Shown piece by piece: positions 1-64,000 of a stretch of 64,000 nt of DNA (position 1 is the stretch's first letter; each line of letters begins with the position of its first letter). Source of the stretch: Rickettsiales bacterium. Its GTDB lineage: Bacteria > Pseudomonadota > Alphaproteobacteria > Rickettsiales > JABIRX01. Location: the NCBI GenBank assembly GCA_034111325.1, contig JAWUXM010000002.1, forward strand, positions 13,228 to 77,227. The letters run 5' to 3'. The translations under genes and the position numbers were made by a program. The notes beneath the pieces are model-generated. The model did no database searches. It worked only from the letters and a program-made list of their open reading frames with translations, and was not told the origin of the DNA.

Positions 1-1238
1 AGGTCATTTGCCTTGCCAATATTTGCAATAGTAAAGCCACCTTTTAAATATCTCTTACGTAACCTTGCATTTAAAATTGCCGCCTCTAACCGTGGGTTTG
101 TCCCGATTAGCAAACAAAGATCGGACTCTTCAATCCCTGCAATTGATGTATTAAAAATATATGAACTACGATTCTTACTATCAATGATCGAACCTTCAGG
201 GCGGCAATCCATATGAGCGGAACCAATTTTTTGCATTAGAGTTTTCAGCGCAAAAACTGCTTCAACATCTGCTAAATTACCAGCAAGTGCAGCAATTTTT
301 TTTGCTTTATCTCCTTCAATTTCATTGAATTTGTTAGACAGCGCATCAAGAGCCTCTTGCATTGAAACTGTCTGCAAACGACCATCAACTTTTAGATATG
401 GCTTATCTAACCTTTGCGACTTTAAACCATCGCAAGCAAATCTAGCTTTATCATCAATCCATTCTTCGTTAATCTCTTCATTCAAACGTGGCAGGATACG
501 CATAACTTCCATCCCGCGTGAATCAATTCGAATATTGCTACCAACGGCATCTAACACATCAATCGACTCAGTTTTATTTAATTCCCAAGGACGAAATTTA
601 AAAGCATGTGGCTTTGCTGTCAATGCGCCAACTGGGCAAAGATCAATCATGTTGCCAGATAATTCTGAGCTGATTGATTTTTCTACATAAGTAGCAATTT
701 CCATTGTCTCGCCTCGCCCGATAGCTCCGATTTCTTCAACTCCTGCAATCTCCGTTGCAAAACGGACACATCGTGTACAGTGAATACATCTGGTCATTTG
801 GGTTTTAATTAATGGACCAAAGTTTTTCTCTTTTACTGCCCGCTTATTTTCAGTAAAGCGACTTTTATCACGCCCATAGGTCATTGCTTGATCTTGCAAA
901 TCACACTCACCGCCTTGATCACAAATCGGACAATCTAGCGGATGATTAGCCAATAAAAATTCCATCACACCTTCACGTGCTTTTTTGACCATTGGCGAAT
1001 CAGTCTTAACTTGCATTCCTGCTGCAACATTCATTGCGCAAGATGCGACTGGCTTTGGTGGCCCACCGACAACTTCAACCAAACACATACGGCAATTTCC
1101 TGCGATGGATAAACGGTCATGGTAACAAAAACGTGGAATCTCCACACCAGCAGTTTCGCAAGCTTGAATCAAAGTGATACCCTGCTCAACTTCGACTTTC
1201 TTGTCGTTAATAGTAATCTCGATTTTATCTTTGCTCAT
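1..1238 (-). CDS. nuoG: NADH-quinone oxidoreductase subunit G, N-terminal part (gene runs off the left edge)
   Basis: Reverse translation from ATG at 1238 gives [28 protein letters not shown]...[20 protein letters not shown]...[15 protein letters not shown] (Fe-S cysteine clusters). Absent from the ORF track because there is no stop in the window. Directly downstream of nuoF. Confidence 0.9.
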
Positions 1239-1248
1239 ATTATTTTTT

Positions 1249-2520
1249 CTATCTCTTCTGTGAAAAGCTGGCTATTCGTCTTTCCAGCTCTGGTCTAAAA
1301 TGCCTAATTAAACCTTGTACTGGCCATGCTGCTGCATCACCTAATGCACAAATTGTATGCCCTTCTATCTGCTTAGTTAAATCATGTAAACCATCTATTT
1401 CACTAAGGTCAGCATCGCCCTTTTCCATACGCTGCATAGCCCGCATCAACCAACCAGTCCCTTCACGACAAGGCGTACACTGCCCACAAGATTCATGTTT
1501 ATAGAATTGTGACAAGCGTGATATTGCTTTGACAATATCAGTTGATTTATTCATGACAATCACCCCTGCTGTTCCCAGACCTGATTGCACACCACGCAAC
1601 GAGTCAAAATCCATATCAACATCATCACAAATATGTTTTGGTATCAATGGTACAGATGAACCACCCGGAATTATTGCTAATAAATTATCCCAACCACCAA
1701 TTACACCTCCTGCATGTTTTTCAATTAAGGTTTTTAGCGGAATACCCATCTCTTCTTCCACATTACATGGTTTTTCAACATGACCAGAAATACAAAACAC
1801 CTTTGTGCCACTATTATTTGGCTTGCCTAATTTTGCGAACCAATCTGCTCCACGACGTAAAATCGTCGGCACAACAGCAATAGACTCAACATTATTCACC
1901 GTAGTCGGGCAGCCATAAAGACCAGCCATTGCAGGAAAAGGAGGTTTTAAACGTGGCATCCCCTTATTGCCTTCAATACTCTCTAACATTGCAGTTTCTT
2001 CACCACAAATATAAGCGCCCGCACCACGATGTACTGAAATATCAAAATCCCAACCGCCTTTACAAGCATTTTTACCGAGAAAACCTGCTGCGTAAGCTTC
2101 TTCAATTGCTTTATTTAAAATCTGCGCTTCACGCACAAATTCACCACGAATATAGATATAACAACGATGTGCGCCAATTGCTCTTGCTGCAATTAAAGCC
2201 CCTTCAATAATTTTATGTGGCTCATGACGGATAATGTCACGATCCTTACATGTACCTGGTTCAGACTCATCAGCATTGACGACTAAGTAACTTGGCTTGT
2301 CAGAATTTTTTGGCATGAACGACCATTTCATTCCTGTCGAGAAGCCTGCGCCACCACGCCCCCTGAGCCCAGATGCCTTGACATTTTCAATGATCCACTC
2401 ATTGCCTTTTTTGACAATATCTTCTGTATTAGACCAATCACCACGTTTTTGTGAAGCTTTGAGGGTCGTTGCTTCAAAGCCATATAGGTTTGTAAATATT
2501 CTATCTTTTGCTTGCAGCAT
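1249..2520 (-). CDS. nuoF: NADH-quinone oxidoreductase subunit F
   Basis: 423-aa ORF with motifs [13 protein letters not shown] (FMN/NADH) and [12 protein letters not shown] (4Fe-4S). Lies between nuoE and nuoG. Confidence 0.95.
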
Positions 2521-3080
2521 TATAGTTCTCCCTCAAATGGTTCTGAAGATTTGCGGTCAATTTGTGAACCAGATTTTACCTTTCTGCCATCTTTTAACAA
2601 AGTTAAAATTTCCTTAATCCGAGCTGGCGCTAAATCTTCGTAATAATCATCATTGATCTGCACAACTGGCGCATTTACACAGGCTCCTAAACATTCAACC
2701 TCCTTGATAGTAAAAAATTCATCTGCCGTCATTTCATCCAGCTCGACGCCTAATTGCGTTTTACAGGCTTTGAGAATTTCCTCTGCCCCACGTAGAGCAC
2801 AAGGAGTTGTTGTACAAACCTGAACTAGGAATTTACCGACAGGTTTTAAATTATACATTGTATAAAAACTCGCCACTTCATAAACCCTAATTGGCGCCAT
2901 CTCTAAATATTCAGCTATATAGTCCATCACTTCACGTGAAAGCCAGCCTGCATTCTGCCTTTGTGCTAAATCTAGCAAAGCCATCACTGCGCTTTTCTGC
3001 CTGCCTTTTGGGTAATTGGCCACAGCTGCTTTAGCTAATTTTTTATTCTCGCTATTAAATGTAAATTTTGTCTCTCCCAT
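2520..3080 (-). CDS. nuoE: NADH-quinone oxidoreductase subunit E
   Basis: 186-aa ORF with 2Fe-2S cysteines (VCTTTPC ... [10 protein letters not shown]). Overlaps the nuoF start by 1 nt. Confidence 0.93.
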
Positions 3081-3085
3081 AATTT

Positions 3086-4288
3086 TTATCTATCTATCTC
3101 TCCAAATACAACGTCCATCGAACCAATAATCGCCACGACATCCGCAATCATATGACCTTTTGACATAAATTCCAAAGCTTGCAAATGTGCAAAACCCGGC
3201 GCTCTTATATGGCACCTATATGGTTTGTTTGTTCCATCTGCAACTAAATAAACCCCAAACTCACCTTTCGGCGCTTCAACTTTTTGATAAGTCTCGCCCT
3301 TTGGCACATGATATCCCTCACTATATAATTTAAAGTGATGAATCATCGCTTCCATCGAATTTTTCATGCTTTTACGGCTTGGCGGCGAAATTTTATTATT
3401 GTCAATTTTAACAATTCCTTCAGGCATATCCTCACAACATTGGCGAATCATTTTGATTGATTGGCGCATTTCAGCAACACGGACTAAATAGCGATCATAA
3501 CAATCACCATGCTTTCCAACAGGAATTTCAAAATCTAACTTATCGTAAATTTCATATGGTTCGGTTTGACGCAAATCCCAAGCGATCCCCGAAGCTCTAA
3601 GCATTGGGCCAGTAAAACCCCAATCTAACGCTTCTGCCTTACTTACCGTACCAATATCAACTAGCCTTTGTTTGAATATGCGGTTTTCAGTAAGCAACAC
3701 TTCCATATCGTCAATATATTTACCAAAATCAGCAAAGTATTTATAGATATCTTCTAACAAACCAGCGGGCAAATCTTGCGCAACACCGCCAGCCCTAATG
3801 TAATTTGCGTGCAACCTCGCACCTGATGCACGCTCGTAAAATTGCATCATCTTTTCTCTTTCTTCAAAAAGCCAAAGGAAAGGTGTCATCGCACCAACAT
3901 CGAGTGCTTGCGTTGTGATATTTAGAATATGGTTAAGAATTCTGGTGATTTCAGAAAACATTACGCGAATATATTGCGCGCGCAACGGCACTTCACATTT
4001 AAGTAGTTTCTCCGTAGCTAAGGTGAATGCGTGCTCCTGACACATTGGCGAAACATAATCCAGACGATCAAAATATGGCAAAGCCTGCATGTAGGTTTTA
4101 TGCTCTATGAGCTTCTCTGTCCCACGATGAAGAAGACCAATATGTGGATCAGCGCGCTCAATTATCTCACCGTCAAGCTCTAAAATAAGACGCAACACAC
4201 CATGTGCCGCAGGGTGTTGCGGGCCAAAATTTAGCGTGATATTTTCTATATTTTTTTTAACTTTTTCTTCAACCATTATCTCCCTCAA
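3086..4288 (-). CDS. nuoD: NADH-quinone oxidoreductase subunit D
   Basis: 400-aa ORF with [26 protein letters not shown] and C-terminal VVFGEIDR. The start could be 4288 or the ATG at 4276. Confidence 0.95.
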
Positions 4289-4868
4289 TTTTTTCTACGG
4301 GCAGATTATAATCCGTGCCTTCCCATGGGCTCAGAAAATCAAAATTACGATATTCCTGGTCAAGCTTTACAGGCTCGTAAACAACCTTTTCTTGTTCAAT
4401 ATCATAACGCACTTCAACATGACCACTTAAAGGAAAATCTTTACGCAAAGGGTGCCCTTCAAAACCATAATCAGTTAATATGCGGCGTAGATCTTTACTA
4501 TCTTTAAACTCAATACCGTACATATCAAACGCCTCTCTTTCAAACCAATTGGCTGTGGAGAAAACACCTTCCGCTGTTGGCACTTGTTCATCTTCACCTA
4601 CTGCAACTTTAACCCGCACCCTTTGGTTTTTGGCGATACTCAGTAAATGATAAATTACTTCGAAACGCTTCTCACGCTCAGGATAATCAGCACCGCATAC
4701 ATCCAATAGCTGCGCAAAAAGGCAGTTACGATCATCCCGCAAAAAATGTAGCAATGCTGCGATATAGTTCGGCTCTGTAAAAATTGTCAGCTCGCCTTCA
4801 TGCAATTCTACCTTGAGGCGAAAACGTGTTTCTTTAGCAATATATTGTTGTAACGATTCTAAACTCAA
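4269..4868 (-). CDS. nuoC: NADH-quinone oxidoreductase subunit C
   Basis: 199-aa ORF with 30-kDa subunit motifs [14 protein letters not shown] and [10 protein letters not shown]. Confidence 0.93.
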
Positions 4869-5389
4869 CGTTTTAACACCCCTGTTCTTCTGATTTTTTT
4901 CTGTAATTGCAATACGCCATAAAGCAAAGCCTCAGCCGTTGGTGGGCAACCCGGCACGTAAACATCAACTGGCACAATGCGGTCACAACCGCGCACAACA
5001 GCATATGAATAATGATAATAGCCGCCACCATTTGCACATGAGCCCATTGATATAACCCAGCGTGGCTCAGGCATTTGATCATATACTTTACGCAGCGCTC
5101 CTGCCATTTTATTGGTTAATGTACCAGCAACAATCATAACATCTGACTGACGTGGCGAAGGACGAAAAACCAAACCCATCCGATCCATATCGTAACGAGC
5201 TGCGGCAGTATGCATCATCTCTACTGCACAACATGCCAGACCAAAAGTCATCGGCCATAATGAGCCACTCCTTGCCCAATTTGCTAAATCGTCTAGCTTT
5301 GCGGTAACAAAACCCTTATCGCTCACTTTGCTCATAGCTTGCTTCAGAATCTCGTCTTGATTTTGCAATGATGTTTTAGTAAAAGTCAT
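4865..5389 (-). CDS. nuoB: NADH-quinone oxidoreductase subunit B
   Basis: Motifs [21 protein letters not shown] and VPGCPP. I prefer the ATG at 5389 (MTFTKT..., 5 nt downstream of the nuoA stop) over the track start at 5425, which would overlap nuoA by 31 nt. Confidence 0.92.
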
Positions 5390-5394
5390 TTTTC

Positions 5395-5760
5395 CTACTC
5401 CCATTCTAACGCGCCTTTTTTCCATTCATAAATAAAGCCTATAGTTAAAGTAAGTAAAAAGCCCATCATCGACCAAAAGCCTAGCAAACCAATCTTTCCA
5501 AGTGTTATTGCCCAAGGGAATAAGAAGGCTACTTCAAGATCAAAAATAATAAAAAGAATCCCTACCAGATAAAAGCGTATGTCAAAACGACCACGCGAAT
5601 CACCAAAAGGCTCAAAGCCACACTCATAGACTGAGAGCTTCTCACCATATGGTTTTTTAGGGGAAATAACGAACGGAATTAACAGTAGGAAAATCGAAAC
5701 GAATAAGGCAATCGCAAAAAAAACAATAATTGAAAAATATTCTTGTAGAAATGCTTCCAT
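5395..5760 (-). CDS. nuoA: NADH-quinone oxidoreductase subunit A
   Basis: 121-aa protein with three TM segments and a YECGFEPF motif. First gene of the nuo cluster. Confidence 0.9.
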
Positions 5761-5940
5761 TTGTTTTATCTAAAATACTCTTTTAATAATTTGCAACACC
5801 TCAGATTGCTTCACCCCTTACTCTATCTAGTTACTACGAGGTTACTAACTGGTCAATAAACTCATAGCAGTAAGTTGCATATAATGCGCGACATTCTATA
5901 TATTAAGCTCTTCTTTGCAAGCAATAAAATATCATCAGAT

Positions 5941-7290
5941 ATGCACTATCTCTTCACCATATTTCTTTTATTGCTGATTATCTCCCGATCTCCCTTAAAA
6001 GCAACAGAACCTAACCTTGCCGCCACACCATTTGCTGAATTACTTCCAACTAGTTATAATTATGATACTGGCACTAACGATAATTTACCTTCGCCAAGAT
6101 CTCTAGCAAACTATTATGAAAATTTTGACAGCTTTTTGGTAACCTCATATGGCTGGATGGAAAAGCTTTACCAAGCTGAAGCGGACGAGAAGATGAATGA
6201 TAATTGGCGCAAATTCCGCCGAGGCTTTCTACTATTAAACGGACTCTTGCTTGATACTTCCGACTTTATCTTACTAAACCCACACACCACCATTACCAAT
6301 ACAGGCGTTATTACCGTACATGAATTTGCACATCGCACTCGCGCAGCGGCGTTTGGTTATGATTCTGGCTTTAACCCTGAATATGCTCGCCATGGCGACA
6401 ACCCCTACTCCTTTGCAATAAATTTATTTGCCAACGGGAACCGCACTGGCAGCACCACATGGAATAATTCCACGCCCGAAACATTGTTTACGCATTCATT
6501 GTTTGATACGCCCCAGCAGAGATTAATTGAAGCTGCAGCAGGCATAAACCAACAAACTAATTTAGCAGCTAACCTTGCTAATCGCATGTCCCTTACGGAT
6601 AATGTTGATATGGCAAGCTTCTTTAGTTATAGCAATAACAGCCTTTCATATTTTCTATATGATGATAGCATCATACCTTACTTAGCTGGCTCGAGCTCTA
6701 ATCCTGCAACAAGAAATCTGGCTGGTGATCGCGCGCAAATGATTAATGAATGGCGTGATTTAGGCTATAATTTTTCCGACAAATCTTTGGCACGCAATCA
6801 ATTTAATGCTTTTCTAATTTCCGGAACAACTTGGTCATATTTATACAACATGCCTGAATATATCCGCACTGGACAACGCAACTTTAAACCAATTAGATTT
6901 TTTGGCTTTCGCATGCCTGATTTCTATAATTATTATAATGTTAATGGCCCATCGCTGAACATCCAGACTGATTATAAATTCTCAGCAAAAACCTTCCTTA
7001 AACTCGGCTATGAGTCGATTTATAGCGGCAAAACAGATTATAAAGAATATAAAATTGGTATAAGCCAAAGTTTCAAACTCGCCAACCTTAGTGCAAACTA
7101 TATCATCAATGAGAAAACCACTAAAGAATCATGGAATCTCGAAGCAACTCGCTCCTACAAAAGATACGGGCTCAGCCTTGGCTATCAACTCTATAATTTT
7201 GAAACTCTCACTGGCGAACGCAACATCGACACCCTCCGCAACCGCAACAAATCTAGCGAGATCTACGCTAAACTTATGGCACGGTTTTAA
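5941..7290 (+). CDS. Exported protein with an HExxH motif and a C-terminal beta-barrel-like region (putative outer-membrane-associated metalloprotease; family not recognised)
   Basis: Track ORF is 5875..7290. The ATG at 5941 gives a signal-like N-terminus MHYLFTIFLLLLIISRSPLKA. HEFAH is encoded at 6319-6333. The last ~120 aa show an alternating hydrophobic pattern and end in a terminal Phe (AKLMARF). Confidence 0.6.
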   Translation: MHYLFTIFLLLLIISRSPLKATEPNLAATPFAELLPTSYNYDTGTNDNLPSPRSLANYYENFDSFLVTSYGWMEKLYQAEADEKMNDNWRKFRRGFLLLNGLLLDTSDFILLNPHTTITNTGVITVHEFAHRTRAAAFGYDSGFNPEYARHGDNPYSFAINLFANGNRTGSTTWNNSTPETLFTHSLFDTPQQRLIEAAAGINQQTNLAANLANRMSLTDNVDMASFFSYSNNSLSYFLYDDSIIPYLAGSSSNPATRNLAGDRAQMINEWRDLGYNFSDKSLARNQFNAFLISGTTWSYLYNMPEYIRTGQRNFKPIRFFGFRMPDFYNYYNVNGPSLNIQTDYKFSAKTFLKLGYESIYSGKTDYKEYKIGISQSFKLANLSANYIINEKTTKESWNLEATRSYKRYGLSLGYQLYNFETLTGERNIDTLRNRNKSSEIYAKLMARF

Positions 7291-7736
7291 CGCTTTCCCG
7301 CAAAGAACTCTTTTAGCAAAGCGCCACATTGCTCTTCGGCTATGCCGCCATAGATTTCGGGTTGATGGTGGCAGGAAGAGGAGTCAAAAATTCGTGCTCC
7401 ATTTTCAACAGCACCAGATTTAGAATCATACGCGCCAAAATATAACCGTTTAATCCGCGCATTTGCAATTGCAGATGCACACATAGCACATGGCTCTAAT
7501 GTAACATATAGATCAAGTTCGGGGATTTTATTGCTGTCGAGAATTCTGCAAGCTTCACGAATTGCCAAAATCTCTGCATGTGCGGTTGGGTCTTTCAGTT
7601 GTTCGGTTTGATTATGCGCTGTGGCAATGATTTTATTGGTCTGCGGATCGACAATTATAGCCCCAACAGGGACTTCATCTGCGACGACTGCCTGCTTTGC
7701 TAAAAGCAAGGCTTCATCCATGTATGATTTAAACAT
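7287..7736 (-). CDS. tadA: tRNA-specific adenosine deaminase
   Basis: 149 aa with deaminase zinc motifs HAEILAIREA and PCAMCASAI. Confidence 0.9.
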   Translation of the reverse strand: MFKSYMDEALLLAKQAVVADEVPVGAIIVDPQTNKIIATAHNQTEQLKDPTAHAEILAIREACRILDSNKIPELDLYVTLEPCAMCASAIANARIKRLYFGAYDSKSGAVENGARIFDSSSCHHQPEIYGGIAEEQCGALLKEFFAGKR

Positions 7737-8296
7737 TAGCGAGATTTTACGTGCGATATGACTTTTTTAACGCCTTTTACTTGGCTGGCGATCTTTGCCG
7801 CATTGCGTAATTCACGACGATCTTTAGCAGCACCAAGCAGGTAAACCGTGCCATCATTTACTTCAACGTTAAAATTAAAAGCACTGACATTTTTATTAAG
7901 CAACAATCTACTTTTTACTTGGGTTGCAAGCAAAGCATCCCTGACTTTGTGAGATTCTTCCTGTGTGACATTGATTTCATTAATAACTTCTTTGATTCCA
8001 AGTACCTGCCAAGTAAGTTTGATAGCTTTAATTGCTACTGCTTTTTCCTTTACCCGACCAGTTAACAAAACACGACCTTCATTAACATTGATTTTAATAT
8101 CAGAGAATAAATTGGTATATTGTTTATCAGCAAACTGACGTTTGATTTTTATCTCTGTTTTGGTATCTTTAAAACTGTCTTTGATAGATTTCTGCCGAGC
8201 TACCAGCACCCCGCCAACAACGACTGAGCCGATGACCGATTCTACACAAGAGGTTAAGGTAAATAATGTAAGAATAATTGCGAGACTCCTTTTCAT
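7736..8296 (-). CDS. BON-domain lipoprotein (OsmY/YraP-like)
   Basis: 186 aa. Signal peptide plus lipobox (LTSC), followed by two BON-like repeats (GRVLLTGRV..., DGTVYLLGAA...). Confidence 0.75.
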   Translation of the reverse strand: MKRSLAIILTLFTLTSCVESVIGSVVVGGVLVARQKSIKDSFKDTKTEIKIKRQFADKQYTNLFSDIKINVNEGRVLLTGRVKEKAVAIKAIKLTWQVLGIKEVINEINVTQEESHKVRDALLATQVKSRLLLNKNVSAFNFNVEVNDGTVYLLGAAKDRRELRNAAKIASQVKGVKKVISHVKSR

Positions 8297-8379
8297 GATT
8301 TTGTGCCTAAGAAATTAGCGAGAAGTCAAAAGTAGGATATATTAGTAAAATTGCTAGAAATTTTTACTATAGTAAAATA

Positions 8380-8433
8380 AAAATGGTGGGCTCAGGTGGA
8401 TTTGAACCACCGACCTCACGCTTATCAGGCGTG
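8380..8433. repeat. attL: 54-bp direct repeat, a truncated 3' copy of tRNA-Ile
   Basis: Base-for-base identical to 49980-50033 (aaaatggtgggctcaggtggatttgaaccaccgacctcacgcttatcaggcgtg). Identity breaks on both sides (8379 a vs 49979 t; 8434 a vs 50034 c). Confidence 0.93.
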
Positions 8434-8456
8434 ACACCATTCTTTGCAGACATGAC

Positions 8457-8512
8457 TCTTTCAGACTTTTTGATTGAAAAAATGTTACGCTTTACACTAA
8501 AAGTCTGAAAGA
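8457..8512. promoter_or_regulatory. Perfect 14-bp inverted repeat (tctttcagactttt / aaaagtctgaaaga, 28-nt spacer) just inside attL; candidate integrase arm-type sites
   Basis: Arms at 8457-8470 and 8499-8512 read directly from the sequence. The core AAAGTCTGAA recurs twice next to attR (49888-49926). Confidence 0.5.
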
Positions 8513-8839
8513 TAAGTTAATAATAAATAATAGGGCTATATGACTAAAAAAACAAACTTCAAATCAAAACGAGTAACTCCTAGCGTATCGTTTTATACTA
8601 ATGAAAGTAAGTTTGTAAAAAACTATTCCAGGGTATATTGCAGTGCTAATGCTTGGATTGGCTCCCCAAGCTGGAAAAGACGCATAAAGCTATTTATAGC
8701 GAAAATATTAAAATTTACTAAAATCTAACTCCCTCGAAATCGAGGGAATAAGGTAATCATGATAGAGCTTTCTTTAGTAATATTTATATTTTGCGTGTGG
8801 GCTAATAATAATTAATGATAAATCAATGTGAGGAGAATT

Positions 8840-9166
8840 ATGAGTGAATGGCGATCAATTGACAGTGCTCCAAAGGACGGCACAACCTTCTTAGCTCATA
8901 TAGGCGGAGCTGTGTATAAAGCTGGCTATACAACTGGTAGGACGGCTGTTTTTATGTGGTCTATGCACATTGATAAATCTGATGGAGGTGAAAATTTCGA
9001 TGAAGCTAATTATAAAGCTCGCGCCACAGCCTATCTCCACGGGTTTAAGGACAAACCAACGCACTGGATGCCGCTTCCTAAAATTGATAGATCAAAAGAA
9101 AAGGAAGAATTAAAGAAATATAAATCAGAGCTTTCAAAATTAAAGAAAAAATATAATCAAGAATAA
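8840..9166 (+). CDS. DUF551-like phage protein
   Basis: Track ORF starts at GTG 8828. The ATG at 8840 is preceded by GAGGAGA. Protein reads MSEWRSIDSAPKDGTTFLAH...PTHWMPLPK, the W..I..APKDG and THWMPLP signature I associate with DUF551. Confidence 0.7.
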   Translation: MSEWRSIDSAPKDGTTFLAHIGGAVYKAGYTTGRTAVFMWSMHIDKSDGGENFDEANYKARATAYLHGFKDKPTHWMPLPKIDRSKEKEELKKYKSELSKLKKKYNQE

Positions 9167-9169
9167 ATT

Positions 9170-9439
9170 ATGAGTAAAAAAAACAAACTACAATTATTTA
9201 TAATAGGGGTTTTATTATCACTATTGTTTTCGTCGCTGATGTGTTTGGCTGTTTATGTGTTGCTATGCTTCATCTTTTGGGAAATATTAACAATGAACCC
9301 TACTTCGATGAGGATCTTTTTTGTGGTTTATTCTATAACAGCAATAATAAGTGCCATTTCTGCCTTAGAAGAAGGGGAGTTAGAGAAAAATTCAGTTGTA
9401 AAGAATTACTTTACAACTGCCAAGGACGGTAAAAAATGA
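9170..9439 (+). CDS. Small membrane protein (2 predicted TM segments)
   Basis: 89-aa ORF with hydrophobic stretches LQLFIIGVLLSLLFSSLMCLAVYVLLCFIFW and IFFVVYSITAIISAISAL. Its stop overlaps the next start (ATGA). Confidence 0.55.
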   Translation: MSKKNKLQLFIIGVLLSLLFSSLMCLAVYVLLCFIFWEILTMNPTSMRIFFVVYSITAIISAISALEEGELEKNSVVKNYFTTAKDGKK

Positions 9440-9678
9440 AAAGTATGTTTTCTAAGAAAATCAGACACCAGCGTAAGCTACACAAATTAACCTTGAAACA
9501 GCTAGCTAGTGCTATAGGCACGAGCGTAAGCTATATTTGTCAACTGGAAAATAAAGTGAGTGCTAATCCCTCAGCTAAAATCGTTTATGCTATTGCGAAG
9601 TTCTTTGGCTGTTCTGTAGAATATTTTATGGAAGATAAATACAATATAGGAACTTATCCCGATAGTGATAAAGTCTAA
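9436..9678 (+). CDS. XRE-family helix-turn-helix transcriptional regulator
   Basis: 80 aa with LTLKQLASAIGTSVSYICQLENKVSANPSAKIVYAIAKFFGCSVEYF, a typical HTH_3 pattern. Confidence 0.8.
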   Translation: MKSMFSKKIRHQRKLHKLTLKQLASAIGTSVSYICQLENKVSANPSAKIVYAIAKFFGCSVEYFMEDKYNIGTYPDSDKV

Positions 9679-9711
9679 ATAATGTCTAGAAACGGTTTGA
9701 AATGTCTAAAA
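9670..9711 (+). promoter_or_regulatory. Three direct copies of A[AT]GTCTA[AG]A between the XRE gene and the next ORF; candidate operator
   Basis: aaagtctaaat (9670-9680), aatgtctagaa (9681-9691) and aatgtctaaaa (9701-9711), read directly from the sequence. Confidence 0.35.
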
Positions 9712-9767
9712 CCTGCAATGAACCGCAGAAAACGGGGAGCGATGAGGATTATTAATTAACTGAAGGA

Positions 9768-10286
9768 ATGATTATGGACGATTTACCTATAGAAAATATA
9801 AAGTGCTTAGAAGAAATACCAGAATCATTATGGAATAAAATTTATAATGTAATTGATGGTAAGAGCGAAGACTTTATCAGTTCTATCCAGATGGATAAAT
9901 ATGATTTAACTGAAATTGAAAGAATAACAGTTTATCTTGATAAAGATCATTATGACGAAGCCTTTAGTTTTGAGCATTTTTCAAGTGAAGAAGCGGGGTC
10001 TGAATTTAGAGATTTTATATATAGAGAAGATAATAGAGACTGGCAGCCAACAACAAGACAAGTCAATATATATTGCTTTAAACCAAAACGCTTGCTGAAT
10101 ATGACTGATGAACAGTTTAATTTTCAATTAAAGAAATTAAAACATAGCAAGTATTTACAGCAAAAACAAAAAGAAATGAAATTCGATTTAGCTATAGCTT
10201 ACCACGGAACAATTCAGCGTTGGCGGGACTTTGCAAAGAACAAATTTCTTTGTTTGGAATCCGAAACAAAATCTATTTTAGTATAA
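9768..10286 (+). CDS. Hypothetical protein, acidic N-terminal half, no recognisable family
   Basis: 172-aa ORF, co-oriented with and downstream of the XRE regulator. Confidence 0.55.
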   Translation: MIMDDLPIENIKCLEEIPESLWNKIYNVIDGKSEDFISSIQMDKYDLTEIERITVYLDKDHYDEAFSFEHFSSEEAGSEFRDFIYREDNRDWQPTTRQVNIYCFKPKRLLNMTDEQFNFQLKKLKHSKYLQQKQKEMKFDLAIAYHGTIQRWRDFAKNKFLCLESETKSILV

Positions 10287-10354
10287 AAACTAGGTATAGG
10301 ATAAGTACAAGGTCACTATACCATTATACCTATTATTAACGTATCTAGAATAAA

Positions 10355-10726
10355 ATGATGAACAGGATAGATGGCGAGATTGGAGAAATGTTAGAGATGC
10401 AAGAAGAGGCGATTACTAACGTGGTTAGGAGAGTGCCTTATTTTGCGTATTCAGCTCTTATGAGTCGGATAGACGAATTTCAAGGTACTGTCAATGCGGC
10501 ATATTTAGCTATATCAGAACTACCTGAGCACTCCAAATGTAATAATGTTACTTTTGAGGTGCCAAAAGTAAATGTTTTAAACGATGATGATTATAGGGAA
10601 TATAAAATATTAAAATACTATTTTACGAAATTACAAGATGCTCCTTTTTCTAATGAGAAAATGGAGAAATTAAGTGTGATGATAAAAGAAGAGGCAAAAG
10701 ATATAAAAGTTATTTGGAACACATAG
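10355..10726 (+). CDS. Hypothetical acidic protein, no recognisable family
   Basis: 123-aa ORF. Last gene of the plus-strand cassette and followed by hairpins. Confidence 0.55.
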   Translation: MMNRIDGEIGEMLEMQEEAITNVVRRVPYFAYSALMSRIDEFQGTVNAAYLAISELPEHSKCNNVTFEVPKVNVLNDDDYREYKILKYYFTKLQDAPFSNEKMEKLSVMIKEEAKDIKVIWNT

Positions 10727-10763
10727 TTGCTGTATAAAGTCATGCACAAGAAACCGTGCCTTC

Positions 10764-10814
10764 CTGCATATAGCTTTATGCAGTGCGAACTACCGAGGAA
10801 TACTCGACAGTTCG
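10764..10814. terminator. Two hairpins between convergent genes (putative bidirectional terminator region)
   Basis: ctgcat/atgcag stem at 10764-10783. cgaact..cgag/ctcg..agttcg stem at 10786-10814. No clear U-tract. Confidence 0.35.
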
Positions 10815-10829
10815 TAAACCTCCGAACCT

Positions 10830-11237
10830 CTAAGCCCGAACAATCCGCAAATTAAATTCATCGGGTAAGATTTTTTCTTGTAGCCAATCAAGGGTTTTCT
10901 TTGAATTGAAAACCGCCAGCTCATTATTCAGATTGCCCCAACCATTGCCGAAAGCTATACAGCCGTTTAGCTCGCTAGGTCTGTTAGCTACATGGATTTC
11001 AATATTATCTCGATCATCAACTTTAAGCAGTTTCCAATATTGATATTTGCCCGTTTTATCAGCAATACATCTGTATAAACCCTCTGGAATACATGACATG
11101 CCACGTTGATTATTAAACCAAGGGCACTCTATAGAGTATCCAAGACAGCCACCGTTTTCATCATGAACAGTGCCAACCGTGCCTTTATCAGCATTGATAA
11201 ACCTCTTTATTGTAAGAGTTTCAGTGTATTTGTGCAT
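10830..11237 (-). CDS. DUF5675-like protein with a YkuD-like His...Gly-Cys motif; endolysin candidate
   Basis: 135 aa with KGTVGTV...SCIPEGLY...IEIHVANRPSELNGCIAFG. Last gene of the late operon, next to small membrane proteins. Confidence 0.5.
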   Translation of the reverse strand: MHKYTETLTIKRFINADKGTVGTVHDENGGCLGYSIECPWFNNQRGMSCIPEGLYRCIADKTGKYQYWKLLKVDDRDNIEIHVANRPSELNGCIAFGNGWGNLNNELAVFNSKKTLDWLQEKILPDEFNLRIVRA

Positions 11238-11239
11238 CT

Positions 11240-11497
11240 TTAGAAGTTCTTTCGATCTGAGTTCTCCGCTTTATCAATATTAATTGCCAAAGCATTGATA
11301 AGTGGAGCTAACTTTCCTAAATTTCTGTCCTTCACAGAACTTGAAAGTGCTGAGGCAGCTAGCCCAATTCCTGCAATAGCCGCAGAAATAGGATTAGTTG
11401 CGGCTGTGACTGCGGCAGTAGTCATGCCGAGCTTATAAAAGATTTTGAATAGTTTTTTACCAATTCTAATTATTCTTTGTTTTGTGCTAAAGTTCAT
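11240..11497 (-). CDS. Small membrane protein (holin candidate)
   Basis: 85 aa with an Ala/Gly-rich hydrophobic core (MTTAAVTAATNPISAAIAGIGLAASALS). Immediately upstream of the endolysin candidate. Confidence 0.4.
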   Translation of the reverse strand: MNFSTKQRIIRIGKKLFKIFYKLGMTTAAVTAATNPISAAIAGIGLAASALSSSVKDRNLGKLAPLINALAINIDKAENSDRKNF

Positions 11498-11694
11498 GTT
11501 AACTTATAAATAAATATGTGCTAAAACTCATTATGAAATAGTAAAGTTTATTTGCAAATGAAATGCTGGAATTTATATATGCCCGAACTGCCGTTATAGC
11601 ACATAATGGTTTCAGAATGAACGAGTCTGAAAAATTGATATCAGAAATAAACGCTGTAATGTTGGCGAGGCTTTATCTGCACAGATTAAAAAAG

Positions 11695-12048
11695 CTAGCA
11701 CTCCTTCTTGATAGTTAAATAAAGATCAAGTTTTTCTAATATTGAGCGTGTTTCTTTACTTATTTGCTCTTTCAAGTCTCTTTTTAGTTCTTTCAGTGCT
11801 TCTGAAGATGCATATGTTTCTTTTACTCTAGACAACGCCCTTTGCTGCTCTTTCAGCTCACCTTTTAATTCTTTGATATCTGCTGCTTTCTCTGCGATTG
11901 CTACGCTTGTAAGGAGAGCAGAGGCTTGAATTGATTTATTGATAGTGACAATCGAATTTCTGAACGTCCAGCTTATGACTGCAAAGAAAATGCCACTAAA
12001 AATAGTAATACAAACAGTAATGAGATCAATAGAAAATAGGGGTTCCAC
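11695..12048 (-). CDS. N-terminal TM plus coiled-coil protein (i-spanin-like architecture)
   Basis: 117 aa. TM segment LITVCITIFSGIFFAVISWTF, followed by heptad-like KELKGELKEQQRAL...LKELKRDLKEQ. Confidence 0.4.
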   Translation of the reverse strand: MEPLFSIDLITVCITIFSGIFFAVISWTFRNSIVTINKSIQASALLTSVAIAEKAADIKELKGELKEQQRALSRVKETYASSEALKELKRDLKEQISKETRSILEKLDLYLTIKKEC

Positions 12049-12050
12049 AT

Positions 12051-12488
12051 TTATCCCTTAGGCTTGACTGGCTTTTCTTCTTCAACCAATTCACATTCTG
12101 GCTCTTCATCTTCTATCAGAAAGCCAACATATAGCATGTGTTGCGGTGTGAAAATTATATCTTCTATTTCTGCAATGCTTATTTGCTGAATATTCAATTC
12201 GACTTCCTGAGCTACAAGTTCGCTATGCTCTTTGAAATACGCAAGAGTATCTTCTTTGGCTATGTCAAATCTTCCATCTTTATTTTCCTTGCCATATTTT
12301 TTTATCAGTGATTGGCGCAGAGGCGAATAAATATCATATTCGTTTTTTAAAGCTTTGATAATTTTGCTGATTTTAAACGCTGTTTTTGCGCCCATATCTT
12401 TTGCAGATAGCGCACCGATAGGGCTTAAATCAGGTCTATCTACTGGCTCAAGTGCGTTGACAACATCGCTTAATTTTATTTTTATCAT
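12051..12488 (-). CDS. Hypothetical phage protein (tail-fibre accessory by position)
   Basis: 145-aa ORF, tightly packed in the late operon. Confidence 0.5.
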   Translation of the reverse strand: MIKIKLSDVVNALEPVDRPDLSPIGALSAKDMGAKTAFKISKIIKALKNEYDIYSPLRQSLIKKYGKENKDGRFDIAKEDTLAYFKEHSELVAQEVELNIQQISIAEIEDIIFTPQHMLYVGFLIEDEEPECELVEEEKPVKPKG

Positions 12489-12548
12489 GTTTTTTTCTTA
12501 GTTGATTAACTTTATTAATTTATAAATGATCTGTGCCGAATTGTAAAA

Positions 12549-13103
12549 TTATTCATTTACAAATGCCCCGCTCGTGAAAATCATAAATACTTCAGTACCT
12601 TTATTTAAAATCCTATACCCTTCGGCAGGATTTACCAAGCCATCAATTGCCGCCGCATCAATTTCCGCTTGAGAAAATGAGGAAACGGCTGAAGTAAAAT
12701 CAATGCCAACCGTCGCTGAATAATCAGCAACTAACTTTTTACCGTTTACTACTTCAACAATTATCAGGTTGCCACCAACCCCATTGACTGATCCAACTCC
12801 ATCAAAAGTTTTTAATATTTCATAATCTTGAATTGCTAAAGATTTATTTAATTGATTCAGAACTGGATTTGCAAAAAATAAGTCAAAAAGAGAATGTCCT
12901 TCGTCAACATAACAATTCAAATCTTGTAGAATTTGCGGTTTTTTATCTTTATAAGCTGCAATATTAGCATAAAACCGCAATTTTGTTTCCATTCTCTCAC
13001 CTCTCTTTGATAAAAAAGGTTCAGATACGCAATATGCGTTATTGTAATAAATTGGCGCAGAATCTGGCGATCTGCTATCTGTAATTTGTACTACTATTCC
13101 CAT
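12549..13103 (-). CDS. Hypothetical phage protein downstream of the tail fibre
   Basis: 184-aa ORF in the late operon. Confidence 0.5.
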   Translation of the reverse strand: MGIVVQITDSRSPDSAPIYYNNAYCVSEPFLSKRGERMETKLRFYANIAAYKDKKPQILQDLNCYVDEGHSLFDLFFANPVLNQLNKSLAIQDYEILKTFDGVGSVNGVGGNLIIVEVVNGKKLVADYSATVGIDFTSAVSSFSQAEIDAAAIDGLVNPAEGYRILNKGTEVFMIFTSGAFVNE

Positions 13104-13144
13104 TGTTTTGTTTGTTAAATTGTTATTAAATTGTTAAAATTATT

Positions 13145-15424
13145 TTATCCCTCTATTGCTTCCCAGTGTACATCTAATAACTGACCCCAAGATGCACCGA
13201 GGGAATCAACACGATAAACATTTATTTTAAAGCCGCTTACTGTGGTTTCTTTTATAGTTGATGCAAAAACATTTTGGTATGTCGTCCCTGGTTGAGTTAC
13301 AACCTCTGCCCTAACCCGTGGAACGGTTGAAAATGTATTGGGGAAATTAATGGTATAGACATTCACGCCAGAACTGCCGCCTCCAATATCTGCTTTGCCG
13401 TGTTGAAATGAGGAAATCGTAACACCAGTTGAACCTATTTTTAAGCTAGATAATGTCCCAACTGTTGTTATACTGCTACTTCCAGCCCAACCGCTTAATG
13501 CTGTATTTTGAACATTATTTAAACCTAGCTCATACTTCACTTCCAAAGGGGTTCGGCTTTCAAGCCCTTGGGATGTGAATCTAGCATACTCACCATTGTT
13601 GATATTAGATGTCGCAACTTTTACTGCATTATTAATTCCAATTCCAAATGTTAAAATTGCTTGTTTTGCGTTTAATTGAGTCTGAATTGCACTTGATACC
13701 CCTCTTACGTAAGCTAGTTCTGTAACATTTGGATAAGTTGCGAGAGATAAAGATTGTAAAACTCCTGATCCGTTTGCAGCTACTAATTCATTAGGGGTTA
13801 ATGAAAACACTGATTGTTTGCTATCTAATTGAGTCTGAATTGCACTTGTTACACCTTTTACATGCGCTATCTGTGCTAATGATGGATAAGTTGCGAGAGA
13901 TAAAGATTGTAAAACTCCTGCTCCGTTTGCAGCTACTAATTCATTGGCGGTTAATGAAAATACTGATTGTTTGCCATCTAATTGCGCCTGAATTGCACTT
14001 GTTACACCTTTTACGTGCGCTATCTGTGCTAATGATGGATAAGTCAAAACTGGCAAAGATTGCAATATTCCTGCACCATCCGTTGCTACTAACTCATCGG
14101 CTGTTAATCCGCTAATTTCAACATCACCTTCAAAAGTAGATACTCCTGTATCACTCAACTTTAGAATTTCTCCGATATTGTAATTTCCAAAACTCATATA
14201 AGTTGGCATATTGCCAGCCGTAGGAGTGCCATCTACTCCAAATTCTATGTACGCACCATTTTCGTAATCAGTGCCATCGTAACCAGCAGCAACAACTCGA
14301 CCCAAAACATTACCTGTCGTCACATCGTTTGGTGCGGCTAGAGTTCCCTTAGCTCTTCCTAAATATAAGTTTGCGCCTTCTGCCGAAACATTAGAATATT
14401 GCCTAGCTTGCATTCCAATTCTAGTGCCTTCTTGGTGTGATGAAATGCCTGCGCTTAAAGCAACACCACCAACAATCATGTTACTATTATTAAAATCAGC
14501 ACCTATAACTAAGCCAAAAGTTGCGGTGTTAAAGCATAATTTATCATTGTCTTGTGTGTGTGTGCCGCCAACGCCGATAATTGGCAAAGAATATTGGGTT
14601 AATTCACCTGTTCCCGTTCCACCTTTGGCAGCACCGATTATATCGCCTATCCAAGTCCCGTATATGTAGCCAAGATTTGATATTCCTGTTGTTGTGAAAT
14701 TCTTTGATCCTAAATCAACATTACTAACTGCGCCTGTGTAGGGGATGAAGCTATCTAAAGAAATCGTTGCTAAATTCTTGCTAGCGTCTGTAACTACAAT
14801 TTGTGAAGCTGTTAGTCCTGAAAGATTTAATCCTGCAAAGTCTGGGACTGAACTAAGTCCAAGACCTAGTGTAGTTCTTAATGTTGCTCCACTTTCAACA
14901 ATCCAGTTAGAACCATTACCAACGATCATGTTTCCGTCAGTGAAAGCTAGGTCAGCAAGATCATCTAGTTGTGCATCCCAGCCCTGAACTTTTGAACCAA
15001 CTTCATCTTCGGTAAGTATGAGGTCAGCCATTTTCTCCATCATCGCAGCAGAGACAACCTTCGGCGGAATTGTGTAGCTATATATAGGTTGGTCAGTGTT
15101 GATCTTATACCATATCCGTACTGAATATGAAGAGTGCGGCGTACCGCTCAACGTAACGTTTGCACCAGACAATCCAGTAACATACACTTTGCTGCTAAAT
15201 ATTTGGGTGGCTCCTGTGTAAACATAGCTCAACAGATCGTCAGAACGAAAAATAGAAGCCCTGCCTCCGACTATATTAGCTACTGCGAAGGGAGCGTTGA
15301 GCCCATTCTCATTCGCAGTTAGCGTGACAGAATTACTAATGATAACGCCAGCCGCAAAATCTTGGTAAGCCCATTTTTCAGAAAGCACTTCTTCATCGCC
15401 AAAGGGTGTTTTAAAATCACTCAT
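13145..15424 (-). CDS. Tail fibre protein with three 51-aa tandem repeats and a lectin-like C-terminal domain
   Basis: 759 aa, Gly/Ser/Thr-rich. Contains 3 x (LT.NELVA.NG.GVLQSLSLATYPSLAQIAHVKGVTSAIQTQLD.KQSVF). Located after the T7 gp17-like fibre gene. Confidence 0.8.
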   Translation of the reverse strand: MSDFKTPFGDEEVLSEKWAYQDFAAGVIISNSVTLTANENGLNAPFAVANIVGGRASIFRSDDLLSYVYTGATQIFSSKVYVTGLSGANVTLSGTPHSSYSVRIWYKINTDQPIYSYTIPPKVVSAAMMEKMADLILTEDEVGSKVQGWDAQLDDLADLAFTDGNMIVGNGSNWIVESGATLRTTLGLGLSSVPDFAGLNLSGLTASQIVVTDASKNLATISLDSFIPYTGAVSNVDLGSKNFTTTGISNLGYIYGTWIGDIIGAAKGGTGTGELTQYSLPIIGVGGTHTQDNDKLCFNTATFGLVIGADFNNSNMIVGGVALSAGISSHQEGTRIGMQARQYSNVSAEGANLYLGRAKGTLAAPNDVTTGNVLGRVVAAGYDGTDYENGAYIEFGVDGTPTAGNMPTYMSFGNYNIGEILKLSDTGVSTFEGDVEISGLTADELVATDGAGILQSLPVLTYPSLAQIAHVKGVTSAIQAQLDGKQSVFSLTANELVAANGAGVLQSLSLATYPSLAQIAHVKGVTSAIQTQLDSKQSVFSLTPNELVAANGSGVLQSLSLATYPNVTELAYVRGVSSAIQTQLNAKQAILTFGIGINNAVKVATSNINNGEYARFTSQGLESRTPLEVKYELGLNNVQNTALSGWAGSSSITTVGTLSSLKIGSTGVTISSFQHGKADIGGGSSGVNVYTINFPNTFSTVPRVRAEVVTQPGTTYQNVFASTIKETTVSGFKINVYRVDSLGASWGQLLDVHWEAIEG
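13648..14106. repeat. In-frame 3 x 153-bp tandem repeat inside the tail fibre gene
   Basis: Units start at about 13648, 13801 and 13954. Units 2 and 3 are nearly identical over their first ~90 nt on the + strand (atgaaaaYactgattgtttgc...gatggataag) and diverge afterwards. Confidence 0.85.
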
Positions 15425-15741
15425 CGCAAATCTACTTTGAGCCTGTCAGAAAACCAAAGGCGACCAGTATCGGAAAAATCGTCGTCTGCATGCAAAGTTT
15501 TCGCTTGCAAGCTTAGATATGCGCCTGAGTTAGTTAGCCCAGAGAATTTGAGATATTGGGATGAGCCGTGTGACGAGCCAGCAGCCCCTGCTGAACTAAT
15601 GAGAAATGCTTTTACTGTCGTTGAAGCCGTGCCAACTATCGCCATGCGATAAATAATGTTTCCATCTATTGATGAAAATTCAGAGCTATTGCCCAACGCC
15701 GCCTCCATTATTTTAAGAGGGCTAGCCATTCCACAAACCAT
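15421..15741 (-). CDS. Hypothetical phage structural-module protein
   Basis: 106-aa ORF. Its stop overlaps the tail fibre start. The start is uncertain (M1 or M5). Confidence 0.45.
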   Translation of the reverse strand: MVCGMASPLKIMEAALGNSSEFSSIDGNIIYRMAIVGTASTTVKAFLISSAGAAGSSHGSSQYLKFSGLTNSGAYLSLQAKTLHADDDFSDTGRLWFSDRLKVDLR

Positions 15742-16123
15742 TAGCAGTTATGTCAAAAACTTTCAATTGCGCTGCTGTCTTGCTATCAAGGGAAGCCTCA
15801 ATATCATCAGATTTATCACGAATCGCATTGATAATATTATTCATTGTCGTGATATTTGCTGATATTTGCGACATGTTGACATTAGACTGGTCATCACCAT
15901 TATATTGCAAATGAATCCGCCTTTTTGATTCAGCTTTGATTTTTGGTATCAACTCTGCAATCCATGCTGCTTTTGTTTTAGCAGTTAATGAGTTACCCAC
16001 CTTGGTAAGCCATTCTTGGACTTCATCATAGCCTTTCGCCGATGGGTCTTTCGAAACAAAAAATGAGCCGTCATTAACTCTGTAAACGTTTCCTAAATCT
16101 TCAACTTTTGTCATGTAGTACAT
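15722..16123 (-). CDS. Hypothetical phage structural-module protein
   Basis: 133-aa ORF between the two fibre genes. Confidence 0.5.
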   Translation of the reverse strand: MYYMTKVEDLGNVYRVNDGSFFVSKDPSAKGYDEVQEWLTKVGNSLTAKTKAAWIAELIPKIKAESKRRIHLQYNGDDQSNVNMSQISANITTMNNIINAIRDKSDDIEASLDSKTAAQLKVFDITANGLWNG

Positions 16124-16130
16124 AATTTAC

Positions 16131-17858
16131 CTATAATCTTGAATTTGCATAGACATATCCTCCTGAGATATTGTCAACCAATCCTGCTGAATTTGCTGTT
16201 ACTCCTGAAATTGTCAAAGAAAGAACAAAGCCCTGAACCCCTATAGGAGCAAAACTAATAGCCGAGGCGACATAGTTATTCGTTGCGTTACTAAATCGAA
16301 AACCAGAAACTGCATCTCCCGACATAGCGGGAGCTATACGCATAGGCATTTCGAACCTATAAGCAGCCGCCGCTGTTATAGTACTCTGCGCTGAAGCTTG
16401 CATTCCATTTGCAATAATTTTTCTGTAAAAATATAAACAATTCTTTATTTCCTCGGCATAACCCCGAACCCTATACGGCAAATCTAAAGCCCCCTCGATT
16501 ACATGACCGCCGCAAAATAAGAAATTATTGGCTATATTGTCAGAGGCATTAACTTGATTTGCTGTTGAGTGAAAATTACCTGTTTGCCACGCATCCGCCG
16601 TGGTGTGAAAAGTGCTACCAGACCCAAGAGATAAAGTAATGCTCAAACCAACACCTGTTGTATAATTCCAAGATCCCGCACTTGGAGAAGCTATAAATAA
16701 TATTGTCTTATATTCCCATGTATCAGATACATTAATTGTATATTCCCCGATATAACTACGGTCTGATCCTGAGTTTCTAGCAGAAGCACAATGAATCCCT
16801 GTTTTTGTACCCTTTACCCAAACTCCATAAAAAAAGGCTTTTTCAGAAAGGGGTTTAAAATCGTAACCCTCAATGTGAGTGGTTATATTGGTAAAGTCCC
16901 CAGCGCCAAGCACCGCATCTGCGGTGGTGCAATCTAATTTAATAGAGTAAGGGATGTTCCGTCCCGCTTGTGCGAAAGTAGGCACATCCGTTTCTATAGA
17001 GCCTGTATGTACCATCGTGCCTGTTTTTGTATATACATAGCCGTCTGCAATATATGTAGATGTAGCCATTGCTGCAAAGCTAGCGCCATCTTGCTGCACT
17101 AAAAAATCAGGATTTAAAAGTATGTTTTCAGGTAGTATTTTTGAACTCTTTAAGAAGTTCTCGTAAGTTATTTTTCTGGTTAAATCTGAGTCTGAATTGT
17201 CCGCTATGGCTAACTGGTCAACACCTTGCAAGGTAGTAATTGCTGTTAATGCGTTAAGGAGTTGCTCTGCGTCTAACGTGCTTCTCGCACTTGCTGCATC
17301 GACATCATCTAATACCGTCTTCATGAAAGCTGTGACACTCGCAACGATAGATGAGCTTAACCCTGTTAGATTTTTTGTCTTGCCTGTTATGCCATCCCAG
17401 CCGATAGCATATCCATCAACAGGGTCTTCGCCAAATTCTGCGCCACTAAGTCCCGAGCTTTCTTTAAAAAGAGCGGCACGATCTACCCTGCCTTTTAGCT
17501 CCTTGATGTGCATCATTAGAGTATCGAAAGCATCCTCATGCGTCTCGGGGGCAAACTTTCCTTGATTTCTCAAATCTGTACTTTGCAGATAATCCATCTT
17601 TGGAGAAATAGCAATTGAGTCGGTGGAAGCAAGCGGGTCTCCTGAAACTGGATAGGTTATACTACCAGAGCCTTCTATATTGTGGTTGGTCACGGTGTAG
17701 TCAGTATTAAGGACTTTCACAACCTCAACACCTAGAGCATCTCGCACCACAACTCGAATTTGACTTGTAGTATTTACCTTAAATGGAAACGAAAAAGAAG
17801 TAGCGACATCGTTTCCGCTATGTATAATTCCTCCATTTGTTGAGTCCTGTATCGTCAT
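16131..17858 (-). CDS. Tail fibre/spike with a T7 gp17-like N-terminal adaptor domain
   Basis: 575 aa. N-terminus GNDVATSFSFPFKVNTTSQIRVVVRD...VKVLNTDYTV...HEDAFDTLMMHIKEL matches the pattern of the T7 gp17 N-terminal domain. Sits directly after the internal-protein genes. Confidence 0.7.
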   Translation of the reverse strand: MTIQDSTNGGIIHSGNDVATSFSFPFKVNTTSQIRVVVRDALGVEVVKVLNTDYTVTNHNIEGSGSITYPVSGDPLASTDSIAISPKMDYLQSTDLRNQGKFAPETHEDAFDTLMMHIKELKGRVDRAALFKESSGLSGAEFGEDPVDGYAIGWDGITGKTKNLTGLSSSIVASVTAFMKTVLDDVDAASARSTLDAEQLLNALTAITTLQGVDQLAIADNSDSDLTRKITYENFLKSSKILPENILLNPDFLVQQDGASFAAMATSTYIADGYVYTKTGTMVHTGSIETDVPTFAQAGRNIPYSIKLDCTTADAVLGAGDFTNITTHIEGYDFKPLSEKAFFYGVWVKGTKTGIHCASARNSGSDRSYIGEYTINVSDTWEYKTILFIASPSAGSWNYTTGVGLSITLSLGSGSTFHTTADAWQTGNFHSTANQVNASDNIANNFLFCGGHVIEGALDLPYRVRGYAEEIKNCLYFYRKIIANGMQASAQSTITAAAAYRFEMPMRIAPAMSGDAVSGFRFSNATNNYVASAISFAPIGVQGFVLSLTISGVTANSAGLVDNISGGYVYANSRL

Positions 17859-17866
17859 GCCTTTAT

Positions 17867-17907
17867 TTATTAATGTGCAAAGTTTTACAGTATTTGCATA
17901 TTAATAA
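17867..17907 (-). other. 15-bp imperfect inverted repeat (1 mismatch, 11-nt loop) between the giant gene and the fibre gene
   Basis: ttattaatgtgcaaa (17867-17881) against tttgcatattaataa (17893-17907). Confidence 0.4.
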
Positions 17908-17912
17908 AAATT

Positions 17913-20900
17913 CTATCTTTTTTTATAGAGAAAATAGTCAATTGGCTTAACATCTTCGCCACTGTTAGCATCGCCAAGAGCTTTTAACGCTATGTTCATC
18001 TGGCTTGATGGGTATTTAAAGATTATTCCGCCCGCACCATTGAGCGACCTAATAACTTGGTTAATGTCTATTTCTTCATCATTAAGTAAGTTTTCTGCGG
18101 TTTTTGCGGCTGTTTTTACTGCGCCAGATACGGCATCCAAGCCACGCAGTCCAGCAGGGCTTGCGCTAAAACCTTGAAGCCCAGAAGATATTTCACGCAA
18201 CACAGGCAAGCTTGCAGCCATATTTTGCAAAGTTAGTTTAATATTCCACCATAGGGGATCTTCCTCGCTATCCTCAAAATCTGGCGCTCTACCCAGTAAA
18301 AATTCACCCACAACCGCTTCAACCCAAAAAAGCATGAGGTAATCAGAAGCAAGATGAGCAATATCCGAAGGTTTCTTAAAGTCAGTCTTTTTAGTTTGTT
18401 CATAAGCTAAATTTAATTTGGTGTTAAAGTAAGAATAAAAAACAGTGAATAGGCGCACAAAAGGCGACAACCTAGTTGCTTCACTTATTGTACCACGCTC
18501 AAATCCTGATAAATCTTTCATATATCCCGATGATTGCGATTGAATCACTGAAACATCTGCAAACTCTACCGCTTTTTTATCATTCCCTGCAAAATCATTT
18601 AGCCCCTTTTCATAAGCTCCAAGCCACGTTGGCATATCCACCATCATTTGCATCTTTACAATTGGATAAAAGGCAGCCTTAGCAATTGAGCCTCTAATTT
18701 TACCTTTTTTCTGCATCAAGCGCAAAGCGTCGTGAATATCACGGTGGAAGGTAGTTGAGCGATCACGCATAATTTTTGACTTTTCCAATACCGCAGCAGC
18801 ATTTCTATTGATCTGCATAGGGTTTCCGCCACCAAGAAACTTAGCCCAGCCACTTAGCCCATATTTATAGCCAAGCTTTACAAAAGTTTGGCTATAGCCT
18901 GTGAGCTGAATTAGTGTTGTACTTGCTTTAAATCCCATTGCTGAAATAGAAACGCCAGCTCGCAAACTATCTAATCCACTTTCAAAGGCGGCACTAGCTA
19001 GCTTTCCGCCAATTGCGAGATCCTTTAGCCACATATCGAGCTGCTTAAAGGCGTTTATGCCCAAAGTATCAGTGATTGCCTTACGAGTTTTTGCCTTGTT
19101 GAGTATTTTAAAAGCATTTTCTAAAACATCGCCCATCGTTAGGTCTGTCACTACTGCGTTTAAATGATCGAAAAGCGGCGCAATATCTAAGCGCACAGGC
19201 TTATCTACATTGGCAACACGCTCTTTAGTATGCCCCCTGCGAGTTTGCGGGCGAGAAAATGTCTTAAATAAATTTGATAACGTTTCACTAAGGGGATTAT
19301 GCACTGTTGAGCTTAGCCTCTCATCATAACGTAATGGGTAATATCCTCCTTTAAGTGATATGGTTTTCCTGTCTTTTGTCGTTATACTAAAAGGCGAGCG
19401 TTGTACTTTTCTAGGCGCTATGCCAGTACGCCGCTTTTCCAGCTCTGCGATTTCCCCCCAAAAAGAATCTATATAATCCCAAGTTTTTTCAATAAAGAGC
19501 CAGTCATTAGTATCAAGATAGGATAAAATAGCTTCTACTTGCTGATCACCAAAGCCTCTGCCCTGCTTTAATTTAATACGGTTATCCTCATTACCCCAGT
19601 TTAACGCCGTAACAATCATGCTCTCTTTACTAATAGAATCTTTTAGCTCTGGAATATAAACTTTCTTGTGGCTGATTCCATTTTTGTAATGCTGCTTAAT
19701 GATATCATCCATAGCCTCACTTACTTCACGCAAGCGGCGAGTTTTCTTAACTTCGGCAGCGTCAATTGGCTTCATAACGTAATCATGCATCAAGCCTAAA
19801 TCCTTAAAGCCGTCCATTTGTCTAATGAATGTACGAGCTTTAATTGTGCTAAAAAAGAAGTTCTCAAATTGAAACTTTCTATTAGCCGCTCCCTCCCTTG
19901 TGTTTAAAACCTGCTTCTTCTTAGGTAGATTCTTGTTGATGTTTTCAGATAACTTATCTGCAATATCTGCCAATTCTTGTCTTTGCCCATCAACCAATAT
20001 GCTGCGCAGATGCCTGCCTTGCGCTGCAATATTTTCTACTGTGTCGTGCAACTCCACAAACTCATCAAAGCTCATATCTCTATAATGAGTCTTATCAGAT
20101 AATATTGGCGGGACAAAGTCAGCCCCATCTTGGTTTTCTTTATCAGCTTGCCACTGGCTCAAGGCTTCACGTGTAATCCTTAGCTCCTGCTGGGGTCTTG
20201 CAGAAAGCCTATAATTGCCTAACAACTCTACGATCTTTAAGCGATAATCCTCATCTATTTTAACTTTGCCTCTAGTTTGTGACTTCTGATATTTGGCGAA
20301 TTTTTGCAAAGCTTTTGACACGCCAACCCTTGCATCCGTCGCCTCTTTAAACAAATAATGGTTTAAAAGTTGTTCACGCTTATGTTTTGCAGCTTTCTCA
20401 TAGTCTTTTTGACCAAGTGCCTTACCTGCTGCACGTGCAGCCCTAACCTCTGCTAAATAATATTGCGAAGGTTTTATTGCTTCATCGACTTTTTTGCGCC
20501 CAACAACTTCACGGGCTTTTTGTTTGTAAGACTCCTTAGTTTCTTTGAGCCCACCAATTTTGCGCCCAATAACATCAAGTTCAAAGGCGATTTGGCTTGC
20601 ACGCTGTACATCCTGCATGGTTTCCAATGCTTCACGCTCAAGGCTTCCATCTCGGAGCATATCGCCATGGCGAGCAAACATCTCTTCATCAACAGATTTC
20701 TTAATTTCCGCCTTTTTATTTGGCATGTTAGCCATAGCAAAAAGCATCTCATCCGCAGAGGTGAAGCCAAACTCCTCAGCAACTATTTCAGGAGCAACGC
20801 CTTTGCCGCCCATAATTCCACTAGGTAGATATTTAACAATCTCAGGGTCAAACCTGCTTTTAATGGAGTTCCTATCCATTTTATACGGCTTTACTTCGGG

Positions 20901-23900
20901 AGGAGTCTCTCTGTCTAAAAATGCACCAGTTTTAAGAAAGTGCACAGCACGATAAATAGGGGATTTGTTAAACCTCTCTTCTGCTTCTTTGGTCAATTGC
21001 TCAACTTGCCCTTTCCACCACTTTTTATCCCTACGCTCTAATTGACGCAAAGTCTTGCGCATAAGTTTGTCTTTTGAGTTGTTGAGGGCTTTTTGATTGC
21101 GGGCAATATAATCTTTCTGCTCCGCCTTTGTTAAAACTTCCAAAATATCAAGATTAGGTTTAAAGAGTGGGTCAGAGCTTAGAGCTTCAATCTGCTCGTC
21201 AGTTGCCAGCATGCGATCAAAAACCTCCTTCATCTCTGGCGAGACTTTAACATTAAGATTAGATATATCCTTGTAAATCCTTGCTAGCCAAGCTTTAAAG
21301 CGTTGAAACACACTGCGCAGCTCGATTGATGGTGCTTCACCTTTGTAAAGATAAGCTTCAAAGCCACGAGCAAACTTCTCATGCTGCTCTCTGGTAAAGT
21401 TGCCATCTTTTGAGCCGAGCCACTCAAGAGTTTTCTGCCAATCTGCTCTAATCTGTTCTGGCGCATCATCCGTAGCAACGATTTGCTTTTGCACTTCCAA
21501 AAAGAAATGTCCACCTTCATGTAACAAAGTTGATAAATCCCTACCTTCAAACAAGCTAATGACAGTTTCCCCATCAGGTGCATTAAATTGAATTGATCCT
21601 TTTTTGTTGATTTGACCTTGATATGAAAATGCCACACCATCATCAAAAACAACAATAGCATCCTTATCTAAGACATCTTGACTTCCCTCAACTGTAAACC
21701 CCTTCCTTTGTGCGTCGCCGAAAGTTCGTCTAACCTCTGTGTTTCTAGCCTCGATCTCGCCAGCAAGGTTTCTATATTTTGTTTGAGCCTTTTCTATTAG
21801 ATCTAAAGGGTCGATATTAACCTTGTCTACTAAAGTCAGCTTCCTTTTCATAATATCCTGATACTCGCCCGTCCCGACCTTCTCTCTCAATTGCTCGTTA
21901 AGAAAGCTAATCTCTTTTTCTATTTCAGATATTTCCTCCCTCATTTCCGAGTAAAATTTCTTAGGGCTTCCGCCAGAAGCAAAGCCCTCTTGACCCTGTA
22001 TAGCATGTTGCACTTCGTGCATTAAATAGCCTATAGCCTGCTCTTTGTCCTTAACGACGATGGTAATTTCGGGGTCACGACCAAATTTTTCTGCATCGCT
22101 AGGAGTTCCTTGTCTAAAAAAGGCGTGGGGCTCACTTATTAATTTATCAATCGTAATTTCAACTTGAACCCCCGCCAGTTGTGGGTAGGCAGCTTCCAGC
22201 TTGTCGTGTTCCAGAAGGTCAAACAACATACCAATTCCATATTTAGCATTGCCTTGATTGCGGAGTCCTTTTATTTTTGCCTCATTATCGCTTATTTCAA
22301 AACGCCAGTGTTTATCTACGCCTTTAAACCAACCCGTTTTTTTACGCACTTCCTCTGCATCCTCTCCTGCCTCAAGCTTCTGTGAGGCTGTTTTTAACGT
22401 GAACAAGTCAGCGGTCTTTGCACTAACTCCTGCGAATTGGTAAAGAATATTAGGATCGTTCGGGTTGAAAGTTCCTTTGTTTTCTACAGATTTGATTTGG
22501 GTTGGAAACCAAGCAATATAAACATCACCCTCACCTTCTTGGAAGTCTTTTACTTTAATACCATCAAAACCAAGAGTATCACGAACAGCTTGGGGAACTG
22601 TCGTTTTATCACCAACAACATTTGATAGTTCGGAAATTTGGTCTACTGCTGTGTCGCTTCCCTCAAGGATTGATTGAGCTACTTCTTTTATAGCTTGTGC
22701 TTTTGATAAAGAATATGTATCAACAAAATTTGATAAAAACGAATCTTTATAATCAGTAATCTCATCGCTAAATTTCTCAATCTCAATATCAACTATTTTA
22801 TTAAGAATGGATGATGTTTGCTTAATATTGAATGGCTTTTGTTTGCTGTCTAGTGGTTTTTGCATTGATAGATAAGCCTCTACCATAGAACCACCCTCGT
22901 TTTGATAGCCTTTAGCTATATCTTTATTGTTGGTTAAATAAAATCCATACCCTTCCGCCGTTGCGTTGCTTCCAACTTTCTTAATATCAAATGTATCAAA
23001 CTTAGTATTGCTGCCGTGATAAACAACCAAAGGCTCACCCTTCTCATCAACTACCTTTGAGTCACCAAACCATTTTTTGAATGATTCAGCTCTTATGTGA
23101 TCGTCATGTGATTTTGGCTGGCTAAATGTCTGATTTTCCACCTCTGCAATCGCAGCTTTAATTTCAGCATTGCTTGCCTCATAAATATCAACACCTAGCT
23201 TGTCTAACTCTTCGATCAGTTGGTTGTCTGAATCTTGCTGCGTTTTCTCATCTACACTGAGAGCTTGTGATATGTCAGTGCCGCTTTGTTCTTCTCGGAT
23301 AAGCTCTAATAAATAATCCCTATCGACATAAAGCCCGTCCTCGGAAGCTGTAGGCTCTACATTAGGAAAAGAGTCTCTAAACTCCGAAAGGGCAATATTA
23401 TCAATTTCATTTAAATTGTTTCCACCGTCCTCAAAAAGCCCGCCTCGCTGCTTCTTGAAGAGTCCTTTTGTGTTTTTATCATTAATGCCGATACTCTCAA
23501 GCTCTCCCGCTAGAGAGCTTCCACTAATAACACCGCCTCTGGATTGAATGAGTTTTAGCAGTGGTTTTTGAGCTTTCTTACTTGGCTTATTCATAGCCTT
23601 TCTTATACGATCAAGCTCTAAGTCAAGATTATCAACCTTAGAATATTTTTGCGCTATACCTCTTTTTTCTTCCTGCGCTGCTTGGATTTTCAAACTATCA
23701 AATGCTTTTTGTAAAATTTGTTTACCATCTTCACCTGATCTTTGTGATTGGCTCTCATAGAAAGCTCTAAATGCTGTAGAATAAAGTCTCGCACTCTCTG
23801 GGGTTAAGCCTGCTTTAGTAATTTGATCTTCAATATTTCTTTGGATCTCTGCAGCTTTATTTAGCTCCTCTGCTACTTGCCCTGACTCTTCATATTCACG

Positions 23901-25553
23901 CAATATGTTGTCATTATACAACTCTGACAATTCTTCATCCGTTAGCGTCTCAGGGTTGAGTTTTAACAACCCTTGTAGTTCAGACATTTGTTCATTTTGC
24001 GCCATTGCTGAGATGACTTTATTAGCAGGCAAAACAAGGTTTCCCCCTAGATCTAGAGCCTCTTCTATCTGTTCCTTAGCCTCTGGTACTTTGGCGTAAA
24101 AATCGTTCAGACTTTCATCAGATTGGAAGAATTCTTTAAACTTGCTGGCATCAACATAAAGCTTTTGATCTCCTAAAGTCTCGCTAGTAACCTCTTCAAA
24201 TAATTTAGGATTGCGCTTGAAAACTTTGCTGTTTTTAACCTTGTCAACCAGCTCTGATAAGCTGTCTTGATCTTGCTTAAATTTCTGGTTAGCGATATTG
24301 CTTTTCACTGCACGGTCAATCACCACCCCAGTTGTGGCAAATCCTGCGCCACCTTGCGCACCTCTTACCCCCGCTTCCGCCGCTCTATCAAACGCCTCTG
24401 CTACATATTCAATGAAAGTTGGCACTTCGCCATCTCCTGCTTGGAAAGCTGTAAAGTCTTGCTCTGAAATCTTGTTAGCAACAAACTTAGCGGATTCGCC
24501 CATTACTGAATTGATTAACTCTTGCGCCGCCTCTGTTGTTCCCTCACTGATAATAGCACTTCCTATCTTTTGGAATGCGTCTTTTGCCTTTTGGTTGCGT
24601 AATAATTTTTTGACGGACTCCGTGCTAAATTGAGCAAAGAGCTTGTCACCGCCAGGAAAAGCCTTAGCTATCGCTTTTGCGCCTGTTCGCTCAAGTAAGC
24701 CGTTTGCTATTCCTACCGTTAATGATGCGCCTCTTGCTATGCTAGGGTCTAGCTTTTTTCCCTGTTCGTCCGCATAATCTGAAAACTCAACCATCGCAGC
24801 GCCCAGCTCTTGCTTCATAAATTGCAAGGTTAAGGCGGGTGCAAAACTTCTAGCAAAGCCTGTGGTTGCTCCTGTTGCCGTACCAATCCCTGGTACTGCT
24901 GATCCTACACCTGCTCCAACTACTGCGCCGCCCAATGACAAGCCTGCCGCATCTTTTATCGCTTCAAACATAGGCACGGACATTTCCACGGTTGCGCTAG
25001 GCACTCCCTCCACGAAGCCTATATCGTAATCTTTTCTCTCAGTCTGCTTAATAAGATTAAGGCTATTTTGCTCTACGGGAGATAAGTCACTGCCAAAAAA
25101 CATTTTTGTGCCAAGATCAGAAATATCACGATTTTGCACAGAAGCTTGTGCAGATTGCTTTAAATCACGTGTCCAACGCTCAAAATAAGATAAATTCTCA
25201 ATATCATCATGAATCGCAGAAGCTTTGGCGGGGTCTTTTAACTGCTTGCTGGTGAGCGGAAATTGATTAATTAGATTGGCAAAGTCTAAAGATTCGAACT
25301 CTGTACGCTGCTTTATTTCATTCTCCCTTGCCCTAATAGTTTGAAAGGGCAAATTAGTATCTTTGGCGAGTGAGTATTGCCTTGCGGAGCTTTCAGGATT
25401 GTTTTTAATGGCATAATTCATGCTCGCACGAATATCACCATCAGCCACAACGCCATCTATAGCATCGCTATAATCAACATTATCATCTTTCTTCGGAGGC
25501 TTTTTATCACCGACCACTTGGTTAATGGCATCTGAATAATCAATATCAGGCAT
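17913..25553 (-). CDS. Giant internal virion protein (T7 gp16 position) with polyvalent-protein domains: ART-like H-Y-E region and two HExxH zincin-like regions
   Basis: Uninterrupted 2546-aa ORF. PLVVYHGS (H846), GFYLT (Y872) and VEAYL (E892). HEVQH at aa 1179-1183 (nt 22005-22019). HEGGH at aa 1345-1349. Gly-rich hydrophobic segment at aa 203-245. Hydrophobic C-terminal third. Confidence 0.75.
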   Translation of the reverse strand: MPDIDYSDAINQVVGDKKPPKKDDNVDYSDAIDGVVADGDIRASMNYAIKNNPESSARQYSLAKDTNLPFQTIRARENEIKQRTEFESLDFANLINQFPLTSKQLKDPAKASAIHDDIENLSYFERWTRDLKQSAQASVQNRDISDLGTKMFFGSDLSPVEQNSLNLIKQTERKDYDIGFVEGVPSATVEMSVPMFEAIKDAAGLSLGGAVVGAGVGSAVPGIGTATGATTGFARSFAPALTLQFMKQELGAAMVEFSDYADEQGKKLDPSIARGASLTVGIANGLLERTGAKAIAKAFPGGDKLFAQFSTESVKKLLRNQKAKDAFQKIGSAIISEGTTEAAQELINSVMGESAKFVANKISEQDFTAFQAGDGEVPTFIEYVAEAFDRAAEAGVRGAQGGAGFATTGVVIDRAVKSNIANQKFKQDQDSLSELVDKVKNSKVFKRNPKLFEEVTSETLGDQKLYVDASKFKEFFQSDESLNDFYAKVPEAKEQIEEALDLGGNLVLPANKVISAMAQNEQMSELQGLLKLNPETLTDEELSELYNDNILREYEESGQVAEELNKAAEIQRNIEDQITKAGLTPESARLYSTAFRAFYESQSQRSGEDGKQILQKAFDSLKIQAAQEEKRGIAQKYSKVDNLDLELDRIRKAMNKPSKKAQKPLLKLIQSRGGVISGSSLAGELESIGINDKNTKGLFKKQRGGLFEDGGNNLNEIDNIALSEFRDSFPNVEPTASEDGLYVDRDYLLELIREEQSGTDISQALSVDEKTQQDSDNQLIEELDKLGVDIYEASNAEIKAAIAEVENQTFSQPKSHDDHIRAESFKKWFGDSKVVDEKGEPLVVYHGSNTKFDTFDIKKVGSNATAEGYGFYLTNNKDIAKGYQNEGGSMVEAYLSMQKPLDSKQKPFNIKQTSSILNKIVDIEIEKFSDEITDYKDSFLSNFVDTYSLSKAQAIKEVAQSILEGSDTAVDQISELSNVVGDKTTVPQAVRDTLGFDGIKVKDFQEGEGDVYIAWFPTQIKSVENKGTFNPNDPNILYQFAGVSAKTADLFTLKTASQKLEAGEDAEEVRKKTGWFKGVDKHWRFEISDNEAKIKGLRNQGNAKYGIGMLFDLLEHDKLEAAYPQLAGVQVEITIDKLISEPHAFFRQGTPSDAEKFGRDPEITIVVKDKEQAIGYLMHEVQHAIQGQEGFASGGSPKKFYSEMREEISEIEKEISFLNEQLREKVGTGEYQDIMKRKLTLVDKVNIDPLDLIEKAQTKYRNLAGEIEARNTEVRRTFGDAQRKGFTVEGSQDVLDKDAIVVFDDGVAFSYQGQINKKGSIQFNAPDGETVISLFEGRDLSTLLHEGGHFFLEVQKQIVATDDAPEQIRADWQKTLEWLGSKDGNFTREQHEKFARGFEAYLYKGEAPSIELRSVFQRFKAWLARIYKDISNLNVKVSPEMKEVFDRMLATDEQIEALSSDPLFKPNLDILEVLTKAEQKDYIARNQKALNNSKDKLMRKTLRQLERRDKKWWKGQVEQLTKEAEERFNKSPIYRAVHFLKTGAFLDRETPPEVKPYKMDRNSIKSRFDPEIVKYLPSGIMGGKGVAPEIVAEEFGFTSADEMLFAMANMPNKKAEIKKSVDEEMFARHGDMLRDGSLEREALETMQDVQRASQIAFELDVIGRKIGGLKETKESYKQKAREVVGRKKVDEAIKPSQYYLAEVRAARAAGKALGQKDYEKAAKHKREQLLNHYLFKEATDARVGVSKALQKFAKYQKSQTRGKVKIDEDYRLKIVELLGNYRLSARPQQELRITREALSQWQADKENQDGADFVPPILSDKTHYRDMSFDEFVELHDTVENIAAQGRHLRSILVDGQRQELADIADKLSENINKNLPKKKQVLNTREGAANRKFQFENFFFSTIKARTFIRQMDGFKDLGLMHDYVMKPIDAAEVKKTRRLREVSEAMDDIIKQHYKNGISHKKVYIPELKDSISKESMIVTALNWGNEDNRIKLKQGRGFGDQQVEAILSYLDTNDWLFIEKTWDYIDSFWGEIAELEKRRTGIAPRKVQRSPFSITTKDRKTISLKGGYYPLRYDERLSSTVHNPLSETLSNLFKTFSRPQTRRGHTKERVANVDKPVRLDIAPLFDHLNAVVTDLTMGDVLENAFKILNKAKTRKAITDTLGINAFKQLDMWLKDLAIGGKLASAAFESGLDSLRAGVSISAMGFKASTTLIQLTGYSQTFVKLGYKYGLSGWAKFLGGGNPMQINRNAAAVLEKSKIMRDRSTTFHRDIHDALRLMQKKGKIRGSIAKAAFYPIVKMQMMVDMPTWLGAYEKGLNDFAGNDKKAVEFADVSVIQSQSSGYMKDLSGFERGTISEATRLSPFVRLFTVFYSYFNTKLNLAYEQTKKTDFKKPSDIAHLASDYLMLFWVEAVVGEFLLGRAPDFEDSEEDPLWWNIKLTLQNMAASLPVLREISSGLQGFSASPAGLRGLDAVSGAVKTAAKTAENLLNDEEIDINQVIRSLNGAGGIIFKYPSSQMNIALKALGDANSGEDVKPIDYFLYKKR

Positions 25554-25556
25554 TTG

Positions 25557-27263
25557 CTAACCTCTCAGCTTAATTGTGTAAATCTTCTTTATCTGCTCAT
25601 CAGTTAAAGCCGCATCTGGGTTTTTATCCTGCACCTGTCTGATGATAGTTTCACGGATATTGTCAGGCACAACGACATCTTGGAAATCCTCCTCCCCATC
25701 AAGCTCAAAGCGGAATTTCTCCCTACGCCTTCCCCAAAAACCCTTGTCAAAAGCTATCTCTTCGGTCATGCGGTCAATCATTTGCTCAACTTCACTCCCT
25801 TTAGGTTTGCGTTTACTATCATCAACAAAGGACTGTATTTGCTCATCAAGCTCACGGAAGAATAGAGCGGTCTTCTCCTTATCCTCACTGCTAACGCCCT
25901 TTGCCGTGCTAGTCCTGATACCTATAGCCTCCAACCTTTGTTTGCCGATTGCGTTATATGTGCGCACCTGAACTTGCCTAGAGCTATCATTGTTAATTAA
26001 CTCCTTCTGCCGTTCGGCAAAATATTCAAAGTCTTGCTCGTTCAGTTGATTAGCGTATTTGAAAAGATTCTCGTTTTTAAATTTCTTAGGGTCGCTCACA
26101 TACATATCTTTCAAATCAGCATGGGTAAGTAGGCTAGAATTATCTGGCGCACCATCCGTTGCAAACTTCTCAATCTTTTGCTTTTCGTCGCTATCTAGTG
26201 CAGTCCATAGCTCAAGAGGTATTTGCTCAGGCTTTACATTTTGATCAACAATCAACTTCCACGACTCGGCAGAAGCTAGCTCTTTTTTTCTTTGCTGTGC
26301 AGATTTTGGCTCATTCCAACTTCTTTTAACCCTTGCTTCGACCTGATCTCTCAATGCTGCATCCTTGATTGAGCGTGCCATGTCTAGCTGCTCCCCCTCA
26401 TCTTTGCCGCTACTCGCTATTTTATCAAATTCGCTTTGTGATTTAGCACGCACCGAACCATCTTTAAGTAAAGAGTCTATCTGGATTTGATTTAAACCAG
26501 TGATACCTTTCTTGTTCTTTTTGTAATATTCCTGAGCCTGATCAACTCTGCCACTACTAGCTAATTTTTTAATAACCCCAGTATGAACCCGATCTAAGGC
26601 TGCGCCCATTTTTTCTTTTACTATCTCACTCCTTGAGGCAATCATCTGCTCTCCTGCGTCCTCTCCAACGCTAGGGATAGCGCTTTCTACCGTTTCGTTG
26701 ATAATGGTGATATTATCTTGAATTGCATCAGGGTTGTTGAAATTTTGGACTGCATCATTAATCGAGTTGTTGAGCAAGGCGGTTGCCTCTTCTGCCTTGT
26801 AAGAATTTCTTTGCGTAATTTCATGGCGTGCCGAACCGTTAAGAACAGAGTTCCTTTTAACCGAATAGAGCCGCTCCAACTTTTCCACTGCACCTGGGCT
26901 AAGTTCAGAAGTGCGCTTTGAATAAGAAGCTTCTAAAGCCTCCTCTGAATCTTGATAAGAGTTGAGAGCTTGCGCACCCTTCTTTGCATAAATACCCTTT
27001 TTAGAGTCAAAGTGGCTTTGCCTTACATCGTCATCTATGCCATTCATCGCTTTGAAAGCATCAGCCTTTTCTTGCTCATCAACGATCTTAGAGGCGACTG
27101 CTGATCCCTGCTGCAAAGCCTTGCCAATCTGCCCTATGTTGCGAGCTTTCCTTGCGCCAAAAGCATCTGGCGATATGTTGAACCTCTGAAAAGGCACGGA
27201 TGCATTATTGCTCCGTTGAAATCCTATGCCTTGCTCTGCTGGTGATGGTACTTTTATAGCCAT
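25557..27263 (-). CDS. Internal virion protein (T7 gp15 position)
   Basis: 568-aa ORF, charged and helical. Assigned by position between the gp14-like and gp16-like genes. Confidence 0.55.
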   Translation of the reverse strand: MAIKVPSPAEQGIGFQRSNNASVPFQRFNISPDAFGARKARNIGQIGKALQQGSAVASKIVDEQEKADAFKAMNGIDDDVRQSHFDSKKGIYAKKGAQALNSYQDSEEALEASYSKRTSELSPGAVEKLERLYSVKRNSVLNGSARHEITQRNSYKAEEATALLNNSINDAVQNFNNPDAIQDNITIINETVESAIPSVGEDAGEQMIASRSEIVKEKMGAALDRVHTGVIKKLASSGRVDQAQEYYKKNKKGITGLNQIQIDSLLKDGSVRAKSQSEFDKIASSGKDEGEQLDMARSIKDAALRDQVEARVKRSWNEPKSAQQRKKELASAESWKLIVDQNVKPEQIPLELWTALDSDEKQKIEKFATDGAPDNSSLLTHADLKDMYVSDPKKFKNENLFKYANQLNEQDFEYFAERQKELINNDSSRQVQVRTYNAIGKQRLEAIGIRTSTAKGVSSEDKEKTALFFRELDEQIQSFVDDSKRKPKGSEVEQMIDRMTEEIAFDKGFWGRRREKFRFELDGEEDFQDVVVPDNIRETIIRQVQDKNPDAALTDEQIKKIYTIKLRG

Positions 27264-27272
27264 ATTTCCTCA

Positions 27273-27818
27273 TTAATTTTTAGCACTAGGTTTAGCATTA
27301 GGTTTCGACTCAAAGCCTTTTGAGATAGTTCCTGCCGACCCCCCTAGCTGCGTCAAGAAAGTAGTTGAGCCATCAAAGAAAGGTTTGATATTGCGAGCTT
27401 GCGCACCATAAATCTGCGCTTGTGAAGCAAAGTTTAAGCCTTGAGACTCAAAGCCGTAAGCATCACGCTCGGCATTTCTGCGAATTGTAAGCGCATCGAC
27501 CTCACCTAATGCGGCAGTCTCACCCAATATATCCAATGGGCTTCCTTCATCCACCACCACGCCCGAGCCTGAATATATAGATCTTTGCTTACCTTTTATG
27601 ATTTCAAGCCTTCTGCGGTAATTATCCTCTTCGATCTTTCCCTTTTTGCGGCTATCGTCCGCAAGACCGTCCGCAGTAACTTTGTTGTTGTTGGCGACCT
27701 GCGCTTGCGCTCTAGCGGTGTTTTTGGCAGATTCTCCCTGAGTATAAGCACTATAGCCCGCAGCACCCGCCCCTGCCACTGCTACCGCTATTAAGGCGAT
27801 GGTTGCTGGTTCACACAT
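27273..27818 (-). CDS. Internal virion protein with an N-terminal hydrophobic segment (T7 gp14 position)
   Basis: 181 aa with N-terminus MCEPATIALIAVAVAGAGAAGY. Size and position match gp14. Confidence 0.55.
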   Translation of the reverse strand: MCEPATIALIAVAVAGAGAAGYSAYTQGESAKNTARAQAQVANNNKVTADGLADDSRKKGKIEEDNYRRRLEIIKGKQRSIYSGSGVVVDEGSPLDILGETAALGEVDALTIRRNAERDAYGFESQGLNFASQAQIYGAQARNIKPFFDGSTTFLTQLGGSAGTISKGFESKPNAKPSAKN

Positions 27819-28287
27819 GATTTAACCTCATAAATAATTTTCTATATGGCAAGTTTTTTGCCCCGTGAGCCAATGGCTCACTAAGTTGAAAGCCAAGATA
27901 TTTTAACCATAATTTAGCTAGGTCGTTCCTATCATCAACGTAATTAGCCAATTCGCTAAAATTTTCTGACATTAGTTTAAATACTGGCTTGCAGTGTCTT
28001 GCAAAAGTTATCCAATATTTATCCATGTTTTTTGCGCCAAGCATCCACGGAACACCAAAATCAGTAATAAATGATAGCCTTTGAACTCCAAAAATAGCTA
28101 CTATGTTGCCATCCACCAACCCAGTCCACGCATTGTTTTTAATATGATATAGATTTTGCAAAGCTTCTTTTATATCCACACCTTGCGCATCCTCTACCTC
28201 CCGCCTGTCTGCATCACGAATGTTTTTAATCACGTAATCAATGTCTTCTCTTGTCATTTTACGCACGATTGATCTTCTACTCATCAC
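27811..28287 (-). CDS. T7 gp13-like (DUF2833-like) internal virion protein A
   Basis: 158 aa, immediately after the tubular-B-like gene. Pattern REDIDYV...DRRE...FGV..PWMLG resembles the gp13 family as I recall it. Confidence 0.45.
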   Translation of the reverse strand: MMSRRSIVRKMTREDIDYVIKNIRDADRREVEDAQGVDIKEALQNLYHIKNNAWTGLVDGNIVAIFGVQRLSFITDFGVPWMLGAKNMDKYWITFARHCKPVFKLMSENFSELANYVDDRNDLAKLWLKYLGFQLSEPLAHGAKNLPYRKLFMRLNHV

Positions 28288-31090
28288 TTACCTCAATATT
28301 TGGTATAATCGCTAACACGGTTAGCGGCAAAGGGTCGCTCTGCCTTATAAATATTCTGCCATTATCGTTCCAGTCAGGCGAGATTGAGATTTCAGCCTTT
28401 CCAGTTAATAACTCCGTCGGCTCGTTATAATCCTCATCATCTCTTTGATTATACTCCAACAAAGTATTGGCATCCTTTCCAGCAGAAAAACCTCGTGACT
28501 CCTCAACGTAAATAGAAAGCTCGCTTACACTTTTTTTCTTATTTTGCACTTCGATTCCGCTTTGCGACAAGTCAATATCAAGCGTCTCTAAATCCGCATC
28601 GTAAGGCAAACCAGCATGAGCTTTGGAGGCAGCATTTTGCAACGTAACCGACCCACTGGTAACAACTTGTTGCGGCTCGACATCTCCATCTGCTAATATT
28701 GAAACTGTCTTGCCTTCTAAATGACCTAATCCGCCCAATGTTGAGAAAGCAAAGCTCCAATGAGTAGTTGTTATTGCTCGCAAAGCAGCAGGCACAATGC
28801 TTTTTGCTTTTACAGATACAACCGTTGAGCTGCTATATGCAGTAACTTCAAACTGGCAACGAGCAGTAATATTGCCGTCTACGTCTTTTATTCTTAATGC
28901 TACGACCTTGCCAACGTCACCAACAACAAAGGGAGATAGTGTGCCATTCTCGGTCAGTGTAAGTGTCTCGCTAGTCTCCCAGCTCGTGCCACCCGTCAAA
29001 GTCACCATGCTTGAACTGTTGGCATTCCAATTATCTAATGACAAGCCGCTATCAACAAAGAAAGCATCCTCAGCAAGCATAAACCTACGAGAATGCAACC
29101 TCTCGGCAAAGCGCTTTGTTTGCCCCCCTATCGTTCTACGTACTGAGAAATACACATAATCTTCTTTGTAACCACCTGTATTATCTTCCAAAATTACCGC
29201 TACACTTTCTACGTAACCGTCGGTTTTATGCCTCGCCCAAGCCCAAATTTGTTGCTTACGATTATAGGTTAGTGATAACAATTCCCCCGTGTCAGTTACA
29301 CACCAGATTACCGAGAACGGCACTTTAGCCCAAGCCCATTCTACAATTTCACGGCGCTTGAATAAGTGGGAAGCCAAGAGCGTTAAAGGCTCTCCGTCTA
29401 AGCCATCAGCCTCAAGGGAGTAATTCAGATATAGCACATCTTTTCCGCCTTCTTCGACATACAATATATCACGACCTATGCGCAGAGGTCGAACATGCGA
29501 GCAGGGAGCAACAAACTCTTCATCAGCATCTACCGAAGTTGGGGTGATTATTTCAGTATCAGACGCACCCTTCATCAGCCACGTTGAGCCGCTGGTAAAT
29601 AATATTAGCTTTTTCAGTGATGTAATATGCCTAATCTGCTGCACCTGCTCTGAGTCCATGGTGAATTGAAAAGCATCATCATCTTTGGAAGGGCTGGAAA
29701 TATTCATATTGTTGAAATTCCCTATCTGTGAACCATAAACTGTTTGCGGATTGCTATTAGAGCCGCCAAAAACTTTACGTTGTTTGTGGTAACTTACTGC
29801 GCCTGGATAATTTGTGCCATCGAAAGGACGGCGACGCTTTGGCGGGGTGTCGTTCAGTTCAGGGTCAATGTTATTATCAACAAAGCTAGTCTCCTCTGTG
29901 CTGCCAATAAAGCCATATAGACCATTGCTTTCTCGGTAGACATTATAACGCTCTGCGTCCGTATCTCCTGCCCAAGAAAGACTTATCGTGCTAGTGCTAG
30001 TGAGTGTCGTGGAGTTTACTTCTAAATGCGTCCTAGCTGCCGCACCACCGGAGCTATAGGCTGAAAAAGCCGTTGTGTCGATATCCTCGCCACTTAAGTT
30101 CTGCAGCTCAAAAGTATTGGCAGCTTTATTTGCAACCTTAACTCTTTGACCATTTAGCTCTGTCATGCCAACGATAGCAGAAAGGTCTGCCTCATCATCA
30201 TTTGCAAAGCCATGAGATGCGGAAGTTAAAACACCTGGATTTGCCTGCGTTACGCCAGTGATAGTTTTTGCCGCCTCTTTTCCTGATAAGCTCTCTTCTG
30301 CGGTCTCTCTAGCCACCGACGTAATTTTGTAAGAATAATCAACACCGCTGCCAGTTGGTGTTGCAACTATAGCAGTTGGTGGAGCAATCGCAGGATCCCA
30401 ATTGATAAAATCAAGGCTCCATGCGTAATGTTGCGTCCTTGAAAGCTCCGACTCTTGATATAGCGGGTGACAAAGTGTCATAATGTCTGTGCTTTGCGTG
30501 TATTTCAGCTCTCGCAAAATTGATTCCGCATAGCTTGTCGTTAACTCAAAAACACGTGCTGCATTACCGCCGCTTGTAAATGTAGTATATGCCGAGCTAT
30601 CAATATTGTTTCCGTCTTGGTCGGTTAATTCAAACGTGTTGGTAGTTTTATTGGCAACAACAACAAAGCGACCATTTAGCTCTGTCATCCCCCCCACTGA
30701 ATCTAGCCATAGCCACTCGCCATCGACGTAACCATGCCCTGAGATTGTCATCACAGCAGGACTAGCCTCGGTGATTGCTGTAATAGTTTGTGCTGGCTCA
30801 AGAACCAAGCCAGCATCTTTTATAACTCTCACCATGTTTTCAGTGAATTCTAAAATATAGTTTTGGGTCGTAGAGAATTGGAAAGGAATTAATCTTGATC
30901 TTTTTGCATGATCTCTATGCCTAGCAATAAATTCTGTGCCTGCTCTATTAGCAACACCGCCTTGAATCTGCGGCACGAAATTTAGGCACGTGCGCAGCCC
31001 AGTTACATATTTTACTAAATCAGTGTGAGCGTAAAGCTCTGGTGATATTTCTCCCCCTGCAAATGATTTTTGACTTTTTTCCAGCGGCAT
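28277..31090 (-). CDS. Tail tubular protein B / stabilisation-protein-like nozzle protein with two inserted beta-domains
   Basis: 937 aa with N-terminus KSFAGGEISPELYAHTDLVKYVTGLRTCLNFVPQIQGGVANRAGTEFI. Internal duplicated ~78-aa domain (aa 102-180 and 276-353). Confidence 0.65.
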   Translation of the reverse strand: MPLEKSQKSFAGGEISPELYAHTDLVKYVTGLRTCLNFVPQIQGGVANRAGTEFIARHRDHAKRSRLIPFQFSTTQNYILEFTENMVRVIKDAGLVLEPAQTITAITEASPAVMTISGHGYVDGEWLWLDSVGGMTELNGRFVVVANKTTNTFELTDQDGNNIDSSAYTTFTSGGNAARVFELTTSYAESILRELKYTQSTDIMTLCHPLYQESELSRTQHYAWSLDFINWDPAIAPPTAIVATPTGSGVDYSYKITSVARETAEESLSGKEAAKTITGVTQANPGVLTSASHGFANDDEADLSAIVGMTELNGQRVKVANKAANTFELQNLSGEDIDTTAFSAYSSGGAAARTHLEVNSTTLTSTSTISLSWAGDTDAERYNVYRESNGLYGFIGSTEETSFVDNNIDPELNDTPPKRRRPFDGTNYPGAVSYHKQRKVFGGSNSNPQTVYGSQIGNFNNMNISSPSKDDDAFQFTMDSEQVQQIRHITSLKKLILFTSGSTWLMKGASDTEIITPTSVDADEEFVAPCSHVRPLRIGRDILYVEEGGKDVLYLNYSLEADGLDGEPLTLLASHLFKRREIVEWAWAKVPFSVIWCVTDTGELLSLTYNRKQQIWAWARHKTDGYVESVAVILEDNTGGYKEDYVYFSVRRTIGGQTKRFAERLHSRRFMLAEDAFFVDSGLSLDNWNANSSSMVTLTGGTSWETSETLTLTENGTLSPFVVGDVGKVVALRIKDVDGNITARCQFEVTAYSSSTVVSVKAKSIVPAALRAITTTHWSFAFSTLGGLGHLEGKTVSILADGDVEPQQVVTSGSVTLQNAASKAHAGLPYDADLETLDIDLSQSGIEVQNKKKSVSELSIYVEESRGFSAGKDANTLLEYNQRDDEDYNEPTELLTGKAEISISPDWNDNGRIFIRQSDPLPLTVLAIIPNIEVSDE

Positions 31091-31091
31091 T

Positions 31092-31691
31092 TTACCTACC
31101 CGTTATAAATTCGCTTTCTGGTATAGGGTCTTGCAGACTCTCTTCTATATCTACCACCTCCGCTATTAGCTTATGTTTTTGATATTGCTTCTCCATAGCA
31201 TCAACAACACTTGCTTTTTTCGTAAGCGCATAGCAAATCAACGACGCTAAGTGATACGATACCATCATGCTAAATGGGCTAGGAAATAAAGATGGGTTTA
31301 TAACGTCAGCAGTATAGCGACCAAGTGCTTGGTACTGGTCTGTAAATATGGTTTTGGTGGTGCGAGTAGCGTTTAAACCAACCTCGAACGCCACCCTTTC
31401 GACTCCTAGCCTTCTTGCGCCTGTGTAGATCTCTCTGAACTTAATGCAATCCGCAGGAAAGCTATACACGTAATCCCAATCATCAGGGGAGGTTTCCGCT
31501 AGCTGTGCCAACGCAGCACGTGCTGTAGCAAAGCCCCAATCCACTTGTGACAAAACAAAGCGAACCGCCTCAGCATAGAATATCCTGCACTGCTTTGCTT
31601 CATTAGAGCTATCAGTTTCCAAGTTGGCTATTAGATTCTTAGCCCCTATGTGAGTCAAAGCCATGTTGCAAATTGATGCTTGGGTAGCCAT
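31092..31691 (-). CDS. Tail tubular protein A / adaptor (T7 gp11-like)
   Basis: 199 aa (T7 gp11 is 196 aa). N-terminus ICNMALTHIGAKNLIANLETDSSNEA...VDWGFA matches the usual gp11-like pattern. Position is before tubular B. Confidence 0.6.
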   Translation of the reverse strand: MATQASICNMALTHIGAKNLIANLETDSSNEAKQCRIFYAEAVRFVLSQVDWGFATARAALAQLAETSPDDWDYVYSFPADCIKFREIYTGARRLGVERVAFEVGLNATRTTKTIFTDQYQALGRYTADVINPSLFPSPFSMMVSYHLASLICYALTKKASVVDAMEKQYQKHKLIAEVVDIEESLQDPIPESEFITGR

Positions 31692-31693
31692 GG

Positions 31694-32095
31694 CTAATCC
31701 TCAGAATTAGTCATTTCCACTTCAACAGGGACATTTTCGGCTGGCTTCACCTGCATAGCCGCAGCTACACCTTGTGCCTCCTGCTCTCCCTCAGCCTCAT
31801 TTTGCGTGTTTAAAGCAATTTGCGTATTAAACTCTTCTATTGCGGCAATAAGCACTGTGCTCTTAGGGCTTGAACCTAAGCCAAGATCATGCTCTTTAGC
31901 AAAAGCCATCATTTCTTTACGACTCATGCTAAGAGAGTTGTCTTCAACCTCTCCGCCAGAACTTAATTTAAAATAACTTGGTGCGCTTTTTGGCTGCAAT
32001 GTTTCTGATTTGTAATCATCTCCAGCTTCATAATATACATGTCTTTTGCCCTTCTCGCCAAAATAACACGCTTTTTGTATTTCGTATTTGTACAT
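31694..32095 (-). CDS. Hypothetical head-module protein
   Basis: 133-aa ORF. First gene after the terminator that follows the capsid/cement genes. Confidence 0.5.
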   Translation of the reverse strand: MYKYEIQKACYFGEKGKRHVYYEAGDDYKSETLQPKSAPSYFKLSSGGEVEDNSLSMSRKEMMAFAKEHDLGLGSSPKSTVLIAAIEEFNTQIALNTQNEAEGEQEAQGVAAAMQVKPAENVPVEVEMTNSED

Positions 32096-32114
32096 GGATT
32101 AAACCTTTAGATTT

Positions 32115-32145
32115 GAATAAAAAAGGGGAGAATTAACTCCCCTCA
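32115..32145 (-). terminator. Rho-independent terminator after the capsid-cement genes
   Basis: On the minus strand: ggggag-ttaatt-ctcccc followed by ttttttatt (stem at 32125-32142). Confidence 0.6.
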
Positions 32146-32150
32146 AATAG

Positions 32151-32561
32151 TTAGCCTTGGTAGTTAGACTGGAAAGCCTCGACTATTCTTGCCGAGAATT
32201 GACCAGCAGTAAGGTCAGCAACATTCACTGTATATTTCATCTGCATGTATTGGTATGCACCATATTCAGGAATAGAGCCACGATACACAACATATCCAGC
32301 GACCAACGTCGCTTTTGGCACTGCCATAGCTAGGTCTATTGCTTTGTCTGGTGTGAACGTGCTGGTAGTGTCAAACTCCAGTTGAAAATCAACTGTAGAT
32401 GAACCTGCCGACGTTACCGTCTCGTCGCAAGTTACCTCAAACATCAAGGGGTTACCCTGTGCATGATCTTTTGCGTCGCCAAAGTTAATATAGTTAGTTG
32501 ATGCAGCAGAGTCAGTGACAGTTTGCGCATTACTTAGTTCGTTTTCGTAATCAATAATCAT
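32151..32561 (-). CDS. Bbp16-like capsid cement/decoration protein
   Basis: 136 aa, directly downstream of the MCP. N-terminus DYENELSNAQTVTDSAASTNYINFG resembles the Bordetella phage BPP-1 Bbp16 family pattern. Confidence 0.5.
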   Translation of the reverse strand: MIIDYENELSNAQTVTDSAASTNYINFGDAKDHAQGNPLMFEVTCDETVTSAGSSTVDFQLEFDTTSTFTPDKAIDLAMAVPKATLVAGYVVYRGSIPEYGAYQYMQMKYTVNVADLTAGQFSARIVEAFQSNYQG

Positions 32562-32591
32562 GGTTTTTACCTTTAATTAATTGTTAATAAG

Positions 32592-33584
32592 TTAAGATAC
32601 TACCGCTTCTGCGCTAGTGATCGCATCCACCGTACGAACAGGAACACCGTCAAACATCATCACGTGCTTACCAGCAACTTCTTGTGTTGAAATCAACACA
32701 TTATTGGAGTTTTTGATTTGGCGACGTAAGAATGATTTTATTGTTCTGTTACAATAGAATACTGGACGACCACGACCTTGCGTATGTAACAACTCAAGAG
32801 ATTGAGCCATTAAATCAACAATATCTGCACTAGAACCACTTGCATCTTTAGTCAGGTCTGAAACATCAATATTCGCAATACGAACAACATAACGCCAGTC
32901 TCTTACTGTTAAGCCAACATCCCACTTATAATGAGTGCGGTAAATCTCGTAAGTACCTTTAGTTGCATGATCTTTAGTATCACGACCTAGATCTTCCATG
33001 CTCAAGCCAGCTTTTTGACCTTTAGGGAAAATAAAGTGACATAAATTGTCATCCCAAGTAACCAGCCAAATAGACGTATTGTCTGCGCCCGCTCCTGCTC
33101 CGCTAATGATTTGTCCGCCATTTGATGCAGACATATCACTAAAACGAGGTGCAAGACCCATGAACTTTTCAGGGTTAGTGTAGCTATCTCCGTAAATAGC
33201 AGTAGTAGCGAAAGTTTGTGTCAAACCCTCAGTGAAAGCCCTATCTTCTGATAAACGAAATTCTTTAGTATTTCCGTTTAAGTCAGCTAAAGCCTTGTCA
33301 ATCTCAGAGTATGTTTCCAACATGCCCATAGTATCATCGACTGTAACAGTTGTTGATTTCTCTGGTTGCACACCGTAGTTGAGTTTTCTCCAAGTTCCTG
33401 ATGGTAAGCCTGAACGAATGCTCGTTCTGTGGCTAGTTGCCCCGTTCGCTTCGACCACAACCGCATCTTGCATAATCTCATTTGCTTGAGACAGCATTTC
33501 AACGATCAAAGGCACTTTGCCTTCTGGGTCAACACGTTTCGCCCAATCAGCGTACGATAAGTTAGTATTATTTAGTTCAGCCAT
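32592..33584 (-). CDS. Major capsid protein (BPP-1 Bbp17-like by synteny)
   Basis: 330 aa, located after the acidic scaffold protein and before the cement protein. A terminator lies downstream of the pair. Confidence 0.75.
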   Translation of the reverse strand: MAELNNTNLSYADWAKRVDPEGKVPLIVEMLSQANEIMQDAVVVEANGATSHRTSIRSGLPSGTWRKLNYGVQPEKSTTVTVDDTMGMLETYSEIDKALADLNGNTKEFRLSEDRAFTEGLTQTFATTAIYGDSYTNPEKFMGLAPRFSDMSASNGGQIISGAGAGADNTSIWLVTWDDNLCHFIFPKGQKAGLSMEDLGRDTKDHATKGTYEIYRTHYKWDVGLTVRDWRYVVRIANIDVSDLTKDASGSSADIVDLMAQSLELLHTQGRGRPVFYCNRTIKSFLRRQIKNSNNVLISTQEVAGKHVMMFDGVPVRTVDAITSAEAVVS

Positions 33585-33608
33585 AGTTTTACCTATAAAT
33601 TAAGTTAA

Positions 33609-34325
33609 TTAAGATTTGTCGTACAGAATGTCAGCCGCACTCCGCTGGGATGTATTATTACCCTGCTGGAATTTACCGCCTTCACTCATGCTTTTACCGA
33701 TTTTTGAGAACACTCTAACAAGTTCAGGGTGATTCCCTAAGCCTGTATCGTTTAGTAAACTGCTTAACTCTGGTGTAGAAAAGCGTGCCATAGCAGCCTT
33801 GCAATGTTCTTGGGTTTGCTTTAATCGATCTCCCCCAATCTCTTTGTCAGCTTCCACGGCGTTAGCCCAACTTTCGGCTACCTCGGTATGTTTACCAACC
33901 TGTTCTCGTGCATATGTATCAACCAACTCTTGCAACGCTTCCTTGGGTATATTGTGCTTTTGCGCAATTTCCTTGGTAGCATCAAACAATCTTTGATCTA
34001 CTTCCATGCCTTCGGGCAAATCTTCAGGTAAAACAACTTCATCATATTTCTTATCATCCCCTTGCTTGGACTCTTCGCCGTCATCCTCGGAATCATCTTT
34101 AGAATCTTCATCCTTAGATTTATCCTCGTCAGTTTTACTGGCTTCGTCTGCGCTTTTAGATGAGTCAAGTTGATCATTGTTGTTTTCATCATCTTTGCTC
34201 ACATCCGCCTCTTTATTTGCATCATCGCCGTAAAGCTTATCTGCAATTGTAGAGTCGGAATTTGTTTGATCTGCACTCGCCTCAGCGTTTTGTGCAGCAT
34301 CATTGTTGTTTTCGTTATCTTTCAT
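33609..34325 (-). CDS. Scaffolding protein
   Basis: 238 aa. Very acidic low-complexity N-terminal half (D/E/K/S-rich). Immediately upstream of the MCP. Confidence 0.65.
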   Translation of the reverse strand: MKDNENNNDAAQNAEASADQTNSDSTIADKLYGDDANKEADVSKDDENNNDQLDSSKSADEASKTDEDKSKDEDSKDDSEDDGEESKQGDDKKYDEVVLPEDLPEGMEVDQRLFDATKEIAQKHNIPKEALQELVDTYAREQVGKHTEVAESWANAVEADKEIGGDRLKQTQEHCKAAMARFSTPELSSLLNDTGLGNHPELVRVFSKIGKSMSEGGKFQQGNNTSQRSAADILYDKS

Positions 34326-34332
34326 AATATAC

Positions 34333-34599
34333 CTATTTTACATTGTTAATAATCACTTCACTAATGGCTTTGGGGTGGGCTATCAAAGCCTCACTCAAAA
34401 ACCATTGACCCACCGCTTGCATGCCACAATTATAGTCAGTTTGTGGCGCATTACCCGTAAAGGCGTTGCGGTAAATTCCAGCTCGCTCTAGCAACCTCCA
34501 AGCGAACTCTTTCCCCTCTGGGGTAGACAGCATCTTTCTTAAATATTGAAGCTCTGCATCTATTTGCTCTTTCTCGCTTTTATTTTGCTTTTCCATCAC
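34333..34599 (-). CDS. Bbp19-like small head-module protein
   Basis: 88 aa with EGKEFAWRLLERAGIYRNAFTGN...GMQAVGQWFL. Its position upstream of the scaffold matches BPP-1 gene order. Confidence 0.4.
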   Translation of the reverse strand: MMEKQNKSEKEQIDAELQYLRKMLSTPEGKEFAWRLLERAGIYRNAFTGNAPQTDYNCGMQAVGQWFLSEALIAHPKAISEVIINNVK

Positions 34600-35446
34600 C
34601 TTTCTTCTTTTCCATTTGTTCTTCCATTTGTTCTTTCATTGTTCTTTGGATGATCTCCTCTGCCCTCTGTTGGCGTATGTAGATTGCATCAGCAAAGAAA
34701 TCTTCCGAGGTGTAGTCAAACTTAGATTGCCCTATATGTGCGCATTGTTGAGAGAGTTGATAATCACAAAAGATCTTTTCCCCTTGATCTCTAAACTTCT
34801 CTATCAGCGATAGGTCTTCACTAACCCGACTTAATAGGTCGCACTTACCATTCTTTTCTTTGTAATATGGCGAAAAGTAAGGTTGCTTAAGGCTCTTGAA
34901 GCACTCCATGTTTATCATAAGAAGCCCCGTACCTATCTCTTTGATCTCTGCAACTCCTACTTCACTTTCCATGCTTATTTTGAGGCGCTCACCATCAAGC
35001 CCTTTCGCAACTTGTTGGTATGGGTATCTACGCTTCGGCACCGTGCAGCCTAGAATCTTCACAGGCGGCAATGATTGACCATCGCCTTTTTCAGTATCTA
35101 TCATCACATCCAGCATCCTTTGCACCGTGATTGACGGAAACATCATGTCGCTATCAATAAAAACTATATGCGTTGCTTTGACCTCTTCCGCCGCTGCAAC
35201 CATCATGTTGCGACTATGCGCTATCTCTGCGGTTTTCGTATTGTTCAATGCAATGCGGACATGCACAGAAGTGGTGTGATTTGATAATGCTGAAAGAGAC
35301 ATAGCGAAATCTGCATGCACCATGTCACCAGAGGGAATGGCTATTAAAACCTTGTACTTCTTATATCTCTCAATATTAGCACGAGAGCGTGCCGCAGCAT
35401 CGTTGACTACTTTTTTACCGTTTAATCCTTTTCCTGATTTGCTCAT
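34580..35446 (-). CDS. GT-A fold glycosyltransferase (GT2-like) embedded in the head module
   Basis: 288 aa with VLIAIPSGDMV, ARN-like HSRNMMV, a DxD motif (FIDSD, D98-D100), GTGLLMI and SED motifs. Its start overlaps the portal stop (ATGA). Confidence 0.65.
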   Translation of the reverse strand: MSKSGKGLNGKKVVNDAAARSRANIERYKKYKVLIAIPSGDMVHADFAMSLSALSNHTTSVHVRIALNNTKTAEIAHSRNMMVAAAEEVKATHIVFIDSDMMFPSITVQRMLDVMIDTEKGDGQSLPPVKILGCTVPKRRYPYQQVAKGLDGERLKISMESEVGVAEIKEIGTGLLMINMECFKSLKQPYFSPYYKEKNGKCDLLSRVSEDLSLIEKFRDQGEKIFCDYQLSQQCAHIGQSKFDYTSEDFFADAIYIRQQRAEEIIQRTMKEQMEEQMEKKKGDGKAK

Positions 35447-37107
35447 GCTGCTACCTGATTTAATATTGTTGATAATGCGTTGTCACTTTCTGGCTTAGTC
35501 TCGATCAAATCTTTAATTGGCTTGGCTGCTTGCATAGCCATCTCTGTATTTGCAACATTTGCTTGCTGCTCCTGCTCTTGTGCTGTGATTGCTGCTGCAT
35601 CTTCATCAGACCTAATCAAATTAGGGTGCGTACCAAGCATGTTGCCATAAGTATCAATCATTTTACCAAAGTTTACCTTGTTCTTAGACGATGGATCTAT
35701 CGCAATAACTTCTGATGCAAAGCCTAAAAGCCTGTCTACTGCGGAAACACCGACTGATCTTTGCGCTTGATGTAAAACTGAAATATACTCGACCTTGATT
35801 TCAGCATTATAAAGCTCACGTGGTGGCTCTGGTATTAAACCCTTCTCATTCATTATGTTGAATGTCCTGCCGATTAATGGGTCAAGCAGCTCTTTATTTA
35901 ACCTTTCCAATACAGGACCTAGCATAAGGAGCTTCTCCTCGTGCCTCTCCTCTACTTCTCGTGCTGTAATTTGTCTGCGGTTAGAGCTTGATAGCATTAG
36001 AAATAAGTCAGCAAAGAAAGCTTGGTTAATCCTGCCTCTAATTTGCTCTGATTTAGCCTCTAATTCATTAATCCGCACATCAGTCTTGTAGGCTTCTTGA
36101 AAACCTGGGCGACCATTAACAAAGGTTGAGTATGTAACCCCTCCTGGCATTTGTGTTTTGTGTCTATTTCTCATGTCAGGGTCGGCAACCATCGGCGGTC
36201 TCACCATCTTCTCAATCGCTTCTGCTGATCTCTTCTCATGCAACTGCAATTGCTTGGTATCTCCCAACGCATCCATTCCTGGGCAGCCAGAAGCGTAGAT
36301 ATCATTGCTAGTCACTTGCCAGCGAGGGCAAAATATTGGGAACTCTTCAAAGCCATCAAACGACAAAGCACGGTCTGAACTCGATTGTTCGTACAAAACG
36401 GAGCGAAAAGGCTTACTAATGCTGTCTGCTTTGCTAAAATCACGCCCTGAATTTGCTTCTACCAAGTGATACAAGTCAACCCACTCATCATATGAGCTGT
36501 TGTCGTATAGATTTTGCACAGTAGAAGAACAATTTTCATAGCCACTATATGCGACGACCTGCCCAACCGTCATACGAAATGAGCGTGCAAATCTCTCAAC
36601 CACACCTTTTTCATTATTCGCTATCCAATACTCGCCTTGGGTGAATGTTTGCGTATGAATTACATCGTCAACATCTGCAAAGACAGCAATAGGACATTGT
36701 CCGAACAAGCCAAGCTCGGCATATAGAAGCGGTAACGAGTCGTAGAGATTAGACCGTGAGAACACTGAGTTGATTTGATCTTTTACTGCGCTATTCCAGC
36801 TTTTTACTTTCTGCTTGCCTTCTATTTTTGGGTCGGGATGTTGCAGGTTAAACCAAGGACGAGCTGGCGATGTTAAGCCCGACATCATACCCGCAGATAA
36901 AACGCCCAACGCTAGTTTTGCAGTGTTGTCTATTATTTTTCCGTTCTTTTTCCCACCTTTGTTTGTGTCACTCGTTAGCCAGCGACCAACACGTGGCAAT
37001 ATCTGCTCTGCAAGCTCTCTATGATGAGACTCGAAACTATTATATTCCTGTTTCATTCCTGAAACTACGGAATTTGCCCTGTTAATAAACTTAGCGCCTA
37101 GCTGCAT
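35443..37107 (-). CDS. Portal (head-tail connector) protein
   Basis: 554 aa, located downstream of the terminase genes. Size and N-terminal pattern fit podovirus portals. Confidence 0.75.
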   Translation of the reverse strand: MQLGAKFINRANSVVSGMKQEYNSFESHHRELAEQILPRVGRWLTSDTNKGGKKNGKIIDNTAKLALGVLSAGMMSGLTSPARPWFNLQHPDPKIEGKQKVKSWNSAVKDQINSVFSRSNLYDSLPLLYAELGLFGQCPIAVFADVDDVIHTQTFTQGEYWIANNEKGVVERFARSFRMTVGQVVAYSGYENCSSTVQNLYDNSSYDEWVDLYHLVEANSGRDFSKADSISKPFRSVLYEQSSSDRALSFDGFEEFPIFCPRWQVTSNDIYASGCPGMDALGDTKQLQLHEKRSAEAIEKMVRPPMVADPDMRNRHKTQMPGGVTYSTFVNGRPGFQEAYKTDVRINELEAKSEQIRGRINQAFFADLFLMLSSSNRRQITAREVEERHEEKLLMLGPVLERLNKELLDPLIGRTFNIMNEKGLIPEPPRELYNAEIKVEYISVLHQAQRSVGVSAVDRLLGFASEVIAIDPSSKNKVNFGKMIDTYGNMLGTHPNLIRSDEDAAAITAQEQEQQANVANTEMAMQAAKPIKDLIETKPESDNALSTILNQVAA

Positions 37108-37322
37108 TATTGACCTAATAGTGTTTTTTTGGCAGTTTTAGCCTCTTCTTTAATACCCTGAGAGCTAGTAAGGATCGTTCTTTTGCGACCTTGATTGTTT
37201 TTTGATTTCTTAATTTGCTCTGCTTTTGCGGTCTGGCTCTCTTGACTAACCTCGGCAGGGGCAAGCGGCTCTGGCGAAGGGGCTGGGGCGGCGGCTATTT
37301 GTGGCTTAACTGTGTTGCACAT
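37107..37322 (-). CDS. Small Pro/Ala-rich basic protein (virion-associated?)
   Basis: 71-aa ORF whose stop overlaps the portal start. C-terminus reads RKRTILTSSQGIKEEAKTAKKTLLGQ. Confidence 0.45.
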   Translation of the reverse strand: MCNTVKPQIAAAPAPSPEPLAPAEVSQESQTAKAEQIKKSKNNQGRKRTILTSSQGIKEEAKTAKKTLLGQ

Positions 37323-37411
37323 ATCTCTCTCATAATTGATAAACTATCAAACCAGACGGTTTGTTTACAAATTAATAAATTAAGAGTTTTACTTAAAAGT
37401 AAAGTTAAAAA

Positions 37412-38932
37412 TTAATCCTTCATATTCTCACATTGATCTCCAACGTTGGTATCGTGCGGAGAATATGCTTGGCGCTTATAAATTGGCATGGCGAACGAGA
37501 GCATTAAAGCATCCAGCTTGCCTGGGCTTGGCAAACCACGAGCCTTTAGATCTTTCTTCGCTTCTAACTGAATCTTGCCGTCCAACCGTGAAACTGTTTC
37601 AATTGAATTTAAATCACTAATCAAATCATCATTGTCGGGAATAGCGCCACCCTCCTGCAACCACTTTTTCGTTTGACCTGCCATGTAAGCTTTCATGTTC
37701 AAGAAGCCCTTGTCGGGTGATGCCCCTGCGAACCAAACTAAGTGCCAGTCCCTATTCCATGTCCTGCCCACTGAAATAATACCCGTGCCATAACCAGCGT
37801 CAATTATCACTCCATCAGCCTTGTGTTGGTCTTCCAACTGCGCTATCAGCGTTGCAACAACCACATCATTGTCATTTTTAGGTATTGTTTTAAGCAGAGA
37901 GAACGCCAAACCTTGACGCATTCCAATCTCCAACATGTCGTCACCTTCCCAAGCGGGATCAACAGTGATGATCTTTGGCGCAAAATTATATTGATGAGGC
38001 TGTAAATGCTTGCCCCTTGCCGCCTCGATGTCCTTCTCATTGAAAAATTGCTTGATAGATTGACTAGGAAATACGCCTCTTACACGGACTTTGAAAAAGT
38101 CTGAGTCTTCGCCGTAATCGCTTTTCCAGTCTTCAATCCTTTTCTTATTCGTGATTTGGACTGTGCGAGAGTCAATGTGTATAGTCCGCCAGCGATGCCT
38201 GAACTTTCTAAAGCATTCACGAAAGCGTCCTGAATTTCTAGTAGGATTGCCGAAAACAAACCAGAAGGGCTCGCCGTCCGTTGTGCCCCCCTCTGCCACT
38301 TCCCATATTTTATCTGGCACTGCAGAAGCCTCATCAAAAATATAAAATGGTGAAGATGTCGCAGCATGTAACCCCGCAAAGCTCTCTGAGTTCTCTTCTC
38401 TGCAGGTCTGAGCGTCCGCTCTCCATGTGGTGGGATAAAACTTGTGATAGATGTTCATGTTACCACGACCATTGTTGTACTCGAACCATTCGCCAGTGAT
38501 GCACTTCTTTTTCCACTTGCCCAGCTCCGCCCATGTCTTGGTTTTTAACTGATCAGACGTATTCGCTGTAATCACACCCCGAGCGTTGGGGCGAGTTGAT
38601 AAGATGAACAATATACAAATAGCGGTAAGCGCAGACTTTCCGATTCCATGACCAGAAGCAATCGCAGCCTGATAGGCGTTGACAGCCTTCTTGCCATTAA
38701 AACCGTTCTTCCTGATAGCCTCGCCCCAAGCATCAAGAAACTCTAGTGCATACTCATCTAAGCCATACTCAGACTTCCAGACATGTTTGTACTTTTCGGG
38801 GGTTTTTACAATTTGAAGCTCTGGGTCGCTATCCCAGTCAAAAGCGTATGCAGCCCACTGTAAGGGATGCCCAAAATATTTACCCGCATCTTCTATTAAC
38901 ATTGCGTCAACTTCGTTTATTTCTTGACGCAT
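37412..38932 (-). CDS. terL: Terminase large subunit
   Basis: 506 aa with a Walker A-like ASGHGIGKS. Adjacent to terS. The C-terminal half has nuclease-like acidic motifs. Confidence 0.85.
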   Translation of the reverse strand: MRQEINEVDAMLIEDAGKYFGHPLQWAAYAFDWDSDPELQIVKTPEKYKHVWKSEYGLDEYALEFLDAWGEAIRKNGFNGKKAVNAYQAAIASGHGIGKSALTAICILFILSTRPNARGVITANTSDQLKTKTWAELGKWKKKCITGEWFEYNNGRGNMNIYHKFYPTTWRADAQTCREENSESFAGLHAATSSPFYIFDEASAVPDKIWEVAEGGTTDGEPFWFVFGNPTRNSGRFRECFRKFRHRWRTIHIDSRTVQITNKKRIEDWKSDYGEDSDFFKVRVRGVFPSQSIKQFFNEKDIEAARGKHLQPHQYNFAPKIITVDPAWEGDDMLEIGMRQGLAFSLLKTIPKNDNDVVVATLIAQLEDQHKADGVIIDAGYGTGIISVGRTWNRDWHLVWFAGASPDKGFLNMKAYMAGQTKKWLQEGGAIPDNDDLISDLNSIETVSRLDGKIQLEAKKDLKARGLPSPGKLDALMLSFAMPIYKRQAYSPHDTNVGDQCENMKD

Positions 38933-39370
38933 CTAATCCTCTAAGCAGCCACGATTTCGAGCCGCCATTATTCTCATCGCCATATCACCCTTAAAATTGA
39001 TATCTTGCTCCGTCTTATCCTTCCATTTAAAATTATTCTTCAAAACAAAGTCGGCTTTGTTTCCTTTGTTGCCCTCAAAGAGCTGATCTACAGCGTACAT
39101 TTCACATTTTTTCTTCGCACGTGCGATGGTCGAGCCGAAAAATTGCCCGTCCACATCTCCTAACTTCTCATAGTTTCGCAAAGTATCGTTGCTGATTTCT
39201 AAGTAAGCACAAAGTCCAGTTATGTGTATCGGAGCAGGCGAAGGAATCATTACTACACTACCGTCTTTAGTGATGAACGCTCTCTTACGCTTTGCACAAT
39301 CCAAGAAATAAGCGTCTATGCTTTTTTTGAGCTCTTCTGAAGAAGTGTATATTGGGGGTCTGCCTGCCAT
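38933..39370 (-). CDS. terS: Terminase small subunit
   Basis: 145 aa with MAGRPPIYTSSEELKKSIDAYF...ITGLCAYLEISNDTLRNYEK, a typical terS HTH N-terminus. Abuts terL. Confidence 0.75.
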   Translation of the reverse strand: MAGRPPIYTSSEELKKSIDAYFLDCAKRKRAFITKDGSVVMIPSPAPIHITGLCAYLEISNDTLRNYEKLGDVDGQFFGSTIARAKKKCEMYAVDQLFEGNKGNKADFVLKNNFKWKDKTEQDINFKGDMAMRIMAARNRGCLED

Positions 39371-39431
39371 ACTTTACCTTATAAAAAAGTAAAGTTATTA
39401 AAAATGGCTTATTTGTCAAGTTTGAGCTTCA

Positions 39432-39596
39432 TTACCCAAATATCGAGATTTCAAGCAAAATGAAAAGCGCAAGCGCAACAAAGAATATACCCCATTGCTC
39501 ACGCTTTGCTTTTTTTAATAGCTTGTTGCAACATTGAAGCTCGTCTACAAGCTTGCTTGCTTCTTTTCCATTCCACTTTGTTTTTTCTTTATTCAT
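39432..39596 (-). CDS. Unannotated 54-aa protein with a C-terminal TM segment
   Basis: Manual reverse translation gives MNKEKTKWNGKEASKLVDELQCCNKLLKKAKREQWGIFFVALALFILLEISIFG. Its ATG shares one base with the TGA of the upstream small ORF. Below the 60-aa cutoff of the track. Confidence 0.45.
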   Translation of the reverse strand: MNKEKTKWNGKEASKLVDELQCCNKLLKKAKREQWGIFFVALALFILLEISIFG

Positions 39597-39763
39597 CAGT
39601 ATCTACCATCCTCAATTACACCATCACGAATCACGGTAGGTGAGAAAGACGTTGTTTTGCTAATTAGCAAGGCAAAAATCAAAAGGACAGCTAACAATAT
39701 AGCTACTATCTGCGTGAACTTTGCACCAAGAAGGGCTCTGAATATTTCAAGTAATATTTTCAT
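39596..39763 (-). CDS. Unannotated 55-aa single-TM protein
   Basis: Manual reverse translation gives MKILLEIFRALLGAKFTQIVAILLAVLLIFALLISKTTSFSPTVIRDGVIEDGRY. An AGGA lies 8 nt upstream of the ATG at 39763. Co-oriented with the whole operon. Confidence 0.45.
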   Translation of the reverse strand: MKILLEIFRALLGAKFTQIVAILLAVLLIFALLISKTTSFSPTVIRDGVIEDGRY

Positions 39764-39884
39764 TTTTTCCTTATTTTAGATTATTAAATATAAGCCATTT
39801 TAAAGCACCTCTTTTACTTTTTAGCCACCTTCCCACCTAAAAGGCTTGAAAGTACAATGAGAAGGCAACTATTAAAGAATATAG

Positions 39885-40622
39885 CTAGTTCGGAGGCACT
39901 CCCTTTGTATAAGCTAGCGCCCATTTCGGAAACGCTTTGTTTAAATCACGAGGAAACCCTCCTCGCTTTTCTATCCCCTGAACGTAAACTTTCATCAGTT
40001 TGTAAAGATTCCAGCTCGGAGCATAAATTTTCAATTCAGACAAAGCATCTTGTGAAAGTGCTTCTACTAATTTTCGAGAGCCTCGATCTATATCTCCATT
40101 TCCAACACCAACACCCCCCAATAAATTTATTTTTTTAGCACCCTCTTTTTCTTTTTCCTTCTCGGCATCTAAAGAAGGTGTTGGTGTTATAGAAACACCT
40201 TCTTTGTGGGTGTGGGTGTGGTGTAGCATTGCGTTCGCATCTGCGTTCGCATCATCTTTATTTTCCTTTTTCCACCTCGCATTCGCAGACGCGCGGGCTT
40301 TCGCTGATTTTTCCCTAATAGTTTCCAGCTCTTTTTCTGCTCTCTTATGTGTCCATTTCGTGACCGTTTTCCGACCATTTTCCGACCGCTCTTCGACAAC
40401 TTTAATGAAAAATCTTTCAAGAATTAGGACTATTGCTTGCTTTTCTGAGCGTGAAAAAGCACGACAAACGCAATATATTCTTTTCTTATCATCTATGAAT
40501 CCACCCTCGTTTAAATAATAATAATCCAACAATCTTCTATAAGCTCCGTCTTCTATCATGCTTAAATCAGATGTGGCTTTTGCGTAGTCACTAATGAAAA
40601 AACTATACCAAATGGTTGTCAT
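39885..40622 (-). CDS. DUF1376 (YdaU-like) replication-associated protein
   Basis: MTTIWYSFFISDYAKATSDLSMIEDGAYRRLLDYYY is the DUF1376 signature. I prefer the ATG at 40622 (GAGGG SD) over the track start at 40643. Confidence 0.7.
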   Translation of the reverse strand: MTTIWYSFFISDYAKATSDLSMIEDGAYRRLLDYYYLNEGGFIDDKKRIYCVCRAFSRSEKQAIVLILERFFIKVVEERSENGRKTVTKWTHKRAEKELETIREKSAKARASANARWKKENKDDANADANAMLHHTHTHKEGVSITPTPSLDAEKEKEKEGAKKINLLGGVGVGNGDIDRGSRKLVEALSQDALSELKIYAPSWNLYKLMKVYVQGIEKRGGFPRDLNKAFPKWALAYTKGVPPN

Positions 40623-40977
40623 CTTTGCCCTCATTATTAACAATTAAATTCTGCGCTGGAAATTCGATATTACCACTCATTAGCTCTAGATCTTTTGCAA
40701 TTGACCACATATACTGACGGACGATGTTTTTGATGTTAGGTGGGCACGACTCTTCTTCTAATAGTTGAAGTGTCATGCCTATTCTAATATTGAATATTTC
40801 CGTGACTTTGCAGTCGGACACACAGCGAAACTGCGCTATATTGTCATATATGCGCCAAATTTGCTTTCTTACTGATTTTTTAATTTTTGCCGACACATCA
40901 ACAGACTCCAAAAAGTCTGCAATTATAGCTATTTTTGTTGCGAATACATCTCGCACTTGTGCTTTTGCCTTGTTCAT
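40603..40977 (-). CDS. Hypothetical early protein
   Basis: 124-aa ORF in the leftward early operon. Confidence 0.5.
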   Translation of the reverse strand: MNKAKAQVRDVFATKIAIIADFLESVDVSAKIKKSVRKQIWRIYDNIAQFRCVSDCKVTEIFNIRIGMTLQLLEEESCPPNIKNIVRQYMWSIAKDLELMSGNIEFPAQNLIVNNEGKDDNHLV

Positions 40978-41021
40978 AACTTTACTTTCTTAAACTTTTA
41001 CTGCACTTAAAGCGTTGCTTA

Positions 41022-41303
41022 CTATAGTCTTAGTGCCTTTTCTTCTTCTATTAACTGCCTAGTCTTTTCCAAAAGCTCTTTTTGCGTTCCGAAATTCTTC
41101 TCAAACTCTTTTGTGCCTGCATGTACAGCTACACCCCAACCACCTATTCGATGATGAGGTGGGCAAAGTGGTATTACATCATAATTACTCGACTTCAAAC
41201 CCATTCCTGCGCCAGTTAAGTGATGGATTTCAGCGGGTGCAAAACATAATATACAGCCTATGCTAGCGACTAAGTCCAAGTGCTTCTTCTCAGCTTTTTT
41301 CAC
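41022..41303 (-). CDS. Ref-like (P1 recombination enhancement function) HNH-type nuclease
   Basis: 93 aa with HLDLVASIGCILCFAPAEIHHL...VIPLCPPHHR...AVHAGTKEFEKNFG, a pattern typical of Ref-family proteins. Confidence 0.6.
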   Translation of the reverse strand: MKKAEKKHLDLVASIGCILCFAPAEIHHLTGAGMGLKSSNYDVIPLCPPHHRIGGWGVAVHAGTKEFEKNFGTQKELLEKTRQLIEEEKALRL

Positions 41304-41388
41304 AAAAGCTGCCCCAAAAAATACCCTATGAGTAAACCGATGCAGACGGCATTTAGTGCAAGCCTTTCTTCCCGCCTATTTAACTTTC

Positions 41389-41772
41389 TCATTGGACCTC
41401 TAAAAAAATATAATCAGGGTATTTTAGCTTAAAAAGCTTACGCCTTAAAATGTACGCCGTTTCTTTGGCTGTAAATGCGGACTTAACCTCGTAAACATAT
41501 TTTTGCCCATTTTCTACATAGCTTGCTTCTGGCGTATATTTAGCCCCTATCTCTGTTTTTCCAGACGAGTCTTTAAATGAATCAAAGAGCTGAAATTTTG
41601 GCTTCATCTTTAACTCTGTGATCTCACCCTGCCCTTCCCTAATCTTTAGCTCGTAACAGTTTTTATGCTCTAATTTTGAATCGTAAGTGACACCACCCAC
41701 GACAACCTTTCTGTTTTTATATTTTTGCCTGGGATATAGTGCCCTATGCAATTCCTGCCTTGCTTTACTCAT
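41389..41772 (-). CDS. DUF1064 protein (RecU/PD-(D/E)XK-like resolvase candidate)
   Basis: 127 aa with KYKNRKVVVGGVTYDSKLEHKNCYELKIREGQGEITELKMKPKFQL, matching the DUF1064 consensus as I recall it. Confidence 0.65.
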   Translation of the reverse strand: MSKARQELHRALYPRQKYKNRKVVVGGVTYDSKLEHKNCYELKIREGQGEITELKMKPKFQLFDSFKDSSGKTEIGAKYTPEASYVENGQKYVYEVKSAFTAKETAYILRRKLFKLKYPDYIFLEVQ

Positions 41773-41805
41773 GCAAACCTTGCTTTATAATAAATATATC
41801 AAAAA

Positions 41806-42015
41806 TTATATTGGCGCAACTTTCATATCCTCAAAGCCGTAATATGAGTTTGCATCAACCGCTCCTTTGGTGTACCTGAAAAGCGTCGACATATCCTCCT
41901 CATGGGGGATCTTACCATTCTTATAGAGCGAGATTCTCGATTCGGGAATGCCAGTGTCTTCACTGATTTTCCTGCCCTTTATTTTGTTTATGTGCATCCA
42001 GCGGTATAATTGCAT
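41806..42015 (-). CDS. Cro-like HTH regulator
   Basis: 69 aa with GRKISEDTGIPESRISLYKNGK. First gene of the leftward operon and divergent from the CI-like gene. Confidence 0.6.
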   Translation of the reverse strand: MQLYRWMHINKIKGRKISEDTGIPESRISLYKNGKIPHEEDMSTLFRYTKGAVDANSYYGFEDMKVAPI

Positions 42016-42047
42016 TTTAATAAAAAAATTGATAATAATATTATTTA

Positions 42048-42076
42048 TGTATGTAATTAATTTATTAATTTGTCAA
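42048..42076 (-). promoter_or_regulatory. Putative leftward early promoter/operator (TTGACAAATTAATAAA on the minus strand)
   Basis: The reverse complement of 42061-42076 is ttgacaaattaataaa, identical to 43578-43593. The -10 candidate CATACA at 17-nt spacing is weak. Confidence 0.35.
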
Positions 42077-42160
42077 GAAAATTACTGTTTACATAAAGCT
42101 ATGTTCTATTTTCTATTCTGGCGGTCTAATGTTAATTAATAATTAAATTAATCTACTTAC

Positions 42161-42601
42161 ATGCTTAAAAAGAAGAGGATTCTATCCAACAAGGTGAAGG
42201 ATATTAGGGCGGCTAAGGGCTGGACTCAATCCAAGCTATCCGAAGAGTCGGGCATAGATGAAACCGAAATCAGCCAAATCGAAAACTGTAAAAGATCAAT
42301 CAGCAGCGAAAGAATGCACATATTAACCAATGCGCTAGGCTGCACAATATCTGAACTGCTAGGAGAGAGTGACTATCGAGCGCAAGCAAAAGAAGAGATA
42401 GAGGAGGAGTTGTTGCAAAAAATAATGACCATTGTCAAGCAAAGAGCGGCAGATAAGGGATATAGCATCACGAGAGTGCAATTTACAAAAGCAGTAATGC
42501 TGATTTATGATGATATAATTAGGCAAAAAGACAAATATAAAACAATCGACTCTAGCATTGTTGACAATGTAGTAAGTCTAAAAAATTACAGAGAGAGATA
42601 A
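42161..42601 (+). CDS. CI-like XRE-family repressor
   Basis: 146 aa with N-terminal HTH (IRAAKGWTQSKLSEESGIDETEISQIENCKRSIS). Divergent from the cro-like gene. Confidence 0.65.
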   Translation: MLKKKRILSNKVKDIRAAKGWTQSKLSEESGIDETEISQIENCKRSISSERMHILTNALGCTISELLGESDYRAQAKEEIEEELLQKIMTIVKQRAADKGYSITRVQFTKAVMLIYDDIIRQKDKYKTIDSSIVDNVVSLKNYRER

Positions 42602-42626
42602 TTTTTTTAATTAATTAAGGTAATTT

Positions 42627-43265
42627 ATGAAGCGTTTAAACATTGCTGCAATCGCAGCTTTAATCTCAAGCCCAGCAGTTGCAGAAAGCAACATATATGC
42701 GGGACTGGACTTTCAAGCAAATAAAGCGAATTATTCTGATGAAACAGCAAATATCGCTGGCGAGTCATTTAATATAAAGTATAAAGACTATTACGAAGAT
42801 GAGTATTTCGGCATATCTCCCTTTATTGGTTTTAACATCACGAAGCATGACAGCGTCGAGCTATCTTACTTTGCAGACTCAGAGGAAAAATCAAACTCAA
42901 ACACTGGATATATATTTGTAGCGGACTCAGTGCCTGTAGTTGCCAGAACTCAGATCGACCTAAAAAGTATTACTTTAGACTATATGCGCAATTACAACCT
43001 AGGTGAGAATACAACACTCTCTCCAATTTTAGGAGTCTCTCGCATCGAGGCGGATCAGATTACCCACCTTGATGGCAATGGAGTCACTAGATACACCACC
43101 TCTCAATCAGAAAGTGGCTGGGGCGTAGGGATAGGCGCACAAGCGAAGTACGCAGTCACCGAAAAAGCGTTCATACGTGCTAGGGCAAAATACACATCCG
43201 TTAGCGGCGTTGGTGTCCTTGATAGCATTGTCAGCTATAGCATTGGAGCAGGATACAACTTCTAA
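42627..43265 (+). CDS. Prophage-encoded outer-membrane beta-barrel protein (small-OMP size, in the position where lambda Lom/Ail-type morons occur)
   Basis: 212 aa with signal peptide MKRLNIAAIAALISSPAVA. YAGLDF start, alternating strands and C-terminal GAGYNF. Located 25 nt after the repressor gene and followed by a terminator. Confidence 0.7.
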   Translation: MKRLNIAAIAALISSPAVAESNIYAGLDFQANKANYSDETANIAGESFNIKYKDYYEDEYFGISPFIGFNITKHDSVELSYFADSEEKSNSNTGYIFVADSVPVVARTQIDLKSITLDYMRNYNLGENTTLSPILGVSRIEADQITHLDGNGVTRYTTSQSESGWGVGIGAQAKYAVTEKAFIRARAKYTSVSGVGVLDSIVSYSIGAGYNF

Positions 43266-43292
43266 TTGCACCCTTAAAGCGACCAACCTTCA

Positions 43293-43322
43293 AAGCCACC
43301 AGAACTCTGGTGGCTTTTTTTG
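43293..43322 (+). terminator. Rho-independent terminator after the OMP moron
   Basis: aagccaccag-aact-ctggtggctt followed by tttttt. Confidence 0.75.
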
Positions 43323-43577
43323 TATCAATTTCACGCAAACTTTACTATATTGTCATTCTTTAATACAAATATATCACACATGGAAGAACAGATCATAAAA
43401 AATAAGGCAGATAACTTTTTTAAAAGTGAGGTCACTGCACCAAAAAACAACCTAAAGATGCTCTCTTTAATAGTAGTTGCCCTAATTACAACTTATGCTT
43501 ACGACCTAGCAAAGACCTTCATATTCCTCAACCTCCTATAGTTATTGATAAATTAATTGATTAATTAATAAATTAAT

Positions 43578-43606
43578 TGACAAATTAATAAAGAACAACT
43601 AACATT
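43578..43606 (+). promoter_or_regulatory. Putative rightward early promoter (TTGACA-17 nt-TAACAT) embedded in ATAAATTAATTGA repeats
   Basis: ttgaca at 43578-43583 and taacat at 43601-43606. taaattaattga occurs twice upstream (around 43549 and 43570). Confidence 0.45.
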
Positions 43607-43703
43607 GCAAATATAGCAAGTGGGTTAATAGTTATAAACCTAGCAGAAGCGGGAACTTCCAATACTCACAAGCTATAATTACTAATTCTTTAGTGAGGTT
43701 GTT

Positions 43704-43892
43704 ATGTTGCTGTTAGATTTATTGAATGAAGAGGTGGTCGAGCCTAAGCAGGCAAAGCCGCTCCCTAGTGGTTTCTTTAGCAAAGTGCGCAAGGAGATTA
43801 ACGAGTCAGAGATGATATTGCACGAACAAATATTGCTCCAAAACCGCATTGCCCTTGAAAGATTGAGACTAAGAGGGGTGCGTCATGCTTAA
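43704..43892 (+). CDS. Hypothetical early protein
   Basis: 62-aa ORF. First gene after the rightward promoter. Confidence 0.45.
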   Translation: MLLLDLLNEEVVEPKQAKPLPSGFFSKVRKEINESEMILHEQILLQNRIALERLRLRGVRHA

Positions 43893-44088
43893 TCACTTTT
43901 TACTAACTGGTAAATGGAAAAGCGGAGAGAAGCTGCATATGGAGGCGCAATCCTCTGATGAACTTGGCAAAATCATAAAGGAGCTTGCATCCATTAGCGA
44001 TGTGCAGACAGACATAAACCCCCAAGCTGATGAAAAAGAGCGCTTCGATATGGAGAGTTTGCGAGTGAAAGAGGTGTGCAATGTCTAG
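43885..44088 (+). CDS. Hypothetical early protein
   Basis: 67-aa ORF that overlaps the previous stop. Confidence 0.45.
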   Translation: MLNHFLLTGKWKSGEKLHMEAQSSDELGKIIKELASISDVQTDINPQADEKERFDMESLRVKEVCNV

Positions 44089-44200
44089 TCAATTTGTAGT
44101 GAAGGCAACAGCTAAGAGCAATCAGACAATAATCACTGCGCTACGTGAGGCACTCAAGGTCAAATCTGAATTTAAACGCAAGATAAAAAATGGAAAATAA
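44081..44200 (+). CDS. Hypothetical 39-aa early protein
   Basis: Manual translation gives MSSQFVVKATAKSNQTIITALREALKVKSEFKRKIKNGK. An AGAGG lies 8 nt upstream. It overlaps the previous stop. Confidence 0.35.
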   Translation: MSSQFVVKATAKSNQTIITALREALKVKSEFKRKIKNGK

Positions 44201-44570
44201 GCACATGCTATGGGCATGGAATTAATATTAATTAGCTTATCGCCGTTAATTATTTGCGGCTTGGCTACAATATTTATGAATTAATAAAGTACAACCCTAG
44301 CAACAAGGGAGAAGGTTGTAGAACTTATGCGGTGCGGCTTAAAGTATTCCCAATGCAGATAGCATCTATGTATTGGCGGCAGAGGTAGGCTGTAGGCGAG
44401 AGAGTAAGGCAAATGTACTCGTGACTACTATCTTGAATTAGTTTTGCACAGTTTTGTTCGGCGGAGGTGATCTGTAAAAAACCCAACAAAGTTATTTATA
44501 GAAGAACTTTCAAAAATCTATATGACAGCTGGCAAAGACCGCATTTTTTAAACTTAACAAGGTAAAAACT

Positions 44571-44843
44571 ATGATTTCAAGTAATAAACTTCCTGAAGAT
44601 GGGTCAAATTTCGGAGAGGCAATTAAAGCTCTTCAAGATGGAGAAAGGGTATTAAGAACTGGGTGGAATGGCAAGAATATGTTTTTAGAGCTACAAGTTC
44701 CTGATGCTAATAGTAAAATGACTCAGCCTTATATCTTTATGAACTACAACGTCAATCCAGACACAAGCCCCAACAGAATACCTTGGTTAGCATCTCAGGC
44801 AGATATGCTTTCTGAAGATTGGCAAGTTCTAGCAAGAACATAG
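44571..44843 (+). CDS. DUF2829 protein (Tad2-family, candidate anti-Thoeris sponge)
   Basis: 90 aa with NFGEAIKALQDGERVLRTGWNGKNMFLELQ...SKMTQPYIFM...PWLASQADMLSEDWQVL, a close match to the DUF2829 consensus as I recall it. Confidence 0.75.
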   Translation: MISSNKLPEDGSNFGEAIKALQDGERVLRTGWNGKNMFLELQVPDANSKMTQPYIFMNYNVNPDTSPNRIPWLASQADMLSEDWQVLART

Positions 44844-44938
44844 CGAATTATGGCACGGCGAGCCTAGCGGTAACTAGGTACTACATGTTAAGCAACCATC
44901 GCACAAGGGAGCTTTTAACTAATTTTAATGAGGACAAT

Positions 44939-45067
44939 ATGGGAGAAATAGCAGATATGCATTTAGATGGCACTTTGTGTCAATATTGCGGAGATTTTAT
45001 GCATGTAAGACCTCCTGGATATCCAGTAACTTGTCAGGATTGCCAAAAAGGCGAAGAGTCTGAATAA
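44939..45067 (+). CDS. Small zinc-ribbon-like protein
   Basis: 42 aa from the ATG at 44939 (GAGGA SD): MGEIADMHLDGTLCQYCGDFMHVRPPGYPVTCQDCQKGEESE (CxxC...CxxC). The track's longer ORF from 44819 overlaps the previous gene. Confidence 0.45.
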   Translation: MGEIADMHLDGTLCQYCGDFMHVRPPGYPVTCQDCQKGEESE

Positions 45068-45124
45068 CAATTAATATGTAAGCGGGTTTAACCTCCTTTT
45101 CCCGCTTACGCCAAATTAGAGGAA

Positions 45125-46219
45125 ATGATGAAAGAATACGTGGAAGGAATATATTTTAATATGCCAGAGCAGGAATATCACTCGATCAAATATTTCAGCC
45201 GCTCATTTGCTGAAGAGATGTTAGTTGATGAGGGTGATGCGTGGGCGGTTGCGCCAGATAATCCAGAGCCTAAATTGCGTGAAGCAACGCCAGCAATGAA
45301 GCTAGGCACGGCTATTCATGCTATGATTCTAGAGCCAGTAAAATTTGCAACAACTTACAGAAGAGCTCTTTCTTACGACTCGTTTCCTGAGAAAATAATT
45401 CTTAATAAAAATGATGAGTTGGCAGGATTCTTGGCAAGTGTTGGTGAAAAAAAGACTGGTAAAAAGGAAGATCTTGTTGCGAGAGCTTTGCCATATGTCA
45501 ACCCAGAAACTCATGTGATATGGGATTGTGCAGAGAGAGAGTTTCAAGAAAGGGTTGAAAGCGAAAAGTTGGTGATTCTCTCCGACGCTGAAAGCGAAAC
45601 AGCAGCTGGCATGCTAGATTCTTACGAGCATTGCGAAAAAGTTCAGGAAATTTTTCAAGGCGGGCAAGCGGAAATAACGCTAATCTGGCAAGACGAATCA
45701 ACGGGGGTGATGTGTAAATGTCGCCTAGACTACGCTAGACCCGAGTCGATTGGTGAAGTGAAAACATTCGCAATGAAGCGCAAGAAAAACATGTATCAAG
45801 CCATGTGCGCCGAGATTGTCTACGAGCATTATAATATGCAGTTCTACGTATATCACGAAGCATTGCGAATATTAATAAACAAAGTGCGTGAAAACAAAGC
45901 CAAGGTGTTTGGTGAGGTTGATGCGAGCTGGCTCGAAGAATTTTTAGCCGTGAGCGACAAGCAACTTTTCATGGTGTTCATGCGCACCCAATCCCCGTAC
46001 CAAGTTAAAGCTATAGAAATGCAGAGGCGCCAATTCGATGGGGCGACTGAGAATAGTTACTACACAGAGGGGCAGAGGCTTTTTAGGTTTGCGCTTAATA
46101 AATATAAATTTTGCAAAGATACTCAAAAAGAAAAACCTTGGCGGAACAGAAGGGAGGTTGAGGTGCTAGTGGATGAGCATGTGCCAGCAATAATGTATCA
46201 AACTAACAATTATTTATAG
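45125..46219 (+). CDS. PD-(D/E)XK exonuclease (RecE/exonuclease VIII-like)
   Basis: 364 aa with YFNMPEQEYHS, LGTAIHAMILEP and CRLDY...IGEVKTF (D...E-x-K). Confidence 0.7.
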   Translation: MMKEYVEGIYFNMPEQEYHSIKYFSRSFAEEMLVDEGDAWAVAPDNPEPKLREATPAMKLGTAIHAMILEPVKFATTYRRALSYDSFPEKIILNKNDELAGFLASVGEKKTGKKEDLVARALPYVNPETHVIWDCAEREFQERVESEKLVILSDAESETAAGMLDSYEHCEKVQEIFQGGQAEITLIWQDESTGVMCKCRLDYARPESIGEVKTFAMKRKKNMYQAMCAEIVYEHYNMQFYVYHEALRILINKVRENKAKVFGEVDASWLEEFLAVSDKQLFMVFMRTQSPYQVKAIEMQRRQFDGATENSYYTEGQRLFRFALNKYKFCKDTQKEKPWRNRREVEVLVDEHVPAIMYQTNNYL

Positions 46220-46226
46220 GTAATTT

Positions 46227-47177
46227 ATGACATTCGAAATAGCAAAAAGAGAAGCAGTGCCGCTAATGGTGGCGCTGGCAGGAACGTCAGGGAGTGGAAA
46301 GACTTACTCCGCCTTACTTCTAGCGGCAGGAATCGCAGGAGAAGAAGGCAAGGTTGGTTTTATCGACACAGAGGCAGGTAGAGGCTCTATGTATGCAGAT
46401 GACCAAGCCATAATCGAAGCGATGCCAGGAGGTAAATATTATATTCAAAAACTAACTGAGCCATTCACACCGCAAAAATATGCAAATGCTATCAAAGAAG
46501 CGATTAAATTTGGCGTGGATGTTTTGGTGATAGATTCTGCAACTCATGAATGGGAAGGTTTCGGGGGTTGTCAAGATATCGCAGAGAATAATAAATTAGC
46601 AGGTATGCCAAATTGGGCGATGGCAAAAATGGCGCATAAACGACTAATGAATATGCTAACCCAATGCCCTATGCATGTAATATTTTGTTTGCGTGCAAGA
46701 GAGAAGAGCAAGCCAGTTAAAAACCCAAAGACTGGGAAGACAGAGATTGTGCAATGTGGTTTGCAGCCAATTCAAGAGAAAAATTTCATGTACGAGATGA
46801 CATTATCCTTGCTGCTTGACGCTGAAAAAGCGGGTAAGCCAGATTTAACAAAATGCCCAAAACCTCTTTTACCTCTCTTTTCCTCCGGAACTTTAGTCAC
46901 TAAGGAGATGGGCAGGAAGCTTCGTGAATGGTCAGCGGGCGGCGAGTCCGTAGATATGCAGCTCCGCAACCTCAAGAGAGAGTGTAGAGAGGCGGCGACC
47001 TTTGGCTCTGATGCTTTAGCGACATTCTACAGAAACCAGCCACAAGAAAACAAGGCAATACTCGCTAAAATGACAGATCAAGCTTTTCAAGATGAGGTCA
47101 GGGCGTTAGCTGCCGAATCTGATGGAATGCCCACAGAAGAAGCGCACTCCAATAAATTATTTAAAACATCTTTATAG
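46227..47177 (+). CDS. AAA_24 / Sak4-like RecA-fold ATPase (ssDNA annealing/recombination)
   Basis: 316 aa with VALAGTSGSGKTYSA (Walker A), FIDTEAGRG and VLVIDS (Walker B). Confidence 0.65.
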   Translation: MTFEIAKREAVPLMVALAGTSGSGKTYSALLLAAGIAGEEGKVGFIDTEAGRGSMYADDQAIIEAMPGGKYYIQKLTEPFTPQKYANAIKEAIKFGVDVLVIDSATHEWEGFGGCQDIAENNKLAGMPNWAMAKMAHKRLMNMLTQCPMHVIFCLRAREKSKPVKNPKTGKTEIVQCGLQPIQEKNFMYEMTLSLLLDAEKAGKPDLTKCPKPLLPLFSSGTLVTKEMGRKLREWSAGGESVDMQLRNLKRECREAATFGSDALATFYRNQPQENKAILAKMTDQAFQDEVRALAAESDGMPTEEAHSNKLFKTSL

Positions 47178-47184
47178 GTAAAAC

Positions 47185-48324
47185 ATGAGAAACGAACTGA
47201 TAATACCGCAAGACCTTAACCCTACCGTGATATTCTCAAAGCCAGAAAAGGTTGATGCCATTTTGCAGCAAATTGAAGAGGCTGTTAAAAACTTTACGAG
47301 CGATATATCAACTCCACAAGGAAGGGATGCTATAAAATCCATGGCTTACAAAATATCCCGCTCAAAAACCACGCTGGATGAGATGGGTAAGGGCTTAGTG
47401 TTAGATTGGAAAGCACAAGCCAAGCTTGTTGACAATGAGCGATCACGGATAAGGGGGAGGCTTGATGAATTAAAAGAACAGGTTCGGCAGCCACTAACTG
47501 ATTTTGAAAATGCAGAGAAAGAGCGCATCCAAATTAGGCAGGATAGAATTTGTGAAATTGAATCTTTATGCAACTTTGCAGGTGATGACTTTCATCACTC
47601 ACAATTTTATAAAGACACAATCGTCGAAGTAAACTTCCTAAAAGAGTTTGACTGGCAAGAATTCGATTTTAAAGCAAAGTCGACAGCTAATGAGTGCTTA
47701 GAGCTTTTGAACAAAAGAATAAAGATTGCTCTTGGGCGAGAAGCGGAACAAGTCGAGCTAGAGAAACACCGCAAAGAAAAGGCGGAAAGAGTGCAAAAAG
47801 AGCGGGAAGAGCGCATTGCTCAAGAAGCGACAGAGCGTGCCAAAAAAGAAGCCGAAGAAATGGCGGAGCTAGAGAAGCGTAAATCGGAAGAGAGGGAAAA
47901 GCGCATACAGGAGGAAAAGGCTGATGCTGAAAAAAGAGCCGCTGAATCCGAGCGTTTAAGAGTTGAGCAAGAAGAGGCGGCAGAGCGATGCAGAATCGAA
48001 GCAGAAGCCAAAGCTAAGGAGTTTGCCAAAATTGCTGCTGAGAAAGCCGCTAAGTGCGAGCGTTTAAGAATTGAAGGCGAAAAGCAAGCGGAAGAAAAGG
48101 CTAAAAGCGAAATTGACCGCTTGGCTGATGATAAATTCAGTCTAAGTGCTAAAGTTAAAAACGCAGGGACTTCTTGGAGCGACCACGGAAAGCTAGAAAT
48201 ATATAATCCAGAGCAAGCGATGCAAGACGCAATTGCAGCTCTACATACCAAAGAAGGTGATTACGTCAGTCGCAGGGATGAAGCAACTAGGATACTGGAA
48301 GACGCAATTAATCAAATTAAATGA
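47185..48324 (+). CDS. Coiled-coil protein, DUF1351-like N-terminus, E/K/A-rich centre
   Basis: 379 aa with a long low-complexity EKAERVQKEREERIAQEATERAKKEAEE stretch. The antisense ORFs here are shadows of this bias. Confidence 0.5.
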   Translation: MRNELIIPQDLNPTVIFSKPEKVDAILQQIEEAVKNFTSDISTPQGRDAIKSMAYKISRSKTTLDEMGKGLVLDWKAQAKLVDNERSRIRGRLDELKEQVRQPLTDFENAEKERIQIRQDRICEIESLCNFAGDDFHHSQFYKDTIVEVNFLKEFDWQEFDFKAKSTANECLELLNKRIKIALGREAEQVELEKHRKEKAERVQKEREERIAQEATERAKKEAEEMAELEKRKSEEREKRIQEEKADAEKRAAESERLRVEQEEAAERCRIEAEAKAKEFAKIAAEKAAKCERLRIEGEKQAEEKAKSEIDRLADDKFSLSAKVKNAGTSWSDHGKLEIYNPEQAMQDAIAALHTKEGDYVSRRDEATRILEDAINQIK

Positions 48325-48335
48325 ATAGGTAAAAT

Positions 48336-48545
48336 ATGAAAATAAAATGGATTAACCCAAAGACCGTGCTACCGAAAATTAACCAAAGAGTTTTATTTAA
48401 GACAAAAGTCTTGCATACGGAAATGGTTCGTGTCGCTAAGTTTGAAGATGATGGCTTTAGAGACTTAGAGGTAACGGGCGGTGTACATGATGCGAATAGC
48501 GTCTGGGGCTGGATTCCCTTTGATGATACTGAGGAGAGGGCGTAA
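48336..48545 (+). CDS. Small phage protein (second DUF551-like?)
   Basis: 69 aa with W.NPKTVLP...RVLF...VWGWIPF. Only a weak resemblance to DUF551. Confidence 0.4.
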   Translation: MKIKWINPKTVLPKINQRVLFKTKVLHTEMVRVAKFEDDGFRDLEVTGGVHDANSVWGWIPFDDTEERA

Positions 48546-48546
48546 A

Positions 48547-48792
48547 ATGAAAGCGCAAACAATCCAACCTATAGTTCTCAATAAAAAGCAAGTTTCTTAC
48601 CTGCTCAACATGAATATAAAAACATTTGATGCACCCAAAATGCAGGATTTTTTAACCAAAAAGAAATTTCCATGTCAAATTCCAAACATTGGTTGGGCGA
48701 TAAAAGATGTTGAAGATTGGATTGAGAGTATAAATCCAAATCGCAATACAAATAAGAACTCTACAAATTGGGATGATGTCTTTGAAAATTAG
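48547..48792 (+). CDS. xis: Excisionase / AlpA-like DNA-binding protein
   Basis: 81 aa from the ATG at 48547 (GGAGAGG upstream): MKAQTIQPIVLNKKQVSYLLNMNIKTF...FPCQIPNIGWAIKDVEDWI. Directly upstream of int and overlapping its start. Confidence 0.55.
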   Translation: MKAQTIQPIVLNKKQVSYLLNMNIKTFDAPKMQDFLTKKKFPCQIPNIGWAIKDVEDWIESINPNRNTNKNSTNWDDVFEN

Positions 48793-49900
48793 ATACTTGG
48801 TTGCAATCAAGAGTAATTATTACTGGCAGCCAAACAAAGCTTTGCGAGATCTTGGCTTTAATGTCGCCCCACTCGGTAAAGACAAAATAGAAGCCATAAC
48901 AAAAGCAGAGGGGTTTAATGAGGGCGTGGATTGTTACCGCCGCACTGGGGAGTTACCAAAAACAATAACGGGGGAAAAGCTGCATTATGGCAGCATCCAT
49001 CACGTCATAGAGCTTTATTTTAAATCACGTAACTATCTTGAGCTTAGGGAAATCACACGGCAAGGCTATAAAACTTATTTGCGAAGGATAGAAGAAAGGT
49101 TTGGCGACAAGTCGATAAGCTCAATTAATAAAACCATAGCCCACAAAATATACGAACAAGAATTAAATAAATATAACCAGCCAAGAAGAGCCGAAGATCT
49201 GGTGAAAGTATTTAGCAATCTTGTGAATTGCGCAAAAATTGAAGGTTTGTTTAATCACCCCTCAACAAAGCTAGAAATGGAAAATCCTTTTAGAGATTTG
49301 CGAAAAAAAAGAAATAAGCCCCGCACACAAATGTGGGGAGATAAGGAGGTTGAGCAATTATTGCGCAATTGTGCAGAGAGAAACTTTCGTGGAGTACATA
49401 AGGCAACGACAATTGCAATTTGGACAGCGCAGCGCCAAACGGATATTTTAAGCATGAAGTGGTCAAATTATGATGGCGAATATATCACTATCAAACAATC
49501 AAAAACTGGCAAGAAAGTTAGTATTCCAGTCCATAAATTGCCGCCACTAAAGAAATATTTAGACACCTTGTGTAGAGATGAGTCTAATCCCGAGTATATA
49601 GTTTCCTACTGGAATTGGAAAACAAAGACGTTTGAAAGCTACACAAAAGATTTGTTCGTGAAGCACTTCGCATTGACGAAGAGTGGAATTGATTTGCAGT
49701 TTAAAGACTTTAGAAGAACGGCAATTACAAATTTAGCAGCCGCTGGTTGCACCGTGCCAGAAATTGCCAGCATGTCGGGGCATAGCCACACATCTATTCA
49801 AAAAATGCTAGACACTTATATATCAGAAAACTCAAAGATCTCTGATCAAGCTGCTACAAAACTAATGAAGTCTTATGACGCTAAAAATATAAAAGTCTGA
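48773..49900 (+). CDS. int: Tyrosine recombinase (phage integrase)
   Basis: 375 aa with WTAQRQTDIL (Arg I), FKDFRRTAITNLA and SGHSHTSIQKMLDTYI (His/Tyr region). Located 80 nt from attR. Confidence 0.88.
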   Translation: MMSLKIRYLVAIKSNYYWQPNKALRDLGFNVAPLGKDKIEAITKAEGFNEGVDCYRRTGELPKTITGEKLHYGSIHHVIELYFKSRNYLELREITRQGYKTYLRRIEERFGDKSISSINKTIAHKIYEQELNKYNQPRRAEDLVKVFSNLVNCAKIEGLFNHPSTKLEMENPFRDLRKKRNKPRTQMWGDKEVEQLLRNCAERNFRGVHKATTIAIWTAQRQTDILSMKWSNYDGEYITIKQSKTGKKVSIPVHKLPPLKKYLDTLCRDESNPEYIVSYWNWKTKTFESYTKDLFVKHFALTKSGIDLQFKDFRRTAITNLAAAGCTVPEIASMSGHSHTSIQKMLDTYISENSKISDQAATKLMKSYDAKNIKV

Positions 49901-49926
49901 ACTTATGCTTTATAAAAGTCTGAACT
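49888..49926 (+). promoter_or_regulatory. Two direct copies of tataaaagtctgaact (23-bp period) between int and attR; candidate arm-type sites
   Basis: Copies at 49888-49903 and 49911-49926 read directly from the sequence. They share the AAAGTCTGAA core with the attL-proximal inverted repeat. Confidence 0.5.
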
Positions 49927-49979
49927 CAATTGTAAAGAATAGTAGCACTTGCTCCAAAAGCCCCAGTTTTCTAGGCTTT

Positions 49980-50059
<80 letters not shown>

Positions 50060-50065
50060 TCTAAA

Positions 50066-50128
50066 ATCTAATTTTTTTGCATGCTTTTTAACAGATAACC
50101 TGCGTTCATTTCGGCTCGTGTATGAAGA
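50066..50128. repeat. Dispersed intergenic repeat, copy A (upstream of tRNA-Ile)
   Basis: aatctaatttttttgcatgcttttta...gtgtatgaag aligns with 60336-60396. The core atttttttgc is identical and overall identity is about 60%. Confidence 0.5.
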
Positions 50129-50409
50129 ATACACTTCGCTCACTCACACAGAACATCTATCAAAAAATCAAAGCAAAATTTATTAGATTTTCCTCAATTC
50201 TAATTTTTGCCATTGTAACAAAAATCATCGCAAAATCTTCCAAATTTCTTCATTTACTGCATGATTCTTTTAAAGGATTTGAGAAGGTAAATCTTTCATA
50301 TCCTTTGAAAGGGAAGAGAGTGTATAGTTACTGCGCTTCTTTTTGTCAAATTATACTATTTACTTTTTGTAAATTCTCTATAATTTGGCTCTCTTCATAA
50401 ATTTTAATC

Positions 50410-51009
50410 ATGATACACATGCGCAGCTTTATAAAATCATTTATTGTTTTCTCTTTATTAATCGCTGGTTTAACCAACTGTACTAGCCTTAGCCCGAAAG
50501 AACAAAAACTCGAAGAATCTAACCTTGGCAACTTGCCAGCATGGGTTTTAGACCCTTCAATGGAAGGCATGATTGCTGCTGTCGGTATAGCACCTAAAAG
50601 CCGCGGGGGGATTCAATTTCAAATTCCTAAAGCCGAAGCTGATGCGCGCGCAAACATCGCCGCACAAATTAACACAGAAGTTTCAAGGCTTACCAAAAGC
50701 GCTCTGCGTGAGTCGAAGATCAATGACGTTAACGATATTGAAGATGTCTTTACTCAAGCCACTAAAAATGTCGTAAAGAAAATCAACCTCCTTGGCGCAA
50801 GACGCGTTAATATCTTCAAAGACCCTGAAGATGGCACTTTATTCGTCCATATGGCGCTTGATAGCGAAATGGTTGCGAATTTCTTTGAACTCAATAAAGA
50901 TTTGTACAAAAACCAAATCGCAAATAGCAAGCTTGCCCGTGAGAATATTGACCAAGCTGAACAAGCGGTTGACCATCTTTTCAAAGAACTTAACTCTGAG
51001 CTAAAATAA
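50410..51009 (+). CDS. LPP20-like lipoprotein
   Basis: 199 aa. Signal peptide plus lipobox (AGLTNC). AAVGIAP...AEADARANIAAQINTEVS resembles the LPP20 family. Confidence 0.6.
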   Translation: MIHMRSFIKSFIVFSLLIAGLTNCTSLSPKEQKLEESNLGNLPAWVLDPSMEGMIAAVGIAPKSRGGIQFQIPKAEADARANIAAQINTEVSRLTKSALRESKINDVNDIEDVFTQATKNVVKKINLLGARRVNIFKDPEDGTLFVHMALDSEMVANFFELNKDLYKNQIANSKLARENIDQAEQAVDHLFKELNSELK

Positions 51010-51010
51010 A

Positions 51011-51172
51011 ATGAAGTTTGTTTCTGTTTTTATCATTACATTAATAGCTCTAACATCTTGCCAAAGCTCCTTTGATAAGAAAGTAGAACGCGAAATCAAA
51101 AAACGTGAGGATGCGCGCAGCCGCAGCAAGGCTGACGAGATGTTTAAAGATCTTGATAAAGAGTTAAAATAG
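51011..51172 (+). CDS. Small lipoprotein (53 aa, unannotated in the track)
   Basis: Manual translation gives MKFVSVFIITLIALTSCQSSFDKKVEREIKKREDARSRSKADEMFKDLDKELK, with lipobox LTSC. Starts 2 nt after the previous stop. Confidence 0.5.
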   Translation: MKFVSVFIITLIALTSCQSSFDKKVEREIKKREDARSRSKADEMFKDLDKELK

Positions 51173-51173
51173 C

Positions 51174-51356
51174 ATGAAAAAGGGGGGATTGCTAATTTTA
51201 TTATTTTTATGCTCTTGCACGCATAATTATCACACTGCAAGTTTAAAGGGTGATTACTATACCATCTCTGACGAAGGAGTTATGCAAATCCCGCAAGAGA
51301 ATTTCATCAATAGCAAGGAGTTAATTAAAGAATTATTAGTTAGAGATAATATTTAA
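51174..51356 (+). CDS. Small lipoprotein
   Basis: 60 aa with MKKGGLLILLFLCSC (lipobox). Confidence 0.5.
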   Translation: MKKGGLLILLFLCSCTHNYHTASLKGDYYTISDEGVMQIPQENFINSKELIKELLVRDNI

Positions 51357-52455
51357 ATGAAAGCAGAAACTGAACAAACCGTAAAGAATATAGAGAAATC
51401 CCTCACCCTCTTGCGAGGTTATCTTTGACCCGGATCAACTCAATACTCGCCTAGCAGAATTAGAAAAGTTATCTTTAGATCCAGAATTGTGGGATGACCC
51501 TAAAAAGGCTGAACCTATCCTGCGTGAAAAATCTCAATTATCCGCCAAAATCACAAGATTTGAAAACCTCAATAATGGCTTGCAGGACAATATTGATTTA
51601 ATCGAACTTGCTGAATCTGAGAATGACACCACATCCCTAAAAGAAGCTGAGGATGCTCTAGAGGAAATCTGGCGTGATACGCAATTATTTGAGATCGAAG
51701 CATTGTTCTCTGGCGAGGCTGACGGCAATAATTGCTTCCTTGAAATAAATTCTGGTGCTGGCGGCACAGAAAGCCAAGATTGGGCAGAAATGTTACTGCG
51801 TATGTATTTGCGTTGGGCAGAAAAACATCAATTTAAAACTGAAATTCTAGCCCAGCAAGAAGGCGAAGAAGCAGGGGTCAAATCTGTTACGTTAAAAATC
51901 AACGGTGTTAATGCCTATGGCTGGCTAAAAGTCGAAAGTGGCGTGCATCGCCTTGTGCGCATTTCACCTTTTAACAGCGGCGGCAAACGCATGACAAGCT
52001 TCGCATCGGTTTGGACATATCCTGAAGTGGATGATAATATTAACATTACCATCGATGATAAGGATTTACGAGTTGATACATATCGCGCTTCTGGTGCTGG
52101 TGGGCAACATGTAAACAAGACTGATTCTGCGATTCGCCTAACACATTTACCCACTAATGTTGTCGTACAGTGCCAAAATAGCCGCTCACAACACCGAAAT
52201 CGCGATGAGGCTATGAAGATGTTAAAATCTCGCCTTTATGAGTTAGAGCTGCGTAAAAAAACCGAGAAGCTTGCCGAGACAAATGCTAGCAAGACCGAAA
52301 TCGGCTGGGGGCATCAAATCCGCTCTTATGTTCTACAGCCTTATCAAATGGTTAAGGATTTACGCACCGAATTTGAAACTTCAAATATTAATGCTGTGCT
52401 AGATGGTGATTTAGATGGGTTCCTCTCGGCTGCATTGTCGCAAAAAATTATGTAA
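51357..52455 (+). CDS. prfB: Peptide chain release factor 2, requires a programmed +1 frameshift at CTT TGA C (51423-51429)
   Basis: Frame 0 reads MKAETEQTVKNIEKSLTLLRGYL, then TGA at 51426. The +1 frame continues DPDQLNTRLAELEKLSLDPELWDDP... into the track ORF 51487..52455. SPF and GGQ motifs are present (RISPFNS, SGAGGQHVN). A GAGG lies 4 nt upstream of the CTT codon. Confidence 0.9.
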
Positions 52456-52459
52456 TATC

Positions 52460-53125
52460 TTACATTTGCATTCCTGTACGCTTACTATGACTGAGTTGTC
52501 GTAACGCATGTACATGCGTACCTTGCTCTGTTAAGTGAGAATCCAATAAGCTAATTATCTCTTTGATATTAGCAGTATCCTCAACTAATTGAGTCTGCGC
52601 AAGAGATCGGGCTGTCTTACCCGCATTATTCTTTAACCCCGCATCCGCTCCACAATCCAAAAATAACTTTACCATTGCCAAATCTTGGTAAAATGCAGCT
52701 TTCATCAAAGCTGTACTACCCTTATCATCCCTTATACCAACTCCTTCACAAAAACCTGCAAAGAATTTTAATAAAAAACGAGAGCACGATTCTTGATTTG
52801 AGAAGAGTTTGTTAACTTTTTCTTTTTTCACAAGATCATCAAAAAAACCTCGCGATTTAGAATCTTTCTTTGGCACGCTTAATACCAACATTTTAGAAAA
52901 ACCAGCAAATTGTGACTCAGAAACTTTACCTTCAGGTAATTCATAATTCTCAAGAATAAAAGTCTCAAACTTTCCTTTTATCTGATTACGAATATCTGTT
53001 AACAAAGGCTGGCAAATTCCATGATATCTCTTACTTATCAAGGCAAAGCTGGCAAGATCCTTTAATGAAAGAGAAGGTGCTATTTGTGTGATGCTTATAT
53101 CTTCTGGAACATTGCTAAATTTCAT
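52460..53125 (-). CDS. F-box-like plus ankyrin-repeat protein (eukaryote-like effector candidate)
   Basis: 221 aa. N-terminus VPEDISITQIAPSLSLKDLASFALISKRYHGICQPLL is F-box-like. aa ~135-200 read GSTALMKAAFYQDLAMVKLFLDCGADAGLKNNAGKTARSLA (ANK). Confidence 0.6.
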   Translation of the reverse strand: MKFSNVPEDISITQIAPSLSLKDLASFALISKRYHGICQPLLTDIRNQIKGKFETFILENYELPEGKVSESQFAGFSKMLVLSVPKKDSKSRGFFDDLVKKEKVNKLFSNQESCSRFLLKFFAGFCEGVGIRDDKGSTALMKAAFYQDLAMVKLFLDCGADAGLKNNAGKTARSLAQTQLVEDTANIKEIISLLDSHLTEQGTHVHALRQLSHSKRTGMQM

Positions 53126-53188
53126 ATAATTTATTTACTACTATAGGTTGTACCTATAATAGCATAAAATTAGCCTCGTCGCAAGCGG

Positions 53189-53821
53189 TTATTTTAGCAA
53201 TGTTTTAACAAATTCTGGAAGTTGAATTTGGCGAGTGCGTTTTTGTTTTTCTGCTGAAATTATTTCCCTAATGCGAGCCAATGATTCATTCAAATCATCA
53301 TTGATGATTACATAATCATATTCATTAAAATGACTGATTTCGCTTTTTGCCTTGGTCATTCTCTGTTGAACGACCTCTTCACTATCTAAGCCCCGATTAT
53401 GCAGACGGCGGTTTAGCTCTTCCATAGAGGGCGGCAGGATAAAAATAGTCACGACGTTATTTTGCTCCTTGGAAATTAACTGTCTTGCACCTTGCCAATC
53501 AATATCAAATAAGACGTTTTTGCCTTTTTTTAACACTTCTTGCACAGGTTTTTTTGGTGTGCCATAATAATTGGTGAAAACGGTTGCATGTTCTAGAAAT
53601 TCGTCGCTTCTAACCATTGCTGCAAATTCCGCATGGCTAATAAAGTGATAATCCTTCCCATCCTCCTCATTGGTACGTTTTGAACGAGTCGTAGCGGAGA
53701 CGGATAAAACCAGCGAATCATCAGTTTCCAATAATTTACGCGTTAATGTTGTCTTCCCTGCGCCAGAAGGCGAAGATAAGATTAACATAAAACCATTATT
53801 ATTTATTTTGCTATTATCCAT
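53189..53821 (-). CDS. gmk: Guanylate kinase
   Basis: 210 aa with SSPSGAGKTTL (P-loop), SATTR and YYGTPK. Confidence 0.92.
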   Translation of the reverse strand: MDNSKINNNGFMLILSSPSGAGKTTLTRKLLETDDSLVLSVSATTRSKRTNEEDGKDYHFISHAEFAAMVRSDEFLEHATVFTNYYGTPKKPVQEVLKKGKNVLFDIDWQGARQLISKEQNNVVTIFILPPSMEELNRRLHNRGLDSEEVVQQRMTKAKSEISHFNEYDYVIINDDLNESLARIREIISAEKQKRTRQIQLPEFVKTLLK

Positions 53822-53866
53822 ACCCGTTGTTAAAATTTGTCGCTCACTATATTTACAAAACTAGAT

Positions 53867-54619
53867 ATGACAACAATTTTAATCAGCGGCGCTAGCAGCG
53901 GGATTGGCAAAGCACTTGCCGAAAATTATGCCTGCAAAGAAAATACACTGCTTCTCTTTGGTAGAGATAAAACTCGCTTAGCAGAAATCACCGCTTTATG
54001 TAAAAAACGTGGAGCAAAAACTATCTCTGTGGCGATTAATGTCTGCGAACAAAAAACAATCGCCGCAAAACTGTTTGAGCTGGATAAAAAATATCCGATA
54101 GATTTGGTAATCGCCAATGCAGGAATATCTGCTGGTAGTGGCAGTGCTGGCGAAGGCGACGAGAAAGCAGGCCGAATTATGGATGTAAATGTGAACGGCG
54201 TTCTAAATATTATTTATCCGCTGATTCCGCTAATGCAAAAGCGTCAAAAAGGGCAAATTGCAATTATGAGCTCTATTGCCTCACTACATTCCCTGCCATC
54301 TGCACCTGCCTATTCGGCAAGTAAAGTATGCGTAAGGTTTTTTGGCGAAGCTTTACGAGCAAAGCTAAAAAAAGATAATATCAAGGTAAATGTAATCTGC
54401 CCCGGCTATGTTAAAACACCAATGACTGCATTTAATAAGTTCCCCATGCCCTTTATCGTAACGGCTGAGAAAGCCGCCCAAATCATCGTGCGAGGCTTAG
54501 ATAAAAACAAAGCGCGCATAGCCTTTCCAAAAATTATGTACTTTGCCTTATGGCTAATTAACGTCTTGCCATTATGGCTCACCGACCCTATTTTCGAGAA
54601 ATTACCAGATAAGGAGTAA
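53867..54619 (+). CDS. Short-chain dehydrogenase/reductase (SDR)
   Basis: ISGASSGIGKALA (TGxxxGxG-type), NAG and YSASK catalytic motifs. ATG at 53867 is preferred over the track's TTG at 53837. Confidence 0.85.
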   Translation: MTTILISGASSGIGKALAENYACKENTLLLFGRDKTRLAEITALCKKRGAKTISVAINVCEQKTIAAKLFELDKKYPIDLVIANAGISAGSGSAGEGDEKAGRIMDVNVNGVLNIIYPLIPLMQKRQKGQIAIMSSIASLHSLPSAPAYSASKVCVRFFGEALRAKLKKDNIKVNVICPGYVKTPMTAFNKFPMPFIVTAEKAAQIIVRGLDKNKARIAFPKIMYFALWLINVLPLWLTDPIFEKLPDKE

Positions 54620-54691
54620 TGACTGAGGGGAGTTTTAAGGCTCCAAACCTAAGTATCTTTTTTATCTGACCACAATGCTTGGCAACAAAGA

Positions 54692-55534
54692 TTAATCTTC
54701 TAGATTTTCAGAGCGTTGGATAGTTAAGTCAGGAGCATCAATTGCTTTCATGCCGACAACGTGATAGCCAGAATCAACATATAGATTTTCGCCTGTAACA
54801 CCGCTACTTAAATCACTTACTAAATATAGCCCACTGCGTCCAATATCATCTAATGTGACATTTCTTTTAAGTGGCGAATTATATTCATTCCATTTTAACA
54901 TATAGCGGAAATCACCAATTCCGGCGGCAGCAAGAGTTTTCATTGGGCCAGCAGACATTGAGTTCACTCGGATGTTTTTACTGCCTAAATCACAAGCAAG
55001 ATAACGCACACTTGCTTCTAGAGCAGCTTTGGCAACGCCCATAACATTATAGTGAGGCATAACCTTCTCTGCGCCATAATAGCTCATAGTTACGAAGCTA
55101 CCGCCATTATGCATTAGTTTTTCAGCGCGCTTACAAATTGCTGTGAAGGAATAGCATGAGATATTCATAGTCATCGCGAAATTGCTGGCTGTTGTGTCAA
55201 CATAGCGACCTTTTAATTCATTCTTGTCAGAATAGGCAATGGCATGCACGACAAAGTCCAGCTCGCCCCATTCTTTATCAATTACAGAAAAAAGATTATC
55301 GATAGAAGCTTCATCTGTAACGTCGCATGGCAGAACCAACGTAGAACCAACAGAAGCGGCTAAGGGCACAACACGTTTTTGCAACACTTCCCCCTGATAA
55401 GAGAATGCAAGCTCAGCACCTTGTGCATGTGCTGCTTCAGCTATTGCCCAAGCGATTGACCGATTATTGGCAACGCCCATAATCAGGCCTTTTTTTCCTT
55501 TTAGTAAATTTCCTTGAAGAATATTTTCAGACAT
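54692..55534 (-). CDS. fabI: Enoyl-ACP reductase (NADH)
   Basis: 280 aa with GLIMGVANNRSIAWAIA. The YNVMGVAKAALE (Y-x6-K) and SAGPMKT motifs are typical of FabI. Confidence 0.9.
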   Translation of the reverse strand: MSENILQGNLLKGKKGLIMGVANNRSIAWAIAEAAHAQGAELAFSYQGEVLQKRVVPLAASVGSTLVLPCDVTDEASIDNLFSVIDKEWGELDFVVHAIAYSDKNELKGRYVDTTASNFAMTMNISCYSFTAICKRAEKLMHNGGSFVTMSYYGAEKVMPHYNVMGVAKAALEASVRYLACDLGSKNIRVNSMSAGPMKTLAAAGIGDFRYMLKWNEYNSPLKRNVTLDDIGRSGLYLVSDLSSGVTGENLYVDSGYHVVGMKAIDAPDLTIQRSENLED

Positions 55535-55555
55535 AAGTTAAAATAAGATAATTAG

Positions 55556-56107
55556 TTAATTTTGTACGTTTATAGCTTCCCAAAACCTTTCTCCTGTGCG
55601 ACAAGCTACAGCTTTAGCAGAGAATTGTTGTTGTTTGAAAGTAATTTTTTGTGAATATTCACGGCAATATTGTTTACTATCCTTTATCTCAAACGAATTA
55701 TCAACTATAACATCTCCTGCAAAGATTTTATCTTTACTAGACCAACTCAACGGCTTGCCATTTTGATAGTTTTCCAGAACGTTCTGCATTGTATTTTCAT
55801 AGAGCTTAATATCACTTGCAGAGACATCCTCTGCCTTGAGTAAGATTTCTAATTGCTCAGCAAAAGAGATGATTTTAAATGTTGTTTTTTTAGGGGGCAA
55901 GGGCTTTACAGCTTCCTGAATTTCTTTCTTTTCTTCAGCAACATCTTCTACGAAGGCCTTCTTAGGCACTTGCGGCGTTTTTGGCTTTGGTTCTTCCATA
56001 CCAAAAAAACTACGCTGACTACCATCGCCTTTAAGCAATATCTGCTTGATTGAACTACATGCAGTTAGCGATAAAGATAAAATAATAATTAAGCTCAGAT
56101 TCTTCAT
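55556..56107 (-). CDS. Lipoprotein with a C-terminal Cys-containing surface-antigen-like domain
   Basis: 183 aa with lipobox LTACSS. C-terminus reads QYCREYSQKITFKQQQFSAKAVACRTGERFWE. Confidence 0.55.
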   Translation of the reverse strand: MKNLSLIIILSLSLTACSSIKQILLKGDGSQRSFFGMEEPKPKTPQVPKKAFVEDVAEEKKEIQEAVKPLPPKKTTFKIISFAEQLEILLKAEDVSASDIKLYENTMQNVLENYQNGKPLSWSSKDKIFAGDVIVDNSFEIKDSKQYCREYSQKITFKQQQFSAKAVACRTGERFWEAINVQN

Positions 56108-56163
56108 GAAAAGTCCTTTTATAATTGCATCTACTCTAAAAAAGTTCCTCTATTTGTCAAACT

Positions 56164-57216
56164 TCATTTTATCGTATAATAGTTACTTTTCCTATAGGTT
56201 TTAACAATCAATCTTGTTAAAATACCAATCGTTGCCGTGACAGGAATAGCGAATAGAACACCAAGAAATCCAAACATGCTCGCGCCAGCTAATAAGGCAA
56301 ATATTATCCATACAGGGTGGATCCCGACCTTATCACCAACTAGCTTTGGTGTTACAAAAGTACCTTCAATAACTTGCCCAACCACAAACACCGCTAGTAC
56401 TGCTAATATTTCATTGGTCGAGTTAAACTGAAAAACGGCAACCCCCATACCGATAAACATCCCAATTGCGACGCCCACATATGGTATAAAACATAATATC
56501 CCAGTAAGGAAACCTATTAAGAAGCCAAAGTTCAACCCTAAGAAATTCAAGGCTAAGGCATATGTAATACCTAATAACAAACAAACATTTGTTTGACCCC
56601 GAATATAGGCTGAGAGCGTATTATCGATCAAACCAATCTGCTCCTTGACAACAGCAAGGTTCTTTTTCGGCACGATTGAGAGTAGCTTCGCTGTAATTAC
56701 ATGCCAATCCCGTAAAAGATAAAACGCTACCATTGGCGTTATAAAAATCAGCGATATGACACTTACTACCGCAAGCCCCGAATGCCAAATATTGGATACT
56801 AACAACCCTGATATTTTCAATGTGTATTGTGAAACATGCTCCAATAATAAATTACTATTATTAGAAATCAGCTCTACACCAACCATTTGATTAAGCGAAG
56901 CTATCAATGGTTTAAGCTTTATATCAAAATATTTGATATATTCAGGAGTGTGCTTGATTAAACCAATTAATTGGTCATATAGAACTGGCAGGATGGTTAT
57001 GGAGAATATGAATATAAATGCTAAGAACCCTAAAATAATCAATGCTGACGACAATCCTTTAGGAATTCCTATTTTCTCGAATCGATCGGCTGCTGGACGT
57101 AAAAAATAAGCAATTATTATTCCGACAACAAATGGCAGTAAAATACTGCTTACTCCATATAGGAATACCCCAAGAATAGCTAATAATGATAACCAGGCTA
57201 TATTATTCTTTTTCAT
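56164..57216 (-). CDS. AI-2E family transporter (PerM/UPF0118)
   Basis: 350 aa with ~8 TM segments. Motifs PFVVGIIIAYFLRP and VFALLAGASMFGFLGVLFAIP are typical of the family. Confidence 0.8.
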   Translation of the reverse strand: MKKNNIAWLSLLAILGVFLYGVSSILLPFVVGIIIAYFLRPAADRFEKIGIPKGLSSALIILGFLAFIFIFSITILPVLYDQLIGLIKHTPEYIKYFDIKLKPLIASLNQMVGVELISNNSNLLLEHVSQYTLKISGLLVSNIWHSGLAVVSVISLIFITPMVAFYLLRDWHVITAKLLSIVPKKNLAVVKEQIGLIDNTLSAYIRGQTNVCLLLGITYALALNFLGLNFGFLIGFLTGILCFIPYVGVAIGMFIGMGVAVFQFNSTNEILAVLAVFVVGQVIEGTFVTPKLVGDKVGIHPVWIIFALLAGASMFGFLGVLFAIPVTATIGILTRLIVKTYRKSNYYTIK

Positions 57217-57228
57217 AAACCGATTTGA

Positions 57229-58305
57229 TTATAATGGTGGTGTTAAAGTTAATATTTTTCCAAATAGTGAAACCTTGAAATTCGCGGCTTTTAAGGCATC
57301 AATCAAGGTGCTACCGTCATCTTCCGAATCAACAACTATATGTGCGTATCTTGCCGATATAGATTTAATTTTAAAGTTTTTTGCTTGCTCTATTGTAGAT
57401 AAACGTTGTTTTACTTTTACCCATTCCGATAGATTTGGCAACGCAATCAAAAATTCTTTTTTGCTAGCTGGCTGCTGCTGGGCATATTCGAGCACACCAC
57501 CATCTAATACAAAAACCGTCTGTTTTGCCAAAGCTACAAGATGTTGATATATGTCATCTTTTTTATCCGCAGTGATTTGCTGCGCAACAAAGACATTGTT
57601 CCAATCGTTAATTTGGCGAATCATTAGTTCAAATGAAACCTCATCGGCAATGGTCTGATAATCGTAGATAATCTGTGCTATTATGACTTTATCAGCTTTA
57701 TATTTCGCCTGCAAAAATTCTATTTTCTCAGCGGGCAAAGAGCCAATATTTTCCATATTCAACAATGTAATATCTTCTAAATCACCAAGTGGAGTTTTAA
57801 TTTCGACATTCGCGTTAGTTGAATATTCACGCCACATATCTAACCAGATATTTTCCGGCTGCCAAAGAATATTCGTACCATTCTCCGTAAATAACGGGAT
57901 GATTAAGAATGAATATTTATCTTTTGGCTTTTCAGTATCACCAGTATTTTTGGCTTCCTTTTTTTTCAAAAGAAACAAAGTATATTCAGGATTAAAAGAA
58001 ATATTTAAATTGGCACGGTAGCGTCTTTCAGAAAAGCGCTCTTTGTCAAATTCTATACCACTGACTAACTTGGTTACTTCCTTATCGCTATATTTAAGAT
58101 CCTGTGATTCTAGGCGATAGAGCAATATATCAAAGGCCTTCCTCTGCGCCTTACTAATAGCAGTTTGCCGAGCTTCATCTGCATCCTTACCGATCTCATC
58201 AACATAGATATTATTCACTTTAAATTTATCATCTTCTGCAGCCAGCGCTGAAAATGAACAACTCAAGAATATCAATAGGGCTGAAAATATTAGTTTAATT
58301 TGCAT
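57229..58305 (-). CDS. Exported hypothetical protein
   Basis: Track ORF runs to 58350. The ATG at 58305 gives the signal peptide [22 protein letters not shown]. No family recognised. Confidence 0.55.
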   Translation of the reverse strand: MQIKLIFSALLIFLSCSFSALAAEDDKFKVNNIYVDEIGKDADEARQTAISKAQRKAFDILLYRLESQDLKYSDKEVTKLVSGIEFDKERFSERRYRANLNISFNPEYTLFLLKKKEAKNTGDTEKPKDKYSFLIIPLFTENGTNILWQPENIWLDMWREYSTNANVEIKTPLGDLEDITLLNMENIGSLPAEKIEFLQAKYKADKVIIAQIIYDYQTIADEVSFELMIRQINDWNNVFVAQQITADKKDDIYQHLVALAKQTVFVLDGGVLEYAQQQPASKKEFLIALPNLSEWVKVKQRLSTIEQAKNFKIKSISARYAHIVVDSEDDGSTLIDALKAANFKVSLFGKILTLTPPL

Positions 58306-58690
58306 GGAATAAATTTTTAGGCATCCTAATCGGTTTAAAATTTCTATCAATAGATACTATTTTAACTTTTATATCAGCAATTGCCACACCATCTATTTCT
58401 ATCTTCTGTAGCATTTCAACTGATGCACCTCCTAAGTTTTCTAATATAGTATGAACCTCTATTAAATCATCCAACCTTGCTGGTTTGATGATTTCCATAT
58501 TAACATTTTTTACAACGAACAAAACCCCTTCTGCATTATTTAGCTCAGATTGGTTCACGCCTAAATCACGCAAAAGCTCAGTGCGCGCTCTTTCAGCAAA
58601 TTTAAGATAATTCGCGTAATAAACAACGCCGCCTGCATCAGTATCTTCATAATAGATGCGATAAGTAACTTTATGATTCTGGGATATCAT
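58295..58690 (-). CDS. ybgC: YbgC-like acyl-CoA thioesterase (hotdog fold)
   Basis: From the ATG at 58690: [41 protein letters not shown], the 4HBT/YbgC signature. The track's N-terminal extension overlaps ruvB. Confidence 0.8.
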
Positions 58691-59720
58691 CAAAAATCTC
58701 TGGTTGATTGGCGTTATTATTGGCCGGTGGAACCATACCAATATGTATAAAGGATTTACTGGTGATGATGCGCCCACGTGGTGTTTTAGCAACAAATCCA
58801 TTTTGGATCAAATATGGCTCAATTGTCTCTTCGATTGAATCTTTTTGTTCAGACAATGCCGCTGCAATTGTCTCTACTCCGACTGGTCCACCTGCATAAT
58901 TTTCAGCAATAAACATTAGATAACGGCGATCTGATAAATCCAGACCATATTTATCAACCTCTAATTTCTGCAAGGCAAAATCTGCTACTTCTAAAGTAAT
59001 TATCTCGCTACCAGCAACCGAAGCAAAGTCCCTAACTCTGCGTAGCAACCGTAGCGCAATTCTTGGTGTGCCACGTGAACGTTTGGCGATTTCTTCTGCC
59101 CCTCCTTCATCAGGCTGGCATTGGAGAATCTTAGCTGCACGCGTAATGACTTGTTTGAGCTCGGCAATATCATAAAATTGCAAACGAGTAGGAATTCCGA
59201 AGCGATCACGCAATGGTCCGGAAATCAGCCCCATTCTTGTAGTTGCACCAACTAATGTAAATTCTGGCAAGTCAATCCTTATTGATCTCGCCGTTGGCCC
59301 TTCGCCAATAATTATATCTAATTTAAAATCCTCCATTGCTGAATAAAGCACTTCTTCAACTGACGGAGTTAAGCGGTGAATTTCATCGATAAATAAAACA
59401 TCACCTTTTTGCAGATTGGTAAGAATAGCCGCTAAATCCCCCGCCTTGGATAACATCGGTCCAGAAGTTGCTTTAAAATTCACCCCCATTTCCTTGGAGA
59501 TAATTGACGCGATTGTTGTTTTGCCTAAACCCGGAGGACCATAAAGCAAAATATGATCGAGTACATCTTCACGATTTTTCGCAGCATGGATGAATATGGA
59601 AAGATTCTCCTTAACCTGCTTTTGACCAATAAACTCACTAAAACTCTGTGGCCGCACAGGGTTGCCTACATGTTCATCGAGAACTTCTTCTGGACTGACT
59701 ATGCGATTATCTTCTTTCAT
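58671..59720 (-). CDS. ruvB: Holliday junction helicase RuvB
   Basis: 349 aa with [12 protein letters not shown] (Walker A), [10 protein letters not shown] (Walker B) and the RTPRGR region. Confidence 0.95.
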
Positions 59721-60328
59721 TTAGCTAATAATTTAAGACTCTCGGTGATGAGTTTTGATAGATCCACCTCATTATCATTACTATATATTTTTTTCACACA
59801 ATCAAGGGCTGCTAGGCGCTGATAGCCAAGATTTTCCAACGCTGAAACTGCATCGAATAAGATCTGATTACCTTTATTAACAGGGGTTTTTTCAGCTGAG
59901 CTTGCAAGATTCGCTCCGCCTAATGGGATTTTGGCAATTTTATCTTTCAACTCAGCAACTATCCGCTGCCCTGCTTTTGGCCCAACGCCGCTAACTCGTG
60001 TAAATGCAGTTTTGTCCTGCATAAGAATAGCGTCATAAATATCCTGCGGGGTCATCAAACCTAAAATTGCCAAAGCAGTTTTTGCACCTATGCCACTGAT
60101 TTTATTAAGCTCCAAAAACCAATGTTTTTCATCTGCTTCTGCGAAACCAAAAAGATGGATATGATCCTCGCGAACGTGGGTATGAATGAATAATGTGGCA
60201 GACTCGCCTTTGACTAAACGATCAAGAATCCGCACTGGGCAAAAGATCTCATAGCCAACGCCATTAACATCAAGCAAACAAAAATCCTTGCCTATTTCGT
60301 CTATTATTCCTTTTAACTTTCCTATCAT
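59717..60328 (-). CDS. ruvA: Holliday junction DNA helicase RuvA
   Basis: 203 aa with [12 protein letters not shown]...VGYEI and the HhH region [13 protein letters not shown]...[12 protein letters not shown]. Confidence 0.93.
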
Positions 60329-60335
60329 TTTTATA

Positions 60336-60396
60336 AATTAATTTTTTTGCGCCCTTTTTAGTAAATGTCCTGTTTTCACTCGAGTCACGTATGAAG
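60336..60396. repeat. Dispersed intergenic repeat, copy B (upstream of ruvA)
   Basis: aaattaatttttttgcgccctttttagtaaat... Its 30-nt core is the inverted complement of 60975-61006 with two mismatches, and it aligns with 50066-50128. Confidence 0.55.
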
Positions 60397-60444
60397 CCAG
60401 ACCTAGTTTATTCCAGCATCTTGATTAATTGTAAACGGAAAAAC

Positions 60445-60936
60445 CTAGGAAGCTTTGAGTTTATGAATGGACAAATGTTGAGTATGGCAAATCGCTGCGG
60501 CCACCGCATCGGCCTCATCAAAAGCAGTAATGTTAGAATTAGGCAGAAGATATTTAAGCATAGCAACAACTTGCTGCTTATCCGCCCTGCCTGCGCCTAC
60601 GACAGTTTTTTTGATTAAAGTTGCGGCATATTCATAAATTGGCAAACCACTCAACACACAAGAAAGCATTATCGCCCCGCGTGCATGTCCTAACTTTAGC
60701 GATGAAATTGGATTTTTATTTACAAAAGTCTCTTCAATGGCAACGGAGTCCGGCTGATAATCTTTTATCACCTGCTCAATGGTCTCATGAAGCTCTAATA
60801 AACGCTCTGCGATTGGTTTTTTATTATTGGTAGTAACTGTGCCTGACGCTATGTAGGTAAGGCTATTATTGTGAAATTTAACAATCCCCCAACCGCATGT
60901 TCCAAGCGCCGGATCTATTCCTAATATTATCGTCAT
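60445..60936 (-). CDS. ruvC: Holliday junction resolvase RuvC
   Basis: 163 aa with ILGIDPALGTCGWGIV and the catalytic acidic pattern (D..E..D.ADA). Confidence 0.92.
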   Translation of the reverse strand: MTIILGIDPALGTCGWGIVKFHNNSLTYIASGTVTTNNKKPIAERLLELHETIEQVIKDYQPDSVAIEETFVNKNPISSLKLGHARGAIMLSCVLSGLPIYEYAATLIKKTVVGAGRADKQQVVAMLKYLLPNSNITAFDEADAVAAAICHTQHLSIHKLKAS

Positions 60937-60974
60937 AATTCCTCCCCTCTTTTCTTTTTATCTCTTGGTTTTTT

Positions 60975-61006
60975 ATTCACTAAAAAGGGCGCAAAAAGAT
61001 TAATTT
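60975..61006. repeat. Dispersed intergenic repeat, copy C (inverted, upstream of ruvC and overlapping the yebC stop)
   Basis: attcactaaaaagggcgcaaaaagattaattt is the reverse complement of the copy B core, apart from two mismatches. Confidence 0.55.
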
Positions 61007-61722
61007 TCAATTTCAAAATTGTGATAAACTTTTTGCATATCATCATCATCTTCAAGTGCGTCTATCATTTTAAGTAATGTAACTGCTTTTTCTTCATCAA
61101 CTTCTATAGGAGTTTTTGCCTGCCAAACCAAAGCTGCACTTTCAGGGTCTCCATATTTAACAACTAAACCATCGCGCACTGCAGCAAAATCATCAATCGC
61201 ACAAGTAATAATATGAAACTCCTCATCAGACTCTGCCGACTCTGCGCCTAACTCAACGGCTACTTCGAATATCTCGTCACTACTTGCCACAGTTGCAGGA
61301 AAAACAATCTCACCAACATGCTCAAACATGAAATTCACGCTACCAGTTTCGCCAAGTGAGCCCGATGCTTTGCTAAATATCGTTCGCACAGAAGACGCCG
61401 TACGGTTTTTATTGTCCGTTAAAGCTTCGACGATAAAGGCTGTCCCGCCTGCGCCGTAGCCCTCATAACGCATCTCTTCATAATTCTCCCCAGAATCCGC
61501 ACCGCTACCTTTTTTGATAGCATTATCAATACGCTCTTTTGGTAGATTTTGTGAGCGTGCAGCAATAAGTGCGCCCCGTAAGCGTGGGTTACCATCAGGG
61601 TCATCACCACCCTTGGCAGCGACGGTAATTTCTCGTACTAATTTTGTAAAAATCTTCGCACGCTTTTTATCCTGTGCGCCTTTACGGTGTTTGATATTTG
61701 CAAATTGTGAATGACCTGCCAT
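61000..61722 (-). CDS. yebC: YebC/PmpR family transcriptional regulator
   Basis: 240 aa with [28 protein letters not shown], the family signature. Confidence 0.92.
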
Positions 61723-61724
61723 CG

Positions 61725-62927
61725 CTAATTACCTAATGCATTCTCAAAATCTTTCTGTAAATCAATGACATCCTCAAGACCAATCGACAAACGCAACAAA
61801 CCACCTGTAATGCCGAGCTTTATTTGCTCCGCCTCTTCAATATTTGAATGAGTCGTAGTTGCAGGATGCGTGATTATGCTTTTGCTATCACCAAGATTGT
61901 TGGAGATATCAACCAAACGCAGCTTATTCATTAGTTTAAAAGCTTCGGCTTTACCTCCCTCTACCTCAAAAGCGATTAATGAACCACCGCTCTTCATTTG
62001 CTTTTGTGCTAACTCATATTGCGGATGCGACTGCAAACCCGGATAGATAACTTTGGCAATTTTGCTATGGCTCTCTAGAAACTCAGCTATTTTTTGTGCA
62101 TTGGCAACATGTCGCTCAATACGCAAATTGAACGTTTCTAGTGATTTCAGAACCACCCATGCATTAAACGGGCTCAGCGCTGCACCAGTATGGCGGTGAA
62201 ACGGCAACAAGGTTTCAGTGATAAATTCTTCACTACTAAGCACTGCGCCGCCTAATGTTTTTCCACCACCATCGAAATGTTTAGTTGTTGAATAAACCAC
62301 AATATCAGCACCTAAAGCAAAAGGCTTTTGTCCATATGGCGTTGCAAAAATATTATCGACGATAAAACTCGCCCCATGTTTTTTACAAAGTTTGCCAACA
62401 AATTCGACGTCAGTTAATTCAAGGTTTGGGTTAGCTGGCGATTCAACAAATACTACTTTCGTATTTTCCTTAAATGCGGCCTCCCAAGCAGCATTATCTT
62501 TGCTATCAACAAAAGTTACTTCCACACCATAATTTGGCAGAATGTTTTTGATAATATGGTAACAAGAACCAAATAGCACTTTACCTGCAATGATATGATC
62601 ACCCGCTTTGATCTGACACATAATAGCCGAGAAAACAGCAGCCATGCCGCTCGCCGTTACGCAACAAGCCTCCGCACCCTCCTCTAAAAGAGTCAGCCTA
62701 TCCTCAAGCATTTTAAGATTTGGATTCACATAGCGTGAATATACATAGCCCGGCTCTTCCCCGTTAAAGCGACGCTCAGCCGTTTCTGCATCATTATAGC
62801 AAAATCCTGAATTTAGAAAAATCGCCTCGCTCGTCTCACCGAAATTTGAACGCAGTGTTCCACCACGCACCAACTTGGTTTGCGTGCTTGTATTTTTGGG
62901 TAAATCCTTATTTTTATAATTTGTCAT
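61725..62927 (-). CDS. Cys/Met-metabolism PLP enzyme, O-succinylhomoserine sulfhydrylase (MetZ)-like
   Basis: 400 aa with [13 protein letters not shown] and the PLP-lysine motif [11 protein letters not shown]. Confidence 0.8.
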
Positions 62928-63125
62928 TTCTTTAGCAATTTGGTTGGTGCGTAGGATAAGAAAAGCTGCCTAATTTGCAAGAAAGTTGACCGCAACTGCC
63001 TACATATGAATATATGTTGCATTTGCAGCCATTTGCAATATACTAAAGTTACGGGGGTGCTGAACCCAGAAATTTTTGATTTGGTTTCAACAGCCTCATG
63101 ATAACAAATATTTCTGAGGTTTATT

Positions 63126-63383
63126 ATGACTAACACCACAATCCAAGCACGCATAAATCCTAAGTTAAAAGCCGAAGCAGACGCAATCTTCGCTGCCATT
63201 GGCTTAAAAACATCTGATGCTATTCGCATGTTTCTCAAACAAACAGTGAATGAGGGCGGCCTGCCTTTTAAACCAAGCGCTAAAGTGCCTAACAAATCAA
63301 CAATAGCAGCTATGGAGGAAGATATAAAAGGCTTAAAGTCCTATCAAAATGCAGATGAGTTATTTAAAGATTTAGGAATGTAA
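63126..63383 (+). CDS. dinJ: Type II antitoxin, RelB/DinJ family
   Basis: 85 aa with TIQARINPKLKAEADAIFAAIGLKTSDAIRMFLKQTVNEGGLPF. Abuts the toxin gene (stop TAA is directly followed by ATG). Confidence 0.85.
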   Translation: MTNTTIQARINPKLKAEADAIFAAIGLKTSDAIRMFLKQTVNEGGLPFKPSAKVPNKSTIAAMEEDIKGLKSYQNADELFKDLGM

Positions 63384-63656
63384 ATGTTAAACATCACCCC
63401 CAAATCTCAGTTCAAAAAAGACCTAAAGCGCTGTAAGAAAAGAGGAAAAGACACTAGTAAAATCAAAGCATTGATTGATTTACTCGCAGAAAAACAAAAA
63501 CTGCCAAGCAAATATCGCGATCATACCCTGACTGGAAACTACGTTAATCATCGAGAATTCCATATAGAACCAGATTGGTTACTAATATATCAGATCATTG
63601 ATCAAAACTTGATATTGGCTCGTACAGGCTCGCACGCAGATTTATTCAGCAAATAA
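63384..63656 (+). CDS. yafQ: Type II toxin, YafQ/RelE-family mRNA interferase
   Basis: 90 aa with FKKDLKRCKKRGKD...HTLTGNYVNHREFHIEPDWLLIYQ...LARTGSHADLF. Confidence 0.85.
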   Translation: MLNITPKSQFKKDLKRCKKRGKDTSKIKALIDLLAEKQKLPSKYRDHTLTGNYVNHREFHIEPDWLLIYQIIDQNLILARTGSHADLFSK

Positions 63657-63839
63657 TTGACTTCTAATGTGTTTTGGATAAAACACGCTCTTGCAATTAT
63701 ATTGTCATTGCCTGAATCCCACAGCGATTCTAAGGCAATATAGGACAATTACAAAAAGCATCTGGTTCTTTGCTCCTAGACTCCCCTATAATTCTTGCAG
63801 AATTCAGGGAGTGACACAGTCCAGCTATTTTGATTTATT

Positions 63840-63915
63840 GGGGCTATGGCGCAGTTGGTAGCGCGCTTGCATGGCATGCAAGAGGTCGTCGGTTCGACTC
63901 CGACTAGCTCCACCA
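63840..63915 (+). tRNA. tRNA-Ala (anticodon GGC)
   Basis: GGGGCTATGGCGCAGTTGGTAGCGCGCTTGCATGGCATGCAAGAGGTCGTCGGTTCGACTCCGACTAGCTCCACCA. Has the G3:U70 identity pair, the anticodon loop ATGGCAT, and an encoded CCA. Confidence 0.9.
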
Positions 63916-64000
63916 AAACCTTGGAATATTACCGACAAGTCTATTTCTGTCACTTATTTCCCTGTAAAGCTTCTCTCTACTATTGAAAATTTAGTGATGA

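Follow-up and report, generated by a model that had tools for sequence, protein, structure and literature searches.

A rhuM-family relic and small orphan genes in a putative b-region-like arm beyond the integrase gene of a 41.6-kb alphaproteobacterial temperate phage

In phage lambda, the b region with its ea genes separates attP from the distal end of the late genes and has the orientation of int and the early-left genes. Ea22-type proteins of lambdoid phages are early-left proteins. DUF551 has been described as a portable domain, present in an Ea22 variant of Stx phages and in YfdS (PMC10834534, PMC4776307). For the RhuM-related family PDC-S05, a preprint describes a representative that conferred phage resistance (10.1101/2024.09.26.614923).

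We analyzed a locus that recalls each of these in a 64,000-nt stretch of a Rickettsiales contig (the window), in which an intact, excision-competent 41.6-kb temperate phage occupies a tRNA-Ile gene of a low-GC alphaproteobacterium. At one prophage end, five co-oriented plus-strand ORFs form a cassette with attL on one side and a convergent lysin gene on the other; all five, previously reported between attL and the lysis genes, were recovered in place. Our preferred reading, to which we give a probability of roughly 55%, is that the cassette is a b-region-like accessory arm beyond int, carrying mosaic cargo with no functional member of a known toxin–antitoxin (TA), abortive-infection or PADLOC system. 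The relevant features, by window position, are as follows.

8380–8433, no strand: attL core, a perfect 54-nt direct repeat with attR at 49980–50033
8457–8512, plus strand: perfect 14-bp inverted repeat with a 28-nt loop, directly after the att core
8540–8728, plus strand: ORF0, 62 aa, pI 10.7, very basic, a doubtful gene
8728–8749, minus strand: hairpin after ORF0, −15.7 kcal/mol, z = −4.75 on the minus strand
8840–9166, plus strand: ORF1, 108 aa, DUF551-like, with a Lys/Glu-rich C-terminal tail
9170–9439, plus strand: ORF2, 89 aa, chimeric, a hydrophobic leader plus a RhuM-derived tail
9293–9451, plus strand: 5′ relic of a rhuM-family gene, equivalent to RhuM residues 32–84 of ~335
9393–9419, minus strand: perfect 11-bp inverted repeat in the 3′ end of ORF2, −14 kcal/mol, z = −4.5
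9436–9678, plus strand: ORF3 (XRE), 80 aa, Cro/C1-type helix-turn-helix (HTH) regulator
9681–9711, plus strand: candidate operator in the XRE–ORF4 spacer, two direct AATGTCTARAA copies (at 9681 and 9701), 20 nt apart
9768–10286, plus strand: ORF4, 172 aa, soluble, pI 5.2, coding score 0.29
10342–10350, plus strand: TATCTAGAA, a third occurrence of the TRTCTARAA core, 5 nt ahead of the start codon of ORF5
10355–10726, plus strand: ORF5, 123 aa (or 122), soluble, pI 4.8
10729–10816, no strand: a pair of adjacent stem-loops separating the convergent ORF5 and DUF5675 lysin gene
10830–11237, convergent to the cassette: DUF5675 lysin gene (Pfam, E = 2e-23)
48773–49900, plus strand: tyrosine integrase gene, int (Phage_integrase, E = 8e-13)

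The placement of the cassette is best understood from the circular form of the phage. The two copies of the att repeat are 100% identical and spaced 41,600 nt apart; the attR core is the 3′ part of tRNA-Ile(GAT), intact at 49984–50059 on the minus strand, and a tRNA-like remnant at attL (8387–8459) scores 27.3 bits, under the gathering score of 29. An independently assembled metagenome contig, Ga0455689_306865 (41,741 bp), matches the window at 100% identity and fuses positions 48368–50033 to 8380–13286 via a single copy of the 54-nt core. Its final base corresponds to window position 47714 and its first, extrapolated from the L001 offset on the assumption that contig positions 1–794 are colinear with the window, to 47574. 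The resulting 141-nt terminal overlap, together with a unit of 41,600 bp, the same as the distance between the att copies, shows the contig to be circular.

In the circular genome, int, attP and the cassette follow one another on the same strand, and this junction makes the cassette the distal end of the plus-strand early/int arm, whose early-left part comprises, in order, small genes, a Tad2-like anti-Thoeris gene, PDDEXK and AAA_24 recombination genes and int. Integration opens the circle at attP and carries the cassette to the other end of the prophage, head-on to the late/lysis operon. The sequence-only reading had taken this opposition as a sign of expression in the lysogen; the orientation is correct for the prophage but, being a consequence of integration, carries no such weight, and the idea of lysogen expression is weakened by the circular map. 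More generally, gene orientation at a prophage end is unusable as evidence for lysogen expression before the circular phage map has been considered. Elsewhere in the phage, an outer-membrane beta-barrel gene lies behind a CI-like repressor gene with a strong terminator at its end, and this repressor-linked gene is a more obvious lysogeny-expressed moron than the cassette. A repeat/promoter region follows the terminator of that repressor–outer-membrane protein unit.

Several structures lie between the attachment site and ORF1. None of 200 dinucleotide shuffles yielded a perfect repeat as long as that at 8457–8512, and folding of its 111-nt context was unremarkable (z = −1.0). In the circular phage this repeat is the first structure met after int, and it may be a terminator or processing site of the int transcript. 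ORF0, a sixth and doubtful 62-aa ORF missing from the earlier account, is called in both public annotations, has a marginal coding score (0.05) and had no family match in Pfam, PHROGs, PADLOC or NCBIfam. The hairpin that follows it has a U-rich, terminator-like tail on the minus strand and no U-tract on the plus strand. A terminator scan found no canonical plus-strand terminator between int and ORF1, and the strong, non-random hairpins at 8457–8512 and 8728–8749 could halt plus-strand transcription without a U-tract. A weak promoter-like site lies at 8783–8812 (9/12 matches), and such sites are barely commoner in the region than in shuffled sequence (18 versus 12.2 ± 3.4). From the orientation and the absence of canonical terminators, we infer read-through from int across attP. 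The cassette ORFs would be transcribed as a distal continuation of the int arm at infection or induction, or would have a weak promoter to themselves before ORF1, or would use both routes. At the other end, the cassette closes in hairpins, as had been noted: the segment at 10729–10816 folds at −34.3 kcal/mol (z = −4.3; equaled in 0/200 shuffles), has no canonical U-tract on either strand and is absent from the terminator scan list, and its stem-loops delimit both transcription units at their 3′ ends.

The cassette differs in composition from the structural genes, with a GC content of 30–39% per ORF, varying from ORF to ORF (33–35% by 1-kb window), compared with a higher 40–46% for structural genes. 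Its description as an accessory, mostly uncharacterized region at the attL end was supported. The ORFs had also been called tightly packed, which fits ORF1, ORF2 and the XRE gene but not ORF4 and ORF5, preceded by gaps of 89 and 68 nt. In-frame coding scores were 0.29–0.45 for ORF1, the 3′ part of ORF2, ORF4 and ORF5, against a reference of 0.34 ± 0.10 for phage genes, and a recognizable ribosome-binding site was absent from three cassette ORFs. Each cassette protein forms its own cluster, restricted to two contigs carrying this phage. The content is a recombinational mosaic of ordinary phage cargo. Within it, ORF1 has a strong Shine–Dalgarno sequence (GAGGAG) and a coding score of 0.34, and, as to its DUF551-like label, it reached 20.4 bits against DUF551 (PF04448), below the Pfam gathering score of 22, matched phrog_924 (E = 2.7e-5), and has an MSEW...P.DGT N-terminus and a THWMPLPKI C-terminal motif in common with a genuine 58-aa DUF551 protein (37.5 bits).

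ORF2 had been read as a protein with two transmembrane segments whose stop overlaps the next start. The overlap was read directly in the sequence as a 4-nt ATGA, and two hydrophobic stretches are present (residues 5–44 and 45–67), but the second is the degenerate helix-turn-helix region of RhuM and the leader has non-coding statistics (codons 1–41, score −0.135); one of two public gene calls begins ORF2 at 9293, giving 48 aa. BLASTP aligned ORF2 residues 42–89 with residues 32–79 of a 335-aa RhuM (48% identity over 50 aa, E = 3e-9) in an alignment that contains the conserved motif EGEL..SV.K.Y.TTA.DGK. Fourteen PADLOC models of PDC-S05, a family that carries a Virulence_RhuM domain, matched residues 55–89 (best E = 1.9e-5), and tblastn matches to the tail were mostly annotated as RhuM or RhuM/Fic/DOC. 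No other part of the window resembles RhuM; this relic does so with E = 4.7e-7. The homology continues past the ORF2 stop and ends in the first codons of the XRE gene, a position that marks the recombination breakpoint. Less than 10% of the Virulence_RhuM domain (PF13310, 252 profile positions; residues 65–311 of the reference) is left, and a Pfam search for the complete domain returned no match for ORF2 or its 48-aa version at E values up to 10.

We considered a RhuM defense system and rejected it, only ~53 of ~335 residues having been kept. To judge from the alignments, a rhuM-family sequence was formerly at the locus, which would have hosted defense-type cargo. The case illustrates that a small membrane protein encoded next to an XRE gene can turn out to be the scar of a recombination, here a truncated rhuM, and not a toxin. 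The inverted repeat in the 3′ end of ORF2 (9393–9419), found in 1 of 200 shuffles and followed by a U-run on the minus strand, resembles an intrinsic terminator that would act on antisense or read-through transcripts.

The XRE assignment of ORF3 was confirmed by HTH_3 (PF01381; residues 9–64, E = 2e-13, 50.6 bits against a cut-off of 23) and by phrog_8 (E = 2.4e-15), and the closest solved chains were 9sf2_A (E = 2e-10) and 7t5u_A (E = 2e-9), then SinR. Its coding score (0.13) is lower than those of its neighbors but highest in its own frame, and the gene is probably translationally coupled to ORF2. PADLOC matches were generic, to the HTH regions of HTH_VI, capH and RmrA. The operator-like repeat described previously is present, with AATGTCTARAA occurring twice between the XRE gene and ORF4. 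The TRTCTARAA core, a pattern defined post hoc after the sites had been seen, has seven copies in the window, of which three fall within the 157 nt of two cassette spacers. On the minus strand, the 9681–9711 sites read as a promoter-like TAGACA-18-CATTAT. XRE dimers bind inverted repeats as a rule, but the TRTCTARAA copies are direct. Their position upstream of both ORF4 and ORF5 suggests local control by the XRE protein.

The two remaining proteins had been described as acidic and free of recognizable motifs. Their pI values (5.2 and 4.8) agree with the first point, although the acidity is mild (net charge −7 for ORF4 and −6 for ORF5), and database searches agreed with the second. ORF4, which more likely starts at 9774 than at 9768 from the spacing of its ribosome-binding site, is bipartite, with a net charge of −16 over residues 1–95 and +9 over residues 96–172. 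It had no match in Pfam, PHROGs, NCBIfam, the PDB or phage or plasmid collections, and one marginal match to the SAVED-Lon-TM model of PADLOC (E = 0.003). Among 1.84 billion representatives, we identified a single distant homolog, P0003 (31% identity, E = 2.3e-11 library-wide), similar over the full length and belonging to an unrelated phage. It is encoded among small plus-strand genes that form a block on a phage-like contig with terminase, HNH and YopX genes, at a locus without an XRE or membrane partner, and the protein next after it combines the LEEIPE..W N-terminal motif of ORF4 with a DUF551-like WQSIETAP at its end. ORF5 is an orphan: a search of 5.8 billion clusters returned only ORF5 itself, and no relatives were found in the phage collection, the PDB or plasmids. 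It has the highest coding score of the cassette (0.45). Structure models of both proteins were too poor for use (pLDDT 42.7 for ORF4; 48.3 for the AlphaFold2 model of ORF5, which has a beta-alpha-beta-alpha-beta-beta pattern and gave no match in a fold search). At present, ORF4 and ORF5 are indistinguishable from the large pool of phage orphan genes; if active, they would represent new families from a phage–host pair with almost no characterized relatives.

Under the accessory-arm reading, the XRE protein would bind the TRTCTARAA sites before ORF4 and ORF5 and set the level of both predicted cytoplasmic proteins, which would target functions of the host or of competitors at an early stage of the phage cycle, in a role parallel to that of the dispensable ea-type genes of lambda.

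A more specific function is conceivable, in which ORF4 and ORF5 are small acidic inhibitors of host immunity made very early from an anti-defense operon and the XRE protein is an Aca-like repressor that shuts it down after a first burst. Both proteins are small, soluble, acidic and lineage-restricted, like many anti-defense proteins; a small HTH gene lies in the same operon and a short motif precedes each of them; the same plus-strand arm encodes the Tad2-like protein; and the ORF4 homolog sits in the small-gene block of another phage. However, DNA mimics are far more acidic than these mildly acidic proteins, the HTH gene is upstream whereas typical acr–aca operons have it downstream, and neither a known Acr or Aca family member (Pfam, PHROGs) nor similarity to a known anti-defense family (PHROGs, Pfam, PDB) was found. 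We regard this explanation as unlikely, if the strongest of the alternatives. The boldest reading, which we hold to be the least probable proposal considered here, is that ORF4 and ORF5, controlled by the XRE protein via TRTCTARAA, constitute an undescribed two-protein module for anti-defense or inter-phage exclusion, with ORF4 founding a new family whose portable N-terminal LEEIPE..W motif is common to DUF551-linked early proteins, in a phage of a deep-branching low-GC alphaproteobacterium with no related phage known.

The cassette might also be decaying cargo, a collection of relics left by recombination and of ORFs that drift without a selected function. The truncated rhuM gene, whose frame crosses a stop codon, is what such decay would leave, as are the poorly scoring ORF2 leader, the marginal ORF0, the three ORFs without a recognizable ribosome-binding site, and the lack of relatives of ORF5 and of any cassette protein cluster beyond the two contigs of this phage. 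Yet ORF1, ORF4 and ORF5 score like bona fide phage genes, ORF4 has been kept at full length in an unrelated phage at 31% identity, the XRE domain is intact, and the phage is active and its genome compact, all of which makes wholesale decay improbable, and more so than an anti-defense role.

The sequence-only reading had favored a lysogeny-expressed superinfection-exclusion, abortive-infection or TA module, with ORF2 or ORF4/ORF5 as effector or toxin and the XRE protein as antitoxin or repressor. Its accessory character and, in the RhuM trace, a link to defense-type sequence survive; the defense/TA interpretation is weakened, and the orientation argument falls away. No TA, abortive-infection, exclusion or defense family or PADLOC system model matched any ORF (Pfam, PHROGs, PADLOC, NCBIfam): PADLOC-DB 2.0 gave no full system, only the RhuM tail of 25–35 residues, the generic XRE HTH and the marginal ORF4 match, and no toxin domain accompanies the XRE gene in ORF1, ORF2, ORF4 or ORF5 (Pfam, NCBIfam, PADLOC, PHROGs). 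Despite an att-adjacent position common for morons, a hydrophobic ORF2 coupled to the XRE gene, a former PDC-S05-type sequence of a family in which a representative gave phage resistance according to a preprint, and generic matches of the XRE protein to HTH parts of capH, RmrA and antitoxin models, we consider such a module more doubtful still than decay, given the lack of an effector family, a RhuM piece of less than 10% of the domain, an ORF2 whose leader looks non-coding and whose second hydrophobic segment is a RhuM vestige, XRE–ORF4 and ORF4–ORF5 gaps (89 and 68 nt) unlike those of typical type II TA pairs, an ORF4 homolog without XRE or membrane partner, and an orientation argument that vanishes in the circular genome.

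Like RhuM and PDC-S05 proteins, the ORF2 tail has an N-terminal HTH-like segment and the EGEL...TTA.DGK motif, but the fragment is joined to a hydrophobic leader, cut off by the XRE gene and nearly devoid of the domain. As in type II TA systems with XRE antitoxins (HigA, HipB, MqsA), the XRE gene overlaps a small ORF by 4 nt and has weak, generic matches to antitoxin HTH models; unlike them, the cassette has no toxin family, the overlapping partner is a gene relic and scores fall far under antitoxin-model cut-offs (for example, 23.2 versus 71.65 bits). Small acidic orphans beside a small HTH gene, 5′ repeated motifs and a Tad2-like gene in the same arm recall acr–aca operons, but with the gene order reversed and with direct in place of inverted repeats. 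ORF1 has both terminal motifs of DUF551 proteins such as YfdS of CPS-53 and the phrog_924 match, and differs in its sub-threshold Pfam score, an insertion of ~45 residues and the additional Lys/Glu-rich tail; a domain of the DUF551 type is likewise present in an Ea22 variant of Stx phages (PMC10834534), a likeness to lambdoid early-left genes. The resemblance to the lambda b region, a comparison of position and orientation only, is that the cassette is bounded by attP and by the far end of the late operon, is co-oriented with int in the circular contig, and consists of small mosaic genes that, by analogy, are probably dispensable; it differs in its alphaproteobacterial host and in carrying an XRE regulator of its own.

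Our analyses show the plus-strand cassette beside attL to be the low-GC accessory arm that follows int in an active temperate phage. It is a mosaic put together by recombination, and one of its pieces is a truncated gene of a defence family. The prophage is flanked by a perfect 54-nt direct repeat (8380–8433 and 49980–50033). The right copy makes up the 3' part of tRNA-Ile(GAT), which is intact there on the minus strand (49984–50059). In the left copy only a tRNA remnant is recognisable, below threshold (27.3 bits versus 29), and an Rfam scan of 8200–11300 found no other RNA family. Five plus-strand ORFs between attL and the DUF5675 gene were found exactly where the sequence-only reading had placed them, including the ATGA overlap of the ORF2 stop with the XRE start. 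The tight packing it described applies to ORF1, ORF2 and the XRE gene, but not to ORF4 and ORF5, which are preceded by gaps of 89 and 68 nt. The acidic character of ORF4 and ORF5 (pI 5.2 and 4.8) and the terminal hairpins (a stem-loop pair at 10729–10816, -34.3 kcal/mol, z = -4.3) also held up.

Features of the cassette and its surroundings
8540–8728: ORF0, a doubtful sixth ORF (62 aa, basic)
8728–8749, minus strand: terminator-like hairpin (-15.7 kcal/mol, z about -4.5)
8840–9166, plus strand: ORF1
9170–9439, plus strand: ORF2
9393–9419, minus strand: terminator-like hairpin inside the ORF2 coding sequence (-14 kcal/mol, z about -4.5)
9436–9678, plus strand: XRE gene
9683 and 9703: TRTCTARAA copies upstream of ORF4
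9768–10286, plus strand: ORF4 (172 aa)
10342: TRTCTARAA copy, 5 nt upstream of ORF5
10355–10726, plus strand: ORF5 (123 aa)
10830–11237, convergent to the cassette: DUF5675 gene (E 2e-23)

DUF5675 has been described as a C82-like peptidase and candidate lysin (bioRxiv 10.64898/2026.04.11.717860); this copy had no relatives in IMG/VR or the JGI metagenomes.

The ORF4 protein was found on two contigs only: an NCBI contig (154,571 bp) and the JGI metagenome contig Ga0455689_306865 (41,741 bp; JGI 3300041951), which matched the window at 100% identity in the two segments compared (L001 by blastn, the last 189 bases of L085 by eye). The metagenome contig links window positions 48368–50033 (int and attR) to 8380–13286 (attL and the cassette) via a single 54-nt core. 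Its last base corresponds to window 47714 and its first to 47574, the latter extrapolated from the L001 offset on the assumption that contig positions 1–794 are colinear with the window. With the first base so extrapolated, the ends of the contig overlap by 141 nt and its unit length is 41,600 bp, the same as the distance between the att sites; it therefore represents an excised or replicating circular phage. Given this independent circular assembly, the prophage excises or replicates.

On the circular genome, int and attP are followed directly by the cassette, which shares its strand with the entire plus arm. This arm runs from the CI-like XRE and beta-barrel genes through a terminator, AT-rich repeats, small genes, the Tad2-like, PDDEXK, AAA_24 and phrog_1376 genes to int.

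Features of the plus arm
42161, plus strand: CI-like XRE gene (146 aa)
42627, plus strand: outer-membrane beta-barrel gene (212 aa; OMP_b-brl, E 1.2e-12)
43292–43317, plus strand: strong intrinsic terminator behind the beta-barrel gene (11-bp stem plus T-run)
44571–44843, plus strand: Tad2-like (Thoeris anti-defence 2) gene in the early-left arm (Pfam, E 2.8e-22)
47185–48324, plus strand: conserved but uncharacterised phage gene, phrog_1376
48773–49900, plus strand: tyrosine integrase

The cassette opposes the late operon because the circle is cut at attP. Its orientation, from which expression in the lysogen had been argued, is thus a by-product of integration, and we found no evidence for such expression. 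A scan for canonical plus-strand terminators between int and ORF1 returned none, and two non-random hairpins were found there (8457–8512 and 8728–8749). The first, 24 nt past the att core, is an inverted repeat whose 14-bp arms pair perfectly around a 28-nt loop, and none of 200 shuffles gave one as long; once the genome is circular, it is the first structure to follow int and is in this respect reminiscent of the lambda tI/sib retroregulation site. The cassette ORFs would be expressed either at the far end of the early/int arm or from their own weak promoter. The hairpins at 8728–8749 and 9393–9419 have U-rich tails on the minus strand only and, together with the terminal stem-loops, would halt late-operon read-through or antisense transcripts before attP and int. 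An antisense RNA halted in this way could start at a promoter-like TAGACA-18-CATTAT on the minus strand (9708–9679), covering the XRE gene.

Elsewhere in the prophage, the CI-like XRE and beta-barrel unit (42161–43317) is the phage's best candidate for a moron expressed in the lysogen, and a weak Cro-like HTH gene (41806–42015) is divergent from the CI-like gene. At the head of the plus-strand early operon, three overlapping tandem copies of a 20-nt AT-rich repeat (ATTGATAAATTAATTGATTA; 43544–43583) lie beside promoter-like sites and may be the operator region of an early-left promoter. On the minus strand, a 759-aa ORF (13145–15424) containing three tandem 153-nt (51-codon) repeats, 69–82% identical (13647–14105), probably encodes a tail fibre or a host-recognition protein. 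The structural region also contains a single 2,546-aa ORF (17913–25553, minus strand), which is unusually large for a 41.6-kb phage. No close relatives of the phage were found in IMG/VR, INPHARED, GTDB representatives or a JGI metagenome scan. The integrase had no relatives in JGI metagenomes, and those it has elsewhere, mostly from phages of Alphaproteobacteria, were only 22–31% identical. The host, an alphaproteobacterium, branches deeply and has a low GC content (about 40%); its NuoC is at most 62–68% identical to those of diverse Alphaproteobacteria in GTDB.

The third cassette gene does encode an XRE HTH regulator (HTH_3, E 2e-13). Its product is a generic small Cro/C1-type protein, with 9sf2_A and 7t5u_A, followed by SinR, as the closest solved chains and a single short partial match in IMG/VR. 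The operator-like repeat reported earlier was recovered as two copies of AATGTCTARAA, 20 nt apart, at 9681 and 9701. Its core, TRTCTARAA, occurs seven times in the 64 kb, with three copies within the 157 nt of the two cassette spacers, an enrichment that is only suggestive since the pattern was derived from the cassette sites themselves. The core is the best candidate operator for the adjacent XRE protein, which may tune ORF4 and ORF5. A sigma-70 promoter directly upstream of ORF4 was considered, and none was seen by scan or by eye.

None of the searches turned up a relative for ORF5, and ORF4 has a single credible one. Searched against 5.8 billion protein clusters, each matched itself only. 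By tblastn, ORF4 had no match in phage or plasmid collections, and ORF5 had one chance-level phage match (E 0.4) and none in plasmids. PDB sequence searches with both proteins returned nothing. The ORF4 alignment likewise gave no match when used as a search profile, and no relatives in GTDB genomes or IMG/VR. Low-confidence, single-sequence AlphaFold2 models (pLDDT 42.7 for ORF4, 48.3 for ORF5) gave no Foldseek match at E < 0.1 in BFVD and were treated as uninformative. The N-terminal half of ORF4 is acidic (net -16), whereas its C-terminal half is basic (net +9). A role for either protein as a DNA mimic was rejected as unsupported, the overall net charges being only -7 and -6. A full HMMER search of 1.84 billion representatives yielded one credible ORF4 relative, P0003 (full-length alignment at 31% identity, E 2.3e-11), and a second match, P0004, that was spurious, being a low-complexity repeat protein. 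P0003 is encoded in a plus-strand small-gene block on a phage-like contig (L002), divergent from a YopX, HNH and terminase block. The protein after it shares the ORF4 N-terminal LEEIPE..W and ends in a DUF551-like WQSIETAP. The motif L-E-[ED]-I-P-x-x-(L)-[WH] is common to ORF4 (9768–9840), P0003 and this next protein (L002, 8001–8991), which suggests a portable N-terminal module tied to DUF551-type early proteins. The neighbourhood of P0003 is without an XRE or membrane partner. An anti-defence pair under Aca-like regulation, for which the XRE gene and candidate operator would be the pointers, is unlikely. The phage does carry a recognisable counter-defence gene, the Tad2-like one.

ORF1 is DUF551-like: it scored 20.4 bits against DUF551 (gathering score, 22) and matched phrog_924 (E 2.7e-5). 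MSEW... and THWMPLPKI are also present in a 58-aa protein whose DUF551 score is 37.5 bits; IMG/VR contained a single short partial match to ORF1. DUF551 is described as a portable domain, known from YfdS of the cryptic prophage CPS-53 and from an Ea22 variant carried by Stx phages (PMC10834534, PMC4776307).

ORF2 is a chimera. Its last 25–35 residues were matched by 14 PADLOC models of PDC-S05 (best E 1.9e-5), a candidate defence system in which the Virulence_RhuM domain is present (10.1101/2024.09.26.614923), and tblastn with this tail returned mostly genes annotated as RhuM or RhuM/Fic/DOC. ORF2 residues 42–89 align with residues 32–79 of a 335-aa RhuM protein (48% identity, pairwise E 3e-9). 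The only RhuM-like stretch in the window (9293–9451, E 4.7e-7) crosses the ORF2 stop codon and ends within the first XRE codons, and the remainder of the rhuM gene was absent from the rest of the window. As the reference RhuM domain spans residues 65–311, less than a tenth of it survives in ORF2. The two transmembrane segments proposed for ORF2 exist as hydrophobic stretches, but the second corresponds to the RhuM helix-turn-helix region, degenerated to hydrophobic residues. The first has non-coding statistics and is left out by one of two public gene calls. Across 5.8 billion protein clusters, ORF2 matched itself only. Among the weak tblastn matches to this tail, one (23 aa at 61% identity, E 8) lies in an unannotated stretch (14780–14848) of a plasmid (NZ_CP008942.1) of Candidatus Paracaedibacter acanthamoebae, a low-GC alphaproteobacterial amoeba symbiont; it may be chance or a pointer to the lineage of the host.

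In-frame coding scores (codon-usage log-odds trained on long prophage genes, which scored 0.34 +/- 0.10) were gene-like for ORF1, the 3' part of ORF2, ORF4 and ORF5 (0.29–0.45), lower for the XRE gene (0.13), marginal for ORF0 (0.05) and negative for ORF2 codons 1–41. No paralogues of the cassette proteins were found across the window. Decay of the whole cassette into a functionless remnant, as the relic in ORF2 might suggest, is a little less probable than an anti-defence role, and the scores of ORF1, ORF4 and ORF5 are those of genes.

A PADLOC check for defence systems placed no cassette ORF in a PADLOC family, and none belongs to a known TA or Abi family. The least probable reading is a lysogeny-expressed defence or TA module. 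The sequence-only interpretation is borne out in part: the cassette is accessory, uncharacterised and carries a defence-gene relic, but we found no evidence of a working defence or TA module.

The accessory-arm reading has a familiar counterpart. In lambda, the early-left operon is followed by attP and then by the b region with its ea genes, and the order of plus arm, attP and cassette here matches that layout. By this analogy, ORF4 and ORF5 would be cytoplasmic accessory proteins that the phage can do without, akin to the lambda "ea" products, and the cassette falls among the already known accessory or moron regions in which phages collect many orphan genes.
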